Shown here: positions 1 through 33,939 of the stretch, piece after piece
How positions within the stretch are numbered: position 1 is the stretch's first letter
Layout: the number at the start of each line of letters is the position of its first letter
From: Candidatus Roizmanbacteria bacterium
GTDB lineage: Bacteria; Patescibacteriota; Microgenomatia; UBA1406; GWC2-37-13
Direction: 5' to 3'
NCBI GenBank assembly: GCA_016206365.1
Contig: JACQRR010000053.1
Location: forward strand, 1 to 33,939
DNA: 33,939 nucleotides
Made by a program: the position numbers and the translations under genes
The notes under the pieces: model-generated
The model's input: only the letters and a program-made list of their open reading frames with translations
Databases searched by the model: none
What the model was told of the DNA's origin: nothing

Positions 1-1
1 T

Positions 2-1360
2 ATGTTTGATAAACCGCTGGCCATCGTTGACGTGGAAACAACCGGGATGAGCGGCATTTACGATCGGGTGATAGAAATAGGCATAATCAGAGTAGAAAAT
101 AACGAGGTTACCGAAGAGTTGAACACGCTGGTCAATCCGCAAACTTATGTGTCTCCATTTATCGAGAGCTTCACAGGAATTAAGAAAGAAGAGTTGGAGG
201 AAGCTCCTACTTTTTCGGACCTCTCAGAACAGGTCTATAGTTTATTAAATGAGGCTATATTGGTAGCTCATAATGCTAGATTTGACTATAGTTTTATCAG
301 GCGTGAATTTAAGAGATTGGGCATTACATTTTCTTCAAAAACTCTCTGCACTGCCCAACTCTCGCGCAGACTTTTCCCAGAGCATAGGAGTCATGGTTTA
401 TCAGCGCTGATAGAACGATTTAATCTCGCCTGCGACAATCGACACAGAGCTTATAGTGACGCCCTAGTCTTATGGCAATTCATCCAAAAGTTAAAAGAAT
501 CGGTTTCTAAAAACAGATTGGCAAAAATAATCAAGATATTATTGAGATCCTCGTATAGCGGCAATGAATATATCAAGCAACAGATAGAAGAGTTGCCGGA
601 GAATACCGGCGTGTATGCTTTTTATGATAAAGACAGTGTTCCGCTCTATGTTGGCAAAAGTAAAGATATCAAGGAAAGAGTGATTTCCCATTTCACAATC
701 GACTATCAATCTTCAAGGGGATTGAGCATGATCAAAAAAATAGAAAGGATAGATCACTTTAAAACAGCTGGCGAGCTAGGCGCTTTGTTGTTGGAGTCAA
801 GATTAATCAAAGAACTTATGCCGATTTTCAATCGGCAACTGAGACGAAAAAAGGAATTTATTGCGGTTAAGAAATATATAAATAACGAGGGTTATTTTAG
901 TTTAAAATCTGAGATTTTGGATACTATAGATCTGACTAATTTAGAAGACATCTTGGGAGTATTTAAAAGTAAAAAGAGCGCAAAAGAGGCCATCTTGCAT
1001 TTGGCAAAAGAATATAAGCTTTGCTCAAAGATATTAGGCGTCGAGAGTACGAATTCGTCGTGTTTTGCTTACAAGCTAAGAAGATGCAAGGGAGCCTGCA
1101 TAGGTGAAGAGTTACCTAAAAAATATAATGCGAGATTCATCATCGCCCATTATGAGAACAAACAGTTTAGACCATGGCCTTTTTCCGGAGCTATAGAAAT
1201 ATTTGAAAAAAATGAAGAAGAGGAACTTTATGAAACATTTATGATTGATAAGTGGTGTCTTATTGATAGCGGTAACGAGCTTGATTTTGACTTGGATACC
1301 CACAAAATTATTTCCAGCTTTATTAAACACCGATCTCCTAATTACAGAGTCTTGGGTTAA
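2..1360 (+). CDS. DnaQ-like DEDD 3'-5' exonuclease fused to a GIY-YIG (UvrC/Cho-like) nuclease domain
   Basis: 452-aa ORF. The N-terminus (LAIVDVETTG, EIGII, HNARFDYSF, YSDAL) fits the Exo I/II/III motifs of the epsilon-subunit family. The central segment (GVYAFYD..LYVGKSKDIKERVISHF..ESRLIKELMPIFN) fits GIY-YIG. Confidence 0.8.
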   Translation: MFDKPLAIVDVETTGMSGIYDRVIEIGIIRVENNEVTEELNTLVNPQTYVSPFIESFTGIKKEELEEAPTFSDLSEQVYSLLNEAILVAHNARFDYSFIRREFKRLGITFSSKTLCTAQLSRRLFPEHRSHGLSALIERFNLACDNRHRAYSDALVLWQFIQKLKESVSKNRLAKIIKILLRSSYSGNEYIKQQIEELPENTGVYAFYDKDSVPLYVGKSKDIKERVISHFTIDYQSSRGLSMIKKIERIDHFKTAGELGALLLESRLIKELMPIFNRQLRRKKEFIAVKKYINNEGYFSLKSEILDTIDLTNLEDILGVFKSKKSAKEAILHLAKEYKLCSKILGVESTNSSCFAYKLRRCKGACIGEELPKKYNARFIIAHYENKQFRPWPFSGAIEIFEKNEEEELYETFMIDKWCLIDSGNELDFDLDTHKIISSFIKHRSPNYRVLG

Positions 1361-1366
1361 ATTCTC

Positions 1367-2524
1367 ATGAGAGTGTTTTATAATCTTCCTGTGAGACGTA
1401 AAGACTGGATATTAATATCATTTCTTATCATCTTTTATCTTGTAATCCTTTTTCTTTTTAAAAGAAGCATCTTTTCCTACAGATTTGATAAGAAATTAAT
1501 TGACCGATATTTCTTATCTCAAGATATACCACACGAAGTTAAGGGTAAAAGACTCTTCCTCTCAGACAATGAAATCTATATGGCTACAGGATATCTTTAT
1601 GCGAAAGGCGCCGATCCTTCGGTATATAACTTTGACCATCCTCCGCTTATTAAATATCTATTTGGTTACTCGATTCTTTTTTTGGGAAGCCCATACCCAG
1701 TCCAGGTGCTATTTGGAGTCGCAGTTTTATTGTTGACCTATTACCTTGGGTTAAGAGTTTTTCAATCTCCCGGCATTTCATTTTTTGCCTCTTTCCTACT
1801 TACGATAGATCCTCTATTTTTAGATATTTCGTCTGCCAGTCTCCTCGATCTTGGAGAGGCGGTTTTTTTATTGATGTATATGATATCGATGTTATTTTTC
1901 AAACGCAACTTTATCTTCCAAGGCATAATCTTAGGTCTATTGGCAGGAGCAAAATCATTGGTAAGCCCGTTATTTTTTGTTACAATTTTATTGTTCTACC
2001 AATGGTATAAAAAAGAGTTAAAGATTAAGGAGTACTTTCTTCATCTCGTCGTTGCATTTGTGGCCTTTTCCTTCCTCTATACAAGAACTTTCTTGGAGAG
2101 AGGTGGAGAGTTCAATATTATTTTTTTTATACTCAAAACGGTTAAATACCGCATTCAACACAATATTACTTCATTGCCCGGTTCTTCACTTTTACTTTTC
2201 TTGACGGGTTTTTTTCAAACATGGTGGGATGAAAAAGGGCTTCTAAGAGAAAAGGTCTGGACCGTGCTTTGGCCGATAAGCTTCCTAGTGATGACGATAA
2301 AAATATACACTGTCTTTCAAATAAAAAAATTGACGATAAAAGATTTATTGACGCTTACGCCCTTTTTATACCTTTTTTACTTAGGAGTGCAAGCCCCATT
2401 TGCAAGGTACTTTTTAATCATTCTTCCTTTTTCCTATCTCAGTCTATCAGAATTTATCTGGAGTAATCTTAATAAGCTAATTTTACTTAAAGCGAAGCCG
2501 GGTCAGACTCGGCGAAAGAAGTAA
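1367..2524 (+). CDS. Polytopic membrane protein, GT-C fold glycosyltransferase (family 39 / ArnT-PMT-like)
   Basis: 385-aa ORF with many hydrophobic segments. The first loop carries YNFDHPPLIKYLFG, typical of GT39/83-type lipid-linked sugar transferases. It starts 6 nt after the upstream gene. Confidence 0.55.
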   Translation: MRVFYNLPVRRKDWILISFLIIFYLVILFLFKRSIFSYRFDKKLIDRYFLSQDIPHEVKGKRLFLSDNEIYMATGYLYAKGADPSVYNFDHPPLIKYLFGYSILFLGSPYPVQVLFGVAVLLLTYYLGLRVFQSPGISFFASFLLTIDPLFLDISSASLLDLGEAVFLLMYMISMLFFKRNFIFQGIILGLLAGAKSLVSPLFFVTILLFYQWYKKELKIKEYFLHLVVAFVAFSFLYTRTFLERGGEFNIIFFILKTVKYRIQHNITSLPGSSLLLFLTGFFQTWWDEKGLLREKVWTVLWPISFLVMTIKIYTVFQIKKLTIKDLLTLTPFLYLFYLGVQAPFARYFLIILPFSYLSLSEFIWSNLNKLILLKAKPGQTRRKK

Positions 2525-2684
2525 AACGTTGATTATACCACTCTATCAACAACTTCATGGCAGAAACAACGTCTCTATTTCTCAAGAAATCAGAGTTTAA
2601 ACTGTGAATGTTTCAATTAATCAATTAATTAATACATTCGTAACGTTAGTTCGATATATTATTGTAACTTGTTACAATAATAAA

Positions 2685-3575
2685 ATGACAGATGAACAAA
2701 ATAAAGATACCGCAGCCACAGATAAGCAAGAAGCGTCAACGGCAGACCAATCCTCAGATGCCCCTGATAAAGTAGATTTATCAAGCTTATCTAAAAGACC
2801 ATTAGTCGAAGAGATAGAGAGAAATAAAGATCGGTATCTTTCTCTAATCAGTGTAACTGAGGAAGAAAAGGCTAATGCTTCGGCCTGTCCTATGAAAGCA
2901 GTTGGATTTGAAAACAATCCTTATATAGCTGGTGACGAATTACAAGCAGTTTTAATTAAATTTTTACCCAGACATTTATTGGAAAATTTTCAGCATGCAA
3001 AAAAAATAGTTTATTTTAATAAAGCTCTCCGTCCAAAATCTACTGCCAAAGGAACTATAGAAGATGAAGAACTAACTCCTGAAGCAGCAGAAAGAGAATA
3101 CATAAGGACTCTGGCTATTAAAGTGCACGATGAACCCTTTATTCGTCTTTTTTCCCCCGCGGGAATGTCAAGTGAGAGAGATGTGTTAAGAATTGCTCTT
3201 GTTCAAGCAACTATACATGATATAGCTCATGGCATATGGGATTATCATTTTGATTTAGCACAATCTGATAATGAAACAGTATCCCAAGCAGCGCTTGAAT
3301 GGTTAAATGATTTACAAGAATTAGCTTACAGCGGACCTGCTGTTTCAGCTAAATCGCAGGTATATAGCGATGAATCGGCAGAAAGAGGGAAAGATTTTGG
3401 GCAGGAAGAACTGGCTGAGATGGTAAGAATGTATGTTTTTGAACATGATAGGTTTAAAAGTTCAGCTACTAATGGTTTAGGCGGGCATAACAAATATGAA
3501 TACACTCAGGCATTATTTACTCAAGGCAATTATAGAGGCCACTCTGTGTTACCAGCAGTACTTCCAGTGAGTTAG
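2685..3575 (+). CDS. Hypothetical protein with an acidic, low-complexity N-terminus (start uncertain)
   Basis: Long open frame. The ORF track starts at GTG 2604, but the first 27 codons are AT-rich and hydrophobic. ATG 2685 (MTDEQNKD) looks the more natural start. No recognised domain; an HDIAH motif is noted only. Confidence 0.5.
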   Translation: MTDEQNKDTAATDKQEASTADQSSDAPDKVDLSSLSKRPLVEEIERNKDRYLSLISVTEEEKANASACPMKAVGFENNPYIAGDELQAVLIKFLPRHLLENFQHAKKIVYFNKALRPKSTAKGTIEDEELTPEAAEREYIRTLAIKVHDEPFIRLFSPAGMSSERDVLRIALVQATIHDIAHGIWDYHFDLAQSDNETVSQAALEWLNDLQELAYSGPAVSAKSQVYSDESAERGKDFGQEELAEMVRMYVFEHDRFKSSATNGLGGHNKYEYTQALFTQGNYRGHSVLPAVLPVS

Positions 3576-3600
3576 GTTGGCGGTTATTTCACCTCCAACC
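3575..3600. terminator. Hairpin spanning the stop codons of two convergent genes (possible bidirectional terminator)
   Basis: ggttggcgg (3575-3583) pairs with cctccaacc (3592-3600) with one mismatch around an 8-nt loop. There is no clear U-tract. Confidence 0.3.
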
Positions 3601-6600
3601 AGCCGCCTTCCGAATGTCCAGAAATATCAGGAATGTACATTTGGTACGCTTGAGCTGGTGGATGATGATAACGGCCGGGAGTTGTAGCTCTAACTCTGTA
3701 AGTTACTTCGTATACGCCGGGAGGCAGATAATTTGCGAACAGAGTTGTTCGATCATCATGATATTCCTTATGTCCAAAATAGAGTAGTTGATTGCCTTTT
3801 TCTTTCAAGCTTGGACTTTCTTTATTTAAGGCGCTTACATTTTTAAGGCTCTCATTTACCGATTCGAGGCCTGCTGGCAAAATATCTTCGATAACCACAA
3901 AGCGCCTCTCCTCCGGCGTAACTATAATCAGCCTTACCCACACTTCAGTATTCTCAAAAATTGTATCCATAGGTAATGTCTTCCCCTGGCTGTCTACAAA
4001 CTCTCTTACTACAACTATGCCTTGCTCCAGCGGCTTAATCTCTGAGAATGGTAGATAGTATTTAAGATTAACATCATAGTACAGGTTCCCTTGGCCGCTT
4101 TTGCTTATCTGTAATTTATTTTCTCCTCCGATATTAAGTTGAGATATCGAGATAACATATTGCTCTAATTTAAAGAGATCATCTTTTGTGAACTTTCCTT
4201 CTTTTAAGATTTTTCCATTCAATGCTAAACGATAATTTTCATCCACTCTTTGGTCTGCGCGACTCAAAAGTTGAGAAGATATTGCTTTAATTACAGCCGC
4301 AGTATCACGAGTTGATGCCCAGTGATTGTCAGTTCTTATGGACATTAAATATCGGACAACTTCAGGAATAAGTGGATTTTTTTTATCAAAGCCTACAAGA
4401 GCTTCAAGAATGCTTGCGGTTGTTGAAGTATTGCTTCCCATAAAGTAGTAATCTCTTTTTGGTTCTTCCCAATGGGTTGTGGTTGCCGTTTTCTTTGCCA
4501 AGCTTATTAATTCATTAAAGAGTCTTTTGGCCCGGTCTCCCATACCTGAAATATCTTTCATAGCTAGAACAAGATAAGCTCGCGACTCGAGGGAGAGTTC
4601 AAAGCGACGCTCAAAAAGATTGGCGGCATAAGACGACATGTTTATCCCTCTTCCTCGTAAAACATAAAGAATATACGCCTGAGTATTAAGCGACACCTCT
4701 TTTTTTCCCCGAGCCAGTTGGTTGACCAAATAAGTTTGCGCTCTTTGTAAAGTTTGGTCAGCCACGGTAAACTTATCTTTTTTTGCTTCGAACAAACCTA
4801 GAAATGCATAGGCAGTTAAGAATGGATCGCTTTCATTCTCTTGCCACCAACCCCAACCTCCATCTGGATGTTGTTGATTATTTAGTCTTTGAATGCTGTC
4901 GTTGATAACCTGTTCTAATTGTCTTGAGTCTATTAATCCATTTTTATCAATTTTGGCATTCTTCAAAATGCGCTGCACAAATACTGCAGGCATAAATCGG
5001 CTGGTTATTTGCTCCGCACAGTAATATGGATAGTCAAATAAATAAGCAAGTGCGTTAAAGCTCGCACTACCTAAAGATGGAGAAAAGACTATTGAAGTTT
5101 GTCCTTGCGTAGTATCAACCGCTTTGGGCAAAACTATTTTCTCTTGCGCGGTATCTTTTGCTTCGCCAGCAGTTGCCACTACTTCAGGAATGCTATATGA
5201 TTTTATGGGTAATGTCATTTCTAGTGCATCTCGAAGTCTCTTATCAGATCCTTCTACTGACAATTTAATTTTTGCAGATGCCGCATTCTTAGCGATAGTA
5301 GACCAGGTTATTTTTGTTTGAGCTCCATCAGCCAGAACTTGTTGTTTAGTTTTTCCATCTGTTATTTGGATACCTTCTTCCTCAATTTTTGCCGTTATGG
5401 TTTGATCCTCCCCGCTTGTATTCACAATGATTGCTCCAAGTTTTGCCTGATCGCCAACTGAAAGAAATCTAGGCAAAAACGGCCTGATAAGAACATCACG
5501 GCTGGTAATAACTTCCGATACTTTTGAACCAAAAGACGCATCTTGGGAATTAGCAATTGCGGCCAATCTCCAAGTGGTGAGATTATCGGGTAATTTTATT
5601 TCAACGCTGGCTTTTCCATCTTTATCTGTCTTAAGACTTGGATTCCAGTAGGCTGTTTCGGGAAAATCGCGCCTTGAAGTATCGCTTCCTCCATCCCCTC
5701 CTCCTCCGCTGCCGCCTTTTGCGCCTAAATCGGTATTTGCGTTTACACGATCAAGCGATATCGTTAAAAGCTGAGAAGTTTCTACCTCTAAATTCCTAGG
5801 CTGATAAAAAGTCTTATAAATATCAGGCAACTCAACTAATGATAAATCCCAAACCGCTTTATCTACCAGACCAACTGCCAGTTCCGCAGAAATTGGATGG
5901 CCAAGCAAATCTTTAGTCTCGATGGTTGCCCGAAGCGTTTCTTTAGGTTTATATCTCTTCTTATCGGTAGTGATGCGTACGTCAACTTGTTGTTTTTTGT
6001 CTGTAACCTTTATCTCTGCGTAGCCTATCTTAAATTCTGCAGGTTTTTTTACTTGATTGCCACCTCTTATAAGCACTGCACCAATAAATACATTCGGAGT
6101 ATATTTGGGAGGAATTGACATGCTAAAATTATTTGAAGTATTATCAATATCTACAACCTTGTAATCTAAAACGCTGCCTCTTTCTGCGGTTAAAAGTGTT
6201 TTGGCAGAATCTGATGCATATGGTGAGGCGACAAAGACAGAAAGGTTTTCACCCACCAAATAGTCGCGTTTATCGGTGACTACAACGATGCGATCATTAT
6301 TTTCTCTAGCCGCTGAGAAGCCTAGGCCTGAGACCCACAAGAAACTTCCACTTAGATTTTGATTGCCGTTTTTATCGCTTACTTTGCCGACCACTTTATA
6401 TGTCCCGCCCTCTGAGGGAGTAAATGAGGCTGTTGCCCTTCCTAAAGAATCAGTTGTTACTGTGGTGCTTGAAACTAATGTATCGTTTGGCTTACTCGTG
6501 TAATAAAATAGCCCGTCGTCAGGATTTTTTTCTCTAATTGTTTCCCAGGTTCTTTTATAAAATTCAATCGAGACAGGAGTATTAGCCACTTCTTTTCCTT

Positions 6601-9600
6601 TCATATCGACCGTAACAACTTCTACCCGGGATTCTTTTCCTGATTGATTAGCGTAACTTATAGGCCTCAACCCTGCATATAGACCAGCTTTATGAACAAT
6701 AAATTCATGTGATGCGGCAATCGATTGATTGCTAATATCATTGACTGTTGCCTCGATAACCATTCGCTGGCTTGTTTTTTGCTTGCTTATATCAAGTGGT
6801 ATAGTGATCTCTAGGTCGCCTTTCTCGTTTGTCTTCCCTTTTCCTTCAGTAACTTTTTCTCCTGAGAAATAACTCTGCCCTGAGTAATCCCACCAAGGCC
6901 TTGACCAATAAGAGTCTGGGTCGCCAAATTCAAAGCGCCAATCTTTATCCCATTGGATAGAGTAGTCTTGCGTTTGCAGCGTCCAGGTCAGAGGAGCGTC
7001 TGTGACTGGAGAGCCGAAATAATAGGAAGAATTTATGGCAATAGTAGCATTTTCACCTTGTAAATAGGTATCCTTTGACGGTTTGACTGTTACGGCCAAA
7101 TCGGGTCGTTTATATTCTTCTACCTGAAATTGTTGCGTGAAAGAATTTCCCTGAAATGTTGATCCGACTTGATAATATCCCAGATTTGCGTCTTTGCTTA
7201 AAATAAACTCTCCTGAAAATGAGCCAAATGTATTGATGGATAAGGATTGCATTGATACTGATTTGTTTTGAGCATCATTTATCGTTACTGAAATCTTCTC
7301 GCCAGGTCGAATATTCTCATAGTCTCCATCGTTATCTTTTCGAATGACTCCCTTAAAGTAGACTTTTTGGCCCGGCCTATAGATGGGCCGATCTAACGTG
7401 AGAAAAAGCTTATAATTTTCTTTTATGTCATACTCTTTGTATTCATCGGGATTGTAGTAGGACGGAAGGCCAAAATCAGATCGATCAATCCCTTGACTCC
7501 AGATATCTGCCGCTATAACTATATCGTCATCTTTTTGGCCAAAGACAAAAAGATTATTTTTTTGAAATAAGTCGACGTCCTTCATAAATACGCCGTCATT
7601 ATTTGTATTCCCTTGAGTAAGCATCTTTCCCGAACTATCCGTTAACTGAATATTCATGTTTGAAATTACATCGTTTGAAGACTGATCTACAGCCCAAGTG
7701 AAAATTTGTTTGGCGCTTTTTTTTACTGTCAAAGTCGATTTGCTTACGATCATGATCATGTTATCATGCGCTCCTTGTGGTATACGCAGATCAAGAAAGT
7801 AAAATCCTGCCGGCAATTTATCGCCGCTATTTGTGGTAACTTTTGTAACTACATGCACAGGGGTGTTTAAGTCTGCTCCATAAGTTTCACCCCAGCTTCG
7901 AATCTTTTCGAGTCTGCCCGCGTCGTAACTCTGCCAATTTTGGCAACCATAATTATTGTTACCGCATTGATTTTCATACCTTCTTCTGTAAAGATCGAGA
8001 AACTCCTCCTTTTTTAATTTGTAGAGAGAGAAGTCAACTCTGTTTGCATTGACAACCTGGGCAACGATGCGGGGGACGACGTTCTGATTAAACGACCCAA
8101 AATAAGTATCTTGAGGGAAAATATTAACCGATGGTTTGTAGGGAGCCGTAGTGAAGGAAAAAGTATATGATGCGTCTAAAGGCACTCCATACTGATCTTT
8201 AACGGCGTGTCCTATCGTGATCGTATAAGTTTTAGATCTTCCCAGATATGTTCCAATTGATAAAGTGTTCGTGTTTTCATAACTTGAAAAATAAAAATTA
8301 GGTTTTGTCTCCGGCTGCGGATCGATCAAAACATTATTTTCAAATGATTCCTCATCCATGGGAGTTCTAAAAACGACTCGGACGCTATGTTCTTCTGAAA
8401 TATTTCTATCTCCATTTTTTGGTGTCGAAGAGACAACCTGAGGTTTTGGAGCAACAGTAAAACTCCAAGTATAACCTGTTTCCATTCCGTTTGGCCCGTC
8501 TGCGCTTTGGACTCCTTGATCAAGCTGTACTCGATAGGATTTTTCTCTCAAAAGAGATGAGGAGGGGTAAAATCCAAAGATCCTTCCGTTTAGCGCAACA
8601 CGGCCGGGTACTCGATTTCCTGAAGCGTCAAGAAGATGGAACTTTTCGATAATTGAGCTTTCATTGACATTTTGGTTAAATATAGCAGAGACAGAGGCCG
8701 TGGGAGAAGCAAACTGCTCATTTTGTAAGGGGCTTACAGCTTCGACATGGGGTCGTTCGCTCGAGAACTCCCAACGATATACATTTTGTAATTTTCCCCC
8801 ATCTTGAGACTGAAGTTCTGGTAGGCTGACGCTATAGGTCGTAGCCTTTTTAAAGGGTTCTGATGGACGGTATTGATAGGCAGTCGTCCCCAGCCATCTA
8901 CCTTCGCCTTCGATCTCTGGATTAAGGCTAAATGCTGGTTTTTTAATTGCGCTATTTGTAGCGGTGGTCAAAGCAATCATCGGGCGATCGAAAACTACCG
9001 TAATAGGAGTGAAGTCTTCCAGCGCTTCATTTTGAGGCGAAGCCAGTACTACCTTTGGATTTCCCAGCGTTTCAAAAGTGATCGTTTTATTACCAATGAG
9101 CGGTACAAAAAAATTTGACAAAACTACTCCTCTAAACGAGATTTTATAGCTGCTTGCTCTACCAAGATTATTTTTGGGAGTAAATACAAGTTTTTGATTG
9201 CCTTCCCAGCTAAAATTGCCAGAAATATTGGGTTTGATGTCAAGGCTGCGTTCAGCTAAGGATTTTATAACGCCTTTGTTAAAGATAATCTCTATTTTTG
9301 AGTCTAATGGCGCTTCAGAGCTCATATTACCTGGGAAAGTTGTTATTATTCTAGGAGGCGTAAAAAGAGGACCAAACTTAATCAATAAAAAAAGTCCAAC
9401 AATGACAACCACTGGTTTTTTAACCATCTGCCAGCGTTTTGGCTTGTCCGCTTGTTTAAACTCTTGCTGCCAACTGAGAAAACGTGTACTCAACTTTGTA
9501 TAGTTTTCTTTCGTATGATGATGTAGGATAGGAAGATTAGCTTCCAGGTATTGTTTTAATCTAGCGATATTTTCTTGTATAGCGGTAAAAAAATTCTTAA

Positions 9601-9613
9601 GATACTTACTCAT
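3584..9613 (-). CDS. Bacterial alpha-2-macroglobulin family protein (YfhM/ECAM-like), thioester-containing, N-terminally membrane-anchored
   Basis: 2009-aa ORF. The thioester motif DYPYYCAEQ is encoded at 5009..5020. There are repeated Ig-like/MG-type beta-rich segments and a C-terminal receptor-binding-like end. A single TM segment (VVVIVGLFLLIKFGPLF) follows about 65 cytoplasmic residues. It lies directly downstream of pbpC. Confidence 0.9.
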   Translation of the reverse strand: MSKYLKNFFTAIQENIARLKQYLEANLPILHHHTKENYTKLSTRFLSWQQEFKQADKPKRWQMVKKPVVVIVGLFLLIKFGPLFTPPRIITTFPGNMSSEAPLDSKIEIIFNKGVIKSLAERSLDIKPNISGNFSWEGNQKLVFTPKNNLGRASSYKISFRGVVLSNFFVPLIGNKTITFETLGNPKVVLASPQNEALEDFTPITVVFDRPMIALTTATNSAIKKPAFSLNPEIEGEGRWLGTTAYQYRPSEPFKKATTYSVSLPELQSQDGGKLQNVYRWEFSSERPHVEAVSPLQNEQFASPTASVSAIFNQNVNESSIIEKFHLLDASGNRVPGRVALNGRIFGFYPSSSLLREKSYRVQLDQGVQSADGPNGMETGYTWSFTVAPKPQVVSSTPKNGDRNISEEHSVRVVFRTPMDEESFENNVLIDPQPETKPNFYFSSYENTNTLSIGTYLGRSKTYTITIGHAVKDQYGVPLDASYTFSFTTAPYKPSVNIFPQDTYFGSFNQNVVPRIVAQVVNANRVDFSLYKLKKEEFLDLYRRRYENQCGNNNYGCQNWQSYDAGRLEKIRSWGETYGADLNTPVHVVTKVTTNSGDKLPAGFYFLDLRIPQGAHDNMIMIVSKSTLTVKKSAKQIFTWAVDQSSNDVISNMNIQLTDSSGKMLTQGNTNNDGVFMKDVDLFQKNNLFVFGQKDDDIVIAADIWSQGIDRSDFGLPSYYNPDEYKEYDIKENYKLFLTLDRPIYRPGQKVYFKGVIRKDNDGDYENIRPGEKISVTINDAQNKSVSMQSLSINTFGSFSGEFILSKDANLGYYQVGSTFQGNSFTQQFQVEEYKRPDLAVTVKPSKDTYLQGENATIAINSSYYFGSPVTDAPLTWTLQTQDYSIQWDKDWRFEFGDPDSYWSRPWWDYSGQSYFSGEKVTEGKGKTNEKGDLEITIPLDISKQKTSQRMVIEATVNDISNQSIAASHEFIVHKAGLYAGLRPISYANQSGKESRVEVVTVDMKGKEVANTPVSIEFYKRTWETIREKNPDDGLFYYTSKPNDTLVSSTTVTTDSLGRATASFTPSEGGTYKVVGKVSDKNGNQNLSGSFLWVSGLGFSAARENNDRIVVVTDKRDYLVGENLSVFVASPYASDSAKTLLTAERGSVLDYKVVDIDNTSNNFSMSIPPKYTPNVFIGAVLIRGGNQVKKPAEFKIGYAEIKVTDKKQQVDVRITTDKKRYKPKETLRATIETKDLLGHPISAELAVGLVDKAVWDLSLVELPDIYKTFYQPRNLEVETSQLLTISLDRVNANTDLGAKGGSGGGGDGGSDTSRRDFPETAYWNPSLKTDKDGKASVEIKLPDNLTTWRLAAIANSQDASFGSKVSEVITSRDVLIRPFLPRFLSVGDQAKLGAIIVNTSGEDQTITAKIEEEGIQITDGKTKQQVLADGAQTKITWSTIAKNAASAKIKLSVEGSDKRLRDALEMTLPIKSYSIPEVVATAGEAKDTAQEKIVLPKAVDTTQGQTSIVFSPSLGSASFNALAYLFDYPYYCAEQITSRFMPAVFVQRILKNAKIDKNGLIDSRQLEQVINDSIQRLNNQQHPDGGWGWWQENESDPFLTAYAFLGLFEAKKDKFTVADQTLQRAQTYLVNQLARGKKEVSLNTQAYILYVLRGRGINMSSYAANLFERRFELSLESRAYLVLAMKDISGMGDRAKRLFNELISLAKKTATTTHWEEPKRDYYFMGSNTSTTASILEALVGFDKKNPLIPEVVRYLMSIRTDNHWASTRDTAAVIKAISSQLLSRADQRVDENYRLALNGKILKEGKFTKDDLFKLEQYVISISQLNIGGENKLQISKSGQGNLYYDVNLKYYLPFSEIKPLEQGIVVVREFVDSQGKTLPMDTIFENTEVWVRLIIVTPEERRFVVIEDILPAGLESVNESLKNVSALNKESPSLKEKGNQLLYFGHKEYHDDRTTLFANYLPPGVYEVTYRVRATTPGRYHHPPAQAYQMYIPDISGHSEGGWLEVK

Positions 9614-9682
9614 TTATATATTTTTTTTAAACCAAATTATTGCCACTGCTTTTATTAGAGCATAATTGGATAACCCTGTCAA

Positions 9683-12097
9683 TTAATCGTCAGCCTGGTA
9701 TTCTACAACCGAAAAATTTACCTGTTCGCTCTCTATTTTCTGCCCACTCAACGATTCACCTACAGATTTAACTCTATGGTTGCCCAATTTTGGCTTCCAA
9801 GAAACTTTGAAGGGAAACTCTGTGGTTGATTGCAGAAAAACCCCATCGACATACCAGCTTACTTTAGCAATATTGGAAGATGCATTGACTTCAAAGACTA
9901 TAGCTTGATTATTTACCAAGAGAGGCGCGGATTCAAAAACAGTTTTTTCTCTTGGATAAGTTATCTCTATGAATGGCTGGATCGAACCAATTTGTCCGCC
10001 TTTACAAAGTGGTGAAGATTGCTGGGGAATAACTGCTTGATTGTTTTCTACCGCCCAGGTATAGACTTGTGGTGGATAATCAAGAAATATTTTTTTTTCG
10101 ACAAACTCTTTCGGGCAGGACTCTCCAGCCAATAGGTTGTTTCTTTTATCGATCTTTATTTTCCTATGCAAATTTGAAAATTCTTTAGGTTCGCTACCTT
10201 CAATAAAAATTTCCGAATTTTTTTCCGGGCATAAAGAGTCCGGCAGTTTGCCTGATAAAGCGCATATCTCTGCTTCTTTTATTCTGTCTGGCCGTACGAA
10301 TTGACTTTTTGCTTTACCCTTGAGAAATTCTTCAAAGAATTGATTCCAGATTGGAGCCGCGCCTACAACCCCGGTAATTTCTTTCAGCGGATGATTATCA
10401 TTATTTCCTACCCAGACTCCTACCGTATAGTCAGGCGTGTAGCCTACTGTCCAATTGTCGTGCCAATCTGTGGTCGTGCCTGTTTTTACAGCAGCGGGAT
10501 GAGTAAGTACTAAAGGATTTTTCTCGCCAAACCCTGAAATTCGAGCCTTTGGATCGGAAAGAATATCAGAAATTAAATAGGCAACCTGTTGGCTATTTTT
10601 TCCTAATACCGATCTACCTCGTTCAAATTTGTGCGTAAATAAAGTCTCCCTATCATCAGTCGTAATACTTTCGATTGCATAAAAAGATTTGTATACCCCC
10701 CCTCTGGCAAAACTGGCAAAGACATTGGCTAGATCAATCAGCCTAACTTCACCGCCCCCAAGAGTCAGTGCTAAATCATACCGGTCTTCTTGATTTAATG
10801 TAGTGACGCCTAAATCTTTTGCCAGCTTGAGAAAATTTTTTATCCCCACGCGATTCAACATTTCTACCGCTGGTAAGTTGAATGACGACGCCAACGCTTC
10901 TCGAACCAGAACTAAACCATGAAATCGGCCATCATAGTTATTTGGGGCGAATCCTTCTCCTTTTTTAGTCTTATAAACCTTCTTCACATCGTAAATAAGG
11001 GTCGCAGGCGTATATCCTTGCATAAAAGCCGCGGCATAAGTAACAGGTTTTAAAGCCGAGCCTGGTTGTCTAGGAGCAGTTGCCATGTTGACCTGGCCAG
11101 AATTTTTGCCAGCAAAATAGTCCACCCCTCCGAGCATAACGAGGATTTCTCCTGTATCATTTTTAATTAGAACGAGAGAAGCGTTAGAGAGGGCGTGTTC
11201 ATCGCGTAATTTGTCCACCCAGAGTTTGGCTATTTCTTCGCTTAAGAGGAATGAGGGATAGTCAAGAGTAGTATAGATATTTATGCCTTGCTGATTTTTT
11301 ATTCTTAGTCGATCTGTCTCTTGGAGTACATAATGAACAAAATGAGGAGCCTTGATGTCAGGTTGTTCTTGTCTTAAATTCAGCCTTTCTTGTTTAGCCT
11401 CTCCCGTCCTTTCTTTTGAGATAAATTTATTCTTTAGCGTCAAATCTAGAACTTGTTCTTGGGCTCTTTTTGCCTCTTTAAAATTGCTAAATGGATTACG
11501 ATTTTCTGGTGAAGCAATCAGCCCAGTAAGAAAGGCGCTCTCGGCAAGCGAAAGCTGGCTCACGTCTTTAGCGAAGTAGGCATTTGAGGCTGATTGTATG
11601 CCGTAGGCGAGATTTCCATAATAAACCTCGTTTAGATATTTTGTTAAAATCTCTTTTTTTGGATATATTATATTTAACCTTAAGGCAATAAGAATCTCTC
11701 TGATTTTTCTAATAATCTTTCTGGGTGGATTTTTCTGCGGAGAGATAATTGCGATTCTTGCTAACTGTTGCGTGATAGTACTTGCACCGCTGACGATCTT
11801 ACCTTTTTGGACATTTTGAGATAATGCTCTTATCAAGGCTTTAAAATCAACGCCGCTATTTGTCCAGAACGAATTGTCTTCTGAAGCAATTGTTGCATCG
11901 ATCAGATGTTTTGGCAGTTGATCAAAAGTGACAGGAATTTTCTTACCCACCTTTCCTGCAGATTCGTAAAGAAGAACTTTATTCCTGTCCCAAATTTTCA
12001 TTGTTCCGAATTCTCTGATATTGGGTTCTGTCCAAAAAAACAAAAAAATAAAGAAACAGAGCAAGAAAATAGCCGACGCCTTCTTCATATTATTCAT
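9683..12097 (-). CDS. pbpC: Bifunctional penicillin-binding protein 1C (GT51 transglycosylase + transpeptidase + PbpC C-terminal domain)
   Basis: 804-aa ORF. GT51 motifs are ASEDNSFWTNSGVD and GASTITQQL. Transpeptidase motifs are SALK (SxxK), SSFN (SxN) and KTGTT. There is an N-terminal TM anchor and a C-terminal beta domain (VSWYVDG...NHRV). A 69-nt gap separates it from the A2M gene on the same strand. Confidence 0.85.
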   Translation of the reverse strand: MNNMKKASAIFLLCFFIFLFFWTEPNIREFGTMKIWDRNKVLLYESAGKVGKKIPVTFDQLPKHLIDATIASEDNSFWTNSGVDFKALIRALSQNVQKGKIVSGASTITQQLARIAIISPQKNPPRKIIRKIREILIALRLNIIYPKKEILTKYLNEVYYGNLAYGIQSASNAYFAKDVSQLSLAESAFLTGLIASPENRNPFSNFKEAKRAQEQVLDLTLKNKFISKERTGEAKQERLNLRQEQPDIKAPHFVHYVLQETDRLRIKNQQGINIYTTLDYPSFLLSEEIAKLWVDKLRDEHALSNASLVLIKNDTGEILVMLGGVDYFAGKNSGQVNMATAPRQPGSALKPVTYAAAFMQGYTPATLIYDVKKVYKTKKGEGFAPNNYDGRFHGLVLVREALASSFNLPAVEMLNRVGIKNFLKLAKDLGVTTLNQEDRYDLALTLGGGEVRLIDLANVFASFARGGVYKSFYAIESITTDDRETLFTHKFERGRSVLGKNSQQVAYLISDILSDPKARISGFGEKNPLVLTHPAAVKTGTTTDWHDNWTVGYTPDYTVGVWVGNNDNHPLKEITGVVGAAPIWNQFFEEFLKGKAKSQFVRPDRIKEAEICALSGKLPDSLCPEKNSEIFIEGSEPKEFSNLHRKIKIDKRNNLLAGESCPKEFVEKKIFLDYPPQVYTWAVENNQAVIPQQSSPLCKGGQIGSIQPFIEITYPREKTVFESAPLLVNNQAIVFEVNASSNIAKVSWYVDGVFLQSTTEFPFKVSWKPKLGNHRVKSVGESLSGQKIESEQVNFSVVEYQADD

Positions 12098-12161
12098 TCT
12101 ACATAATTAAAAAGCATCCTATATAAATAATATTTAATACTATTGATGTATAATCTCCTTT

Positions 12162-13619
12162 ATGGTTTGTGCCGAACTGATGCGGGCAACCGATCCGCTA
12201 GCCAATATCGAAAAGCGGAATCAAGACATGCTTGCCATTGGTAAACGCGCTGGTATAGCTATCATGACTCTTCTGCCTCTTATCCATCGGGTAACGCGTA
12301 ATTGGAATACAGCATTTCCTTTTGATCCAGAGACAGATGCGTTAATGCAGAAAAGTATCGCGGAAATAAATGCTTATGGTCAGTTTTTCACTCTACTAAA
12401 TAAAACAGGAAATAATTCTTCTGATGATCTTGCTCATTGGACTAACGTCATTTTTCTAAACCTTAATCCTCAACCCTACGTCTATGTGGTTAATGATCAA
12501 GAAGTTGTTTATGAAGATCGTGACAGGCCTTCACGTTTAAGAAGATTTTTGGCTGAATACGCTGAACTGCTTAAAGAAACATTTGCTTTGCCGGATTGGG
12601 ATGATAAAACGCTTGATTATTTATTAACCCAACCACCAGATAGAGGTTTAGAATTAGTTGGAGCGCCGCTAGAGATGGAAGGTCTTCGTTTTCTCCCAGC
12701 CTATCGTCAGCTGGCATGGGGGCAGGAGGATGAAAAAGCGGGAAAACTAGTTGTTGTCCAGAGGACTGGCATACCACTTGATATCTTACAATTTCAAAAG
12801 GAGGGAGGACGAGAATTTTTCCTGGCTTCAACAGGCGGATTAAAATCTCTTGATCTTAGTTTAAGATCGTGTAGACAGTATGATCCGGTTGGCGTAATCG
12901 GCGCCAGAGAAAAACCGCATCTTTTAACTTCAGGAATGCCTGCGGTTGTTGTCGACCGCGACGGTACCATTTCTTATCAACCTTGGTGGCATGAGGATAC
13001 CGATGAAGCAAAAAATGCCCGTTCGACTTTCTTTACCCGCCTTCATCAACAGGGGATACCTACAATTATCTGGTCTCGCAATGACTCTGTGTTTTTCTTT
13101 AAGGAGGATCTAGAAAGACTTTTAGGAATTCAACTACTTGATCCCATCACCTTTTCAAATTGGCCTTTTTTTGATCCGAAAAGTGGCGAATTATCTTATC
13201 AGGCTGATAGATTAAAAATAGCCTGTGAAAGAATGCCGGCCGAATTAGGAGAAGTAATAGCTCGATATGTGCAACAAAATTTCGCTACACCAGCCGGACA
13301 ACAAATTGAAGATTATGTCGAAATTCTTAGGCTACGAATTGAAGATTTTATGATCAAACACTTTGCCAAACGGAGAGGAGACTACCTGACTTGGGAAAGG
13401 TTGCTCGAGGCAAAAGTTCCAGCTTTCATAGGCATTTCACAAGATAGTCTTTCTCCAGATATCCGCGCCGATTTTATCAGAAATGGCATCCTCGTCAACA
13501 ACAGTTTTTTTTCGCTGGAAAGCGCAAAGATCTTCGGCTACAGTCTAATTCATGTTGATTACGTTCCACATGTCGATACTGCTGTAGACATTATAAATTG
13601 GATGTATGCGAATAAGTGA
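12162..13619 (+). CDS. Hypothetical protein; the C-terminal half has a HAD-like DxDGT motif
   Basis: 485-aa ORF, visibly more GC-rich than its neighbours. AVVVDRDGTI resembles HAD phosphatase motif I, and IIWSRND is a possible motif II. Nothing else was recognised. Confidence 0.5.
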   Translation: MVCAELMRATDPLANIEKRNQDMLAIGKRAGIAIMTLLPLIHRVTRNWNTAFPFDPETDALMQKSIAEINAYGQFFTLLNKTGNNSSDDLAHWTNVIFLNLNPQPYVYVVNDQEVVYEDRDRPSRLRRFLAEYAELLKETFALPDWDDKTLDYLLTQPPDRGLELVGAPLEMEGLRFLPAYRQLAWGQEDEKAGKLVVVQRTGIPLDILQFQKEGGREFFLASTGGLKSLDLSLRSCRQYDPVGVIGAREKPHLLTSGMPAVVVDRDGTISYQPWWHEDTDEAKNARSTFFTRLHQQGIPTIIWSRNDSVFFFKEDLERLLGIQLLDPITFSNWPFFDPKSGELSYQADRLKIACERMPAELGEVIARYVQQNFATPAGQQIEDYVEILRLRIEDFMIKHFAKRRGDYLTWERLLEAKVPAFIGISQDSLSPDIRADFIRNGILVNNSFFSLESAKIFGYSLIHVDYVPHVDTAVDIINWMYANK

Positions 13620-13671
13620 CAACTACAACTCTTCGAAAAGTGAAACTGAAAAAGTTTAAATCAAGTAGTAC

Positions 13672-13859
13672 ACGAATTTCGCAGTTGTCATTCTGAGCAC
13701 ATTCGACAAGCTCAGTGTAAACTCCGCGAAGAATCTCTCGCGAATGCGAGTTCTGAAAGGACGTCTGACGTCCTGAAACAAGTTCAGAGATCCTTCGTCG
13801 TGGAATTTATCCCGATGAAAATCGGGACTCCTCAGGATGACAGGAAGTGCGAAACTCGT
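13672..13859. repeat. Roughly 188-nt highly structured inverted-repeat element (MITE-like or structured RNA)
   Basis: The terminal arm acgaatttcgcagttgtcattctgag (13672-13697) pairs with ctcaggatgacaggaagtgcgaaactcgt (13831-13859). Internal hairpins are tgagc/gctca, cgcga/tcgcg, aggacg-tctga-cgtcct and cccgat-gaaa-atcggg. There is no ORF. Confidence 0.5.
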
Positions 13860-13863
13860 ATAG

Positions 13864-14738
13864 TAGGGTAAGTCTTGAAAACAGCCACTAAAAACGATAG
13901 AATTAGATTATTGTGAGAAGATATTTTTGTCCAAGATGTGATAACAAGGTTCTATACAACGTTAGGAGAGGTAAAAAACGATGTAAAAAGTGTCTTTACG
14001 AGTGGAAACAAAAGATCGCCGGATTTAGTTTAACAAGAAAAGAATGGCAGAAAATTCTTTTTTGGTTTGTCTTAGATCACGATATCAGAACAGTCGTTGA
14101 ACAAACGAAGATTAGTAAGTATTCAGTTGAAAAAACTCTTAAAATAACGAGACAAATAATGGCGAGAGATGTTCCCGGAATATTTGAAGGCACAGTTGAA
14201 GTCGATGAAACATATTTAGGCGGTCAAAAGAAAAATAAAATAAAAAACAGTTACTAAAGGAAAAACTTGAAAGGAGAGAATCAAAACGAGGTTTTGGAAC
14301 AACTAAACAGCCTGTTTTTGGTATTTTAACCCGTCAGGGCAAGGTATTTGCTGAATTAGTCAATGATACAGAAGCTAAAGATTTGTTACCGATCATAACT
14401 AAAAAAGTAAAGATTGGTTCTCAAATCTGTTCAGACACGGCAAAAGCGTATACAGGTTTAGCGGCTAAAGGATACGTTCATCGAACTGTTGAACACGGTG
14501 AGAAAGAATATGTTGATAAAAATAATAAAAGCAACCACATAAACGGACTTGAAGGATTTTGGGGATATCTTAAAAGGAAGCTAGCTGCTAAAGGTGGAAT
14601 TAAAAGACAATACTTACATTTGTTTTTAGGAGAATATGTTTGGAGGTATAATTATAGAGAACTATCAAAAGAAAAACAGATCGATCGATTATTAAATTTA
14701 GTTATTAATTTTAGTGGCTAAAATCAGGACTTACCCTA
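13864..14738 (+). mobile_element. IS1595-family (ISXO2-like) insertion sequence
   Basis: 27-bp terminal inverted repeats: tagggtaagtcttgaaaacagccacta (13864-13890) against the reverse complement of 14712-14738, 22/27 identical. They enclose a transposase with an N-terminal zinc ribbon (CPRCDN..CKKC) and an ISXO2-like DDE region (VEVDETYLGG ... CSDTAKAY ... HINGLEGFW). Confidence 0.8.
13913..14721 (+). pseudogene. IS1595-family transposase split over two frames (13913..14257, and a -1 frame open from 14239 to 14721)
   Basis: Frame 0 stops at 14255-14257. The -1 frame continues with KKQLLKEKLERRESKRGFGTTKQPVFGILTRQGKV, as expected for ISXO2-like transposases. The frames overlap in an A-tract that contains an in-phase A_AAA_AAC heptamer (14242-14248). 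Confidence 0.75.
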
Positions 14739-14861
14739 AGATAAGTATAGATGGGACTCAGACGAAGTAAAAAGTTAATGATTGGAGCTTAATTATGCTC
14801 TAAATCGTTTTTAAGAAGTCAGAGTTAGGTTACCAGTGCCTAGTTCCCAAAAGTTTATTTA

Positions 14862-15054
14862 GTGGACAAGCTTCAAAATAATTTAAACCAGATTGAGGAG
14901 TATATTTGGAGGTGGTATCATACAATTAAGAATCTTAACTTTAAGAATGTGGCAAGCACTGGTTGAGGATTTCCGAACAGCAAACTGGGCTCAACTGGTA
15001 CCTTATCCAGAGATAGTTTATCAGAAAACTCACCAATTTCTTCAGTCAAGTTGA
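14862..15054 (+). repeat. Repeat unit A: mini-ORF F1 (14862..14966, GTG start, 34 aa) overlapping mini-ORF F2 (14947..15054, 35 aa, +1 frame)
   Basis: F1 is VDKLQNNLNQIEEYIWRWYHTIKNLNFKNVASTG. F2 is MWQALVEDFRTANWAQLVPYPEIVYQKTHQFLQSS. Homologous copies lie at 30996..31200(-), 32244..32348(-) and 17415..17593. Confidence 0.6.
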
Positions 15055-15102
15055 CTTGTTGGAACTTATGATTCGGAACAATTAGTTATTCCTTGTTTTG
15101 TC

Positions 15103-17376
15103 TTATAAAGTAGTTAGTTCATCTAATCCAATACACCTTCTTAACCATCTCATATTCCAGTATCCCAACCCTTTTTCAATTTGATCGAGATCTTTAATCC
15201 TTTCGGAGTGGGCGAATTTGTCTCGGATAGCTGCATAAAACGTGAAGGCAGTTGATACAATTTCCTTGTCTTTTACAAAACTCCTTTCAAACTGTACCCA
15301 ATTGCTTTTTTTAATAATCATATCTTTTAGATGTGATGTGCCTGCAAATCTCAACTTTTCTTCATTTGGAATTAATTCAAATTCTTTCCAAGGAATTTTT
15401 GATTTATCCTTTTCTATGATTTCTTTTATTCTATCTTTCGTCTCTGAAGGAATACCCTTTTCCCACCATTCTTTTCCAAACAATGATTTTAACCCATCCA
15501 CAATAAAGTCTTTCATCTTTACCTCTGTATCATCTATTAAGTCTTTAATCCTTTGATCAGTTTCATTATCAGGCACACCAGGAGTCCATCTTCCTTTTTT
15601 CCATAATTCAATACCGAAATGTGTTCTTTCTTTAAGATCCCACAGCAATCTTTGTGTATTCTCAACAATAAGTTCCCTGCTTGTACCACCGCTTATTTCA
15701 TTTCTTTTTTCTTGAGTCATGTTCCTAATTTTTTCTATAACTGATTCAAGGATTTCTGCTGTTTTTTTATTAAATTTGTCTTTATTTTTTGAGAAATAAA
15801 TACTTTTATCTCCAAATAAATTAAAGTATTTCAAAAGTTGCCTGAGAATGTTTAATAGTATTCGGATTCCTACATTTGAGCAAAGCAACCCTTCATCAGC
15901 TTTTTCCCAATCTTCAAGATATAACTTTGAGATTGTATTGAGATATTCTTTTATTACCTCAAATGCAGTATCTACACTATTGTCATAATTTTCATCGAAT
16001 AAAAGATCCTCTGTTTTCCTTATAAGCCTATTTTCGTTAATAGCAATACAAATTCTCGTTAACGATAGGTGTGCTTTTTTTTGATTATCTTTAGATTGTG
16101 ATGGTAGTTTAATAAACTGAAATAGTGGAGAATCTTTATCAGAATTTAAATTTTTAGATATTTGCGAAATTGTCCATAGTTCTTTCTGTTTTGTGTCAGT
16201 AGAGTCTTTATAAATATCTGAATACAGATCCCATAAAAGATCAGCACTTATTGGTTTTTGCTCTTTATTTATGTCTACGAACAACTTTGCTTGATCCTTT
16301 ACTGCTATGTTGTCAAAAGCTAATACCGGAATAAGTGCATCCTCTGATTTGCCTGAATTTAAATAACCATATAAACGGTGTTGTCCGTCAATTATCCAAG
16401 CACTGCCATATTGCCTTGGTAAAGTTAGCGTGCCTAGTACAATATCTCCTACTGTAGTTTTCGTTTCGAAGGTTGGATTAGTCGTAAAATTCATGATAAT
16501 GTTATTCGCAAAGTAACCTCCACCTTTGACATACTCCTTAATACTCTCGAGTTTAGCTTTATTTAACATTCTTTGATAGGTATATCTTATTGCATCTGGG
16601 TTTGCTTCTTCTCTCCTGTGAATATAGGCTATTCCACTTAATAATTTTTCAGGTTGAACAACAAAATAATAGTATTTTTTATCGCCTTTACCCCCGCGTA
16701 TTGCTGGCACCTGAATTGTCTCGAGAAGATTTTTTCTATTTCTAAAAAGGATCGAATACATTATGACTTTAGCATAATTTCCATATTGTTCTGTCAAAGT
16801 CATATATGATTGTGTTTCCTTATCTGTCCAAAGAAAGAAGTTTTTTCCAATATTTTCTTTAGCTAATTTGACATTATTTTCAGGCAAAGCAATATTTTTA
16901 GTTATAAGGAAAAATATAGGCCGATAATGTTTTTGGTAATGCTCCCATAATGAATTAATTACTTCCACTCTTGTATTTAATATTTCATGAATATCTTTAG
17001 ATAAGTTCTTTGTAGTAGGTTTTTCTGCAGATTTGCATTCGACTAAACAAATGCTGTTTTCGTCTTTTGCAAATACATCAATCTGTCTTTGATTAGTTCC
17101 TATGCCGATCTTTAAATGTCGATCTTCATTCATTTCTTTAAACCCCATTTTCTTAAAAAGTAGCCATATTTCATCCTCAAATAATTCATCAGGGGGCTTA
17201 TTTTTGAAGATTCTTAGGGTTTTCTCATACTCTTTCTTTATTATCCAATTCTGTTCTTTATACTTTAATGCGAGGGGCTTATCTACCGTTTCTTCTATTG
17301 TTAATTTTGCTTTTAATTTCGCAACCTTCTCTAGATCGCTGTTCTTAACTAAAACACCGGAAACGTCATTAGACAT
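15103..17376 (-). CDS. Three-module protein: N-terminal PD-(D/E)xK nuclease-like, central DGQHR (DndB/ParB-like) domain, C-terminal Swt1-like HEPN (Rx4H)
   Basis: 757-aa ORF. IDVFAKDENSICLVECK (D100, E113, K115; 17032-17079) fits PD-(D/E)xK. YYYFVV...YQR...WIIDGQHRLYG...LFVDINKEQKP (DGQHR codons start at 16389) fits the DGQHR/DndB family. The C-terminus WWEKGIP...SNWVQFERSF...AAIRDKFAHS (R718..H723; 15208-15225) fits HEPN. Confidence 0.8.
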   Translation of the reverse strand: MSNDVSGVLVKNSDLEKVAKLKAKLTIEETVDKPLALKYKEQNWIIKKEYEKTLRIFKNKPPDELFEDEIWLLFKKMGFKEMNEDRHLKIGIGTNQRQIDVFAKDENSICLVECKSAEKPTTKNLSKDIHEILNTRVEVINSLWEHYQKHYRPIFFLITKNIALPENNVKLAKENIGKNFFLWTDKETQSYMTLTEQYGNYAKVIMYSILFRNRKNLLETIQVPAIRGGKGDKKYYYFVVQPEKLLSGIAYIHRREEANPDAIRYTYQRMLNKAKLESIKEYVKGGGYFANNIIMNFTTNPTFETKTTVGDIVLGTLTLPRQYGSAWIIDGQHRLYGYLNSGKSEDALIPVLAFDNIAVKDQAKLFVDINKEQKPISADLLWDLYSDIYKDSTDTKQKELWTISQISKNLNSDKDSPLFQFIKLPSQSKDNQKKAHLSLTRICIAINENRLIRKTEDLLFDENYDNSVDTAFEVIKEYLNTISKLYLEDWEKADEGLLCSNVGIRILLNILRQLLKYFNLFGDKSIYFSKNKDKFNKKTAEILESVIEKIRNMTQEKRNEISGGTSRELIVENTQRLLWDLKERTHFGIELWKKGRWTPGVPDNETDQRIKDLIDDTEVKMKDFIVDGLKSLFGKEWWEKGIPSETKDRIKEIIEKDKSKIPWKEFELIPNEEKLRFAGTSHLKDMIIKKSNWVQFERSFVKDKEIVSTAFTFYAAIRDKFAHSERIKDLDQIEKGLGYWNMRWLRRCIGLDELTTL

Positions 17377-17414
17377 CCTAATTTGTGTTAAATTGTAAAA
17401 GGTGTCTTATTGTA

Positions 17415-17593
17415 TCAAAAAGTTCCAAACTCATTTCCATCAACCAATTTTGCGAGAATAGCGTCTATTTCGTGAAGTTTCTCAAGGTTTTTGTCCACGA
17501 TGAGATTATATCAAATCTAAATGGGTGGAAATCGTCCAATATCCTGAAGTAGTTTATCAGAAATCTATGCAGTTTCTACATTCGTTCGCCTAG
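17415..17593. repeat. Repeat unit in the DGQHR-gene leader: F1-like mini-ORF on the minus strand (17415..17498) and an F2 copy on the plus strand (17519..17593)
   Basis: The minus strand reads GTGGACAAA... and encodes VDKNLEKLHEIDAILAKLVDGNEFGTF (27 aa), ending 38 nt before the DGQHR ATG. The plus strand encodes KWVEIVQYPEVVYQKSMQFLHSFA, homologous to the F2 tail NWAQLVPYPEIVYQKTHQFLQSS at 14983..15054. Confidence 0.55.
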
Positions 17594-18174
17594 AGACTGT
17601 AAGTGTTTAACTCATTTATGCACTGGATATATTTTTTTTGCAGATTTACATCATGTGAAAGTTGTGAAAAGTACCCCTTTGAATTGTCAAAAATAGCATT
17701 ATATAAATCATCAATAAAATTGCCAACTCCAAAGTTTAAAAAATGTATATTATGTACGATAATAGTCTTCATGTGACTATTTTGTTTTGGACTAACAACC
17801 CAACTGTATATTTCACCTGTTTTTTTATTTAATATCCTAGGTTCGCTTGTATGCATTAGCTTGTGTCTAAAAATATTCACAACTAAACCGCTCTCAAAAA
17901 CAGGATAGTTTAAAAATTTAACCATAAAACCCACCATCCTTTGAGTTTGAGTCCTGTTATCAGAACCTCGTTTAGAAGTTTCATTCCATCCGGCCCAGAG
18001 ACTTGAAAAATAATCTAATCTTGAGAGGCTATACATGATTATTGGAAAAGGGCTGGTTTGAAGATTGGATATCTCGTAATAAGCTCTTTTAAAATCGTTT
18101 CTTAATGATCTAAATCTATCTTCAAAACTTTCCTTAATTTTCTCTAATGACTGCTTATCCATATATAATTCCAC
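17590..18174 (-). CDS. Small hypothetical protein with a HEPN-like Rx4H motif
   Basis: 194-aa ORF with a GTG start. VNIFRHKLMHTSEP (R103..H108; 17851-17868) follows a helical N-terminal region. The architecture resembles the 30374..31024 product. Assignment rests on the motif only. Confidence 0.4.
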   Translation of the reverse strand: MELYMDKQSLEKIKESFEDRFRSLRNDFKRAYYEISNLQTSPFPIIMYSLSRLDYFSSLWAGWNETSKRGSDNRTQTQRMVGFMVKFLNYPVFESGLVVNIFRHKLMHTSEPRILNKKTGEIYSWVVSPKQNSHMKTIIVHNIHFLNFGVGNFIDDLYNAIFDNSKGYFSQLSHDVNLQKKYIQCINELNTYSL

Positions 18175-18332
18175 CTTTAAGGTGGGATAGGTTGTTATAT
18201 AAACGTAAACAGAACAAATTTGGTAAATTGATTAACACTAGTCAATTGTAGTTTTATTAATAAAATTGTGCCAAGAGGTCAAATAAAATTTCTGAATGCA
18301 TTTTATCAAGTACTTTTTTAAGATTTCGTAAG

Positions 18333-18827
18333 TTATTTACTTTTTGGCATACGAGACATACTTCTATCTCCCCAGATTCTCTGAAAAGATAACTGAGGAT
18401 CATTTTGTGTTCTTGTATTGACAACACCATTTAGACATATCTGTTTTAAAATAGTCCTACTACCTATAAACATATTACCTCTGAAATATTTTTCAAATCC
18501 CACTCTCGAAGTTTGAGGAATAAACTGTCCAGCAGTAGCATCAATGATTAAGTCTTTTTCTGGAGATAAAAGATATTCATGTCCATTTCCATCTTTGTAA
18601 TCGGAAATAACTTTTTCAATTGGCTTTAAAAGTTGTAAACTTAATTTCTTTGCTACTGCAACAGAGGCGGCATAACCACATCTACCGTAAATCTGTTTTG
18701 GATCTCCAGATAATACCCTTTTTCGATAGTGATCTTCTTCTGTTTGGCTTGGGTATTCACTTTCTATAATTGCTAATAGTATGTCTCCATACCCATCTAT
18801 GTCTGGAATTTCATTTTGCTCTATCAC
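18333..18827 (-). CDS. Hypothetical protein, possible papain-fold/transglutaminase-like Cys-His-Asp enzyme
   Basis: 164-aa ORF with a GTG start. GRCGYAAS (C50), GHEYLL (H83) and IIDATAGQF (D96) have spacing typical of transglutaminase-like cysteine peptidases. Assignment rests on the motif only. Confidence 0.35.
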   Translation of the reverse strand: MIEQNEIPDIDGYGDILLAIIESEYPSQTEEDHYRKRVLSGDPKQIYGRCGYAASVAVAKKLSLQLLKPIEKVISDYKDGNGHEYLLSPEKDLIIDATAGQFIPQTSRVGFEKYFRGNMFIGSRTILKQICLNGVVNTRTQNDPQLSFQRIWGDRSMSRMPKSK

Positions 18828-18995
18828 TTTTTAATTATAACAATCTATTTAATCAACCTCTTATTTCTCCCACTTCGTTCTATGAGCTACGTTAGGGACT
18901 GATTAAATCAATCTTTTATTCCTAAATGCGAAACCTTCCCACTTCGCTAAAGCTTCGCGGGATAAAGAATTAAATTAAACGCTTTCTTCTAAACG

Positions 18996-19274
18996 CTAAT
19001 CCCGAAGAGGACTTAAGATATTTTTCAAAGTTCTTTTAAGCTCTTCTTTTAATTGCTTGCGACCAAATCCACTCTTCAAAAATTTTTCTCTAGATGATCC
19101 TGAAATGGAAGATAAAATTTTAAGGTGATTATACAGAAATGTTCGTTGCGGAAAATATTTTCCTCCTCTTGCTGAAATAAAAAGGTTAGGATTAAAAAAA
19201 GAAGAAGCAAGACAAATAAATGTTTTAACGATGTTAGAAAAGGTTAGTAAAGACTTAACAAAAAGGTATAGAAA
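18996..19274 (-). pseudogene. Degenerate GIY-YIG family gene remnant (no start codon)
   Basis: The open frame has 92 sense codons between stops and no ATG/GTG/TTG near its 5' end. The C-terminal part, REKFLKSGFGRKQLKEELKRTL, matches the C-terminus of the intact GIY-YIG gene at 22289..22618. The upstream part (ARGGKYF, NPNL) matches only loosely. Confidence 0.55.
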
Positions 19275-19779
19275 TCAGGACGATAAAACAATTAGTTCAT
19301 TTCATGAGGTTTATTTAACTTACCTAGCAGAAGTGGGGTATTCAACTTATCTTGGTTTAAGTATTTGTTTAGATAAGCCGCAAAAAAATTATTTTTTTAG
19401 CAAATCCTGATAAGTCTTATAATAAAAAATTTGATGAAGATCTTTTAATTTTTTTGCGTGGTGCAACCCATATATTCTTTAATTATTGGACATATAGCGC
19501 TATTAAGCATTAAAAACTTAATTAATATTTTAGACGGCGGTAGTGAAAGAGATTGTTAGAGAAATCTAAATAGTATACTTAGATAATTTTAAGCGATTAT
19601 TATAAGTGTTTTAGAAGTTATCGCACCTTTAAGGTACAAAATTATTATTCTAAATATGGGTTTGCATAATCGTTGTTTATTCCTATTTTAAATACCAACG
19701 CCCTTTTGCGCAATTTGTTCGGCATTCAATTTTGGATATTGACATCATATTTTTTCTATGAGAGCATTAATGAAACAGC

Positions 19780-20508
19780 ATGGATAATCAAGCAATTTCT
19801 TCTTCGCAACCATTCCCAAATCAAACACAGCTACCTGTTGTTTCAAAGTCTCAACTGCCTCTCATTATAAGTGGAATATTTATTGTTGTTCTTGCTAGCA
19901 TAGGAGGATTTTATCTTGGGAAAAAACAGGTGGCCGTCACTACTCCAAATTTGAACCCCCTAAGTCCAACTACAACTAAGGTCCAAGAAAAAACAATAAC
20001 ACCTACTTTAATCCCATCTCCAGAAGTAAGTGAGTTTAAAAAAATTTCGTTTGCGACTTTTTTCACATACGAAATTCCAAAAGAATGGTACGCTGGTAAT
20101 ATATGGGGAGCTTCTTCTGATAATGGCATTATTATTGTTATCGATCCAAAACCAATCGACACTGCACCAAGAGACGGTCCATTGGGTAGATTCGAAATTT
20201 TAGTAAAAAACGGCCTACAAAAACCTGAAGCCAAATTTCAAGAAGACATACAAAAATTTAAGGACTCTGTGAATATGGAAAAAGAAGAGGTTATTCAAAG
20301 TAACGGATTTACAATTAATTATTATCGTGGTAAAATTAAGGGCCCATTTTTGCAAGGAAGCACTCTAGAACAATACTTTTTCATGATTCCAAGAACGTCA
20401 GATCCTTTAAATACCCAAGTTGTAGATGCTTCATACCTTCATCAGCCAGACGAAGATCTAACAGAACTTTTTAGAAAAGTTATTTTGAGCATCGAGAAAA
20501 TTCCTTGA
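19780..20508 (+). CDS. Membrane-anchored or secreted hypothetical protein
   Basis: 242-aa ORF. An N-terminal TM/signal-anchor (LPLIISGIFIVVLASIGGFYL) is followed by a Thr/Pro-rich linker and a globular region. No domain was recognised. Confidence 0.6.
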   Translation: MDNQAISSSQPFPNQTQLPVVSKSQLPLIISGIFIVVLASIGGFYLGKKQVAVTTPNLNPLSPTTTKVQEKTITPTLIPSPEVSEFKKISFATFFTYEIPKEWYAGNIWGASSDNGIIIVIDPKPIDTAPRDGPLGRFEILVKNGLQKPEAKFQEDIQKFKDSVNMEKEEVIQSNGFTINYYRGKIKGPFLQGSTLEQYFFMIPRTSDPLNTQVVDASYLHQPDEDLTELFRKVILSIEKIP

Positions 20509-20530
20509 CAATCTACATAAATAATATTTT

Positions 20531-20923
20531 TTAAGAAATCGAGGAAAGTAATTTTATTATTTTTCTGTCGAATGTAGCAAAATTTTCAATTTTATTCTTT
20601 AACGCGAAAGAAATATTATAACAGTCCTCAAACTCAACAGTAACTTGTCTATAAATTTCTAAGGCTTTATATAAAAGGTCTCTTTCTTCAAGTTTAAGAA
20701 AAGTCATATCCAAAATTCTTTGAATAATATCGATTTTTTCATTTTTGCTGATTTTATAGGTGCTTCCTAAAACCCACATTACCTCAAATATGACAAGAAC
20801 AGAAGTAAGCAATTTTTTTTCACCTTTGGATCCGTCCACAAATAAATCCGTAGCCTTCTTATGTTGCATACTACCATCATCAAGAAGATAGCGCAGGAAA
20901 TAATTTGTATCTACAAATATCAT
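20531..20923 (-). CDS. vapC: PIN-domain toxin (VapC family)
   Basis: 130-aa ORF starting MIFVDTNYFLRYLL with conserved acidic positions (D5, E46-like, D-x near the C-terminus). It overlaps the upstream antitoxin gene by 4 nt. Confidence 0.8.
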   Translation of the reverse strand: MIFVDTNYFLRYLLDDGSMQHKKATDLFVDGSKGEKKLLTSVLVIFEVMWVLGSTYKISKNEKIDIIQRILDMTFLKLEERDLLYKALEIYRQVTVEFEDCYNISFALKNKIENFATFDRKIIKLLSSIS

Positions 20924-21174
20924 TTTTTGTATTTTCTTTTAAAGTGCTCTTTTTTGGATTTTTTGATTATTTTTTCTAATTCTTCGTCAGTTAATTTTTT
21001 AGAAGATTTAATTGCGCCAGCTAAACTGCGTACAAGAACCTCTGCTGGGGTCAACAAAATGCTTTCGCCTTTTTTTTCAGCCAATAGATGATCTCCTTTC
21101 GCAATTCCTAATTCATTAAAAATCTTACTAGGTATAGTAATTTGTCTTTTGCTTGATATCCTTACAGTTTGCAA
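20920..21174 (-). CDS. vapB: AbrB/SpoVT-type antitoxin (VapB-like); start uncertain
   Basis: VRISSKRQITIPSKIFNELGIAKGDHLL is a SpoVT-AbrB swapped-hairpin motif. The track ORF runs to 21279 and would overlap the smpB start on the other strand. TTG at 21174, preceded by tataat, gives an 84-aa product of typical size. Confidence 0.7.
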   Translation of the reverse strand: MQTVRISSKRQITIPSKIFNELGIAKGDHLLAEKKGESILLTPAEVLVRSLAGAIKSSKKLTDEELEKIIKKSKKEHFKRKYKK

Positions 21175-21177
21175 TAT

Positions 21178-21206
21178 AGTAAGGAAATTATATAAAAGTA
21201 AGGAAA
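21178..21206. promoter_or_regulatory. Direct 10-mer repeat in the vapB/smpB divergent region (possible antitoxin operator)
   Basis: agtaaggaaa occurs at 21178-21187 and 21197-21206. A tataat (minus strand) lies between the repeats and the putative vapB start. Confidence 0.3.
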
Positions 21207-21240
21207 CATCTGTCAAGCGCAATTTGATAAAATTGGAATA

Positions 21241-21690
21241 ATGAAAATATTCAATCGTAAATTCCGGCGCGATTATCAAGAAATTGAAAAATATGAAGTT
21301 GGTATTGCCTTGACCGGTGCCGAAGTAAAATCAGTTAGAGCTGGTCGGATCAAACTTGAGGACAGTTTTGTCAAAATTCTGGGTTCAGAGGTATATCTTT
21401 TAAATGCGGAAATTCCTATCTATGAATATGCAAGACCACAAGGCTACGATTTGCGAAGGACGAGAAAATTGCTCCTGCATAAGAGGGAAATTATCCGCTT
21501 AAAAACAAAGCTTGCCTCGGCTGGTAAGTTGACAATCGTGCCTATTGCATGTTATAATAAGGCTAGTTTGATCAAGCTTGAGATAGCTTTGGCCAAAGGC
21601 AGAAGAAGCCCGGAAAAGAAAAAATTGGAGAAGGCCAGAGATGTAAAAAGACAAGAAGAAAGAGAAGCAAAAGAATATTTGAAAAGTTAA
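21241..21690 (+). CDS. smpB: SsrA-binding protein SmpB
   Basis: 149-aa ORF. N-terminus KIFNRKFRRDYQEIEKYEVGIALTGAEVKSVR...KLEDSFV, central RTRKLLLHKREI and a basic C-terminal tail are all characteristic of SmpB. It lies directly upstream of the tmRNA. Confidence 0.93.
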   Translation: MKIFNRKFRRDYQEIEKYEVGIALTGAEVKSVRAGRIKLEDSFVKILGSEVYLLNAEIPIYEYARPQGYDLRRTRKLLLHKREIIRLKTKLASAGKLTIVPIACYNKASLIKLEIALAKGRRSPEKKKLEKARDVKRQEEREAKEYLKS

Positions 21691-21815
21691 TTCCGCCTGC
21701 TCTTACCTCAAGTCTTTTCAGTTCTATTCGAACACGACTTGAGGAGCGAGCTTAGGCGGATGTAAGAAACTGTAATGCGCTCTCAAAGATTTGAGATCGC
21801 AAACAGTTTCTAACA

Positions 21816-22211
21816 GGGGATGAAAGGAATCGACGGAATGCATGCACTTTCAAAAATTGGTAGAGCGCACCTGTGCGTTAAACGGAAAAACTTTAATTGC
21901 TGACGAAAGAGATGCAATTGAAGCTTCGAGGTACAGCCGATTTGCTTTTGCGCAAGCACCAGCTTATCAAGCTTACAACTAAGCTTCCTCTGGTTAAGTT
22001 TCCCTTAGTTCAACTTAATTAAGAGATAAACCAATTAAGGTAAGGTTTTATAGGATTCCCGATGGACTATAAAATCGATAAAACCTCATCGGCTTCCCGA
22101 TCAGTTTTGTTTATTTTCTAATCGGGAAAGAGCTAAAAATAATCTATCTCTACCTAAACATTTTTAAAAAGGCCCTTCCGGACCCGGGTTCAACTCCCGG
22201 CATCTCCACCA
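21816..22211 (+). ncRNA. ssrA: tmRNA (ssrA)
   Basis: The 5' end ggggatgaaaggaatcgacgg pairs with the 3' end catctcc + acca. The T-arm is cccgggttcaactcccgg. The 3' segment ggacccgggttcaactcccggcatctccacca closely resembles canonical tmRNA 3' ends. It is adjacent to smpB. Coordinates are +/-1 nt. Confidence 0.92.
22192..22210 (+). repeat. attL-like core: the 19 nt of the tmRNA 3' end that are duplicated at 31183..31201
   Basis: aactcccggcatctccacc is identical at both sites in direct orientation. Confidence 0.85.
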
Positions 22212-22288
22212 CGTCGAACGTGGCTTTAAGCCGCGTGAGACGTGAGTCGTGTTTGACGCGGCCACGTCAATATATTTAATTTCAGCAT

Positions 22289-22618
22289 ATGGAAACGTCT
22301 GACGTTTCCGTCGCGTCATACGCGACAGATATAGCTAAATATAAATCTTCAATAAAAGAAAGGTTTTATGTATATATTTTCTACTCACTAAAAGATCATG
22401 GTTTATATATAGGATTCTCCCCAAACCTAAAAGTGCGATTAATTAAACACGCTAAAGGACAGGTAATTTCTACCAAATTAAGAAGACCATTGCAATTAAT
22501 TCACTACGAATACTCTATTAATAAAGCAGACGCCAAAGCACGTGAAGAATTTCTTAAAAGTGGATTTGAAAGACAACAACTAAAAGAAGCTCTAAAAAGA
22601 ACTTTGAAAAAAGTTTGA
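22289..22618 (+). CDS. Small GIY-YIG nuclease family protein
   Basis: 109-aa ORF. FYVYIFYS..GLYIGFSPNLKVRLIKHAKG...AREEFLKSG is the GIY-YIG core. The 25-aa N-terminal extension overlaps two hairpins (22291-22309, 22310-22327), so the start is uncertain. Confidence 0.8.
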   Translation: METSDVSVASYATDIAKYKSSIKERFYVYIFYSLKDHGLYIGFSPNLKVRLIKHAKGQVISTKLRRPLQLIHYEYSINKADAKAREEFLKSGFERQQLKEALKRTLKKV

Positions 22619-22676
22619 ATAAACTTTGTTTGCTACTGTCCACCAAAAGATTTAAATAGTTATAACAATCTATATG

Positions 22677-23780
22677 TTATTTAAGATTTGCCTCTAAATA
22701 TTGCCTGACAAAATCAGCATCTTGTTGAGAGATATTAGCAGAAACAAGTAAAGTTTCTACTTGCTGTCTTCTTGTTGCGGGGGTTTGCCCGACAGTTTCT
22801 TGAAGGATTTTCAGTAATACGGGGTACTGTTGTTTAAGATGTGGTGCGAGTGTACGCAAATCAGCTCTTCTAGTTATTTCAGCCGCTCTTTTTACAACTT
22901 CAGTTTTTAACTCATCAATATTTACACGTCCGAATCTTAAATCGCGAATAAATGCTAACTTTTTTACTCTATCGGAGTATTTTCCCTTTATATCCTTTGG
23001 TTTTATAGAAGCAATTTCTTCATCCAATTGTCTTAAAAAATCATTTTGTGACATTTCTCCTTGGTAATTTCCTAAATGGGCAACGACATACTCTTGAAAA
23101 TCATTCAGGCTTAATGGGGTCCATTGTTGGATTTCACTGGCATGCTGTCTCAAATATTCTGGAATATATTCTGAAGGCATTCTTCCTTGTGGACCAACTA
23201 AAAATCTTTCCAAATGATCTACATCTCTCGGACTAAAATCTCCTGAAGCGATTAAATCTTGAGCATAGCGAATAATCGCTTCTCGATACCGTTCTCTTAT
23301 GTCATTATGTGCTGAAAAATATAGAGGCTCTTTAATTCCACTCCATGGCCCACCTTTTCCTCCGGTATCTAGAGCGGCTAATTCTGAATGCTGTTTAATA
23401 TAATCTGCTATGAACTGGTTTTGATGAAATCTTTCAGATATTGCTGCAACATAGGGTTCGATATTCATTAGTAATGAATTTTTTGCCAAAAAAGCAATCC
23501 TATTAAATATTTCCGCATTCAAGTCAGGATCAGACATATGGTCTTCAAGATACTTTGTGTATGCATCGCCTAGTTCAATAACTTGATCTGCTTTTTGATT
23601 GAAAACATGATTCTCATTTCCTAGCTTTTGTTCAGCTAACGCTTTTTGCGTTGCCGAACTTATTTTTTTTAGTCTGGTAATAACTCTGTTTTTATCATCC
23701 TGGGGTCTTTCTGCGGCTATTTGTTGAGCTTCAGTTGCAGGATTTGGAGAACTCAATTCGGGCACAGTGGGTTCTTGCAT
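22677..23780 (-). CDS. Hypothetical protein
   Basis: 367-aa ORF with a disordered, Pro/Gln-rich N-terminus and a helical remainder. No domain was recognised. Confidence 0.6.
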   Translation of the reverse strand: MQEPTVPELSSPNPATEAQQIAAERPQDDKNRVITRLKKISSATQKALAEQKLGNENHVFNQKADQVIELGDAYTKYLEDHMSDPDLNAEIFNRIAFLAKNSLLMNIEPYVAAISERFHQNQFIADYIKQHSELAALDTGGKGGPWSGIKEPLYFSAHNDIRERYREAIIRYAQDLIASGDFSPRDVDHLERFLVGPQGRMPSEYIPEYLRQHASEIQQWTPLSLNDFQEYVVAHLGNYQGEMSQNDFLRQLDEEIASIKPKDIKGKYSDRVKKLAFIRDLRFGRVNIDELKTEVVKRAAEITRRADLRTLAPHLKQQYPVLLKILQETVGQTPATRRQQVETLLVSANISQQDADFVRQYLEANLK

Positions 23781-23856
23781 GAAATTAATACTACTATACT
23801 CTGGAAAAGTTTTCTATAAATTGTACATAAATGTTCTATCCGCAGTTAGTAAATAA

Positions 23857-23931
23857 AAGTTATAAACTTCGTCAGATATTAGTCAACGTCTGACTTCAGT
23901 CAGCTGCAGAATTGTACCTGACTTCGTTCGC
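23857..23931 (+). repeat. 75-bp direct repeat R1 (left flank of the AbiEii-like pair)
   Basis: aagttataaacttcgtcagatattagtcaacgtctgacttcagtcagctgcagaattgtacctgacttcgttcgc matches R2 at 72/75 positions. It contains several gtcag/ctgac inverted repeats. Confidence 0.85.
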
Positions 23932-23979
23932 CATCTTACATTAATAGTCTTTAAGAGCTTTTTTTGCTAGAATACTAAC

Positions 23980-24231
23980 ATGTCAGTAAACGATATCGTC
24001 AAAAATAAACCTTATCTTGCTTGGTATGTAAAAAATCCCGAAGTTCTTTCAGAACAGTCTGTACTAGAACACGTACTTAATTATGGCGACTGGGAAGATG
24101 TGCAGTTATTTATTAAAATTAAGGGTCAAAAGGAAACGGCTGAATTGTTCAAAAAATCCCTAGCCAATAAAAGAACTAATTATCTTCCAGCAATCAAAAA
24201 TTATTTTATTCGCTATTTTAATTTCTTATGA
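23980..24231 (+). CDS. Small protein, putative cognate antitoxin/partner of the downstream nucleotidyltransferase
   Basis: 83-aa ORF whose stop overlaps the next start (ATGA, 24228-24231). No domain was recognised. The role is inferred from the operon arrangement only. Confidence 0.5.
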   Translation: MSVNDIVKNKPYLAWYVKNPEVLSEQSVLEHVLNYGDWEDVQLFIKIKGQKETAELFKKSLANKRTNYLPAIKNYFIRYFNFL

Positions 24232-24839
24232 AAATCCAGGTCTTAAACGACGATCAAAAAGAATTGCTACCTTTTATTAAGTCCTTTTCATCTGATTTTT
24301 ATCTGGTTGGCGGAACAGCCGTCGCCCTTCATCTCGGCCATCGGAGATCAATTGATTTTGATCTTTTTACCGATAGCTCTTTTGATCCGGTAAAGTTCCG
24401 AAACAGAATAAATTCACTGCAAAAAATCGGGCATACATTTTCTCAAGGCGAAGGCGAACTGACCGTGCTTGTAAGAAATGTTAAGTTAACTTTTTTTCAT
24501 TATCCGTTTAAGATAGAAGGGAAAACGAATTTCGATGATACCATTACCATGCCGGATCTTATAACGCTTGGGTCTATGAAGGCATTTGCTCTAGGCAGAC
24601 GTGCCAAATGGAAAGACTATGTCGATCTATATTTTATTTTAAAAAGATACTCGTTTACTAATTTAATGAATACAACCAAGAATATTTTTAAAAATGAATT
24701 TAACGAAAAACTATTCCGCACGCAACTTGCTTATTTTGACGATATTGATTATTCGGAAACAATTGACTACATGGAAGGATTTAAGAGGAATGACGATGAA
24801 ATTAAAAACTACTTAGAAGAAATAAGCTTATCGAAATAA
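24228..24839 (+). CDS. Nucleotidyltransferase of the AbiEii/AbiGii toxin family (short form)
   Basis: 203-aa ORF. FYLVGGTAVALHLGHRRSIDFDLF matches the GGTAL..R.S.DIDxF signature of AbiEii-type NTases. Confidence 0.7.
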   Translation: MKIQVLNDDQKELLPFIKSFSSDFYLVGGTAVALHLGHRRSIDFDLFTDSSFDPVKFRNRINSLQKIGHTFSQGEGELTVLVRNVKLTFFHYPFKIEGKTNFDDTITMPDLITLGSMKAFALGRRAKWKDYVDLYFILKRYSFTNLMNTTKNIFKNEFNEKLFRTQLAYFDDIDYSETIDYMEGFKRNDDEIKNYLEEISLSK

Positions 24840-24869
24840 TATATCCAAGCTAATTTAGAGATTTTATAG

Positions 24870-24944
24870 AAGTTATAAACTTCGTCAGATATTAGTCAGC
24901 ATCTGACTTCAGTCAGGTGCAGAATTGTACCTGACTTCGTTCGC
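24870..24944 (+). repeat. 75-bp direct repeat R2 (right flank of the AbiEii-like pair)
   Basis: 72/75 identical to R1. It is followed by tattgtccacagtaaatttag, which resembles gcttgtccaccagtaaattttag at 32339-32361. Confidence 0.85.
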
Positions 24945-25003
24945 TATTGTCCACAGTAAATTTAGTTCTTTTAAATAAATTGAACTAATACAATTTCTAA
25001 AGT

Positions 25004-25693
25004 TTATACTTTTCTATTTGTCCATCTTGAATATATGGCATGAGATACCATGGTTGGTGGATTGATTTCGGAGTCAATACATGTCCAAGTATTTATTCGC
25101 CCCAGTAAAGCTAATTGGGTGATTACCGCTGGATAAAGATTTGCTATTCTTTTTAAATTTTCAATAGATTCATGATAGTCAGAAGTTGTTTTACGCTTAA
25201 CTCTTAAACTGGCAGTTTCAGGAGAAACAGTTAGTAAAACAACATCATCAACAATTCCTTTTCCGCCGACTGCTTCCACCATGGAAACAATCGCTCTAGA
25301 AGGAATACCTCCTAACCAGTAAAAATGACTCATAATCACGGAATCTATTTGACGATGTCTATCTTGAACTAAATAGTCTGGATCGTAGTTTTTAATTATA
25401 TAAGGCTCTATTACTCTTCCTTGAACAAAAATATGACTTAGAAATGCAGCGAAAAGTGCTAAAGGATTATGATGTTCTTGCCCATTTTCATAAAGCGCGA
25501 GAACTTTGGAAGCAAGATCTGGAAATAAAACTGTTTGTTCACCTCTCCGAACAACATATGAAGGTTCGCTTAACGAAGCGAGAACGCCAATACTAAATGT
25601 TTTACCCAACATACTTGCAACTGCATGAACCGTAGTAGTTTTACCAGAACCATCTATGCCAGTGACGCTTGCTTTATAAATTTTTTCACTCAT
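25004..25693 (-). CDS. Thymidylate-kinase-like P-loop NTPase
   Basis: 229-aa ORF. The Walker A motif is VTGIDGSGKTTT. A DRH...S..M segment and LLTVSPETASLRVKRK resemble the DRY and lid regions of dTMP/dNMP kinases. Divergent. Confidence 0.55.
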   Translation of the reverse strand: MSEKIYKASVTGIDGSGKTTTVHAVASMLGKTFSIGVLASLSEPSYVVRRGEQTVLFPDLASKVLALYENGQEHHNPLALFAAFLSHIFVQGRVIEPYIIKNYDPDYLVQDRHRQIDSVIMSHFYWLGGIPSRAIVSMVEAVGGKGIVDDVVLLTVSPETASLRVKRKTTSDYHESIENLKRIANLYPAVITQLALLGRINTWTCIDSEINPPTMVSHAIYSRWTNRKV

Positions 25694-25703
25694 ATTTTCG
25701 GAA

Positions 25704-26225
25704 TTACTTTTTCACACGATTTTTACTAAAAAGATAAATATTATAAGGTAGTTGGGCAACTAGACTTATTGTTATATCGCTAACTCTTTGAGCTAAGGCA
25801 ATAGTTGGATCACCTGTTAAGATACTAACAATACTGGAAATAGGAGCAGTGGGATCTGGATTAATACCAACAACATTCATTAATACTGTTCCTATTTCAG
25901 CTGCAATAGCATTAAATTCATGACGTTGAGGAAATGCGAATGTTAAACCACGATAAAGCGTATTTGCTTTAGCTGATCCACCAACTTTATCTCTTCGCAA
26001 AACATAATAATCTAATCCGGCAGAAGCTAAACTAAAAAGAGCATAAGCCGCGATACCTAAAGGTACTAATTCTGGATTCTCTTTCATCTTTTCACTAATT
26101 AATACTGTCCCAGCCGAATTTGCTGCAGATAATGGTAACTTACCTAAAAGTGCAACACCAAAACTACCCAAAAACGGTGTCCACTCACCTCTTTTGGGTA
26201 TTGCTACTTTTATTCTTTCTCGCAT
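25704..26225 (-). CDS. Small integral membrane protein
   Basis: 173-aa ORF with about 4 hydrophobic segments, 10 nt upstream of the kinase-like gene on the same strand. Confidence 0.55.
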   Translation of the reverse strand: MRERIKVAIPKRGEWTPFLGSFGVALLGKLPLSAANSAGTVLISEKMKENPELVPLGIAAYALFSLASAGLDYYVLRRDKVGGSAKANTLYRGLTFAFPQRHEFNAIAAEIGTVLMNVVGINPDPTAPISSIVSILTGDPTIALAQRVSDITISLVAQLPYNIYLFSKNRVKK

Positions 26226-26337
26226 ATGAATAAGCTAAAAGTATAACTAGAAATTATAACAAATAGCCTGTGAAAAATTTTTTATACCCCACTCTACAGG
26301 TAATAGTATCTGATTAATTAATCAATTAACATACACT

Positions 26338-26439
26338 AAAGCACGTGAAAAATTCCTAAAAAGTGGATTTGGCAGAAAACAACTAAAAGAAGCTTTGAAA
26401 AGAACCTTAAACTTTCCAAACATAGAGAAACTAAGTTAG
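26338..26439 (+). pseudogene. 3' fragment of a second GIY-YIG gene
   Basis: It encodes KAREKFLKSGFGRKQLKEALKRTL... and aligns without gaps to about 75 nt of the intact gene (22535..22609) with roughly a dozen mismatches (hand count). An in-frame stop lies immediately upstream (26326-26328). Confidence 0.7.
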
Positions 26440-26549
26440 ATTCTCGAAAAAGTCTTAACAATTATTGAAGTAAGTCATTTATCCTGCCTCAACAATATCT
26501 TTCACTCCAGAAGTGTTATTAGTGTTATTATAGATTAAGTATAGCAAAT

Positions 26550-27578
26550 TTAGATAATTCCTAATATTTTCGCGAAAGACTGTGCCACTATTTGAGCGAT
26601 AATTGGATGTTTGACGATTTTTTCATTTACCCATTTTGCTTCTGTTTTTAATTCTTCTAAAATACTCTTAATCTTTTGATAATTATTTTCTTTTTTAACT
26701 TCGGTTTTTAGGCTATCAACAAGTTTCAATACTTCTTTTTTATTGCTAAAGTCCTTTTTTTGAATTTCTGCTTCTATTTCAGAAAAAGCTATATTGATAT
26801 TCTGACTGTTGATGATCACAGGACTATTATCTCCTGATGTAGTTGCATTTATTTGATCTCCTGTAAATTTCTGATATATCAGCTCTGATGGAAACTTGAC
26901 GCTAAATTCGGATTGATCTTCAATGTGTTTAATTCCCTTATTTAGAATTTTAACAGTAACAATTTGTTGTGGATCACTGTGGGTACTAATAACTGCATCA
27001 ATTAGCTTATCATCTAGCAAAAAATAAAGATTTCTATAAAGAGCTTTTGCACTAACAGGTAAAAAGAACTTGATTTTATCCAAAGGCATATATGTTTGTG
27101 GATCTTCTGTCCAATAATCATGCAGTGTAGTCAAGATTTTTCGTCTAATCTGGTCATCGCTTGGTTCGGCTCCAAATATTATCCTTTGTGCTGTTTTCTC
27201 AAAACCGCCTTTTACAGCTATGCTATAAATTTTATTATCGGGTGAAAAGCCTTCGTTTGAAGTATTAAACATGAACATAAAACAGTGATGATTATCAGCA
27301 AATCTGTTTTTAATTTTTTCTAAATCTAATGGAAGATGCTGTAATAAAGCAAGATATGCTAATTCTTCTTCTGATTTATTATTAAAAGATAATCCTATTG
27401 CAACAGCTCTTGCAGTTCTAGTCCAACAAACTGAAATACAACCTATAACATCATCATTATCTGTATACAATAAATATATAAATAAGGCGGTGCGATCACC
27501 TGATTGTTGAACCGGATTTTCGGTATCGGGCTTAATATAGTAAGTATTATTTTCTATTTTAATTCTTACTTTATCCAT
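26550..27578 (-). CDS. Hypothetical protein (possible winged-helix middle region, coiled-coil plus hydrophobic C-terminal tail)
   Basis: 342-aa ORF. The central IRRKILTTLHDYW...PVSAKALYRNLYFLLDDKLID looks wHTH-like. The C-terminus has KE-rich heptads and ends IIAQIVAQSFAKILGII. No family was recognised. Confidence 0.55.
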   Translation of the reverse strand: MDKVRIKIENNTYYIKPDTENPVQQSGDRTALFIYLLYTDNDDVIGCISVCWTRTARAVAIGLSFNNKSEEELAYLALLQHLPLDLEKIKNRFADNHHCFMFMFNTSNEGFSPDNKIYSIAVKGGFEKTAQRIIFGAEPSDDQIRRKILTTLHDYWTEDPQTYMPLDKIKFFLPVSAKALYRNLYFLLDDKLIDAVISTHSDPQQIVTVKILNKGIKHIEDQSEFSVKFPSELIYQKFTGDQINATTSGDNSPVIINSQNINIAFSEIEAEIQKKDFSNKKEVLKLVDSLKTEVKKENNYQKIKSILEELKTEAKWVNEKIVKHPIIAQIVAQSFAKILGII

Positions 27579-27591
27579 TTCTTAATTATAC

Positions 27592-27624
27592 AAAAACCCG
27601 CCATGACTTTTCGGTAGTGGGCGG
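27592..27624 (-). terminator. Intrinsic-terminator-like hairpin on the minus strand, immediately upstream of the 26550..27578 start
   Basis: The minus strand reads ccgcccactaccgaaaagtcatggcgg followed by gttttt, a GC stem with one bulge. A tataat follows before the ATG at 27578. Confidence 0.35.
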
Positions 27625-27748
27625 ATTGTAGGAGTGAACTTTCTGCTCTCTGAAATAGAGCGTTTATTTTAAGTCTGCATACTTTGTAAAAGAGGATCGT
27701 TATGATCATAAAAATATTTAGCTGAAAAAACTAAGAGGAAAGATCTAA

Positions 27749-27859
27749 AGTGAAATAAATCAACGAATTGATATTGAAGTAATAAATTGAAATTCTACTT
27801 TTAGAACTTTAACTAAAATTGCTAAAGCGTTAAAAATAACCTCCATCTCAACTTATTAG
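27749..27859 (+). pseudogene. Decayed XRE-family HTH gene remnant
   Basis: The frame reads SEINQRIDIEVIN-stop-NSTFRTLTKIAKALKITSISTY. The TL.KIAKAL.I segment is typical of the third helix and following region of XRE repressors. It has an internal TGA (27788) and no start. Confidence 0.35.
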
Positions 27860-27984
27860 ACAATTTCCCATTTAAAGATAGTTTTAATGAATGAGGGTTA
27901 AACTTTATTGTGTATATTAAATTATATTGTTATAATAGGCTAAAATAAAAACAGCCTGTTTTATGAAGAAATGTAAGTGTATCT

Positions 27985-28009
27985 TTAACTCAAAGTTAAT
28001 TTGAGTTAA
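27985..28009. promoter_or_regulatory. Perfect 10-bp inverted repeat 9 nt upstream of the HTH-ImmA start (likely operator)
   Basis: ttaactcaaa (27985-27994), gttaa, tttgagttaa (28000-28009). Confidence 0.5.
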
Positions 28010-28018
28010 AATGATTTT

Positions 28019-29206
28019 ATGACCAAAGTTAAAATCAATTTCAGGGGTAAAACTGTATTAATATCTTCTGACGTTTTAAGATGGGCAAGAGAAAGTATTG
28101 GAATGAGTTTAGAGCTTACTGCAAAGAAACTTAAAGTTAATGAAGGGATACTTGCTGACTGGGAAAGAATTACCTCGCCCATTCCTTTAAGTAGATTCAA
28201 ACTATTTTCTAAAGTTTATAAGCGTCCTTCTGCAGTTTTTCTATTGGATAAACCCCCTATTGAAAAACTTCCCTCTGAATTTAGAAGACATATGGAAGAA
28301 AAAAGAGTTGAGTTTACAACTAATACTTTTTTAGCAATAAGAAAAGCAAAAAGAATACAACAGACTTTTCTTGAACTTTCAGATAAAGAAGAAAATCCAT
28401 TCATTAAAAAATTAATAGCTTTTGAGAAATATAATGATCCAGAGCTAGTTGCAAGTAAAGTAGCTATATTACTAGGTCTTGACTATAAGAATATTTTAAA
28501 AACAAAAGACACTTTTACTCAATTAAAAATCTGGAAAAAAATACTTGAGTCCGTAAATATATTGGTTATTGAGCTTAAATTTAATCCCTACGAAGCTCGT
28601 GCGTTTTCTTTATATGATAAATATACTCCATTGATCGTCTTAAGCACGCAAGATCATCCTTATGCTAGAATTTTTTCATTGGCGCATGAACTAGGGCATT
28701 TTATATTCAAGTCAAATGGAATTGATATAGATTCAGATTTCAATCAAAAAAAAGAAGATAATTATTTAGAATACTTTTGTAATTACTTTGCCGGATCCTT
28801 GCTCGTTCCTAAAAATGAATTAGCGGTAATAATTAAAAACAAGGGATTTGATCGTAATAGATTTCAAGAAGAAGATTATTTAAATTCTGTTTTGTTACAG
28901 TTAAGCTCGCAATTTCAAGTGAGCACCCAAGTAATACTCCGTAGACTTTTAATTAATAACTTCATTTCTTCGGACAATTTTACTATTAAACATAAACAAT
29001 TGATTTCAAAAAAACAAATTTACAGAAAACCAATTGGAGCAGGAAATTATTACGTAAATGTGATTAAAAATTTCAGCCATCTATTTATAAGTAAACTACT
29101 TGAAGCACATAACGAAAATAAGATAACTCACTATGACTTGTTAAATTATTTAAATATTAAGAGCGAAAATGTTCCTAAATTAGAATCAAAACTTTTGCAT
29201 TATTGA
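28019..29206 (+). CDS. XRE-type HTH fused to an ImmA/IrrE-family (M78) zinc metallopeptidase
   Basis: 395-aa ORF. The N-terminal LRWARESIGMSLELTAKKLKVNEGILADWER fits an HTH. SLAHELGHFIF is the HEXXH motif in the ImmA/IrrE context. Confidence 0.85.
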   Translation: MTKVKINFRGKTVLISSDVLRWARESIGMSLELTAKKLKVNEGILADWERITSPIPLSRFKLFSKVYKRPSAVFLLDKPPIEKLPSEFRRHMEEKRVEFTTNTFLAIRKAKRIQQTFLELSDKEENPFIKKLIAFEKYNDPELVASKVAILLGLDYKNILKTKDTFTQLKIWKKILESVNILVIELKFNPYEARAFSLYDKYTPLIVLSTQDHPYARIFSLAHELGHFIFKSNGIDIDSDFNQKKEDNYLEYFCNYFAGSLLVPKNELAVIIKNKGFDRNRFQEEDYLNSVLLQLSSQFQVSTQVILRRLLINNFISSDNFTIKHKQLISKKQIYRKPIGAGNYYVNVIKNFSHLFISKLLEAHNENKITHYDLLNYLNIKSENVPKLESKLLHY

Positions 29207-29207
29207 C

Positions 29208-29681
29208 ATGCTAAATATTAATTCAAAAGCAGGATATTCTGTTGATTCAAGTTTCTTCATTCAATTAAAAAATAATGTTCCAATAAATCACTATCCATCC
29301 GTTTGGAATAAGATTAAAGATTATATTGATAGTGGTAGATTTATATCTCCTCAACCTGTCTATGATGAATTAATGAAACGTAGTGATGATCTAAACAAAT
29401 GGTTAAGCAAAAATAAAGATACAATGTTTACTCCCATTGATGATTTACTGGAATTAACGAAACAAATCTCAAAAGATTACAGTGATTTAATTGAATCTAC
29501 CTCTGACACAGAAGTTGCTGATCCATATGTTATAGCACTTGCAATAAAAGCAAGGAGAAATGTTTTGACAATTGAAAGTAAATTGGGAAAAGTTAACATT
29601 CCATATGTTTGTGATCAAATGAATGTGCCGTGCGTTAAAAAATTAGGAGAGTTTTACGTAGTAGAGAATTGGAATATCTAA
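29208..29681 (+). CDS. DUF4411 family protein (PIN-like predicted nuclease)
   Basis: 157-aa ORF. YSVDSSFFIQL, YPSVWNKI, VYDEL, DLNKW, VADPYVIALA and VNIPYVCDQMNVPCV follow the DUF4411 pattern. It starts 1 nt after the ImmA stop. Confidence 0.8.
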   Translation: MLNINSKAGYSVDSSFFIQLKNNVPINHYPSVWNKIKDYIDSGRFISPQPVYDELMKRSDDLNKWLSKNKDTMFTPIDDLLELTKQISKDYSDLIESTSDTEVADPYVIALAIKARRNVLTIESKLGKVNIPYVCDQMNVPCVKKLGEFYVVENWNI

Positions 29682-29720
29682 TTTTGATTTAGTTTTAATC
29701 GTTATATTGGTTGGAATTTT

Positions 29721-30236
29721 ATGAATATAAAGCATTTGTTTTTTACTTTAATAATTTCTGTATTAGTTGGTGGTTCAGTTTACTTTTATATGTCAAACAA
29801 AACATCGCTTAAAGAAAATTTTCCTAATGGTGTTAAAGTTGATCCAGAAGCAGGATTAAACTGTAGAGCAATATTTGGTAATTTATTATATGGAAATAAT
29901 ATCGGTCAAGATAAGGGAATTCATGCTAACTTATTTAAAGGATCAGATGAATTAGCTATTGAAACAGATAGTCAAGGCAAATTCAGTTTTATTACGAAAG
30001 CATCTGTTGGAATTGGACAAGCAAAATCAGATGAGGGTTGGAAGGTTGTAAAAAACGATAAAGAATATCTTATTGCAGTTCTAGATAAACTCGGAGACCC
30101 CATTCCTATCAGAAATTCTCATAATACTTTTATGCTCAATAAAGAGAATGGTATTGCAATATGGACAAAAACACGATTGGTCAACTTGGGTACTAACACG
30201 CCCGAAACACAATCTTATTTACTAAGGTGTAATTAG
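29721..30236 (+). CDS. Membrane-anchored or secreted hypothetical protein
   Basis: 171-aa ORF with an N-terminal TM (LFFTLIISVLVGGSVYFYM), 39 nt after the DUF4411 gene on the same strand. Confidence 0.55.
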   Translation: MNIKHLFFTLIISVLVGGSVYFYMSNKTSLKENFPNGVKVDPEAGLNCRAIFGNLLYGNNIGQDKGIHANLFKGSDELAIETDSQGKFSFITKASVGIGQAKSDEGWKVVKNDKEYLIAVLDKLGDPIPIRNSHNTFMLNKENGIAIWTKTRLVNLGTNTPETQSYLLRCN

Positions 30237-30373
30237 TTTAGTTAGAGTAAATTAGATAAAAAGTTTGATAAATTAGATTGTCATATTGTTGATCTTTTAG
30301 TTTTTTGCCTTCATTTTGTTGAAAGGTATGATTGGGTTTATAGCAGGGATAAAGAAAGGAATAGAATAAAAAG

Positions 30374-31024
30374 ATGATGCAAACTCCTAAAAAAGATAAA
30401 AGAAAAAAAATTGATCAGCTACCTTCAACTTGGAGTGATGTAGATTTTTCTTCAATGCAAGACAACGAAAAATTATATTGGTTTGAATCAAGAAGAATTA
30501 ACGCATGGTTAATAAACGATACTAAAAAAATAAAAGAAAAAGGAGAATCTATGTTTGGATTAGCAGCGATGGTTTGTGTCGGAGTTGAGTTTTTAAGTAG
30601 ATTCAGATACGGTAAAGATAAACCAAATGAATACTTTCCAAAATTTCTTGAAGAATATCTTGACAAAAAGTTTAAGTATAAAGTAAAAAAACCTTACAAT
30701 CCTAATCCTCCCGCCAATAATTATGAGAAATGGTTTTACACAAAACCTTACTTAAAGTATTCAGAAATTTTTTATTTTGGATTAAGAAATCAACTAATTC
30801 ATAATTTCTTATTAAGGCATACTGTTATTATTGAACCGTTATCAACTTTATTAAAGTGGGAAAGAAAAAAGAAAAGGTTGTTGGTTGATGTTAGATATTT
30901 GTTAATTAGTTTTGAAAATGGAATTAATAAATATCTTAAAGAACTTTGGAAATCTAAAAAGGGCGAAGAAATATATGAGAATTTCTTTTCAGTTTTTACT
31001 TTAAATTTTCAAAGGAAATTTTAA
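30374..31024 (+). CDS. Hypothetical protein with a HEPN-like Rx4H motif
   Basis: 216-aa ORF with a basic N-terminus. FYFGLRNQLIHNFLL (R138..H143; 30785-30802). The overall layout resembles the 17590..18174 product. Confidence 0.4.
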   Translation: MMQTPKKDKRKKIDQLPSTWSDVDFSSMQDNEKLYWFESRRINAWLINDTKKIKEKGESMFGLAAMVCVGVEFLSRFRYGKDKPNEYFPKFLEEYLDKKFKYKVKKPYNPNPPANNYEKWFYTKPYLKYSEIFYFGLRNQLIHNFLLRHTVIIEPLSTLLKWERKKKRLLVDVRYLLISFENGINKYLKELWKSKKGEEIYENFFSVFTLNFQRKF

Positions 31025-31200
31025 GAAATTGGTGCTCGTTATTTGAGTAATAGTTCTTTACATAGTCAACCAGAGCCAGTCAGAGCTATTTTGTTACTTT
31101 CTAGAATGTAATACCATCTCCAAATATAACTCTCTATTTCCTTAAAATTCTTTGATATGTTTTCTTTTAGCTGATTTGAAGAAACTCCCGGCATCTCCAC
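30996..31200 (-). repeat. Repeat unit B: F1 (31066..31200) overlapping F2 (30996..31079, +1 frame), abutting the attR-like tmRNA fragment
   Basis: F1-B is VEMPGVSSNQLKENISKNFKEIESYIWRWYYILESNKIALTGSG. F2-B is LALVDYVKNYYSNNEHQFLKISFENLK. The +1 frame relation is the same as in unit A. The first codons of F1-B are the reverse complement of the tmRNA 3' end. Confidence 0.6.
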
Positions 31201-31201
31201 C
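31183..31201 (+). repeat. attR-like 19-bp direct copy of the tmRNA 3' end
   Basis: aactcccggcatctccacc is identical to 22192..22210. The flanking bases differ on both sides. Confidence 0.85.
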
Positions 31202-31270
31202 TGAAGATTTAGATTAATATAACAATCTAGATATACATATACACTACTCACATTTTTAATTATCCTAATC

Positions 31271-31299
31271 TTGACATTTATAGATCGCTGTGCTATAAA
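31271..31299 (+). promoter_or_regulatory. Sigma-70-like promoter for the MTAP-like gene
   Basis: ttgaca (31271-31276), a 17-nt spacer, then tataaa (31294-31299). The ATG at 31312 implies a very short leader. Confidence 0.5.
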
Positions 31300-31311
31300 T
31301 TCACATAATTT

Positions 31312-32226
31312 ATGCCAGCCAGATCAGAACATCCTCAAGCCATTATCGGAGGAACGGGATTTTCCGAATTTGCTTCAGACTTTCAAATAATACTTACCGA
31401 TTACGGAGATGTGCGTGTTGGGCACCTTGAGCTTGGAGGTAAGGAAGTATTTTTCCTATCACGGCACCAACAACTAGAAGCTCCTCATTTAGTTAATTAC
31501 CGGGCAAATATGCAGGCACTGAAACTTCTTGATGTTAATACGATATTTGCCGTGAGCGCTTGCGGAAGATTAGCTCAAGATGTTCTCCCTGGTCATCTTG
31601 TTGGAGTAGACGATATTGATTGGGATGATGCTGGTTCTAGACCGTCTACATTTGTTGAGCCGGGATTACTTTTACATGCCTCGACAAATGAATTATTTAG
31701 TCCCGGATTAAGAACCATCTTGGCTGAATCTTGGGAAGAGGTGGAACCCGAAGTAGCTCAATTATATGATGGAACACAATTAGCGGTTGGTTACCATGAC
31801 GGCGGCACTTATTTTAATATTAATGGGCCTGCTTTTACTCCACCACATCGAGAAGCCAGATTACGTAGACAAACTGAAGATTCTAAAGTCATAGGAATGA
31901 CGCTCTTTCCAGAGACTCATTTAGCTAGAGAGATGGCGATGGCATATGCGGCAATTGGTATGTGTGTTGATCATTCCAATTTTCCGGGTGCTCCTCCAGT
32001 ATCACACGCAGAAGGAGTAATGGTAGCAGTACAAAAAACTGCACAAGCCGCATATAAGCTGATAAATCGAGCAACTAAAAATACACCTAATGATTTTTAT
32101 GATGTAGTCGCTCACGGTGCTTTTAAAAACTCACTCTTCCCGGGTCAAGTTGATTTTGATCGTTTAAAAGGAAATGGAAGAACAAATCTTGCGTTTATTT
32201 TAGATAATGCCTTAAAAAGTCAATAA
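31312..32226 (+). CDS. mtnP: S-methyl-5'-thioadenosine phosphorylase / purine nucleoside phosphorylase family
   Basis: 304-aa ORF. AIIGGTGF, FFLSRH, VNYRANMQALKLLDV, GPAFTPPHREARL, VIGMTLFPETHLAREM and CVDHS follow the MTAP/PNP (PNP_UDP_1) pattern. Confidence 0.75.
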   Translation: MPARSEHPQAIIGGTGFSEFASDFQIILTDYGDVRVGHLELGGKEVFFLSRHQQLEAPHLVNYRANMQALKLLDVNTIFAVSACGRLAQDVLPGHLVGVDDIDWDDAGSRPSTFVEPGLLLHASTNELFSPGLRTILAESWEEVEPEVAQLYDGTQLAVGYHDGGTYFNINGPAFTPPHREARLRRQTEDSKVIGMTLFPETHLAREMAMAYAAIGMCVDHSNFPGAPPVSHAEGVMVAVQKTAQAAYKLINRATKNTPNDFYDVVAHGAFKNSLFPGQVDFDRLKGNGRTNLAFILDNALKSQ

Positions 32227-32243
32227 CATAAAATTAAAGAGGA

Positions 32244-32348
32244 TTAAATACTCTCACGCGGTATAGATAGCTTTAAGCTGCGAAGTAAAGGATACCACCT
32301 CCAAATGTATTCTTCAATCTGGTTTAAACTATTTTGGAGCTTGTCCAC
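32244..32348 (-). repeat. Repeat unit C: F1 mini-ORF copy (34 aa, GTG start)
   Basis: It encodes VDKLQNSLNQIEEYIWRWYPLLRSLKLSIPRESI. The first 57 nt are 52/57 identical to unit A, and 4 of the 5 differences are synonymous in this frame. The length matches F1-A. Confidence 0.6.
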
Positions 32349-32417
32349 CAGTAAATTTTAGATTGTTACAGTAGTCCAAATATTGATAAATCTTCTTTTA
32401 TTGTTTATAATTCTCCC

Positions 32418-33602
32418 ATGTCTTATCAAGATAGAGGACGTTTTATCTCTCAATGGGAAGCTGGCATAAATCCTTTGTCCCAATTTGAGCAGAGCTTCGA
32501 AGGAACTCGCAAAGTCTTTCATAAACCTCTTTCTGCAATTTATCAAGCTCTTTTTCAAAAAGAATTAGCTAGAGGAGATATTTTAGCTTTAGGTATTGGT
32601 ACTGGACAGGTAGAAGAAATGGCTCGAGTAGACTCGCGTCGAATTAGAGCAATTGATGTTTCAATAGGTTTTTTAAATAAAGCAAGAACTAAATTACCAA
32701 AAGCTCATTTTCATCAAGGAAGAATACAAGATGTATTGCCTTCATTAGATCATCATTCCTTAGCATTTTCTTCAGATGCTCTTGACTGTATCAATCCTTT
32801 AGAACTCGGTGAGGTCTTATCACTTATTCGGAAAAAGACAGACAAATTAGTGATAGCTCAGGTTTTTATGCCAGATGATGAATTTTATTCATTTTACTTT
32901 CCACGTCCAGGAATTGGGTCTCATGGAGGACCAGGTATTGATGGTTGGAACCAAGATCAACATACTGCAGCAGAGCAGCATTTAAATAATTTAAGAATAA
33001 TTAGTCCAATAAATCAACCTGATTCTCTTTTAAAAGAAGTTCAAGCTGCAGTTCATTCTAAATTTAACTCAGAAATAAAAGGTGATATGGTAGATTTACT
33101 TGATAGTATCGGTTTCCAGTTTAGAACAATGCCACAAATACGGAATCATCGAGCTTATGCATCTGAAGTGGATCTATTTCTGGAATATATTGCAGATTAT
33201 ATCGGAAAAATGAGAGAGAACGTTCTTCCTCGACGACCTCAACCTCAAGAAGTTGCTAAATATGTTGCTGTTCATACTATACATAGACTTTCCCAGCTTT
33301 TTCACGGAACAATTCAGATGGAGCTTTTTTTCAAAACCTTTGAGGATGCTTGTTTGAAGGCAGGTTTTACAAATATTCAAAGAAAAGCTCTGGCAGCAAG
33401 TGGAGATAGAATTGTTAATGATCCGAAAATAATAGAAAACGTTAATCGATCTCTACTTGCTTCAACTCAATTGGAAATACCTGCTTCACATATAGATCAT
33501 ATTAATAGTGGCTCGTTTACAAATGGTGCGGCTATGACATTCTTTGAACCTCAATCTAATCCTTTTAACGATGCTCGTGTTCAATATTTAGTTGCTTCTT
33601 AA
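32418..33602 (+). CDS. Class I SAM-dependent methyltransferase-like protein
   Basis: 394-aa ORF. DILALGIGTGQVEEMA fits the glycine-rich SAM motif I, followed by IRAIDVS (acidic motif II-like). The long C-terminal extension is unassigned. Confidence 0.5.
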   Translation: MSYQDRGRFISQWEAGINPLSQFEQSFEGTRKVFHKPLSAIYQALFQKELARGDILALGIGTGQVEEMARVDSRRIRAIDVSIGFLNKARTKLPKAHFHQGRIQDVLPSLDHHSLAFSSDALDCINPLELGEVLSLIRKKTDKLVIAQVFMPDDEFYSFYFPRPGIGSHGGPGIDGWNQDQHTAAEQHLNNLRIISPINQPDSLLKEVQAAVHSKFNSEIKGDMVDLLDSIGFQFRTMPQIRNHRAYASEVDLFLEYIADYIGKMRENVLPRRPQPQEVAKYVAVHTIHRLSQLFHGTIQMELFFKTFEDACLKAGFTNIQRKALAASGDRIVNDPKIIENVNRSLLASTQLEIPASHIDHINSGSFTNGAAMTFFEPQSNPFNDARVQYLVAS

Positions 33603-33832
33603 ATATTCAGAAATTTAAAATTTATCTGATCTTTATAAGTTAAATAATAATTATAAACTTCGTCCGCTGTGCTCCACATACCGCCAGACGCTATATTTAT
33701 CTAGTTTTACGTGACAGATCACTCTTAAAAAGTTTTTATTTAAAAAAGTAGAAGTTAACCGCACAAATTACTGTAGGAGTCGATAGAAACAAAGATTGTA
33801 TTTATATCTTTGAACTAGGAAATTACAATTTG

Positions 33833-33862
33833 AATAAAAGTTATAAACATCATTCGCTAGAG
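33833..33862 (+). repeat. Short copy of the R-repeat ends (aataaaagttataaac ... cattcgctagag)
   Basis: The 16-mer aataaaagttataaac is identical to 23852-23867. The following catcattcgctagaga resembles the ttcgttcgcctagaga end at 17581-17596. Another ttataaacttcgtc lies at 33651-33664. Confidence 0.45.
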
Positions 33863-33939
33863 AAGTTTTTGAAATTCTTTAGGAGCGAGTTTAATTAGAT
33901 ATTAAAAAGAAGGTATAACTATATTACTGATACTTACCA

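Follow-up and report, generated by a model that had tools for sequence, protein, structure and literature searches.

What might a gene be doing that joins, within one protein, a DNA-cutting nuclease, a predicted ParB-like nucleotide switch and a domain that probably cuts RNA, and that stands without a partner gene beside it? The gene lies in a stretch of 33,939 nucleotides from a Candidatus Roizmanbacteria bacterium (contig JACQRR010000053.1; the whole stretch that was analysed is referred to here as the window), and a preliminary description made from the sequence had viewed it as a candidate single-protein defence effector. We have found that the union of the three modules in a single conserved protein holds as an observation, the RNA-cutting role of the third being probable. 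The parts of the gene are as follows.

15103 to 17376, minus strand: complete open reading frame of 757 aa with REase, DGQHR and HEPN domains; ATG start, stop codon at 15103-15105.
16732 to 17376, minus strand: N-terminal region, aa 1-215, with the PD-(D/E)xK nuclease core at about aa 60-165 (motif, topology, Foldseek).
15817 to 16716, minus strand: DGQHR domain of predicted ParB/Srx fold and DndB/DpdB type, aa 221-520 (TIGR03187, invariant columns).
15577 to 15816, minus strand: helical linker, aa 521-600, without family assignment (AF2 secondary structure).
15106 to 15576, minus strand: all-helical C-terminal domain, aa 601-757, assigned as Swt1-like HEPN (family profiles, Rx4H).

All of the motifs that had been quoted were found at the residue numbers given for them (D100, E113-C-K115, D330-G-Q-H-R334, the LFVDINKEQKP block and R718-x4-H723); the block corresponds to F366...N370 and Q373, and the C-terminal domain also carries N692-W693. 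The full-length AF2 model had a mean pLDDT of 87.5 and a pTM of 0.73. When the proposed HMM searches were run, TIGR03187 was far above its cutoff (148.2 bits against 58.85, E 3.7e-43, model positions 1-276 of 276), and HEPN_Swt1 and the restriction endonuclease families fell below threshold for the window protein and were supported at the level of the family. Within the central domain D330-R334, the Q268-R269 pair, F366 and N370 were invariant across 47 sequences, the DGQHR pentapeptide, the QR pair and the FxxxN motif being defined as in PMC4619093; DGQHR, like DGQQR, is the NTP-binding motif of ParB-fold NTPases. Against ParB-like folds the full-length model gave weak Foldseek matches only (PadC at a probability of 0.80 and E 1.0, SspE at E 0.74), and neither the protein nor a profile of the 47 sequences retrieved anything meaningful when searched against PDB sequences.

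For the N-terminal domain, the model shows an alpha-beta-beta-beta-alpha-beta topology in which E67 lies on helix 1 (62-76), D100 on strand 2 (101-104) and E113-x-K115 on strand 3 (108-122), and these residues were conserved in 83-98% of the family (E67 in 46/47, D100 in 43/47, E113 and K115 in 39/47 each). It was only for this domain that the full-length model gave usable Foldseek matches, namely to the Card1-type nuclease Cdn1 (probability 1.00, E 7e-3), to AF1548 (probability 1.00, TM 0.49, rmsd 3.5 A over 133 columns) and to Nt.BspD6I (probability 0.8). Restriction-endonuclease families of Pfam gave hints only when run on the window protein alone (E 0.13-0.19), Card1_endonuc on the family consensus reached E 7.6e-5, which is below its cutoff, and scattered matches to Hjc, Card1, HSDR_N and DpnII were found among the members, that to DpnII being weak and confined to one of them. 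The nuclease lysine was kept in 26 of 28 members paired with a Dam methyltransferase and in 15 of 17 solo members, and a threonine took its place in 20 of the 21 members accompanied by both a radical-SAM enzyme and a GHKL ATPase.

The C-terminal domain was assigned by a different route. On the window protein alone, Pfam HEPN_Swt1 (PF18731) scored a sub-threshold 16.9 bits against 27.5 (E 0.008); it matched 26 of 47 homologues at E<0.01, the best at 1e-6, and the family consensus scored 36.9 bits against the same cutoff of 27.5 (E 5e-9), so that the gathering score is one reached by the consensus and not by the window sequence. R718 was present in all 47 sequences and H723 in 44, with N or D at position 719, and the arginine and histidine were kept in every context class, including 28/28 of the Dam class. 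The isolated domain was modelled as all-helical with a pLDDT of 89, and Foldseek against the PDB and BFVD found no HEPN or other significant match to it, the best E values being 1.3 and 2.4; because the model is without a fold match, the HEPN call rests on sequence profiles. PADLOC, run as had been proposed, returned matches at the level of domains only, one of its DpdB model to the DGQHR domain (E 6e-26) and one of PDC-M34B to the C-terminal 114 residues (E 8e-8). No PDC-M34A was found among the neighbours in the window, so that of the A and B components of the PADLOC candidate PDC-M34 only B is matched. Of the three-module architecture first proposed, therefore, the DGQHR domain stands strongly, the PD-(D/E)xK domain stands on motif, topology and fold, and the HEPN domain stands on family profiles and an invariant Rx4H motif but lacks a fold match; likewise, structure prediction followed by Foldseek bore out the N-terminal domain but found no counterpart of the C-terminal one.

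Far from being a fusion unique to this gene, the arrangement of three domains is conserved throughout the family together with its catalytic motifs. The full-length homologues collected number more than 100 and have a constant length of about 750-800 aa; relatives numbered 2007 matches at E<=1e-3 and 440 clusters at E<=1e-30 in both Bacteria and Archaea, and 435 of the first 600 candidate stretches from reference genomes encode one. Phage and viral collections contained only about 7 relatives of the full-length type (26-32% identity), and it is therefore not a typical phage gene. One relative was located on a conjugative plasmid.

Most relatives were found in modules of two to four genes, beside either a Dam methyltransferase or a radical-SAM enzyme, the latter sometimes joined by a GHKL ATPase. 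A Dam-family methyltransferase abuts or overlaps the end of the gene in 28 loci (TIGR00571 250-282 bits; PADLOC MTase_II E 5e-88), and a B12-type radical-SAM partner, with or without the ATPase, was present in 36 non-redundant loci, lying directly downstream in L001, L004, L005, L006 and L091; the GHKL ATPase occurred in 24 loci, and in class B a second, short DGQHR protein accompanies the radical-SAM operon. The radical-SAM partner has an invariant CxxxCxxC and matches the B12-binding and Radical_SAM families of Pfam, no relative of it was found in the PDB, among NCBIfam equivalogs or in PADLOC, and its substrate need not be DNA. The type of partner follows the protein tree, a simple NJ tree without support values, and these clade-specific partners, which co-diversify with the gene, are reported here for the first time. 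Since most relatives sit in Dam or radical-SAM modules, the family looks like the nuclease half of restriction-modification-like (R-M-like) systems.

The window's own copy belongs to a subclade of five loci which, in the same NJ tree without support values, is nested in the radical-SAM-partnered clade and has lost the partner. The solo state is thus a secondary loss, and the term single-protein effector applies to this subclade but not to most relatives, which lie in modules of two to four genes; some of the solo loci outside the subclade are truncated contigs. The other four loci (L007, L088, L089, L090) are likewise solo, in contexts with TA, integrase, primase, MazG or helicase genes. No radical-SAM partner or remnant of one was detected in the window by tblastn or HMM, nor any homologue of Dam, the radical-SAM enzyme or the GHKL ATPase by HMM, nor another DNA methyltransferase among the window ORFs; no conserved small partner or immunity gene was found at the five loci, except for a MazG-like gene in 2/5. 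All five genes are full-length in unrelated contexts, at 58-79% identity, with every catalytic motif kept, and dN/dS, at 0.30 in the comparison with L007 and 0.15 in that with L088, showed constraint on each of the domains, indicating purifying selection. At 2.3 kb, the solo form occurs in CPR bacteria and in DPANN archaea with tiny genomes.

With somewhat better than even confidence, we infer that the gene is a stand-alone member of a large family of putative nucleic-acid-targeting conflict (defence) proteins, and that it acts as an NTPase-gated nuclease of restriction-like or abortive-infection type. The family would form the restriction or effector half of R-M-like modules. By analogy with DpdB, SspE and ParB, the central DGQHR domain might bind DNA and NTP and serve as a switch or clamp, signalling whether the DNA is marked or unmarked, self or invader, and licensing the N-terminal nuclease to cut it, and the HEPN domain might add, as a second output, an attack on RNA of the abortive-infection type. 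Because it is partnerless, the solo form would have to be modification-dependent in the manner of Type IV enzymes, triggered by infection, or served by a methylase whose gene lies in another part of the genome. A restriction nuclease without its cognate modification enzyme is expected to be toxic, and the solo state therefore needs an extra assumption, be it a specificity like that of Type IV enzymes, gating, or a methylase acting in trans. It is possible, though this is a tentative proposal that we would not yet favour, that the REase-DGQHR-HEPN family constitutes a hitherto undescribed R-M-like class of immunity with an interchangeable self-marking partner, either Dam or a B12 radical-SAM enzyme with the GHKL ATPase and small DGQHR protein which would install a new DNA modification, and that the CPR subclade has discarded the marking enzyme to become a self-contained, NTP-gated dual DNase/RNase, modification-dependent or infection-triggered.

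The surroundings of the gene are given below.

15053 to 17422, no strand assigned: the only segment in common with L007, the closest relative, also from Roizmanbacteria (blastn/tblastx; 85.8% nucleotide identity).
14983 to 15047, plus strand: flanking imperfect direct repeat, copy 1, 65 nt, encoding ...NWAQLVPYPEIVYQKTHQFLQSS and then a stop.
17519 to 17583, plus strand: flanking repeat, copy 2, 65 nt, 71% identical to copy 1, encoding KWVEIVQYPEVVYQKSMQFLHSFA and then a stop.
13859 to 14743, plus strand: decayed IS1595-family element directly downstream of the gene (Pfam DDE_Tnp_IS1595 E 3.6e-17).

The segment in common with L007 amounts to the gene and about 50 bp on each side, and since nothing beyond this is common to the two loci, the gene behaves as a single-gene cassette; in the solo subclade it is carried in this form into variable regions rich in TA genes or into mobile ones. 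The bracketing repeats first noticed in the window were borne out as two 65-nt copies (14983-15047 and 17519-17583) at 71% identity. L007 holds two further copies away from the gene, one of them a 40-aa mini-ORF, and with these the repeats are not demonstrable as cassette ends or att sites. The decayed element has 35-nt inverted repeats at its ends, and its transposase is broken up over two ORFs, at 13913-14257 and 14383-14721. The TA- and Abi-type neighbours that had been described were recovered as VapBC, an AbiEii-like gene and ImmA/IrrE with DUF4411, and a defence-type context was supported, enrichment in defence islands being judged from a handful of annotated neighbourhoods rather than statistically. 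A tmRNA-linked genomic island was considered and rejected: the tmRNA lies 4.4 kb off, with SmpB, VapBC and others between and its 3' end facing away, and no sign of integration at ssrA was found. A scan for promoters and terminators did no better than on shuffled sequence.

These surroundings might be those of a selfish, addictive or homing-type nuclease gene, a cassette that spreads and persists by its own nuclease activity without benefit to the host. Nothing but the gene is common to the window and L007, repeat copies and the decayed IS1595 element lie in its flanks, TA modules surround it, integrase and primase genes lie near relatives, and the family occurs on a conjugative plasmid. However, the solo genes have no conserved neighbour that would be a cognate antitoxin or immunity gene, the segment in common with L007 contains neither transposase nor integrase, the flanking repeats occur elsewhere in L007 as well and so are not demonstrable ends of a cassette, and the methylase pairing seen in relatives is the classic R-M pattern, albeit R-M systems are themselves partly selfish. 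We regard this explanation as unlikely.

It was also considered that the protein might be an accessory or regulator of the DndB/DpdB kind, a DNA-binding NTPase that aids or controls a DNA-modification pathway (phosphorothioation, 7-deazaguanine or other) and whose flanking domains serve for binding only. The strongest match of the protein is indeed the DGQHR domain that it has in common with these proteins, both DpdB and DndB-type models match it at the level of this domain, DndB has a regulatory role and DpdB assists DpdA as an ATPase, relatives adjoin modification-type enzymes, and the nuclease lysine is changed to threonine in the radical-SAM plus GHKL clade. Nevertheless, the equivalog models fail badly (NF041060 for DpdB 87.6 against a cutoff of 300; TIGR04172, DGQHR_dnd_1, 67.4 against 450), the window protein is absent from the Pfam DndB matches, and the window contains no genes for modification, be they dnd, dpd or others: neither Dnd-type genes nor a TGT-like (dpdA) neighbour was found among the ORFs. 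With these models failing and dnd and dpd genes lacking nearby, there is no link to phosphorothioation. The PD-(D/E)xK and Rx4H residues are moreover conserved, under purifying selection in the solo clade, which is unexpected of pure binding domains, and the class B radical-SAM operon already has a dedicated short DGQHR protein; an accessory role is improbable on this evidence.

That the gene is a functionless orphan, decaying since it lost its radical-SAM partner, a loss that the neighbouring IS1595 insertion may have caused, would suit the absent partner and the decayed IS element at the position expected of it, but is very improbable and already largely refuted, as the ORF is intact with all motifs present, none of the five solo-clade genes is shortened (58-79% identity; dN/dS 0.15-0.30 throughout the domains), and L007 has neither the IS element nor the partner.

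The reading of the gene as a stand-alone conflict nuclease has partial precedents. The preliminary description had recognised no named system in the combination, and while no named or tested system was found to match, the combination itself had already been recorded in censuses of 2013. Anantharaman et al. (2013, PMC3710099) listed a fusion termed 'ParB (Saro_3948)' within the Swt1-like HEPN family, and Makarova et al. (2013, PMC3632139) recorded COG1479/DndB fused to HEPN or to PD-(D/E)xK; for HEPN domains joined to REase or ParB in R-M settings, a role as second-line RNase was proposed. A DGQHR protein of 769 aa encoded on pNL1 of N. aromaticivorans is a full-length homologue, with an alignment of 696 residues to the window protein (E 1e-80) and a C-terminal Rx4H of its own. 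The family of the Saro_3948 entry is very probably the same as that of the window gene, a supplement searched for the old locus tag giving no match. The census entry is a one-line architecture that gives neither the N-terminal REase nor partner genes nor a function. No description of the system was found in the searchable literature on PDC-M34, on 'DndB-like' with HEPN or on radical SAM with GHKL and ParB, and a 2025 survey of ParB-CTPases mentions neither HEPN nor DGQHR.

Like DndB and DpdB, the window protein contains a DGQHR domain and has relatives that adjoin DNA-modification enzymes. DndB is a regulator, and DpdB, the helper of DpdA, is a DNA-stimulated ATPase. In contrast to both, the window protein has about twice their length, carries a predicted nuclease and HEPN domain in addition, and is without DndCDE or DpdA, the partners in its family being Dam or radical-SAM enzymes. 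Nucleases of the Card1/Can2/Cdn1 and Hjc/Mrr types gave the best fold and profile matches to the N-terminal domain and resemble it in the E...D...ExK motif and the topology, although the window protein lacks a CARF sensor domain and the likeness is at the level of fold or clan only (about 10-17% identity).

Type II R-M systems with a Dam-family methyltransferase, of the DpnII/MboI type, are approached by the 28 relatives whose genes abut or overlap a methyltransferase gene as in an R-M operon. The window copy, unlike these, has no methyltransferase, and its putative endonuclease bears predicted NTPase and HEPN domains of a kind absent from classical Type II enzymes. The pairing of relatives with Dam or with a B12-type radical-SAM enzyme raises the testable possibility of a new enzymatic DNA modification for self-marking, and the solo form, convenient for experiments as a system of one gene, leads one to ask what keeps a restriction-like nuclease safe when it has no partner.

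SspE, GmrSD and BrxU, in which a ParB-fold NTPase with a DGQxR motif and a nuclease are joined in one polypeptide as they probably are here, sense the modification state of DNA and can work either by themselves, as Type IV enzymes, or together with a modification module, SspE being a PT-sensing NTPase-nuclease. These proteins have DGQQR (DUF262) and a C-terminal HNH/DUF1524 nuclease, whereas the window protein has DGQHR (TIGR03187), an N-terminal PD-(D/E)xK nuclease and the additional HEPN domain; Pfam, NCBIfam and PADLOC scans of it found neither DUF262 nor DUF1524, and SspE gave no significant sequence match in the PDB search. ParB-fold NTPase-nuclease fusions are an emerging class of immune enzymes that sense the state of DNA. 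The present family, which in Bacteria and Archaea comprises hundreds of clusters at 50% identity, would join SspE, GmrSD and BrxU as a widespread form with another nuclease and an extra RNase arm.

An uninterrupted ORF of 757 aa lies at 15103-17376 on the minus strand of the window, and all the motifs quoted in the preliminary description were found at their residues in its translation; the three-domain protein reported there was confirmed, and its PD-(D/E)xK nuclease, DGQHR and Swt1-like HEPN domains had been named correctly. By its profile match the central DGQHR domain (aa 225-515) is unambiguous, as TIGR03187 was matched over the full model length at 148.2 bits (cutoff 58.85; E 3.7e-43). 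When the window protein was searched alone the other domains stayed below threshold, with HEPN_Swt1 at 16.9 bits (gathering score 27.5; E 0.008) and HSDR_N_2 and Mrr_cat at E 0.13-0.19. The PADLOC candidate component PDC-M34B matched aa 618-731 (E 8e-8), and the PADLOC model for DpdB gave a domain-level match.

Searching a collection of 5.8 billion proteins returned 1885 matches, from sources including Roizmanbacteria, Levybacteria, Woesearchaeota, Nanoarchaeota and Thermoplasmatota; among the best matches, over 100 were 745-790 aa long and covered 98-100% of the query. When representatives clustered at 50% identity were searched exhaustively, 2007 proteins scored at E<=1e-3, of which 440 reached E<=1e-30, and among the first 600 candidate stretches from GTDB species representatives a relative was encoded in 435, spread over many bacterial and archaeal phyla. 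Judged from these sequences, the three-domain architecture is a conserved family and not a chance fusion. In an alignment of 47 members DGQHR, the Q268-R269 pair, F366/N370/Q373 and R718 were invariant, while E67 was kept in 46, H723 in 44, D100 in 43, and E113 and K115 in 39 each. Scanned member by member against Pfam, DndB was detected in 42 of the 47 and HEPN_Swt1 in 26 (best E 1e-6), and the N-terminal domain gave scattered matches to Hjc, Card1_endonuc, HSDR_N_2 and DpnII, all families of the restriction-endonuclease fold. The C-terminal consensus matched HEPN_Swt1 above the Pfam threshold (36.9 bits, E 5e-9), with Abi_2 and DUF4145 weaker, and the best match of the N-terminal consensus, Card1_endonuc, fell just below cutoff (E 7.6e-5).

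Searches of PDB sequences gave no match. In a confident alignment-based AlphaFold2 model of the window protein (mean pLDDT 87.5, pTM 0.73) E67 was placed on a helix followed by strands bearing D100 and E113-x-K115. This layout is the canonical one for PD-(D/E)xK nucleases, and Foldseek against the PDB gave a probability of 1.00 both for the Card1-type nuclease Cdn1 and for AF1548 (TM 0.49, rmsd 3.5 A over 133 columns), with weaker matches to Nt.BspD6I, the ParB-like PadC and SspE. A separate model of aa 601-757 was confident and all-helical (pLDDT 89.1). Since neither the PDB nor BFVD contained a significant structural match to this model, the C-terminal domain is assigned to HEPN from the profiles and the conserved Rx4H.

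The main new result is the association of relatives of the window gene with partner genes. On annotated contigs a gene of ~400-420 aa was located a few bases downstream of the homologue, and these genes belonged to a single family, in which CxxxCxxC is invariant and B12-binding and Radical_SAM are matched. Clustering of all neighbouring ORFs at 86 loci, followed by annotation of the recurrent clusters, gave the following classes:

Class A: homologue with a radical-SAM enzyme of ~400 aa
Class B: homologue with a radical-SAM enzyme (~545 aa) and a GHKL ATPase (~515 aa); a short DGQHR protein is frequently encoded as well, the second of the locus
Class C: homologue with a Dam-family N6-adenine DNA methyltransferase (TIGR00571 250-282 bits; PADLOC MTase_II E 5e-88)

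Novosphingobium aromaticivorans carries the class B arrangement on its conjugative plasmid pNL1, and in class C the methylase gene usually abutted or overlapped the end of the homologue gene. Counted over non-redundant loci, 28 had the Dam partner, 21 the radical-SAM and GHKL pair, 13 a radical-SAM enzyme only, 2 a GHKL ATPase only and 16 no partner, the last including some truncated contigs. Partner type agreed with the neighbour-joining protein tree. The HEPN arginine and histidine were kept in all partner classes (28/28 with the Dam partner). K115, the nuclease lysine, was kept in 26/28 Dam-paired and 15/17 solo proteins; in 20 of the 21 proteins with radical-SAM and GHKL partners it was threonine (E-C-T), a substitution which suggests that DNase chemistry is changed or lost in the presence of that module.

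The B12-binding-type radical-SAM family was tightly linked to the DGQHR-HEPN family at homologue loci L001, L004-L006 and L091 and at ~30 further loci, and was often accompanied by a GHKL ATPase and a short DGQHR protein. Examples are:

L042, 10441-12069: radical-SAM enzyme
L087, 10879-12492: radical-SAM enzyme

Neither the radical-SAM nor the GHKL partners matched any PADLOC model, and the radical-SAM family was also without a relative among NCBIfam equivalogs or in the PDB. We see in it a candidate for a new nucleic-acid-modifying enzyme, and regard this pairing as the lead of greatest interest.

No homologue or remnant of the radical-SAM, Dam or GHKL partners was found in the window, and Pfam annotation revealed no DNA methyltransferase among its remaining ORFs. 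Among relatives with usable contigs, the four closest were all solo (Roizmanbacteria locus L007, 79%; L088, 75%; L089, 61%; L090, 58%), in unrelated contexts rich in TA pairs, integrase, Toprim primase, MazG-like genes and a Schlafen-type helicase, and the B12/radical-SAM partner was present again at L091 (49% identity). The five solo genes formed a single clade nested among radical-SAM-partnered genes in the neighbour-joining tree, and the solo state is therefore a secondary loss of the partner. The description as a single-protein system applies to this derived subclade only, not to the relatives that pair with Dam or radical-SAM/GHKL genes. A MazG-like nucleotide pyrophosphohydrolase was encoded near the solo gene at two of the five solo-clade loci (46% identity between them):

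L088, 5731-6078, minus strand: MazG-like gene
L089, 4058-4432, plus strand: MazG-like gene, directly downstream of the solo gene

The window gene is under purifying selection and not decaying, with dN/dS of 0.30 against L007 and 0.15 against L088 and each domain below 0.43. Nucleotide similarity to L007 was confined to 15053-17422 (85.8%), from which we conclude that the gene moves on its own, as a cassette of one gene. Its bracketing by repeats, as previously described, was real and non-random: a 65-nt imperfect direct repeat (71% identity) was found at 14983-15047 and 17519-17583, both copies encoding on the plus strand the same short C-terminal peptide, a conserved ~25 aa followed by a stop (DFRTA[ND]W..[LI]V.YPE[LIV]V[YI][QE]K...FL). 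The peptide-coding element was located as follows:

Window, 14956-15051 and 17504-17590, plus strand
L007, 1334-1420 and 3662-3733, minus strand, one copy in a 40-aa mini-ORF away from the gene

None of the four copies lay within a long intact gene; the element may be a mini-gene, a decayed gene end or a recombination site, and the flanking repeats are candidate cassette ends.

Judged by the nearest homologue, the window probably comes from a CPR bacterium close to Roizmanbacteria. Over 14-21 kb of the window GC content fell from ~0.40 to ~0.31-0.34. The surrounding features were:

3584-9613, minus strand: bacterial alpha-2-macroglobulin-like protein, 2009 aa (Big_5, MG2, A2M, TED and bMG10 domains)
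9683-12097: class A penicillin-binding protein, adjoining the preceding gene
13859-14743, plus strand: decayed IS1595-family element, transposase split into ORFs 13913-14257 and 14383-14721
17590-18174, minus strand: 194-aa ORF without family match, directly upstream of the window gene on the same strand
18333-18827: ORF without family match
20531-21279: VapBC
21241-21690: smpB, preceding the tmRNA gene
21816-22211, plus strand: tmRNA gene (Rfam 104 bits), long predicted tag ADERDAIEASRYSRFAFAQAPAYQAYN
22289-22618: GIY-YIG gene, following the tmRNA gene
24228-24839, plus strand: short AbiEii-like nucleotidyltransferase, no evident AbiEi partner
28019-29681, plus strand: TA/Abi-type ImmA/IrrE (Peptidase_M78)-HTH gene with a DUF4411 gene immediately after

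The IS1595 transposase ORFs lie between 35-nt inverted repeats (80% complementarity), and a short echo (FCPRCD) of the element's zinc-ribbon coding sequence was seen at 17488-17506. The 194-aa ORF carries an Rx4H-like string (FRHKLMHTSEP) and could encode another HEPN-like protein; it had no conserved counterpart beside the other solo homologues. A 68-nt inverted repeat (79% complementary; 19021-19088 and 22544-22611, arms 3.5 kb apart) encloses a membrane-protein gene, VapBC, SmpB, the tmRNA gene and most of the GIY-YIG gene. Pairing of alpha-2-macroglobulin-like and class A penicillin-binding proteins is known from other bacteria, and here it occurs in what is likely a CPR genome.

ParB-fold NTPases bind NTP through the DGQHR/DGQQR motif, DpdB is an ATPase stimulated by DNA, SspE couples DNA nicking to PT-sensing NTP hydrolysis, and a role as second-line RNases has been proposed for HEPN domains that are joined to REase or ParB nucleases in R-M contexts. 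From these precedents we derive a model in which the DGQHR domain would act as an NTP-dependent DNA-binding switch that licenses the PD-(D/E)xK nuclease, with the HEPN domain as an RNA-directed back-up, a general reading that we favour by a little. Where a partner is present, marking of self DNA would fall to the Dam enzyme and, speculatively, to the radical-SAM enzyme; the solo clade would have to be modification-dependent (Type IV-like), infection-gated or reliant on a methylase in trans.

The preliminary interpretation was borne out in part; a link to phosphorothioation was unsupported. Because DndB and DpdB equivalog cutoffs failed and dnd and dpd genes were absent from the neighbourhood, the family is neither DndB nor DpdB; nor is it an SspE/GmrSD/BrxU-type enzyme, since the window protein has DGQHR instead of DGQQR and no HNH/DUF1524 domain. 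In the literature searched we found no description of the three-domain protein, of its Dam or radical-SAM/GHKL pairing or of experiments on it. The "ParB (Saro_3948)" entry that the 2013 HEPN census (Anantharaman et al. 2013, PMC3710099) lists under the Swt1-like HEPN family very probably belongs to the same family as the window protein, a family that also fits the fusions of COG1479/DndB to HEPN or PD-(D/E)xK in the 2013 defence-system survey (Makarova et al. 2013, PMC3632139). The family is predicted to fall with the ParB-fold NTPase-nuclease immune effectors, as a variant of them.

Follow-up and report, generated by a model that had tools for sequence, protein, structure and literature searches.

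Organization of the ssrA locus

The window (the whole 33,939-nucleotide stretch of DNA that was analysed) is from a Candidatus Roizmanbacteria bacterium (CPR), as are its relatives, and contains the tmRNA gene ssrA preceded by smpB, an order that is kept in 27 related loci. The features are given below, where SR stands for serine recombinase and L numbers denote the loci compared.

14844–14963, + strand: tail A, the third of the SR tail fragments, in the opposite orientation to tails B and C (profile E=1.6e-15)
21241–21690, + strand: smpB, directly upstream of ssrA (Pfam SmpB, E=4e-41)
21816–22211, + strand: ssrA (tmRNA gene), the integration target (ARAGORN; Rfam RF00023, 104 bits)
22192–22210, + strand: repeat copy 1, the 3′ end of ssrA, followed by native-type sequence (alignment with L008 and L032)
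22212–22288, + strand: G+C-rich spacer with inverted repeats between ssrA and the GIY-YIG gene, conserved in relatives (alignment)
22289–22618, + strand: GIY-YIG nuclease-domain gene, 109 aa (Pfam PF01541, E=8e-11)
22619–22675, + strand: scar 1, a degenerate SR P-arm remnant, TCCACCA and flank-like sequence (flank-scan score 17)
22677–23780, − strand: orphan gene, 367 aa, with G+C content near that of the flanks
23853–24947, + strand: AbiEii-type toxin-antitoxin pair (23980–24839; AbiEii gene at 24228–24839 with an 83-aa upstream partner) and the repeats that bracket it
24946–24970, + strand: scar 2 (weak), a TTGTCCA-CAGTAAATTTAG junction motif (flank-scan score 12)
25004–26225, − strand: P-loop kinase-like gene (weak Thymidylate_kin match, below the Pfam cut-off) and a 173-aa partner
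26321–26411, + strand: 3′ fragment of a second GIY-YIG gene, 83% identical to 22517–22608, marking a compositional break
26550–31024, mixed strands: low-GC cargo, with a 342-aa orphan (−), HTH plus M78/ImmA and DUF4411 genes (+), and 171-aa and 216-aa orphans (+)
31069–31182, − strand: tail B, a 3′-terminal fragment of a large SR gene, in frame with the antisense of the repeat
31183–31201, + strand: repeat copy 2, the probable attR core of a serine-recombinase ssrA island, with the geometry of the L032 attR at 17740
31202–31232, + strand: flank like the native post-ssrA sequence of L003 and L011 (..ATTTAGATT..; score 15, 0.03 expected)
31312–32226, + strand: MTAP-family phosphorylase gene (Pfam PNP_UDP_1), between scars B and C
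32247–32375, − strand: scar C, a complete SR tail (NLLVDKLQNSLNQIEEYIWRWYPLLRSLKLSIPRESI-stop), GTCCACC and native-type flank (profile E=1.8e-14)

The 19-mer AACTCCCGGCATCTCCACC is present in exactly two copies in the window, at 22192–22210 and 31183–31201, both on the + strand; no matches are expected (0 in 100 shuffles), and there is no third copy with two or fewer mismatches anywhere in the window. A first-pass annotation had reported an exact 19-bp duplication of the tmRNA 3′ end, and this is borne out: the two copies are identical at 19/19 positions, lie in direct orientation, and are in the same register as a 20-nt repeat in L032. The recurrence of the 19-mer, which that annotation had named as a possible objection, is likewise not seen in the window.

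Serine recombinase genes at ssrA in related genomes

In four relatives (L032, L029, L009 and L033) a large SR gene lies immediately next to ssrA in opposite orientation and extends into it, with the L009 copy carrying an in-frame stop. In L032, ssrA is followed by an opposite-strand gene for a 522-aa SR that overlaps the ssrA end, then cargo, the 20-nt repeat 6777 nt downstream (attR), and the spacer and GIY-YIG gene; by analogy, the junction in L008 represents the empty state of the site that is occupied in L032. The only Pfam matches of the L032 protein are Resolvase and Zn_ribbon_recom. Among the 120 best SR homologues, 94 satisfy a strict pattern for an ending encoded by tmRNA antisense and about 12 more have variants of it, whereas nine full-length SRs in this set carry the tail. 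In fragments P0078, P0079 and P0075 the SR C-terminal domain runs on into the tail. The unsplit P0079 is 76% identical to P0090, which has the tmRNA-antisense end, and the two diverge at MV|D/E, so that one lineage is seen in both states. Orphan tails antisense to ssrA are present 1–7 kb downstream of it in L003 (two copies), L010, L011/L038 and L032, and SRs of the window's tail family are abundant in CPR bacteria.

Serine recombinase remnants in the window

No complete tyrosine or serine recombinase was identified in the window, either by Pfam searches of called ORFs and six-frame stretches of at least 30 aa or by tblastn with the relatives' SR, and there is no large SR gene on the reverse strand abutting attL or overlapping ssrA. 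Because such a gene is present at ssrA in L032, L029, L033 and L009, we regard the window as a module-less derivative. The first-pass annotation was right that there is no complete recombinase ORF but missed an SR 3′ end at 31069–31182 on the − strand, adjoining repeat copy 2, in a position inside attR that is diagnostic of the island family.

An independent profile built from the tails of the nine full-length SRs matches only three window ORFs, tails A, C and B, of which B is the weakest (E=1.4e-4). Tail B is in frame with the repeat read in antisense (VEMPGV | SSNQLKENISKNFKEIESYIWRWYYILESNKIALTGSG-stop), so that the 3′ SR-gene fragment at the far end of the island is in frame across the att core. 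It matches the attR-adjacent tail of L032 (tblastn), relative to which it has an 11-residue insertion, and aligns with the C-termini of full SRs; L032 and the window are alike in having a tail ORF just inside attR in the MPGV frame. This adjoining in-frame tail supports the earlier reading of the second 19-mer as an integration scar at ssrA. The tail in scar C (32247–32357) is adjacent to the sequence that best matches the native ssrA flank of the relatives (32350–32375; score 22, none expected). Tail A is located at one edge of a low-GC block on the upstream side of smpB and has 58 nt that are 91% identical to tail C, with four of the five differences synonymous as read from the two sequences.

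We note that tmRNA genes are common targets of tyrosine integrases (PMC4383910), and the repeat pair could be taken for a classical tDNA island whose tyrosine integrase has decayed beyond recognition. We consider this extremely improbable, as there is no Phage_integrase gene or remnant adjoining the att site in called ORFs or in any other frame, the recombinases at ssrA in related loci are all serine recombinases, and the attR-side fragment belongs to the SR family.

Further junction-like sequences lie between and beyond the two repeats. Three significant matches to 'TCCAC + native flank' are present downstream of ssrA, where 0.03 are expected at that score, and local alignments show similarity to scar C for the scars at 22619, 24946 and 31156. 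For scar 1 the alignment score is 18 against a null maximum of 14, and its flank-scan score of 17 compares with 0.02 expected matches of at least 16; its TCCACCA is a 7-nt direct repeat with the ssrA end, as read from the sequence. For scar 2 the alignment score is 16, which is reached by 0.2% of shuffles. There are thus at least four degenerate junctions of ssrA end and flank within 22.2–32.35 kb, at ~22644, 24954 (weak), 31201 and 32349, a pattern of tandem accretion in which one junction only has the full tmRNA core. The flank-like sequences to the right of the junctions may represent half-sites of the recombinase, native flanks that were displaced, or a motif common in intergenic DNA.

The left junction and GIY-YIG genes

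Homologues of the GIY-YIG gene immediately follow ssrA in 10 loci and attR in L032, and four loci have one beside smpB; the gene is a recurrent neighbour of ssrA in the clade (~15/28 related loci). We therefore rejected it as island cargo. The left junction of the window aligns both with the native junction of L008 and with the attR side of L032. Because the spacer and GIY-YIG gene following ssrA are the native arrangement in relatives, and also follow attR in L032, the left site, at copy 1, looks like an unoccupied attB and not attL, and the repeat pair would then be attB and attR. The first-pass interpretation of a single island bounded by attL and attR is not supported at this junction.

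The truncated second GIY-YIG copy noted previously is real (26321–26411), and there is a third fragment at 19021–19088 on the − strand. One complete gene with two fragments, together with the position of the gene beside ssrA in many relatives, raises the possibility that the repeat arose by homing or duplication of a unit containing the ssrA 3′ end and the GIY-YIG gene, with later insertions displacing one copy by 9 kb. L030 provides a possible parallel, with a 381-bp GIY-YIG cassette between 18-nt tmRNA-end repeats followed by a second GIY-YIG gene. However, neither the spacer nor a GIY-YIG gene follows the second 19-mer in the window, an in-frame SR tail precedes this 19-mer exactly as at the L032 attR, and the 109-aa protein consists of the catalytic domain only with the DNA-binding domain absent; such an origin seems very unlikely. 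Free-standing GIY-YIG homing endonucleases include the Seg proteins of phage T4. Like these, the window gene is small, has a fixed intergenic position next to a conserved gene, and varies in presence between relatives, but its product is a catalytic domain of ~100 aa without a recognisable DNA-binding domain, and it is peripheral to the repeat. A rather doubtful proposal is that the spacer and GIY-YIG gene form a selfish cassette that is specialised for the ssrA 3′ flank and competes with islands for the site.

Composition and gene content of the interval

The composition of the interval changes at ~26.3 kb, with 35% GC in the left half and 29% in the right. The segment 26321–31182 (29% GC) deviates by a tetranucleotide distance of 0.38 (null maximum, 0.21), and the profile rises again at 31.2 kb, so that only 26.3–31.2 kb is clearly foreign in composition. 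The k-mer comparison with the flanks that had been proposed for the whole interval thus gives a split answer, with the break falling within the interval and only its right part clearly deviating. This break and the internal junctions support the earlier suggestion of more than one accretion event.

The gene content had been described essentially correctly (GIY-YIG, an AbiEii pair, HTH-ImmA with DUF4411, a kinase-like gene with a membrane partner, and orphans), with the exception of a HEPN-like label, which is unsupported, as the 216-aa ORF has no Pfam match. Judging by family matches, the predicted cargo is mostly toxin-antitoxin or defence-type modules. One is the AbiEii pair (Pfam E=5.6e-10; PADLOC E=2e-6), which lies between 82-nt direct repeats (23853–23934 and 24866–24947) that are 94% identical; another is the HTH plus M78/ImmA gene paired with DUF4411 at 28019–29681, which is RmrA-like in PADLOC (E=3e-16). 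The 173-aa partner of the P-loop kinase-like gene is a predicted membrane protein, judged so from reading its sequence. The 367-aa orphan has a 42% identical homologue beside MTAP in L003 and is probably native to the lineage rather than foreign cargo. The relatives of the MTAP-family gene itself are in CPR and DPANN archaea.

These data bear on a further explanation, in which the 9 kb is one integrase-less mobilisable element with the 19-mers as functional attL and attR, and an SR from elsewhere in the genome or community excising and re-integrating it in trans. Identity at 19/19 positions points to a repeat that is either recent or maintained, the right arm survives together with the SR tail, candidate SRs are abundant in CPR bacteria as described above, and module-less islands of Dehalococcoides have been proposed to be cis-mobilisable (PMC3146451). 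On the other hand, copy 1 is flanked by the native spacer and GIY-YIG gene and not by an island P′ arm, the internal scars and the 26.3-kb break indicate several units, and the homologue of the 367-aa gene neighbours MTAP in L003. We consider a single mobilisable element unlikely.

Proposed integration and accretion at ssrA

The 19-mer at 31183–31201 is likely to be the attR core of an ssrA-specific island integrated by a large SR, in an interval that is composite and from which the SR body has been lost. The integrating enzyme would be a protein of ~520–540 aa with Resolvase and zinc-ribbon domains. In this SR family attP is located within the 3′ end of the enzyme's own gene, at codons L-V-D/E (TCCACCAG on the other strand). 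With attP in this position, entry into the ssrA 3′ end splits the SR gene: about 500 codons remain beside ssrA, reading into it antisense (...LVEMPGVEPGS...), and the last ~30–40 codons (...LNQIEEYIWRWYP..., ..IEEYIWRWY..) come to lie at the opposite end of the island, directly inward of attR. The window retains exactly this far end, with tail B, the 19-mer and the ssrA-flank-like sequence, leaving about 40 codons of integrase. This agrees with the first-pass option of a decayed remnant, and the alternative that it offered, an unconventional mobility function, is not needed, since a conventional large SR does the job in relatives.

The region from 22212 to ~32349 is cut by the four related junctions, which imply several rounds of integration at ssrA with subsequent deletion, replacement and decay; the best reading is serial accretion at ssrA, after which every integrase body was lost. 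On this reading the DNA between the repeats is a patchwork of segments and not a single mobile unit, and these 9 kb are most likely fixed as a composite and would be unable to excise as one unit. The poor synteny with the nearest relatives does not allow the events to be placed in order. Neither an empty site nor an excision junction was detected: the organism's only other contigs (L001, L002 and L041) are sub-segments of the window with 100% identity, and a metagenome scan for the junction gave nothing relevant. The arrangement that had been suggested as the empty site, ssrA followed directly by MTAP, is probably not ancestral, because the MTAP gene is itself followed by the older scar at 32247–32375. 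We also note that every unit proposed for the window is without an SR body, which requires either repeated loss or SR-less mobilisable units.

Relationship to other integrating elements

The closest parallels are the ssrA islands of Dehalococcoides, which have a 20-bp repeat, a 540-aa SR (DsiB) beside and overlapping attL, and tandem arrays (PMC3146451). An integration module is absent from 15 of 31 of these islands, and the SR gene has been suggested to be complete only on the circle or beside an island with a '3′ gene fragment' (PMC3146451). Dehalococcoides and Roizmanbacteria share a reverse-strand SR gene of ~520–540 codons beside attL that extends at its 3′ end into attL and ssrA, tandem arrays of islands downstream of ssrA, and a low GC content of the islands; the likeness of the Roizmanbacteria SRs to DsiB is one of architecture and not of sequence comparison. 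The window, being without an SR body, resembles the module-less half of the Dehalococcoides islands, and by this analogy is best read as a further instance of the known module-less type. There are several differences: the host belongs to the CPR/Patescibacteria and not the Chloroflexi, the cargo is toxin-antitoxin or defence-type with orphans in place of reductive dehalogenases, and the left junction is native-type. In an unsystematic look, none of the accessory genes (DsiA, RecF-like, ParB, Mom) of the six-gene Dehalococcoides integration module was seen in the relatives' islands. The tDNA islands of the Islander/TIGER type likewise use the 3′ end of a tRNA or tmRNA gene and have a displaced gene fragment as the far boundary, but here the recombinase is a serine and not a tyrosine enzyme, and a tyrosine integrase domain is absent.

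Integration also splits an element's own gene in the case of the SSV-type archaeal integrase and in the integration-dependent immunity of mycobacteriophages BPs and Brujita. As in these, attP within a coding sequence means that the C-terminus of the product is changed by integration, although in the ssrA islands the split gene is that of a large SR, the target is ssrA, and any regulatory effect is hypothetical. The integrated, C-terminally swapped SR might be inactive or altered in directionality, with the tail swap acting as a switch, which we consider a rather doubtful proposal. If it were correct, full-length SR would be made solely from the excised circle or next to an adjacent island contributing the missing 3′ piece, the orphan tails at 31069–31182 and 32247–32357 would be retained parts that re-complete an adjacent recombinase gene, and stacked ssrA islands in CPR bacteria would be interdependent.

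The ssrA-flanking interval

The 19-mer AACTCCCGGCATCTCCACC is present in two exact copies in the window (22192–22210 and 31183–31201), both on the forward strand. There is no third copy in the window with up to two mismatches allowed, and shuffled sequences predict none. ARAGORN and Rfam (104 bits) identify a tmRNA gene (ssrA) at 21816–22211, of which the first copy forms the 3′ end, and smpB directly precedes this gene. The genes found between the two copies agree with those listed in the first-pass annotation:

GIY-YIG gene
367-aa orphan
83-aa ORF and AbiEii gene
Weak P-loop kinase-like gene and a partner, judged by reading its sequence to be a membrane protein
342-aa orphan
HTH plus M78/ImmA (RmrA-like) gene and DUF4411 gene
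Two more orphans

No complete recombinase was identified between the copies, either in called ORFs, in the other open stretches of at least 30 aa in six frames, or by tblastn with the recombinase of related loci; the Pfam search of the remaining six-frame stretches was run on these in concatenated form. The first-pass annotation had described an island with no integrase, which stands as far as a complete recombinase is concerned, but the interval is not integrase-less by design. The 3′ piece of a large serine recombinase gene survives, and this identifies the family of the island.

A serine recombinase gene at ssrA in related loci

Relatives of the window SmpB (at most 86% identical) are nearly all in Candidatus Roizmanbacteria (CPR) assemblies, and they retain the order smpB–ssrA. 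In loci L032, L029, L009 and L033 a large serine recombinase gene lies on the opposite strand directly after ssrA; the two full-length uninterrupted copies (L032, L029) code for 522–529 aa, and that of L033 ends at a contig edge. The 3′ end of the gene runs into ssrA, and the protein C-terminus (...LVEMPGVEPGS...) is what the tmRNA 3′ end encodes when read antisense. The L032 protein has Pfam Resolvase and Zn_ribbon_recom domains, and the 20-mer TCAACTCCCGGCATCTCCAC at this locus is repeated 6777 nt downstream, such that L032 holds a complete island with both ends visible. The L009 gene (10827–12407) also abuts ssrA and has a single in-frame stop, giving a snapshot of integrase decay in a genome whose SmpB is 84% identical to that of the window.

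Homologues of the L032 recombinase number more than 2800, and the few with source names are labelled Parcubacteria, Patescibacteria or Microgenomates. Of the 120 best homologues, 94 have the tmRNA-antisense C-terminus by a strict pattern and about 12 others have a variant of it. A viral origin was also considered; searching viral contigs with the L032 protein produced a single distant match, 33% identical over the catalytic domain.

Recombinase tails and the right-hand junction

Just inside the second 19-mer the window encodes SSNQLKENISKNFKEIESYIWRWYYILESNKIALTGSG followed by a stop codon, in frame with VEMPGV on the reverse strand, and the counterpart just inside attR of L032 is MPGV DLNQIQRYIWKWYNIIKSQELLMAG and a stop codon. 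We refer to these 3′-terminal fragments of ~30–40 codons as tails, and there are two further copies in the window:

14844–14963, forward strand, tail A
31069–31182, reverse strand, tail B (just inside the second 19-mer)
32247–32357, reverse strand, tail C

Tails A and C are 91% identical over 58 nt; of the five differences between them, four are synonymous as judged by reading both sequences. When a profile of all three tails was searched against 1.8 billion representative proteins, only small ORFs matched. In three of these ORFs, P0075, P0078 and P0079, the recombinase C-terminal domain (...MYFEEKL.YD...GFGT.TLA...NHLVD) is joined straight to the tail. P0079 is unsplit, and P0090, which is 76% identical to it, ends ...INMVEMPGVKPGS; the two part exactly after MV, at the D/E position. 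Nine full-length proteins of 532–540 aa among the best 120 of the more than 2800 homologues carry the unsplit tail, and an independent profile built solely from these nine tails matches three of 1330 window ORFs and no others (A, 1.6e-15; C, 1.8e-14; B, 1.4e-4). Applied to the related loci, it picks out orphan tails in L003 (twice), L010, L011/L038 and L032, all antisense to ssrA and 1–7 kb downstream, and there is a sense-oriented tail upstream in L008, ~8 kb from ssrA. The attP site thus lies within the recombinase gene, and integration into ssrA splits the tail off. The tail marks the right end of these islands, and the second 19-mer of the window is therefore a true attR.

An origin of the tails as IS1595 remnants was considered, as an IS1595 fragment at 14383–14721 has a similar ...EYVWRYNYR motif. 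We reject it because the library-wide profile search matched only small ORFs and recombinase C-terminal fragments; the presence of the tail motif in full-length serine recombinases also bears against it.

In locus L040, at 9316–10378 of a 36.6-kb contig, there is a recombinase gene that is fragmented and whose tail (..NHMVDSMENGLNQIWDYIWRWYP..) is unsplit. The 11.6 kb examined has a HEPN_AbiV gene and no tmRNA gene, and the locus may represent an attP-form or tandem element.

The left-hand junction and scars within the interval

Ten loci (L008, L010, L012, L013, L015, L017, L019, L023, L030, and L034) have a GIY-YIG homologue immediately following ssrA; in L032 (17760–18207) one follows attR, and in four more loci one sits beside smpB. 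From the end of ssrA through the G+C-rich spacer to the start of GIY-YIG, the window aligns both with the native L008 junction and with L032 on its attR side, and the left junction of the window is therefore of the unoccupied type and not an island junction. The pair of 19-mers should represent an attB-like site and an attR, and would not be expected to excise as a unit.

Exact-protein look-ups for an empty site gave no matches with SmpB and GIY-YIG; those with MTAP (the phosphorylase gene to the right of the second 19-mer) and the 367-aa orphan returned nothing beyond sub-contigs of two Logan runs, all 100% identical. A metagenome scan for the tmRNA end followed by N4-7 and ATTTAGATT returned two loci, one unrelated and the other from the L011 species, and no empty site; an excised circle was not found in the same look-ups and scan.

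Each TCCAC in the window was scored by comparison with the native flanks of ssrA in L003 and L011. This gave three significant matches, at 32344 (score 22), 22639 (17) and 31196 (15), with 0.03 expected at a score of at least 15. All are on the forward strand downstream of ssrA, and there is a weaker match at 24950. Local alignments show that 22619–22665, 24946–24970 and 31156–31215 resemble the scar at 32304–32368, a scar being a junction resembling the ssrA end and its flank. The order of segments is:

ssrA
Spacer and GIY-YIG gene, closed by scar 1
367-aa orphan and AbiE pair, closed by scar 2
Kinase pair, GIY-YIG fragment, 342-aa orphan, ImmA/DUF4411, two orphans and tail B, closed by the 19-mer
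MTAP and tail C, closed by TCCACC
Native-type flank

Composition supports this segmentation in part only. The G+C content and tetranucleotide distance are 35% and 0.25 for 22212–26320, 29% and 0.38 for 26321–31182, and 36% and 0.26 for the right flank (31202–33939), with a null maximum distance of 0.21 among 4.5-kb chunks of the core; the profile rises again at 31.2 kb.

The feature is an orphan attR of a serine recombinase ssrA island within a decayed, accreted stack. With split-gene integration at ssrA in this recombinase family, an attR with its tail, a native-type left site and multiple junctions, the interval would have been built by repeated integration at ssrA followed by loss or replacement of each recombinase body, the integrase gene presumably being split by integration and then mostly lost.

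Relationship to Dehalococcoides ssrA islands

The ssrA-specific genomic islands of Dehalococcoides have a 20-bp ssrA repeat, occur as tandem arrays, and in 15 of 31 instances are without an integration module (PMC3146451). Their 540-aa serine recombinase DsiB is encoded on the reverse strand beside attL, which it always overlaps, and it was suggested in 2011 that an intact integrase gene exists nowhere but on the circle or beside an island with the 3′ fragment (PMC3146451). The islands described here are alike in the repeat, recombinase placement, split gene, tandem arrays and module loss, the likeness to DsiB being drawn from its published description. The finding of close homologues both unsplit and split supports the 2011 suggestion that an intact integrase needs the circular or tandem arrangement. 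Split-serine-integrase ssrA islands extend to CPR/Patescibacteria, for which a literature search found no published description of them, and the recombinase family there is large; the clear split/unsplit evidence and the family size in CPR bacteria are the main value of these observations. As markers, the tail motif and the TCCACCA junction offer a practical means of mapping the limits of variable regions rich in defence genes in CPR genomes, where few mobile elements are otherwise recognisable.

Other features of the ssrA neighbourhood

A homologue of the 367-aa orphan, 42% identical, adjoins MTAP in L003; apart from this orphan and GIY-YIG, no gene of the island was found in the flanks of relatives. 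Comparison of L003 9054–12122 with window 21241–32226 shows smpB–ssrA inverted relative to MTAP and directly adjoining it in L003, where the 367-aa orphan and GIY-YIG lie beyond MTAP, away from smpB–ssrA. A history through L003 was rejected, as one inversion is not enough to convert either gene order into the other, and the ssrA neighbourhood has therefore often been rearranged in this clade. Within window 31202–32375 the MTAP gene is flanked by scars B and C and a 26-nt imperfect inverted repeat (31204–31229, 32359–32384). CPR bacteria and DPANN archaea account for most of its closer homologues with a source name (~45–78% identical); MTAP itself may have arrived as island cargo.

Direct repeats of 82 nt (23853–23934 and 24866–24947, 94% identical) flank the AbiE-like pair, each with nested inverted repeats around CTTCG motifs. 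The first ~20 nt (..GTTATAAACTTCGTC) are found again at 33641 and in L008, L012, and L013, and the repeat may act as a promoter or leader, or may mark the boundary of a cassette. The repeats and hairpins suggested an integron-like cassette array, which we set aside: genes are on both strands, intI is absent, and it is to the end of ssrA that the junction motifs are related.

The ~100-aa GIY-YIG gene after a G+C-rich hairpin-forming spacer (22212–22618) is a recurrent ssrA neighbour in Roizmanbacteria and more distant CPR loci, an association for which our literature search found no published account. L030 has a 381-bp GIY-YIG cassette with an 18-nt repeat of the tmRNA end on either side and a second GIY-YIG gene after it. 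The spacer and GIY-YIG unit may be a selfish element specialised for the ssrA-flanking site.

Upstream of smpB, a low-GC block (32%) at 14383–21240 looks like more island debris on the other side of smpB–ssrA, and contains:

14383–14721, IS1595 transposase fragment
14844–14963, tail A, in inverted orientation
Three orphan ORFs
19021–19088, reverse strand, third GIY-YIG fragment
20531–21279, PIN/MazE-type toxin–antitoxin pair

Predicted tmRNA tag peptides are long (~24–27 aa) and end ..YN or ..VN, not the usual ..AA, in the window (ADERDAIEASRYSRFAFAQAPAYQAYN), L009, L013, L016, L020, and L027; those of many other related loci have the usual ..AA or ..FA ending. At window 3584–12097 a 2009-aa bacterial alpha-2-macroglobulin gene adjoins one for a PBP1C-type penicillin-binding protein, a pairing that is typical of diderm bacteria and hence unexpected in a CPR genome.

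Follow-up and report, generated by a model that had tools for sequence, protein, structure and literature searches.

Direct repeats around an AbiEii-family toxin-antitoxin pair as probable att-type junctions of a small cassette in a tmRNA-anchored array of Candidatus Roizmanbacteria

The window, by which we mean the whole 33,939-nucleotide stretch of Candidatus Roizmanbacteria DNA analysed here, contains a tmRNA gene and, downstream of it on the same strand, a two-gene unit enclosed by a pair of direct repeats that we call R1 and R2 (Table 1). The two genes share 4 nt and are the only open reading frames between the repeats, in agreement with an earlier note on this DNA, which had described the pair as enclosing exactly two overlapping genes. 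The second gene encodes a 203-residue putative toxin matching the AbiEii family in both Pfam (PF08843, E 5.6e-10) and PADLOC (E 2e-6). The first encodes an 83-residue putative antitoxin to which Pfam, NCBIfam, PADLOC and PHROG assign no family, and whose AlphaFold model (pLDDT 91.8) is all-alpha and has no PDB match at E<2. The pair resembles the AbiE type IV systems (AbiEi-AbiEii) in its AbiEii nucleotidyltransferase domain and in its organisation as an overlapping operon with the small gene first. It differs in the partner, an all-alpha protein lacking similarity to AbiEi (COG5340), the antitoxins of which family are of about 200-300 residues with a winged-helix N-terminal and a C-terminal domain. 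The closest relative of the unit is at a locus designated L005, where the partner is 97.6% and the toxin 90% identical; the left flank is different, and homology to the window starts at 23932, the first position after R1. The region upstream of the L005 genes contains none of the GTCAG/CTGAC palindromes found in R1, and conservation there is confined to the 48 nt that separate R1 from the start codon.

Table 1. Coordinates of the repeats, boxes, genes and tmRNA-derived sequences in the window.
Feature	Coordinates	Strand	Basis and remarks
tmRNA gene, putative array anchor	21816..22211	+	Rfam, ARAGORN
Uninterrupted box	22606-22645	+	Profile, E 7e-6; overlaps GIY-YIG stop codon, ends TCCACCA
R1, probable left junction repeat of TA cassette	23857..23931	+	Box with hairpin insert; repeat comparison, box profile matches 23852-23872 and 23921-23935
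ACTTCGT, copy 1 of 7-nt duplication bordering insert	23866..23872 (R2: 24879-24885)	+	Sequence; profile positions 17-23 match twice per R
48-nt double-hairpin insert in box	23873..23920 (R2: 24886-24933)	+	Folding, alignment
ACTTCGT, copy 2 of 7-nt duplication	23921..23927 (R2: 24934-24940)	+	Sequence, box profile
TA cassette body, 938 bp	23932..24869	+	Promoter-like region, partner gene, toxin gene, 30-nt tail; start of homology to L005
83-aa partner (putative antitoxin)	23980..24231	+	All-alpha; family and fold searches without match
203-aa AbiEii-family nucleotidyltransferase (putative toxin)	24228..24839	+	Pfam, PADLOC
R2, probable right junction repeat of TA cassette	24870..24944	+	Repeat comparison, box profile matches 24870-24885 and 24934-24955
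19-nt exact copy of tmRNA 3' end (22192-22210), attR-type repeat	31183..31201	+	Sequence match
Uninterrupted box (…CCGCTGTGCTCCACA)	33644-33679	+	Profile; 96% identity over 28 nt to Roizmanbacteria 40_13 box
Uninterrupted box	33833-33859	+	Profile; right end abuts stop codon of reverse-oriented hicA remnant (33857-33937, minus strand)

R1 and R2 are identical at 72 of 75 positions, just as the earlier note had it, with starts 1013 bp apart and mismatches at 23886/24899 (A/G), 23888/24901 (G/A) and 23904/24917 (C/G); a longer version of the repeat, 82 nt at 94% identity, spans 23853-23934 and 24866-24947. Two sub-patterns of R, 18-26 nt in length, occur twice each in the window where shuffled sequences lead one to expect none, and the full-length R is present there in two copies; a search of the GTDB representative genomes and the JGI metagenomes with exact and flexible patterns for the hairpin part returned no further full R. 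The nested inverted repeats and folding capacity previously attributed to R are evident, with two hairpins formed from the GTCAG/CTGAC repeats and a small AAGTT-ATA-AACTT hairpin, and folding energies of -28.5 kcal/mol for R2 (z -4.4 against shuffled sequence) and -18.5 kcal/mol for R1 (z -2.6). The G/A difference preserves a base pair (U.G versus U-A) and the C/G difference disrupts one pair in R1. The nonamer TTCGTTCGC that ends R is indeed present in the F2 copy at 17581-17589, as had been pointed out, but a 9-mer match alone carries no significance. Independent Logan assemblies of two other runs, SRR12113419 and SRR12113422, reproduce the sequence down to the three positions at which R1 and R2 differ, and look-ups of the exact protein sequences retrieved nothing beyond short Logan contigs that match the window without a difference. 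We note that the Logan contigs break inside R, at 23858/23887 and at 24917-24929; the identity of R1 and R2 does not explain these breaks, as their longest common run of 29 nt is shorter than the k of 31, and the contig ends could be a sign that further R-like copies, or other alleles, exist.

Comparison with other genomes reveals that R is a composite. Its backbone is a box of about 40 nt with a left arm AAAAGTTATAAACTTCGT and a right arm TCGCT..(G/C)TCCAC(C)A, the latter terminating in a copy of the final 7-8 nt of the tmRNA; in R the box is interrupted after ACTTCGT by a 48-nt double-hairpin insert and a 7-nt duplication, and alignment shows R to be a box with 55 nt inserted. The insert is common to R1 and R2 and lacking from solo boxes. 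A box profile made solely from the boxes of other genomes and then run on the window matches both arms of R1 and R2 as well as three uninterrupted copies, all on the plus strand and downstream of the tmRNA gene. The right arm of R2 runs on to 24955, where it terminates in GTCCACA, and the core-like sequence behind R1 (CATCTTACATTA) is degenerate. The flank immediately following the first uninterrupted box (22646-22675) recurs at 31202-31232, next to the 19-nt copy of the tmRNA 3' end. The boxes also neighbour GIY-YIG, hicA, PIN and CopG genes as well as cargo unrelated to toxin-antitoxin systems, and R is thus a generic junction box with no specificity for the TA pair, its 75-nt unit being a box with a 48-nt hairpin insertion and not a single att site. 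Five genomes have a reverse-oriented hicA gene whose stop codon abuts the right end of the box; in Roizmanbacteria RIFCSPLOWO2_01_FULL_40_13 (hereafter 40_13) the boxes lie 9-55 nt past the stop of a same-strand gene, in the window R2 is located 30 nt past the toxin stop, and some boxes trail ordinary-looking genes encoding ABC transporter, Kelch and LRR proteins. A motif of the form AAAAAGTTCTAAC..CTTCG that follows genes in other Roizmanbacteria bears a suggestive resemblance to the box but is not counted here as support.

All six exact 18-mer box copies in 40_13 are on the tmRNA strand and fall in the 17.6 kb that follow the 3' end of the tmRNA, with none elsewhere in that genome. The refuting case envisaged in the earlier note, that of ubiquitous REP- or terminator-like elements, is not what is seen, and neither is a dispersed repeat of the REP, BIME or MITE type, the six 40_13 copies being in one array and the full R being present just twice in the window and in none of the collections searched. 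Between the window and 40_13 the SmpB proteins share 83% amino acid identity and the tmRNA genes 76% nucleotide identity, while the boxes are 96-100% identical, so that between genera the box is more conserved than the tmRNA; the cassettes downstream of the tmRNA are entirely different in the two genomes. A breakpoint at the box is seen in a sister lineage, where a metagenome contig (L136) is identical over 199/199 nt (segment X) and the box to contig 52 of 35_13 (L090), continues past the box with GTG+CTCCACCA, and is then identical over 427/427 nt (segment Z) to contig 26 of 35_13 (L105), in which Z directly follows the tmRNA and the box is absent. L136 and L105 form an occupied/empty pair whose breakpoint is at the box; they belong to a sister lineage and involve DNA other than the TA cassette of the window. 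Not every box is near a tmRNA gene: 35_13 has three on an 8-kb contig tile without one, and a single box upstream of its tmRNA in the opposite orientation. No integrase or recombinase was found with Pfam, PHROG and PADLOC among the open reading frames of the window, L090, L091, L096, L106 and L108, and in the window ARAGORN reports the tmRNA and no other tRNA-like element. Two viral contigs match the box 18-mer without the rest of the box, apparently by chance, and a phage origin was discarded.

The wider TA family shows a related pattern. Using as a criterion a direct repeat of at least 30 bits within 300 nt on each side, 12 of 75 homologous TA loci in other Patescibacteria have flanking direct repeats, compared to 1 of 99 control gene units (p 2e-4). 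Over 12-14 other genomes these repeats are of unrelated local sequence and 21-151 nt long, and at five loci the repeat consists of the last 12-33 codons and the stop of the adjoining host gene. At one locus (L038) copies of one host gene start flank each of two gene pairs, one AbiEii and one MNT/HEPN, and the repeat copies are closer to the allele at L035 than to the gene of L038 itself; at another (L083), six of the seven differences between the repeat copies fall at third codon positions. The resemblance of the L038 copies to L035 suggests flanks that derived from a donor. The family is abundant, with thousands of homologues, and these comparisons show it to be a mobile cassette across the phylum; its proximity to tRNA genes, with one located within some 2 kb at 9 of 60 loci, does not exceed what would be expected.

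We consider it probable that R1 and R2 are att-type junctions of an AbiEii-family TA cassette of about 0.94 kb, residing in a tandem array that is anchored at the Roizmanbacteria tmRNA and has no integrase. Small accessory cassettes would have accumulated 3' of the tmRNA gene, being gained and lost through recombination at their junctions, where the tmRNA-end-like core would serve for crossover, and because the arrays encode no recombinase, this would presumably be supplied in trans. Cassette boundaries do fall at the box, as seen from the start of L005 homology at 23932 and from the hicA stops that abut the right end of the box. The 96% identity that R1 and R2 show over their 75 nt could also allow a RecA-type event to excise the TA pair together with one R, and the resulting TA-R circle could re-enter at any solo R; an addictive TA pair would counter-select its own loss. 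The earlier suggestion that a mobile TA cassette has recombination or att-like junctions here is favoured because the box family punctuates the tmRNA-side array, boxes end in the tmRNA terminus, a sister lineage has its breakpoint at the box and the TA family is repeat-flanked; it requires modification in that R is composite and not specific to the pair. Simple integration by crossover at the core draws the two flanking arms from different elements, so that something further must be assumed to explain the same 48-nt insert in both R1 and R2, be it gene conversion, duplication of the target or a circle that brought in a complete R. Neither the relatives with a solo R that the earlier note had looked to nor a circular junction at the TA locus came to light, and no hybrid R was seen, in searchable collections that hold no close relative; the flanking genes gave no empty site either, as only six homologues of the TMK-like protein exist, all of them at most 59% identical and at loci of different content.

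The shared insert is accounted for directly if the cassette entered a single pre-existing R by illegitimate or homology-facilitated recombination, most plausibly from DNA acquired by natural transformation, and duplicated a target of 75-82 nt, with the box having no special role in recombination. The unrelated local repeats around this TA family elsewhere, often reaching over a host-gene stop or start, fit such an event, as do the third-position differences at L083 and the resemblance of L038 to L035, which suggests donor-derived flanks. The pattern is also that of restriction-modification gene complexes, for which insertion with long target duplication is recorded chiefly in species that are naturally competent (Furuta et al. 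2010, PMC2853133). We nevertheless regard duplication of a target as an unlikely full account, since it leaves unexplained the boxes at many other cassettes, their co-oriented clustering past the tmRNA and their tmRNA-terminus ends, and at L005, in other surroundings, this cassette is likewise bordered left and right by box-like sequence. The two explanations overlap in part, and target duplication could be the origin of the duplicated junction element within an array of the kind that we favour.

A role for the box at the level of RNA or transcription, as a 3'-UTR stabiliser, terminator or small RNA of which R1 and R2 are simply two local copies with no part in mobility, is quite improbable. 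The spacing of the 40_13 boxes and of R2 behind same-strand stops, the occurrence of boxes after ordinary-looking genes, the better folding of R than of its shuffles and the pair-preserving G/A difference are all compatible with an RNA 3'-end element, whereas the C/G difference breaks a pair in R1, no same-strand gene lies upstream of R1, hicA cassettes adjoining the box point the opposite way, exact copies stay in the tmRNA-linked arrays and do not follow genes genome-wide, and the L136/L090/L105 breakpoint falls at the box. No U-tract follows the R hairpins, there is no terminator-like site in 22600-25800, and the tmRNA is the sole Rfam match in the window at the gathering score, an E-value search of 23700-25100 adding one chance miRNA match; the regulatory or small-RNA alternative raised in the earlier note is thus without positive support. 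Still less credible is an operator function, in which the antitoxin would bind the palindromes of R1 to autoregulate the TA operon, as AbiEi does, and R2 would be a second operator for looping. R does place two inverted-repeat pairs upstream of the operon, and AbiE operators reportedly contain paired inverted repeats (a finding attributed to Hampton et al. 2018). The partner, however, is small, all-alpha and devoid of a recognisable DNA-binding fold, and is not AbiEi; the sequence conserved with L005 lies between R1 and the start codon, and we reject the operator because palindromes are absent at L005, despite its nearly identical partner.

The cassette array that we favour has its nearest counterparts in the tandem genomic islands at the tmRNA (ssrA) gene, reportedly described by Williams in 2003 ('Traffic at the tmRNA gene'), and in the CIMEs of the accretion-mobilisation model, which is said to be due to Pavlovic et al. 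2004. Shared with both are an array extending from the 3' side of the tmRNA, tandem co-oriented units with TA and defence cargo, and junction copies of the tmRNA 3' terminus, here 7-8 nt in the right arms of the boxes and 19 nt at the distal junction (31183-31201), the direct repeat of the target end that characterises tmRNA- and tRNA-targeting islands. Occupied and unoccupied tmRNA sites in sister genomes are a further likeness to tmRNA islands, seen here in the L136/L105 comparison, and flanking of units by att-like sites without their own integrase or transfer genes is a likeness to CIMEs, R1 and R2 enclosing the two TA genes only. The differences are that the units are very small (0.2-6 kb), that no element-encoded integrase is seen in or beside the window and the arrays scanned, and that there is a strongly conserved extra arm (AAAAGTTATAAACTTCGTTCGCT), with a core copy of just 7-8 nt and some boxes located away from the tmRNA. 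Insertion of restriction-modification gene complexes with long target duplication, reportedly documented by Nobusato et al. 2000, is similar in that an addiction-type pair without mobility genes lies between long (>30 bp), variable, local direct repeats (75-82 nt here, around TA genes only), often over start or stop codons and in hosts thought to be naturally competent; it differs from the present case in the TA cargo, the Patescibacteria hosts and a repeat that belongs to a recurrent junction family as opposed to a unique target.

TA cassettes are common in chromosomal integrons, and integron arrays and CALINs share with the Roizmanbacteria arrays a co-oriented organisation, short conserved boundary sites with a variable hairpin-forming centre, many TA cassettes of which some are reversed, and neighbouring sites that are near-identical like VCRs. 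The anchor here is a tmRNA, and neither IntI nor attI is present, no integrase being found in the ORF scans. The boxes have no inverse core/core sites of the RYYYAAC/GTTRRRY type and form no end-to-end imperfect palindrome; the left arm AAAAGTTATAAAC has no complement in the right arm TCGCT..TCCACA, and we have discarded an attC reading on this basis. It is conceivable, though rather doubtful, that the Roizmanbacteria tmRNA hosts an integron-like cassette platform, at which a putative recombinase acting in trans on the box stacks and exchanges small TA, defence and accessory cassettes, R1-TA-R2 being one of these, trapped between a pair of identical sites, and we speculate that the small GIY-YIG protein adjoining the tmRNA in both the window and L089 is a candidate for that recombinase.

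The R1/R2 system belongs with known kinds of element, as a variant of tmRNA islands, CIMEs and long target duplication. In the tiny genomes of Patescibacteria (CPR) mobile elements are seldom recognisable, genetic work on these bacteria is almost absent, and because of this the gain and loss of their defence and TA genes is, to our knowledge, largely obscure. Should the box prove to be a 3'-end element only, the TA pair would represent an ordinary local duplication. A junction sequence on the tmRNA side that marks the points at which cassettes are swapped would be a concrete route of gene exchange that leaves a recognisable sequence mark, and the box provides a handle both for cataloguing the variable gene pool of Roizmanbacteria and other CPR and for seeking the recombinase, which, if found, would be useful toward genetic tools for the CPR.

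The 75-nt direct repeats R1 and R2, which lie on either side of a toxin-antitoxin (TA) pair, are both copies of an element that forms junctions in a tmRNA-linked cassette array. The earlier note had described them as 72/75 identical, as enclosing exactly two overlapping genes, and as carrying nested GTCAG/CTGAC inverted repeats, and all of this was borne out: the mismatches are at 23886/24899, 23888/24901 and 23904/24917, only the partner and toxin ORFs are present in between, and two hairpins are predicted per copy together with a small AAGTT-ATA-AACTT hairpin. The predicted fold energies are -28.5 kcal/mol for R2 (z -4.4) and -18.5 kcal/mol for R1 (z -2.6). The repeat reaches 82 nt if two further mismatches are allowed, its longest identical run is 29 nt, and sub-patterns of 18–26 nt have exactly two occurrences in the window, with zero expected by chance. 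The same sequence, including all three R1/R2 differences, is present in the Logan assemblies of two further sequencing runs, which excludes an artefact in the assembly of a single data set as the source of the structure. We note that Logan contigs from two other samples (L001-L004) end inside R1 (23858/23887) and R2 (24917-24929), yet no 31-mer is common to the repeats; those samples may contain additional R-like copies or allelic variants.

Features of the window and of the related Roizmanbacteria genome 40_13
Feature	Position	Strand	Remarks
Large ORF	3584-9613	minus	2009 aa; an 804-aa ORF comes next
PIN-domain toxin and MazE/AbrB-type antitoxin	20531-20923 and 20920-21279	minus	just upstream of smpB
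smpB	21241-21690
tmRNA	21816-22211	+	array anchor
GIY-YIG nuclease gene	22289-22618		small; directly 3′ of tmRNA
Box	22606-22645	+	uninterrupted, diverged
Box of R1	23852	+	R1, 23857-23931
Partner ORF	23980-24231		83 aa
Toxin ORF	24228-24839		203 aa; Pfam AbiEii E 5.6e-10, PADLOC AbiEii
Box of R2	24870	+	R2, 24870-24944
GIY-YIG-type 3′-end remnants	26330-26411; 19021-19088	+; minus	79–84% identical
HTH + M78 peptidase protein	28019-29206		PADLOC RmrA-like, ImmA/IrrE type
DUF4411 protein	29208-29681
Box	33644-33679	+	uninterrupted
Box	33833-33859	+	uninterrupted
hicA remnant	33857-33937	minus	ends …APKEFQKLL and stop; in-frame stop upstream
40_13 tmRNA	33283-33679	minus	96-kb contig
40_13 boxes	32101, 31479, 27568, 26266, 22355, 16062	all minus

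Removal of 55 nt from R, consisting of a 48-nt double-hairpin segment (23873-23920) and one ACTTCGT copy, leaves AAAAGTTATAAACTTCGTTCGC, a conserved sequence (the box) that is found uninterrupted at two further positions in the window and in a diverged version at a third. A box profile made solely from copies of other genomes matches all three of these, the left arms of R1 (profile positions 3-23) and R2 (8-23), and the R2 right arm (positions 17-38, at 24934-24955), with a weak match to the R1 right arm; every match in the window is on the + strand. Because ACTTCGT (profile positions 17-23) is matched twice in each R, the hairpin segment is an insertion with a 7-nt duplication at its borders, and other short inserts occupy the same box position in other genomes (L096_3568/L091_6355, L105 and L144).

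The exact 18-mer AAAAGTTATAAACTTCGT matches 23 stretches in GTDB when one genome per species is searched, about 14 of them single matches in unrelated phyla without the remaining box. Six exact copies are on a single contig of Roizmanbacteria RIFCSPLOWO2_01_FULL_40_13 (40_13), with further copies in Roizmanbacteria 35_13 and in two other Patescibacteria. All six 40_13 boxes fall in the 17.6 kb that follow the tmRNA 3′ end, and none is elsewhere in that genome; the window has the same layout, with boxes on the tmRNA strand and downstream of it. SmpB and tmRNA of the two genomes are 83% (aa) and 76% (nt) identical respectively, and downstream of the tmRNA the boxes alone are in common, at 96–100% identity.

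The 19-nt tmRNA 3′ end (22192-22210) is exactly repeated at 31183-31201, some 9 kb downstream of the tmRNA, and the 30 nt after the first box (22646-22675) recur behind this copy at about 80% identity. The interval so delimited, with TA, defence and uncharacterized genes and no integrase, looks like a decayed island or a set of tandem cassettes at ssrA. The last two boxes are just 190 bp apart with no ORF in between, and possibly represent a cassette that has been emptied or has decayed. Intergenic DNA of the window contains a second repeat family (14862-14919 versus 32291-32348, inverted, 58 nt, 91%; also 31111-31153). It carries ACCA(C/T)CTCCAAAT, which recalls how the tmRNA ends, as well as ...GCTTGTCCAC. 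Of its copies, one is just upstream of the 19-nt repeat and another is inverted and 17 kb away, and these may be further junction remnants. In three related genomes of Roizmanbacteria type (L010, L013 and L053) the homologous TA pair also follows a co-oriented tRNA-Tyr gene, at a distance of 0.05-2.2 kb, with box-like motifs in between in L013 and partly in L010, which may constitute a second RNA-gene-anchored array.

The box marks real rearrangement breakpoints elsewhere, the decisive evidence coming from a sister lineage. Its right arm terminates in (G/C)TCCAC(C)A, with which the tmRNA also ends (...CATCTCCACCA), and CTTCGT or CTTCGC follows the tmRNA in L089, L105 and L106. The left part of contig L136 (199 nt plus a box) is 100% identical to 35_13 contig 52 (L090); after the box come GTG and CTCCACCA, and then a 427-nt stretch that matches, at 100% identity, what lies just 3′ of the tmRNA on 35_13 contig 26 (L105). 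In 35_13 itself that flank adjoins the tmRNA with no box in between, and the left-hand sequence and box run on into a different partner. L136 and 35_13 form an occupied/unoccupied pair with its breakpoint just after TTCGCT, for a cassette other than the TA pair of the window. A chimera of k-mers is unlikely, since just 8 nt are shared at the L136 join and 3 nt of L136 are absent from both partners. Likewise, GTCCACCA and tmRNA-flank-like sequence come after the last box of the L108 array. Cassette borders also coincide with the box: in L005, which is closest to the TA cassette (toxin 90%, partner 97.6% identical) and has a different left context, homology to the window starts at 23932, right behind R1, and extends into the R2 box up to the contig end, and in five genomes a box borders at its right end directly on a reverse-oriented hicA stop codon (the window at 33857, L088, L105, L108 and L090).

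A role of R as operator of the TA operon is unlikely, since L005 has no palindromes in spite of a nearly identical partner protein, and the confident all-alpha model of the partner (pLDDT 91.8) matches no DNA-binding or other PDB fold. An RNA or terminator element would fit the position of boxes 9-55 nt behind same-strand stop codons, but R1 has no upstream same-strand gene, the reverse-oriented hicA cases do not fit, there is neither a U-tract nor an Rfam match, and both the confinement of boxes to arrays and the L136 breakpoint are left unexplained. A pure long-target-duplication event accounts for the 48-nt insert common to R1 and R2, but not for the box family or the tmRNA link.

We therefore favor the junction element, at which cassettes would be gained and lost by recombination at a core resembling the tmRNA terminus. 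No recombinase was found in the window or the examined arrays, and we infer that one would act in trans. For this TA cassette neither an empty site nor a circle was found in collections that contain no close relative of the window's organism. Two independent elements side by side would not be expected to share the 48-nt insert, which implies a circle, a target duplication or gene conversion: the cassette, coming in as a circle with a full R, could have recombined with an R already in place, a single R could have been duplicated as a long target, or one copy could have converted the other. R1 and R2, at 96% identity over their 75 nt, could recombine homologously and so remove the TA pair; the addiction property of TA systems would work against its loss.

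Among known systems, the closest are tandem islands and CIMEs (cis-mobilizable elements) at tRNA/tmRNA genes, and insertion with long target duplication. The array has the att repeats and occupied/empty states of tmRNA islands (the latter from the sister lineage) and, as in CIMEs, no integrase, by which it differs from autonomous islands; the likeness to integron arrays is superficial, both defining features of attC/integrons being absent. It departs from known cases in its very small units, in that no recombinase was seen within the arrays or next to them, and in a junction arm more strongly conserved than the tmRNA. The full R does not qualify as a dispersed REP.

Genes bordered by boxes include those for GIY-YIG, a PIN pair, CopG, Phd/YefM, HicAB, the AbiEii pair and the RmrA-like/DUF4411 pair, as well as ordinary-looking ABC transporter, Kelch and LRR proteins. 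The GIY-YIG stop codon of the window is overlapped by the first box; L089 has a GIY-YIG gene at the same tmRNA-adjacent position, and 40_13 an 84-aa ORF with no Pfam match and a 35% tblastx match to the window gene. The RmrA-like/DUF4411 pair resembles one more two-gene module, for TA or defence, within the same island. Over 50 nt, the 3′ end of the hicA remnant together with its neighbouring box matches the hicA end of L088 at 88% identity; in L088 the stop has been replaced, with the ORF continuing for 11 codons through box sequence.

Toxin homologues number in the thousands, nearly all in Patescibacteria, and the partner is beside the toxin in 83 of 86 loci. A 964-bp TA block common to the related genomes L008 and L009 (94% identical) has a palindromic element, TTATCTTATCGACGRCCGTCYACAAGATAA, at its start. 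After the TA pair, L009 additionally carries another copy of this element and a 344-aa gene, which makes a further cassette-like indel. Significant, tight flanking direct repeats are present at at least 14 of 80 TA loci from different species (21-151 nt, 85-100% identical, unrelated in sequence from locus to locus). In two control comparisons, such repeats occurred at 7/40 real and 5/237 shifted mock positions (p 3.6e-4), and at 12/75 TA loci and 1/99 other similar-size gene units aligned on gene boundaries (p 2e-4). At five loci (L083, L068, L086, L023 and L014) the last 12-33 codons and stop of the adjacent host gene make up the repeat, with an orphan copy on the far side of the TA pair; these host genes include those for an amidase, Trp/Tyr-tRNA synthetase and a VanW protein, and 6/7 differences between the L083 copies are at third codon positions. 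In L038 a host-gene start is present in three copies, which set apart an AbiEii pair, an MNT/HEPN pair and the host gene proper, and the two orphan copies are closer to the L035 allele, from a related genome, than to the gene of L038 itself. The same pattern was reported for restriction-modification genes (PMC2853133), and our literature search found no description of long target duplication for TA pairs or for Patescibacteria. On these genomic comparisons, the TA family is a mobile cassette found in many contexts across the phylum.
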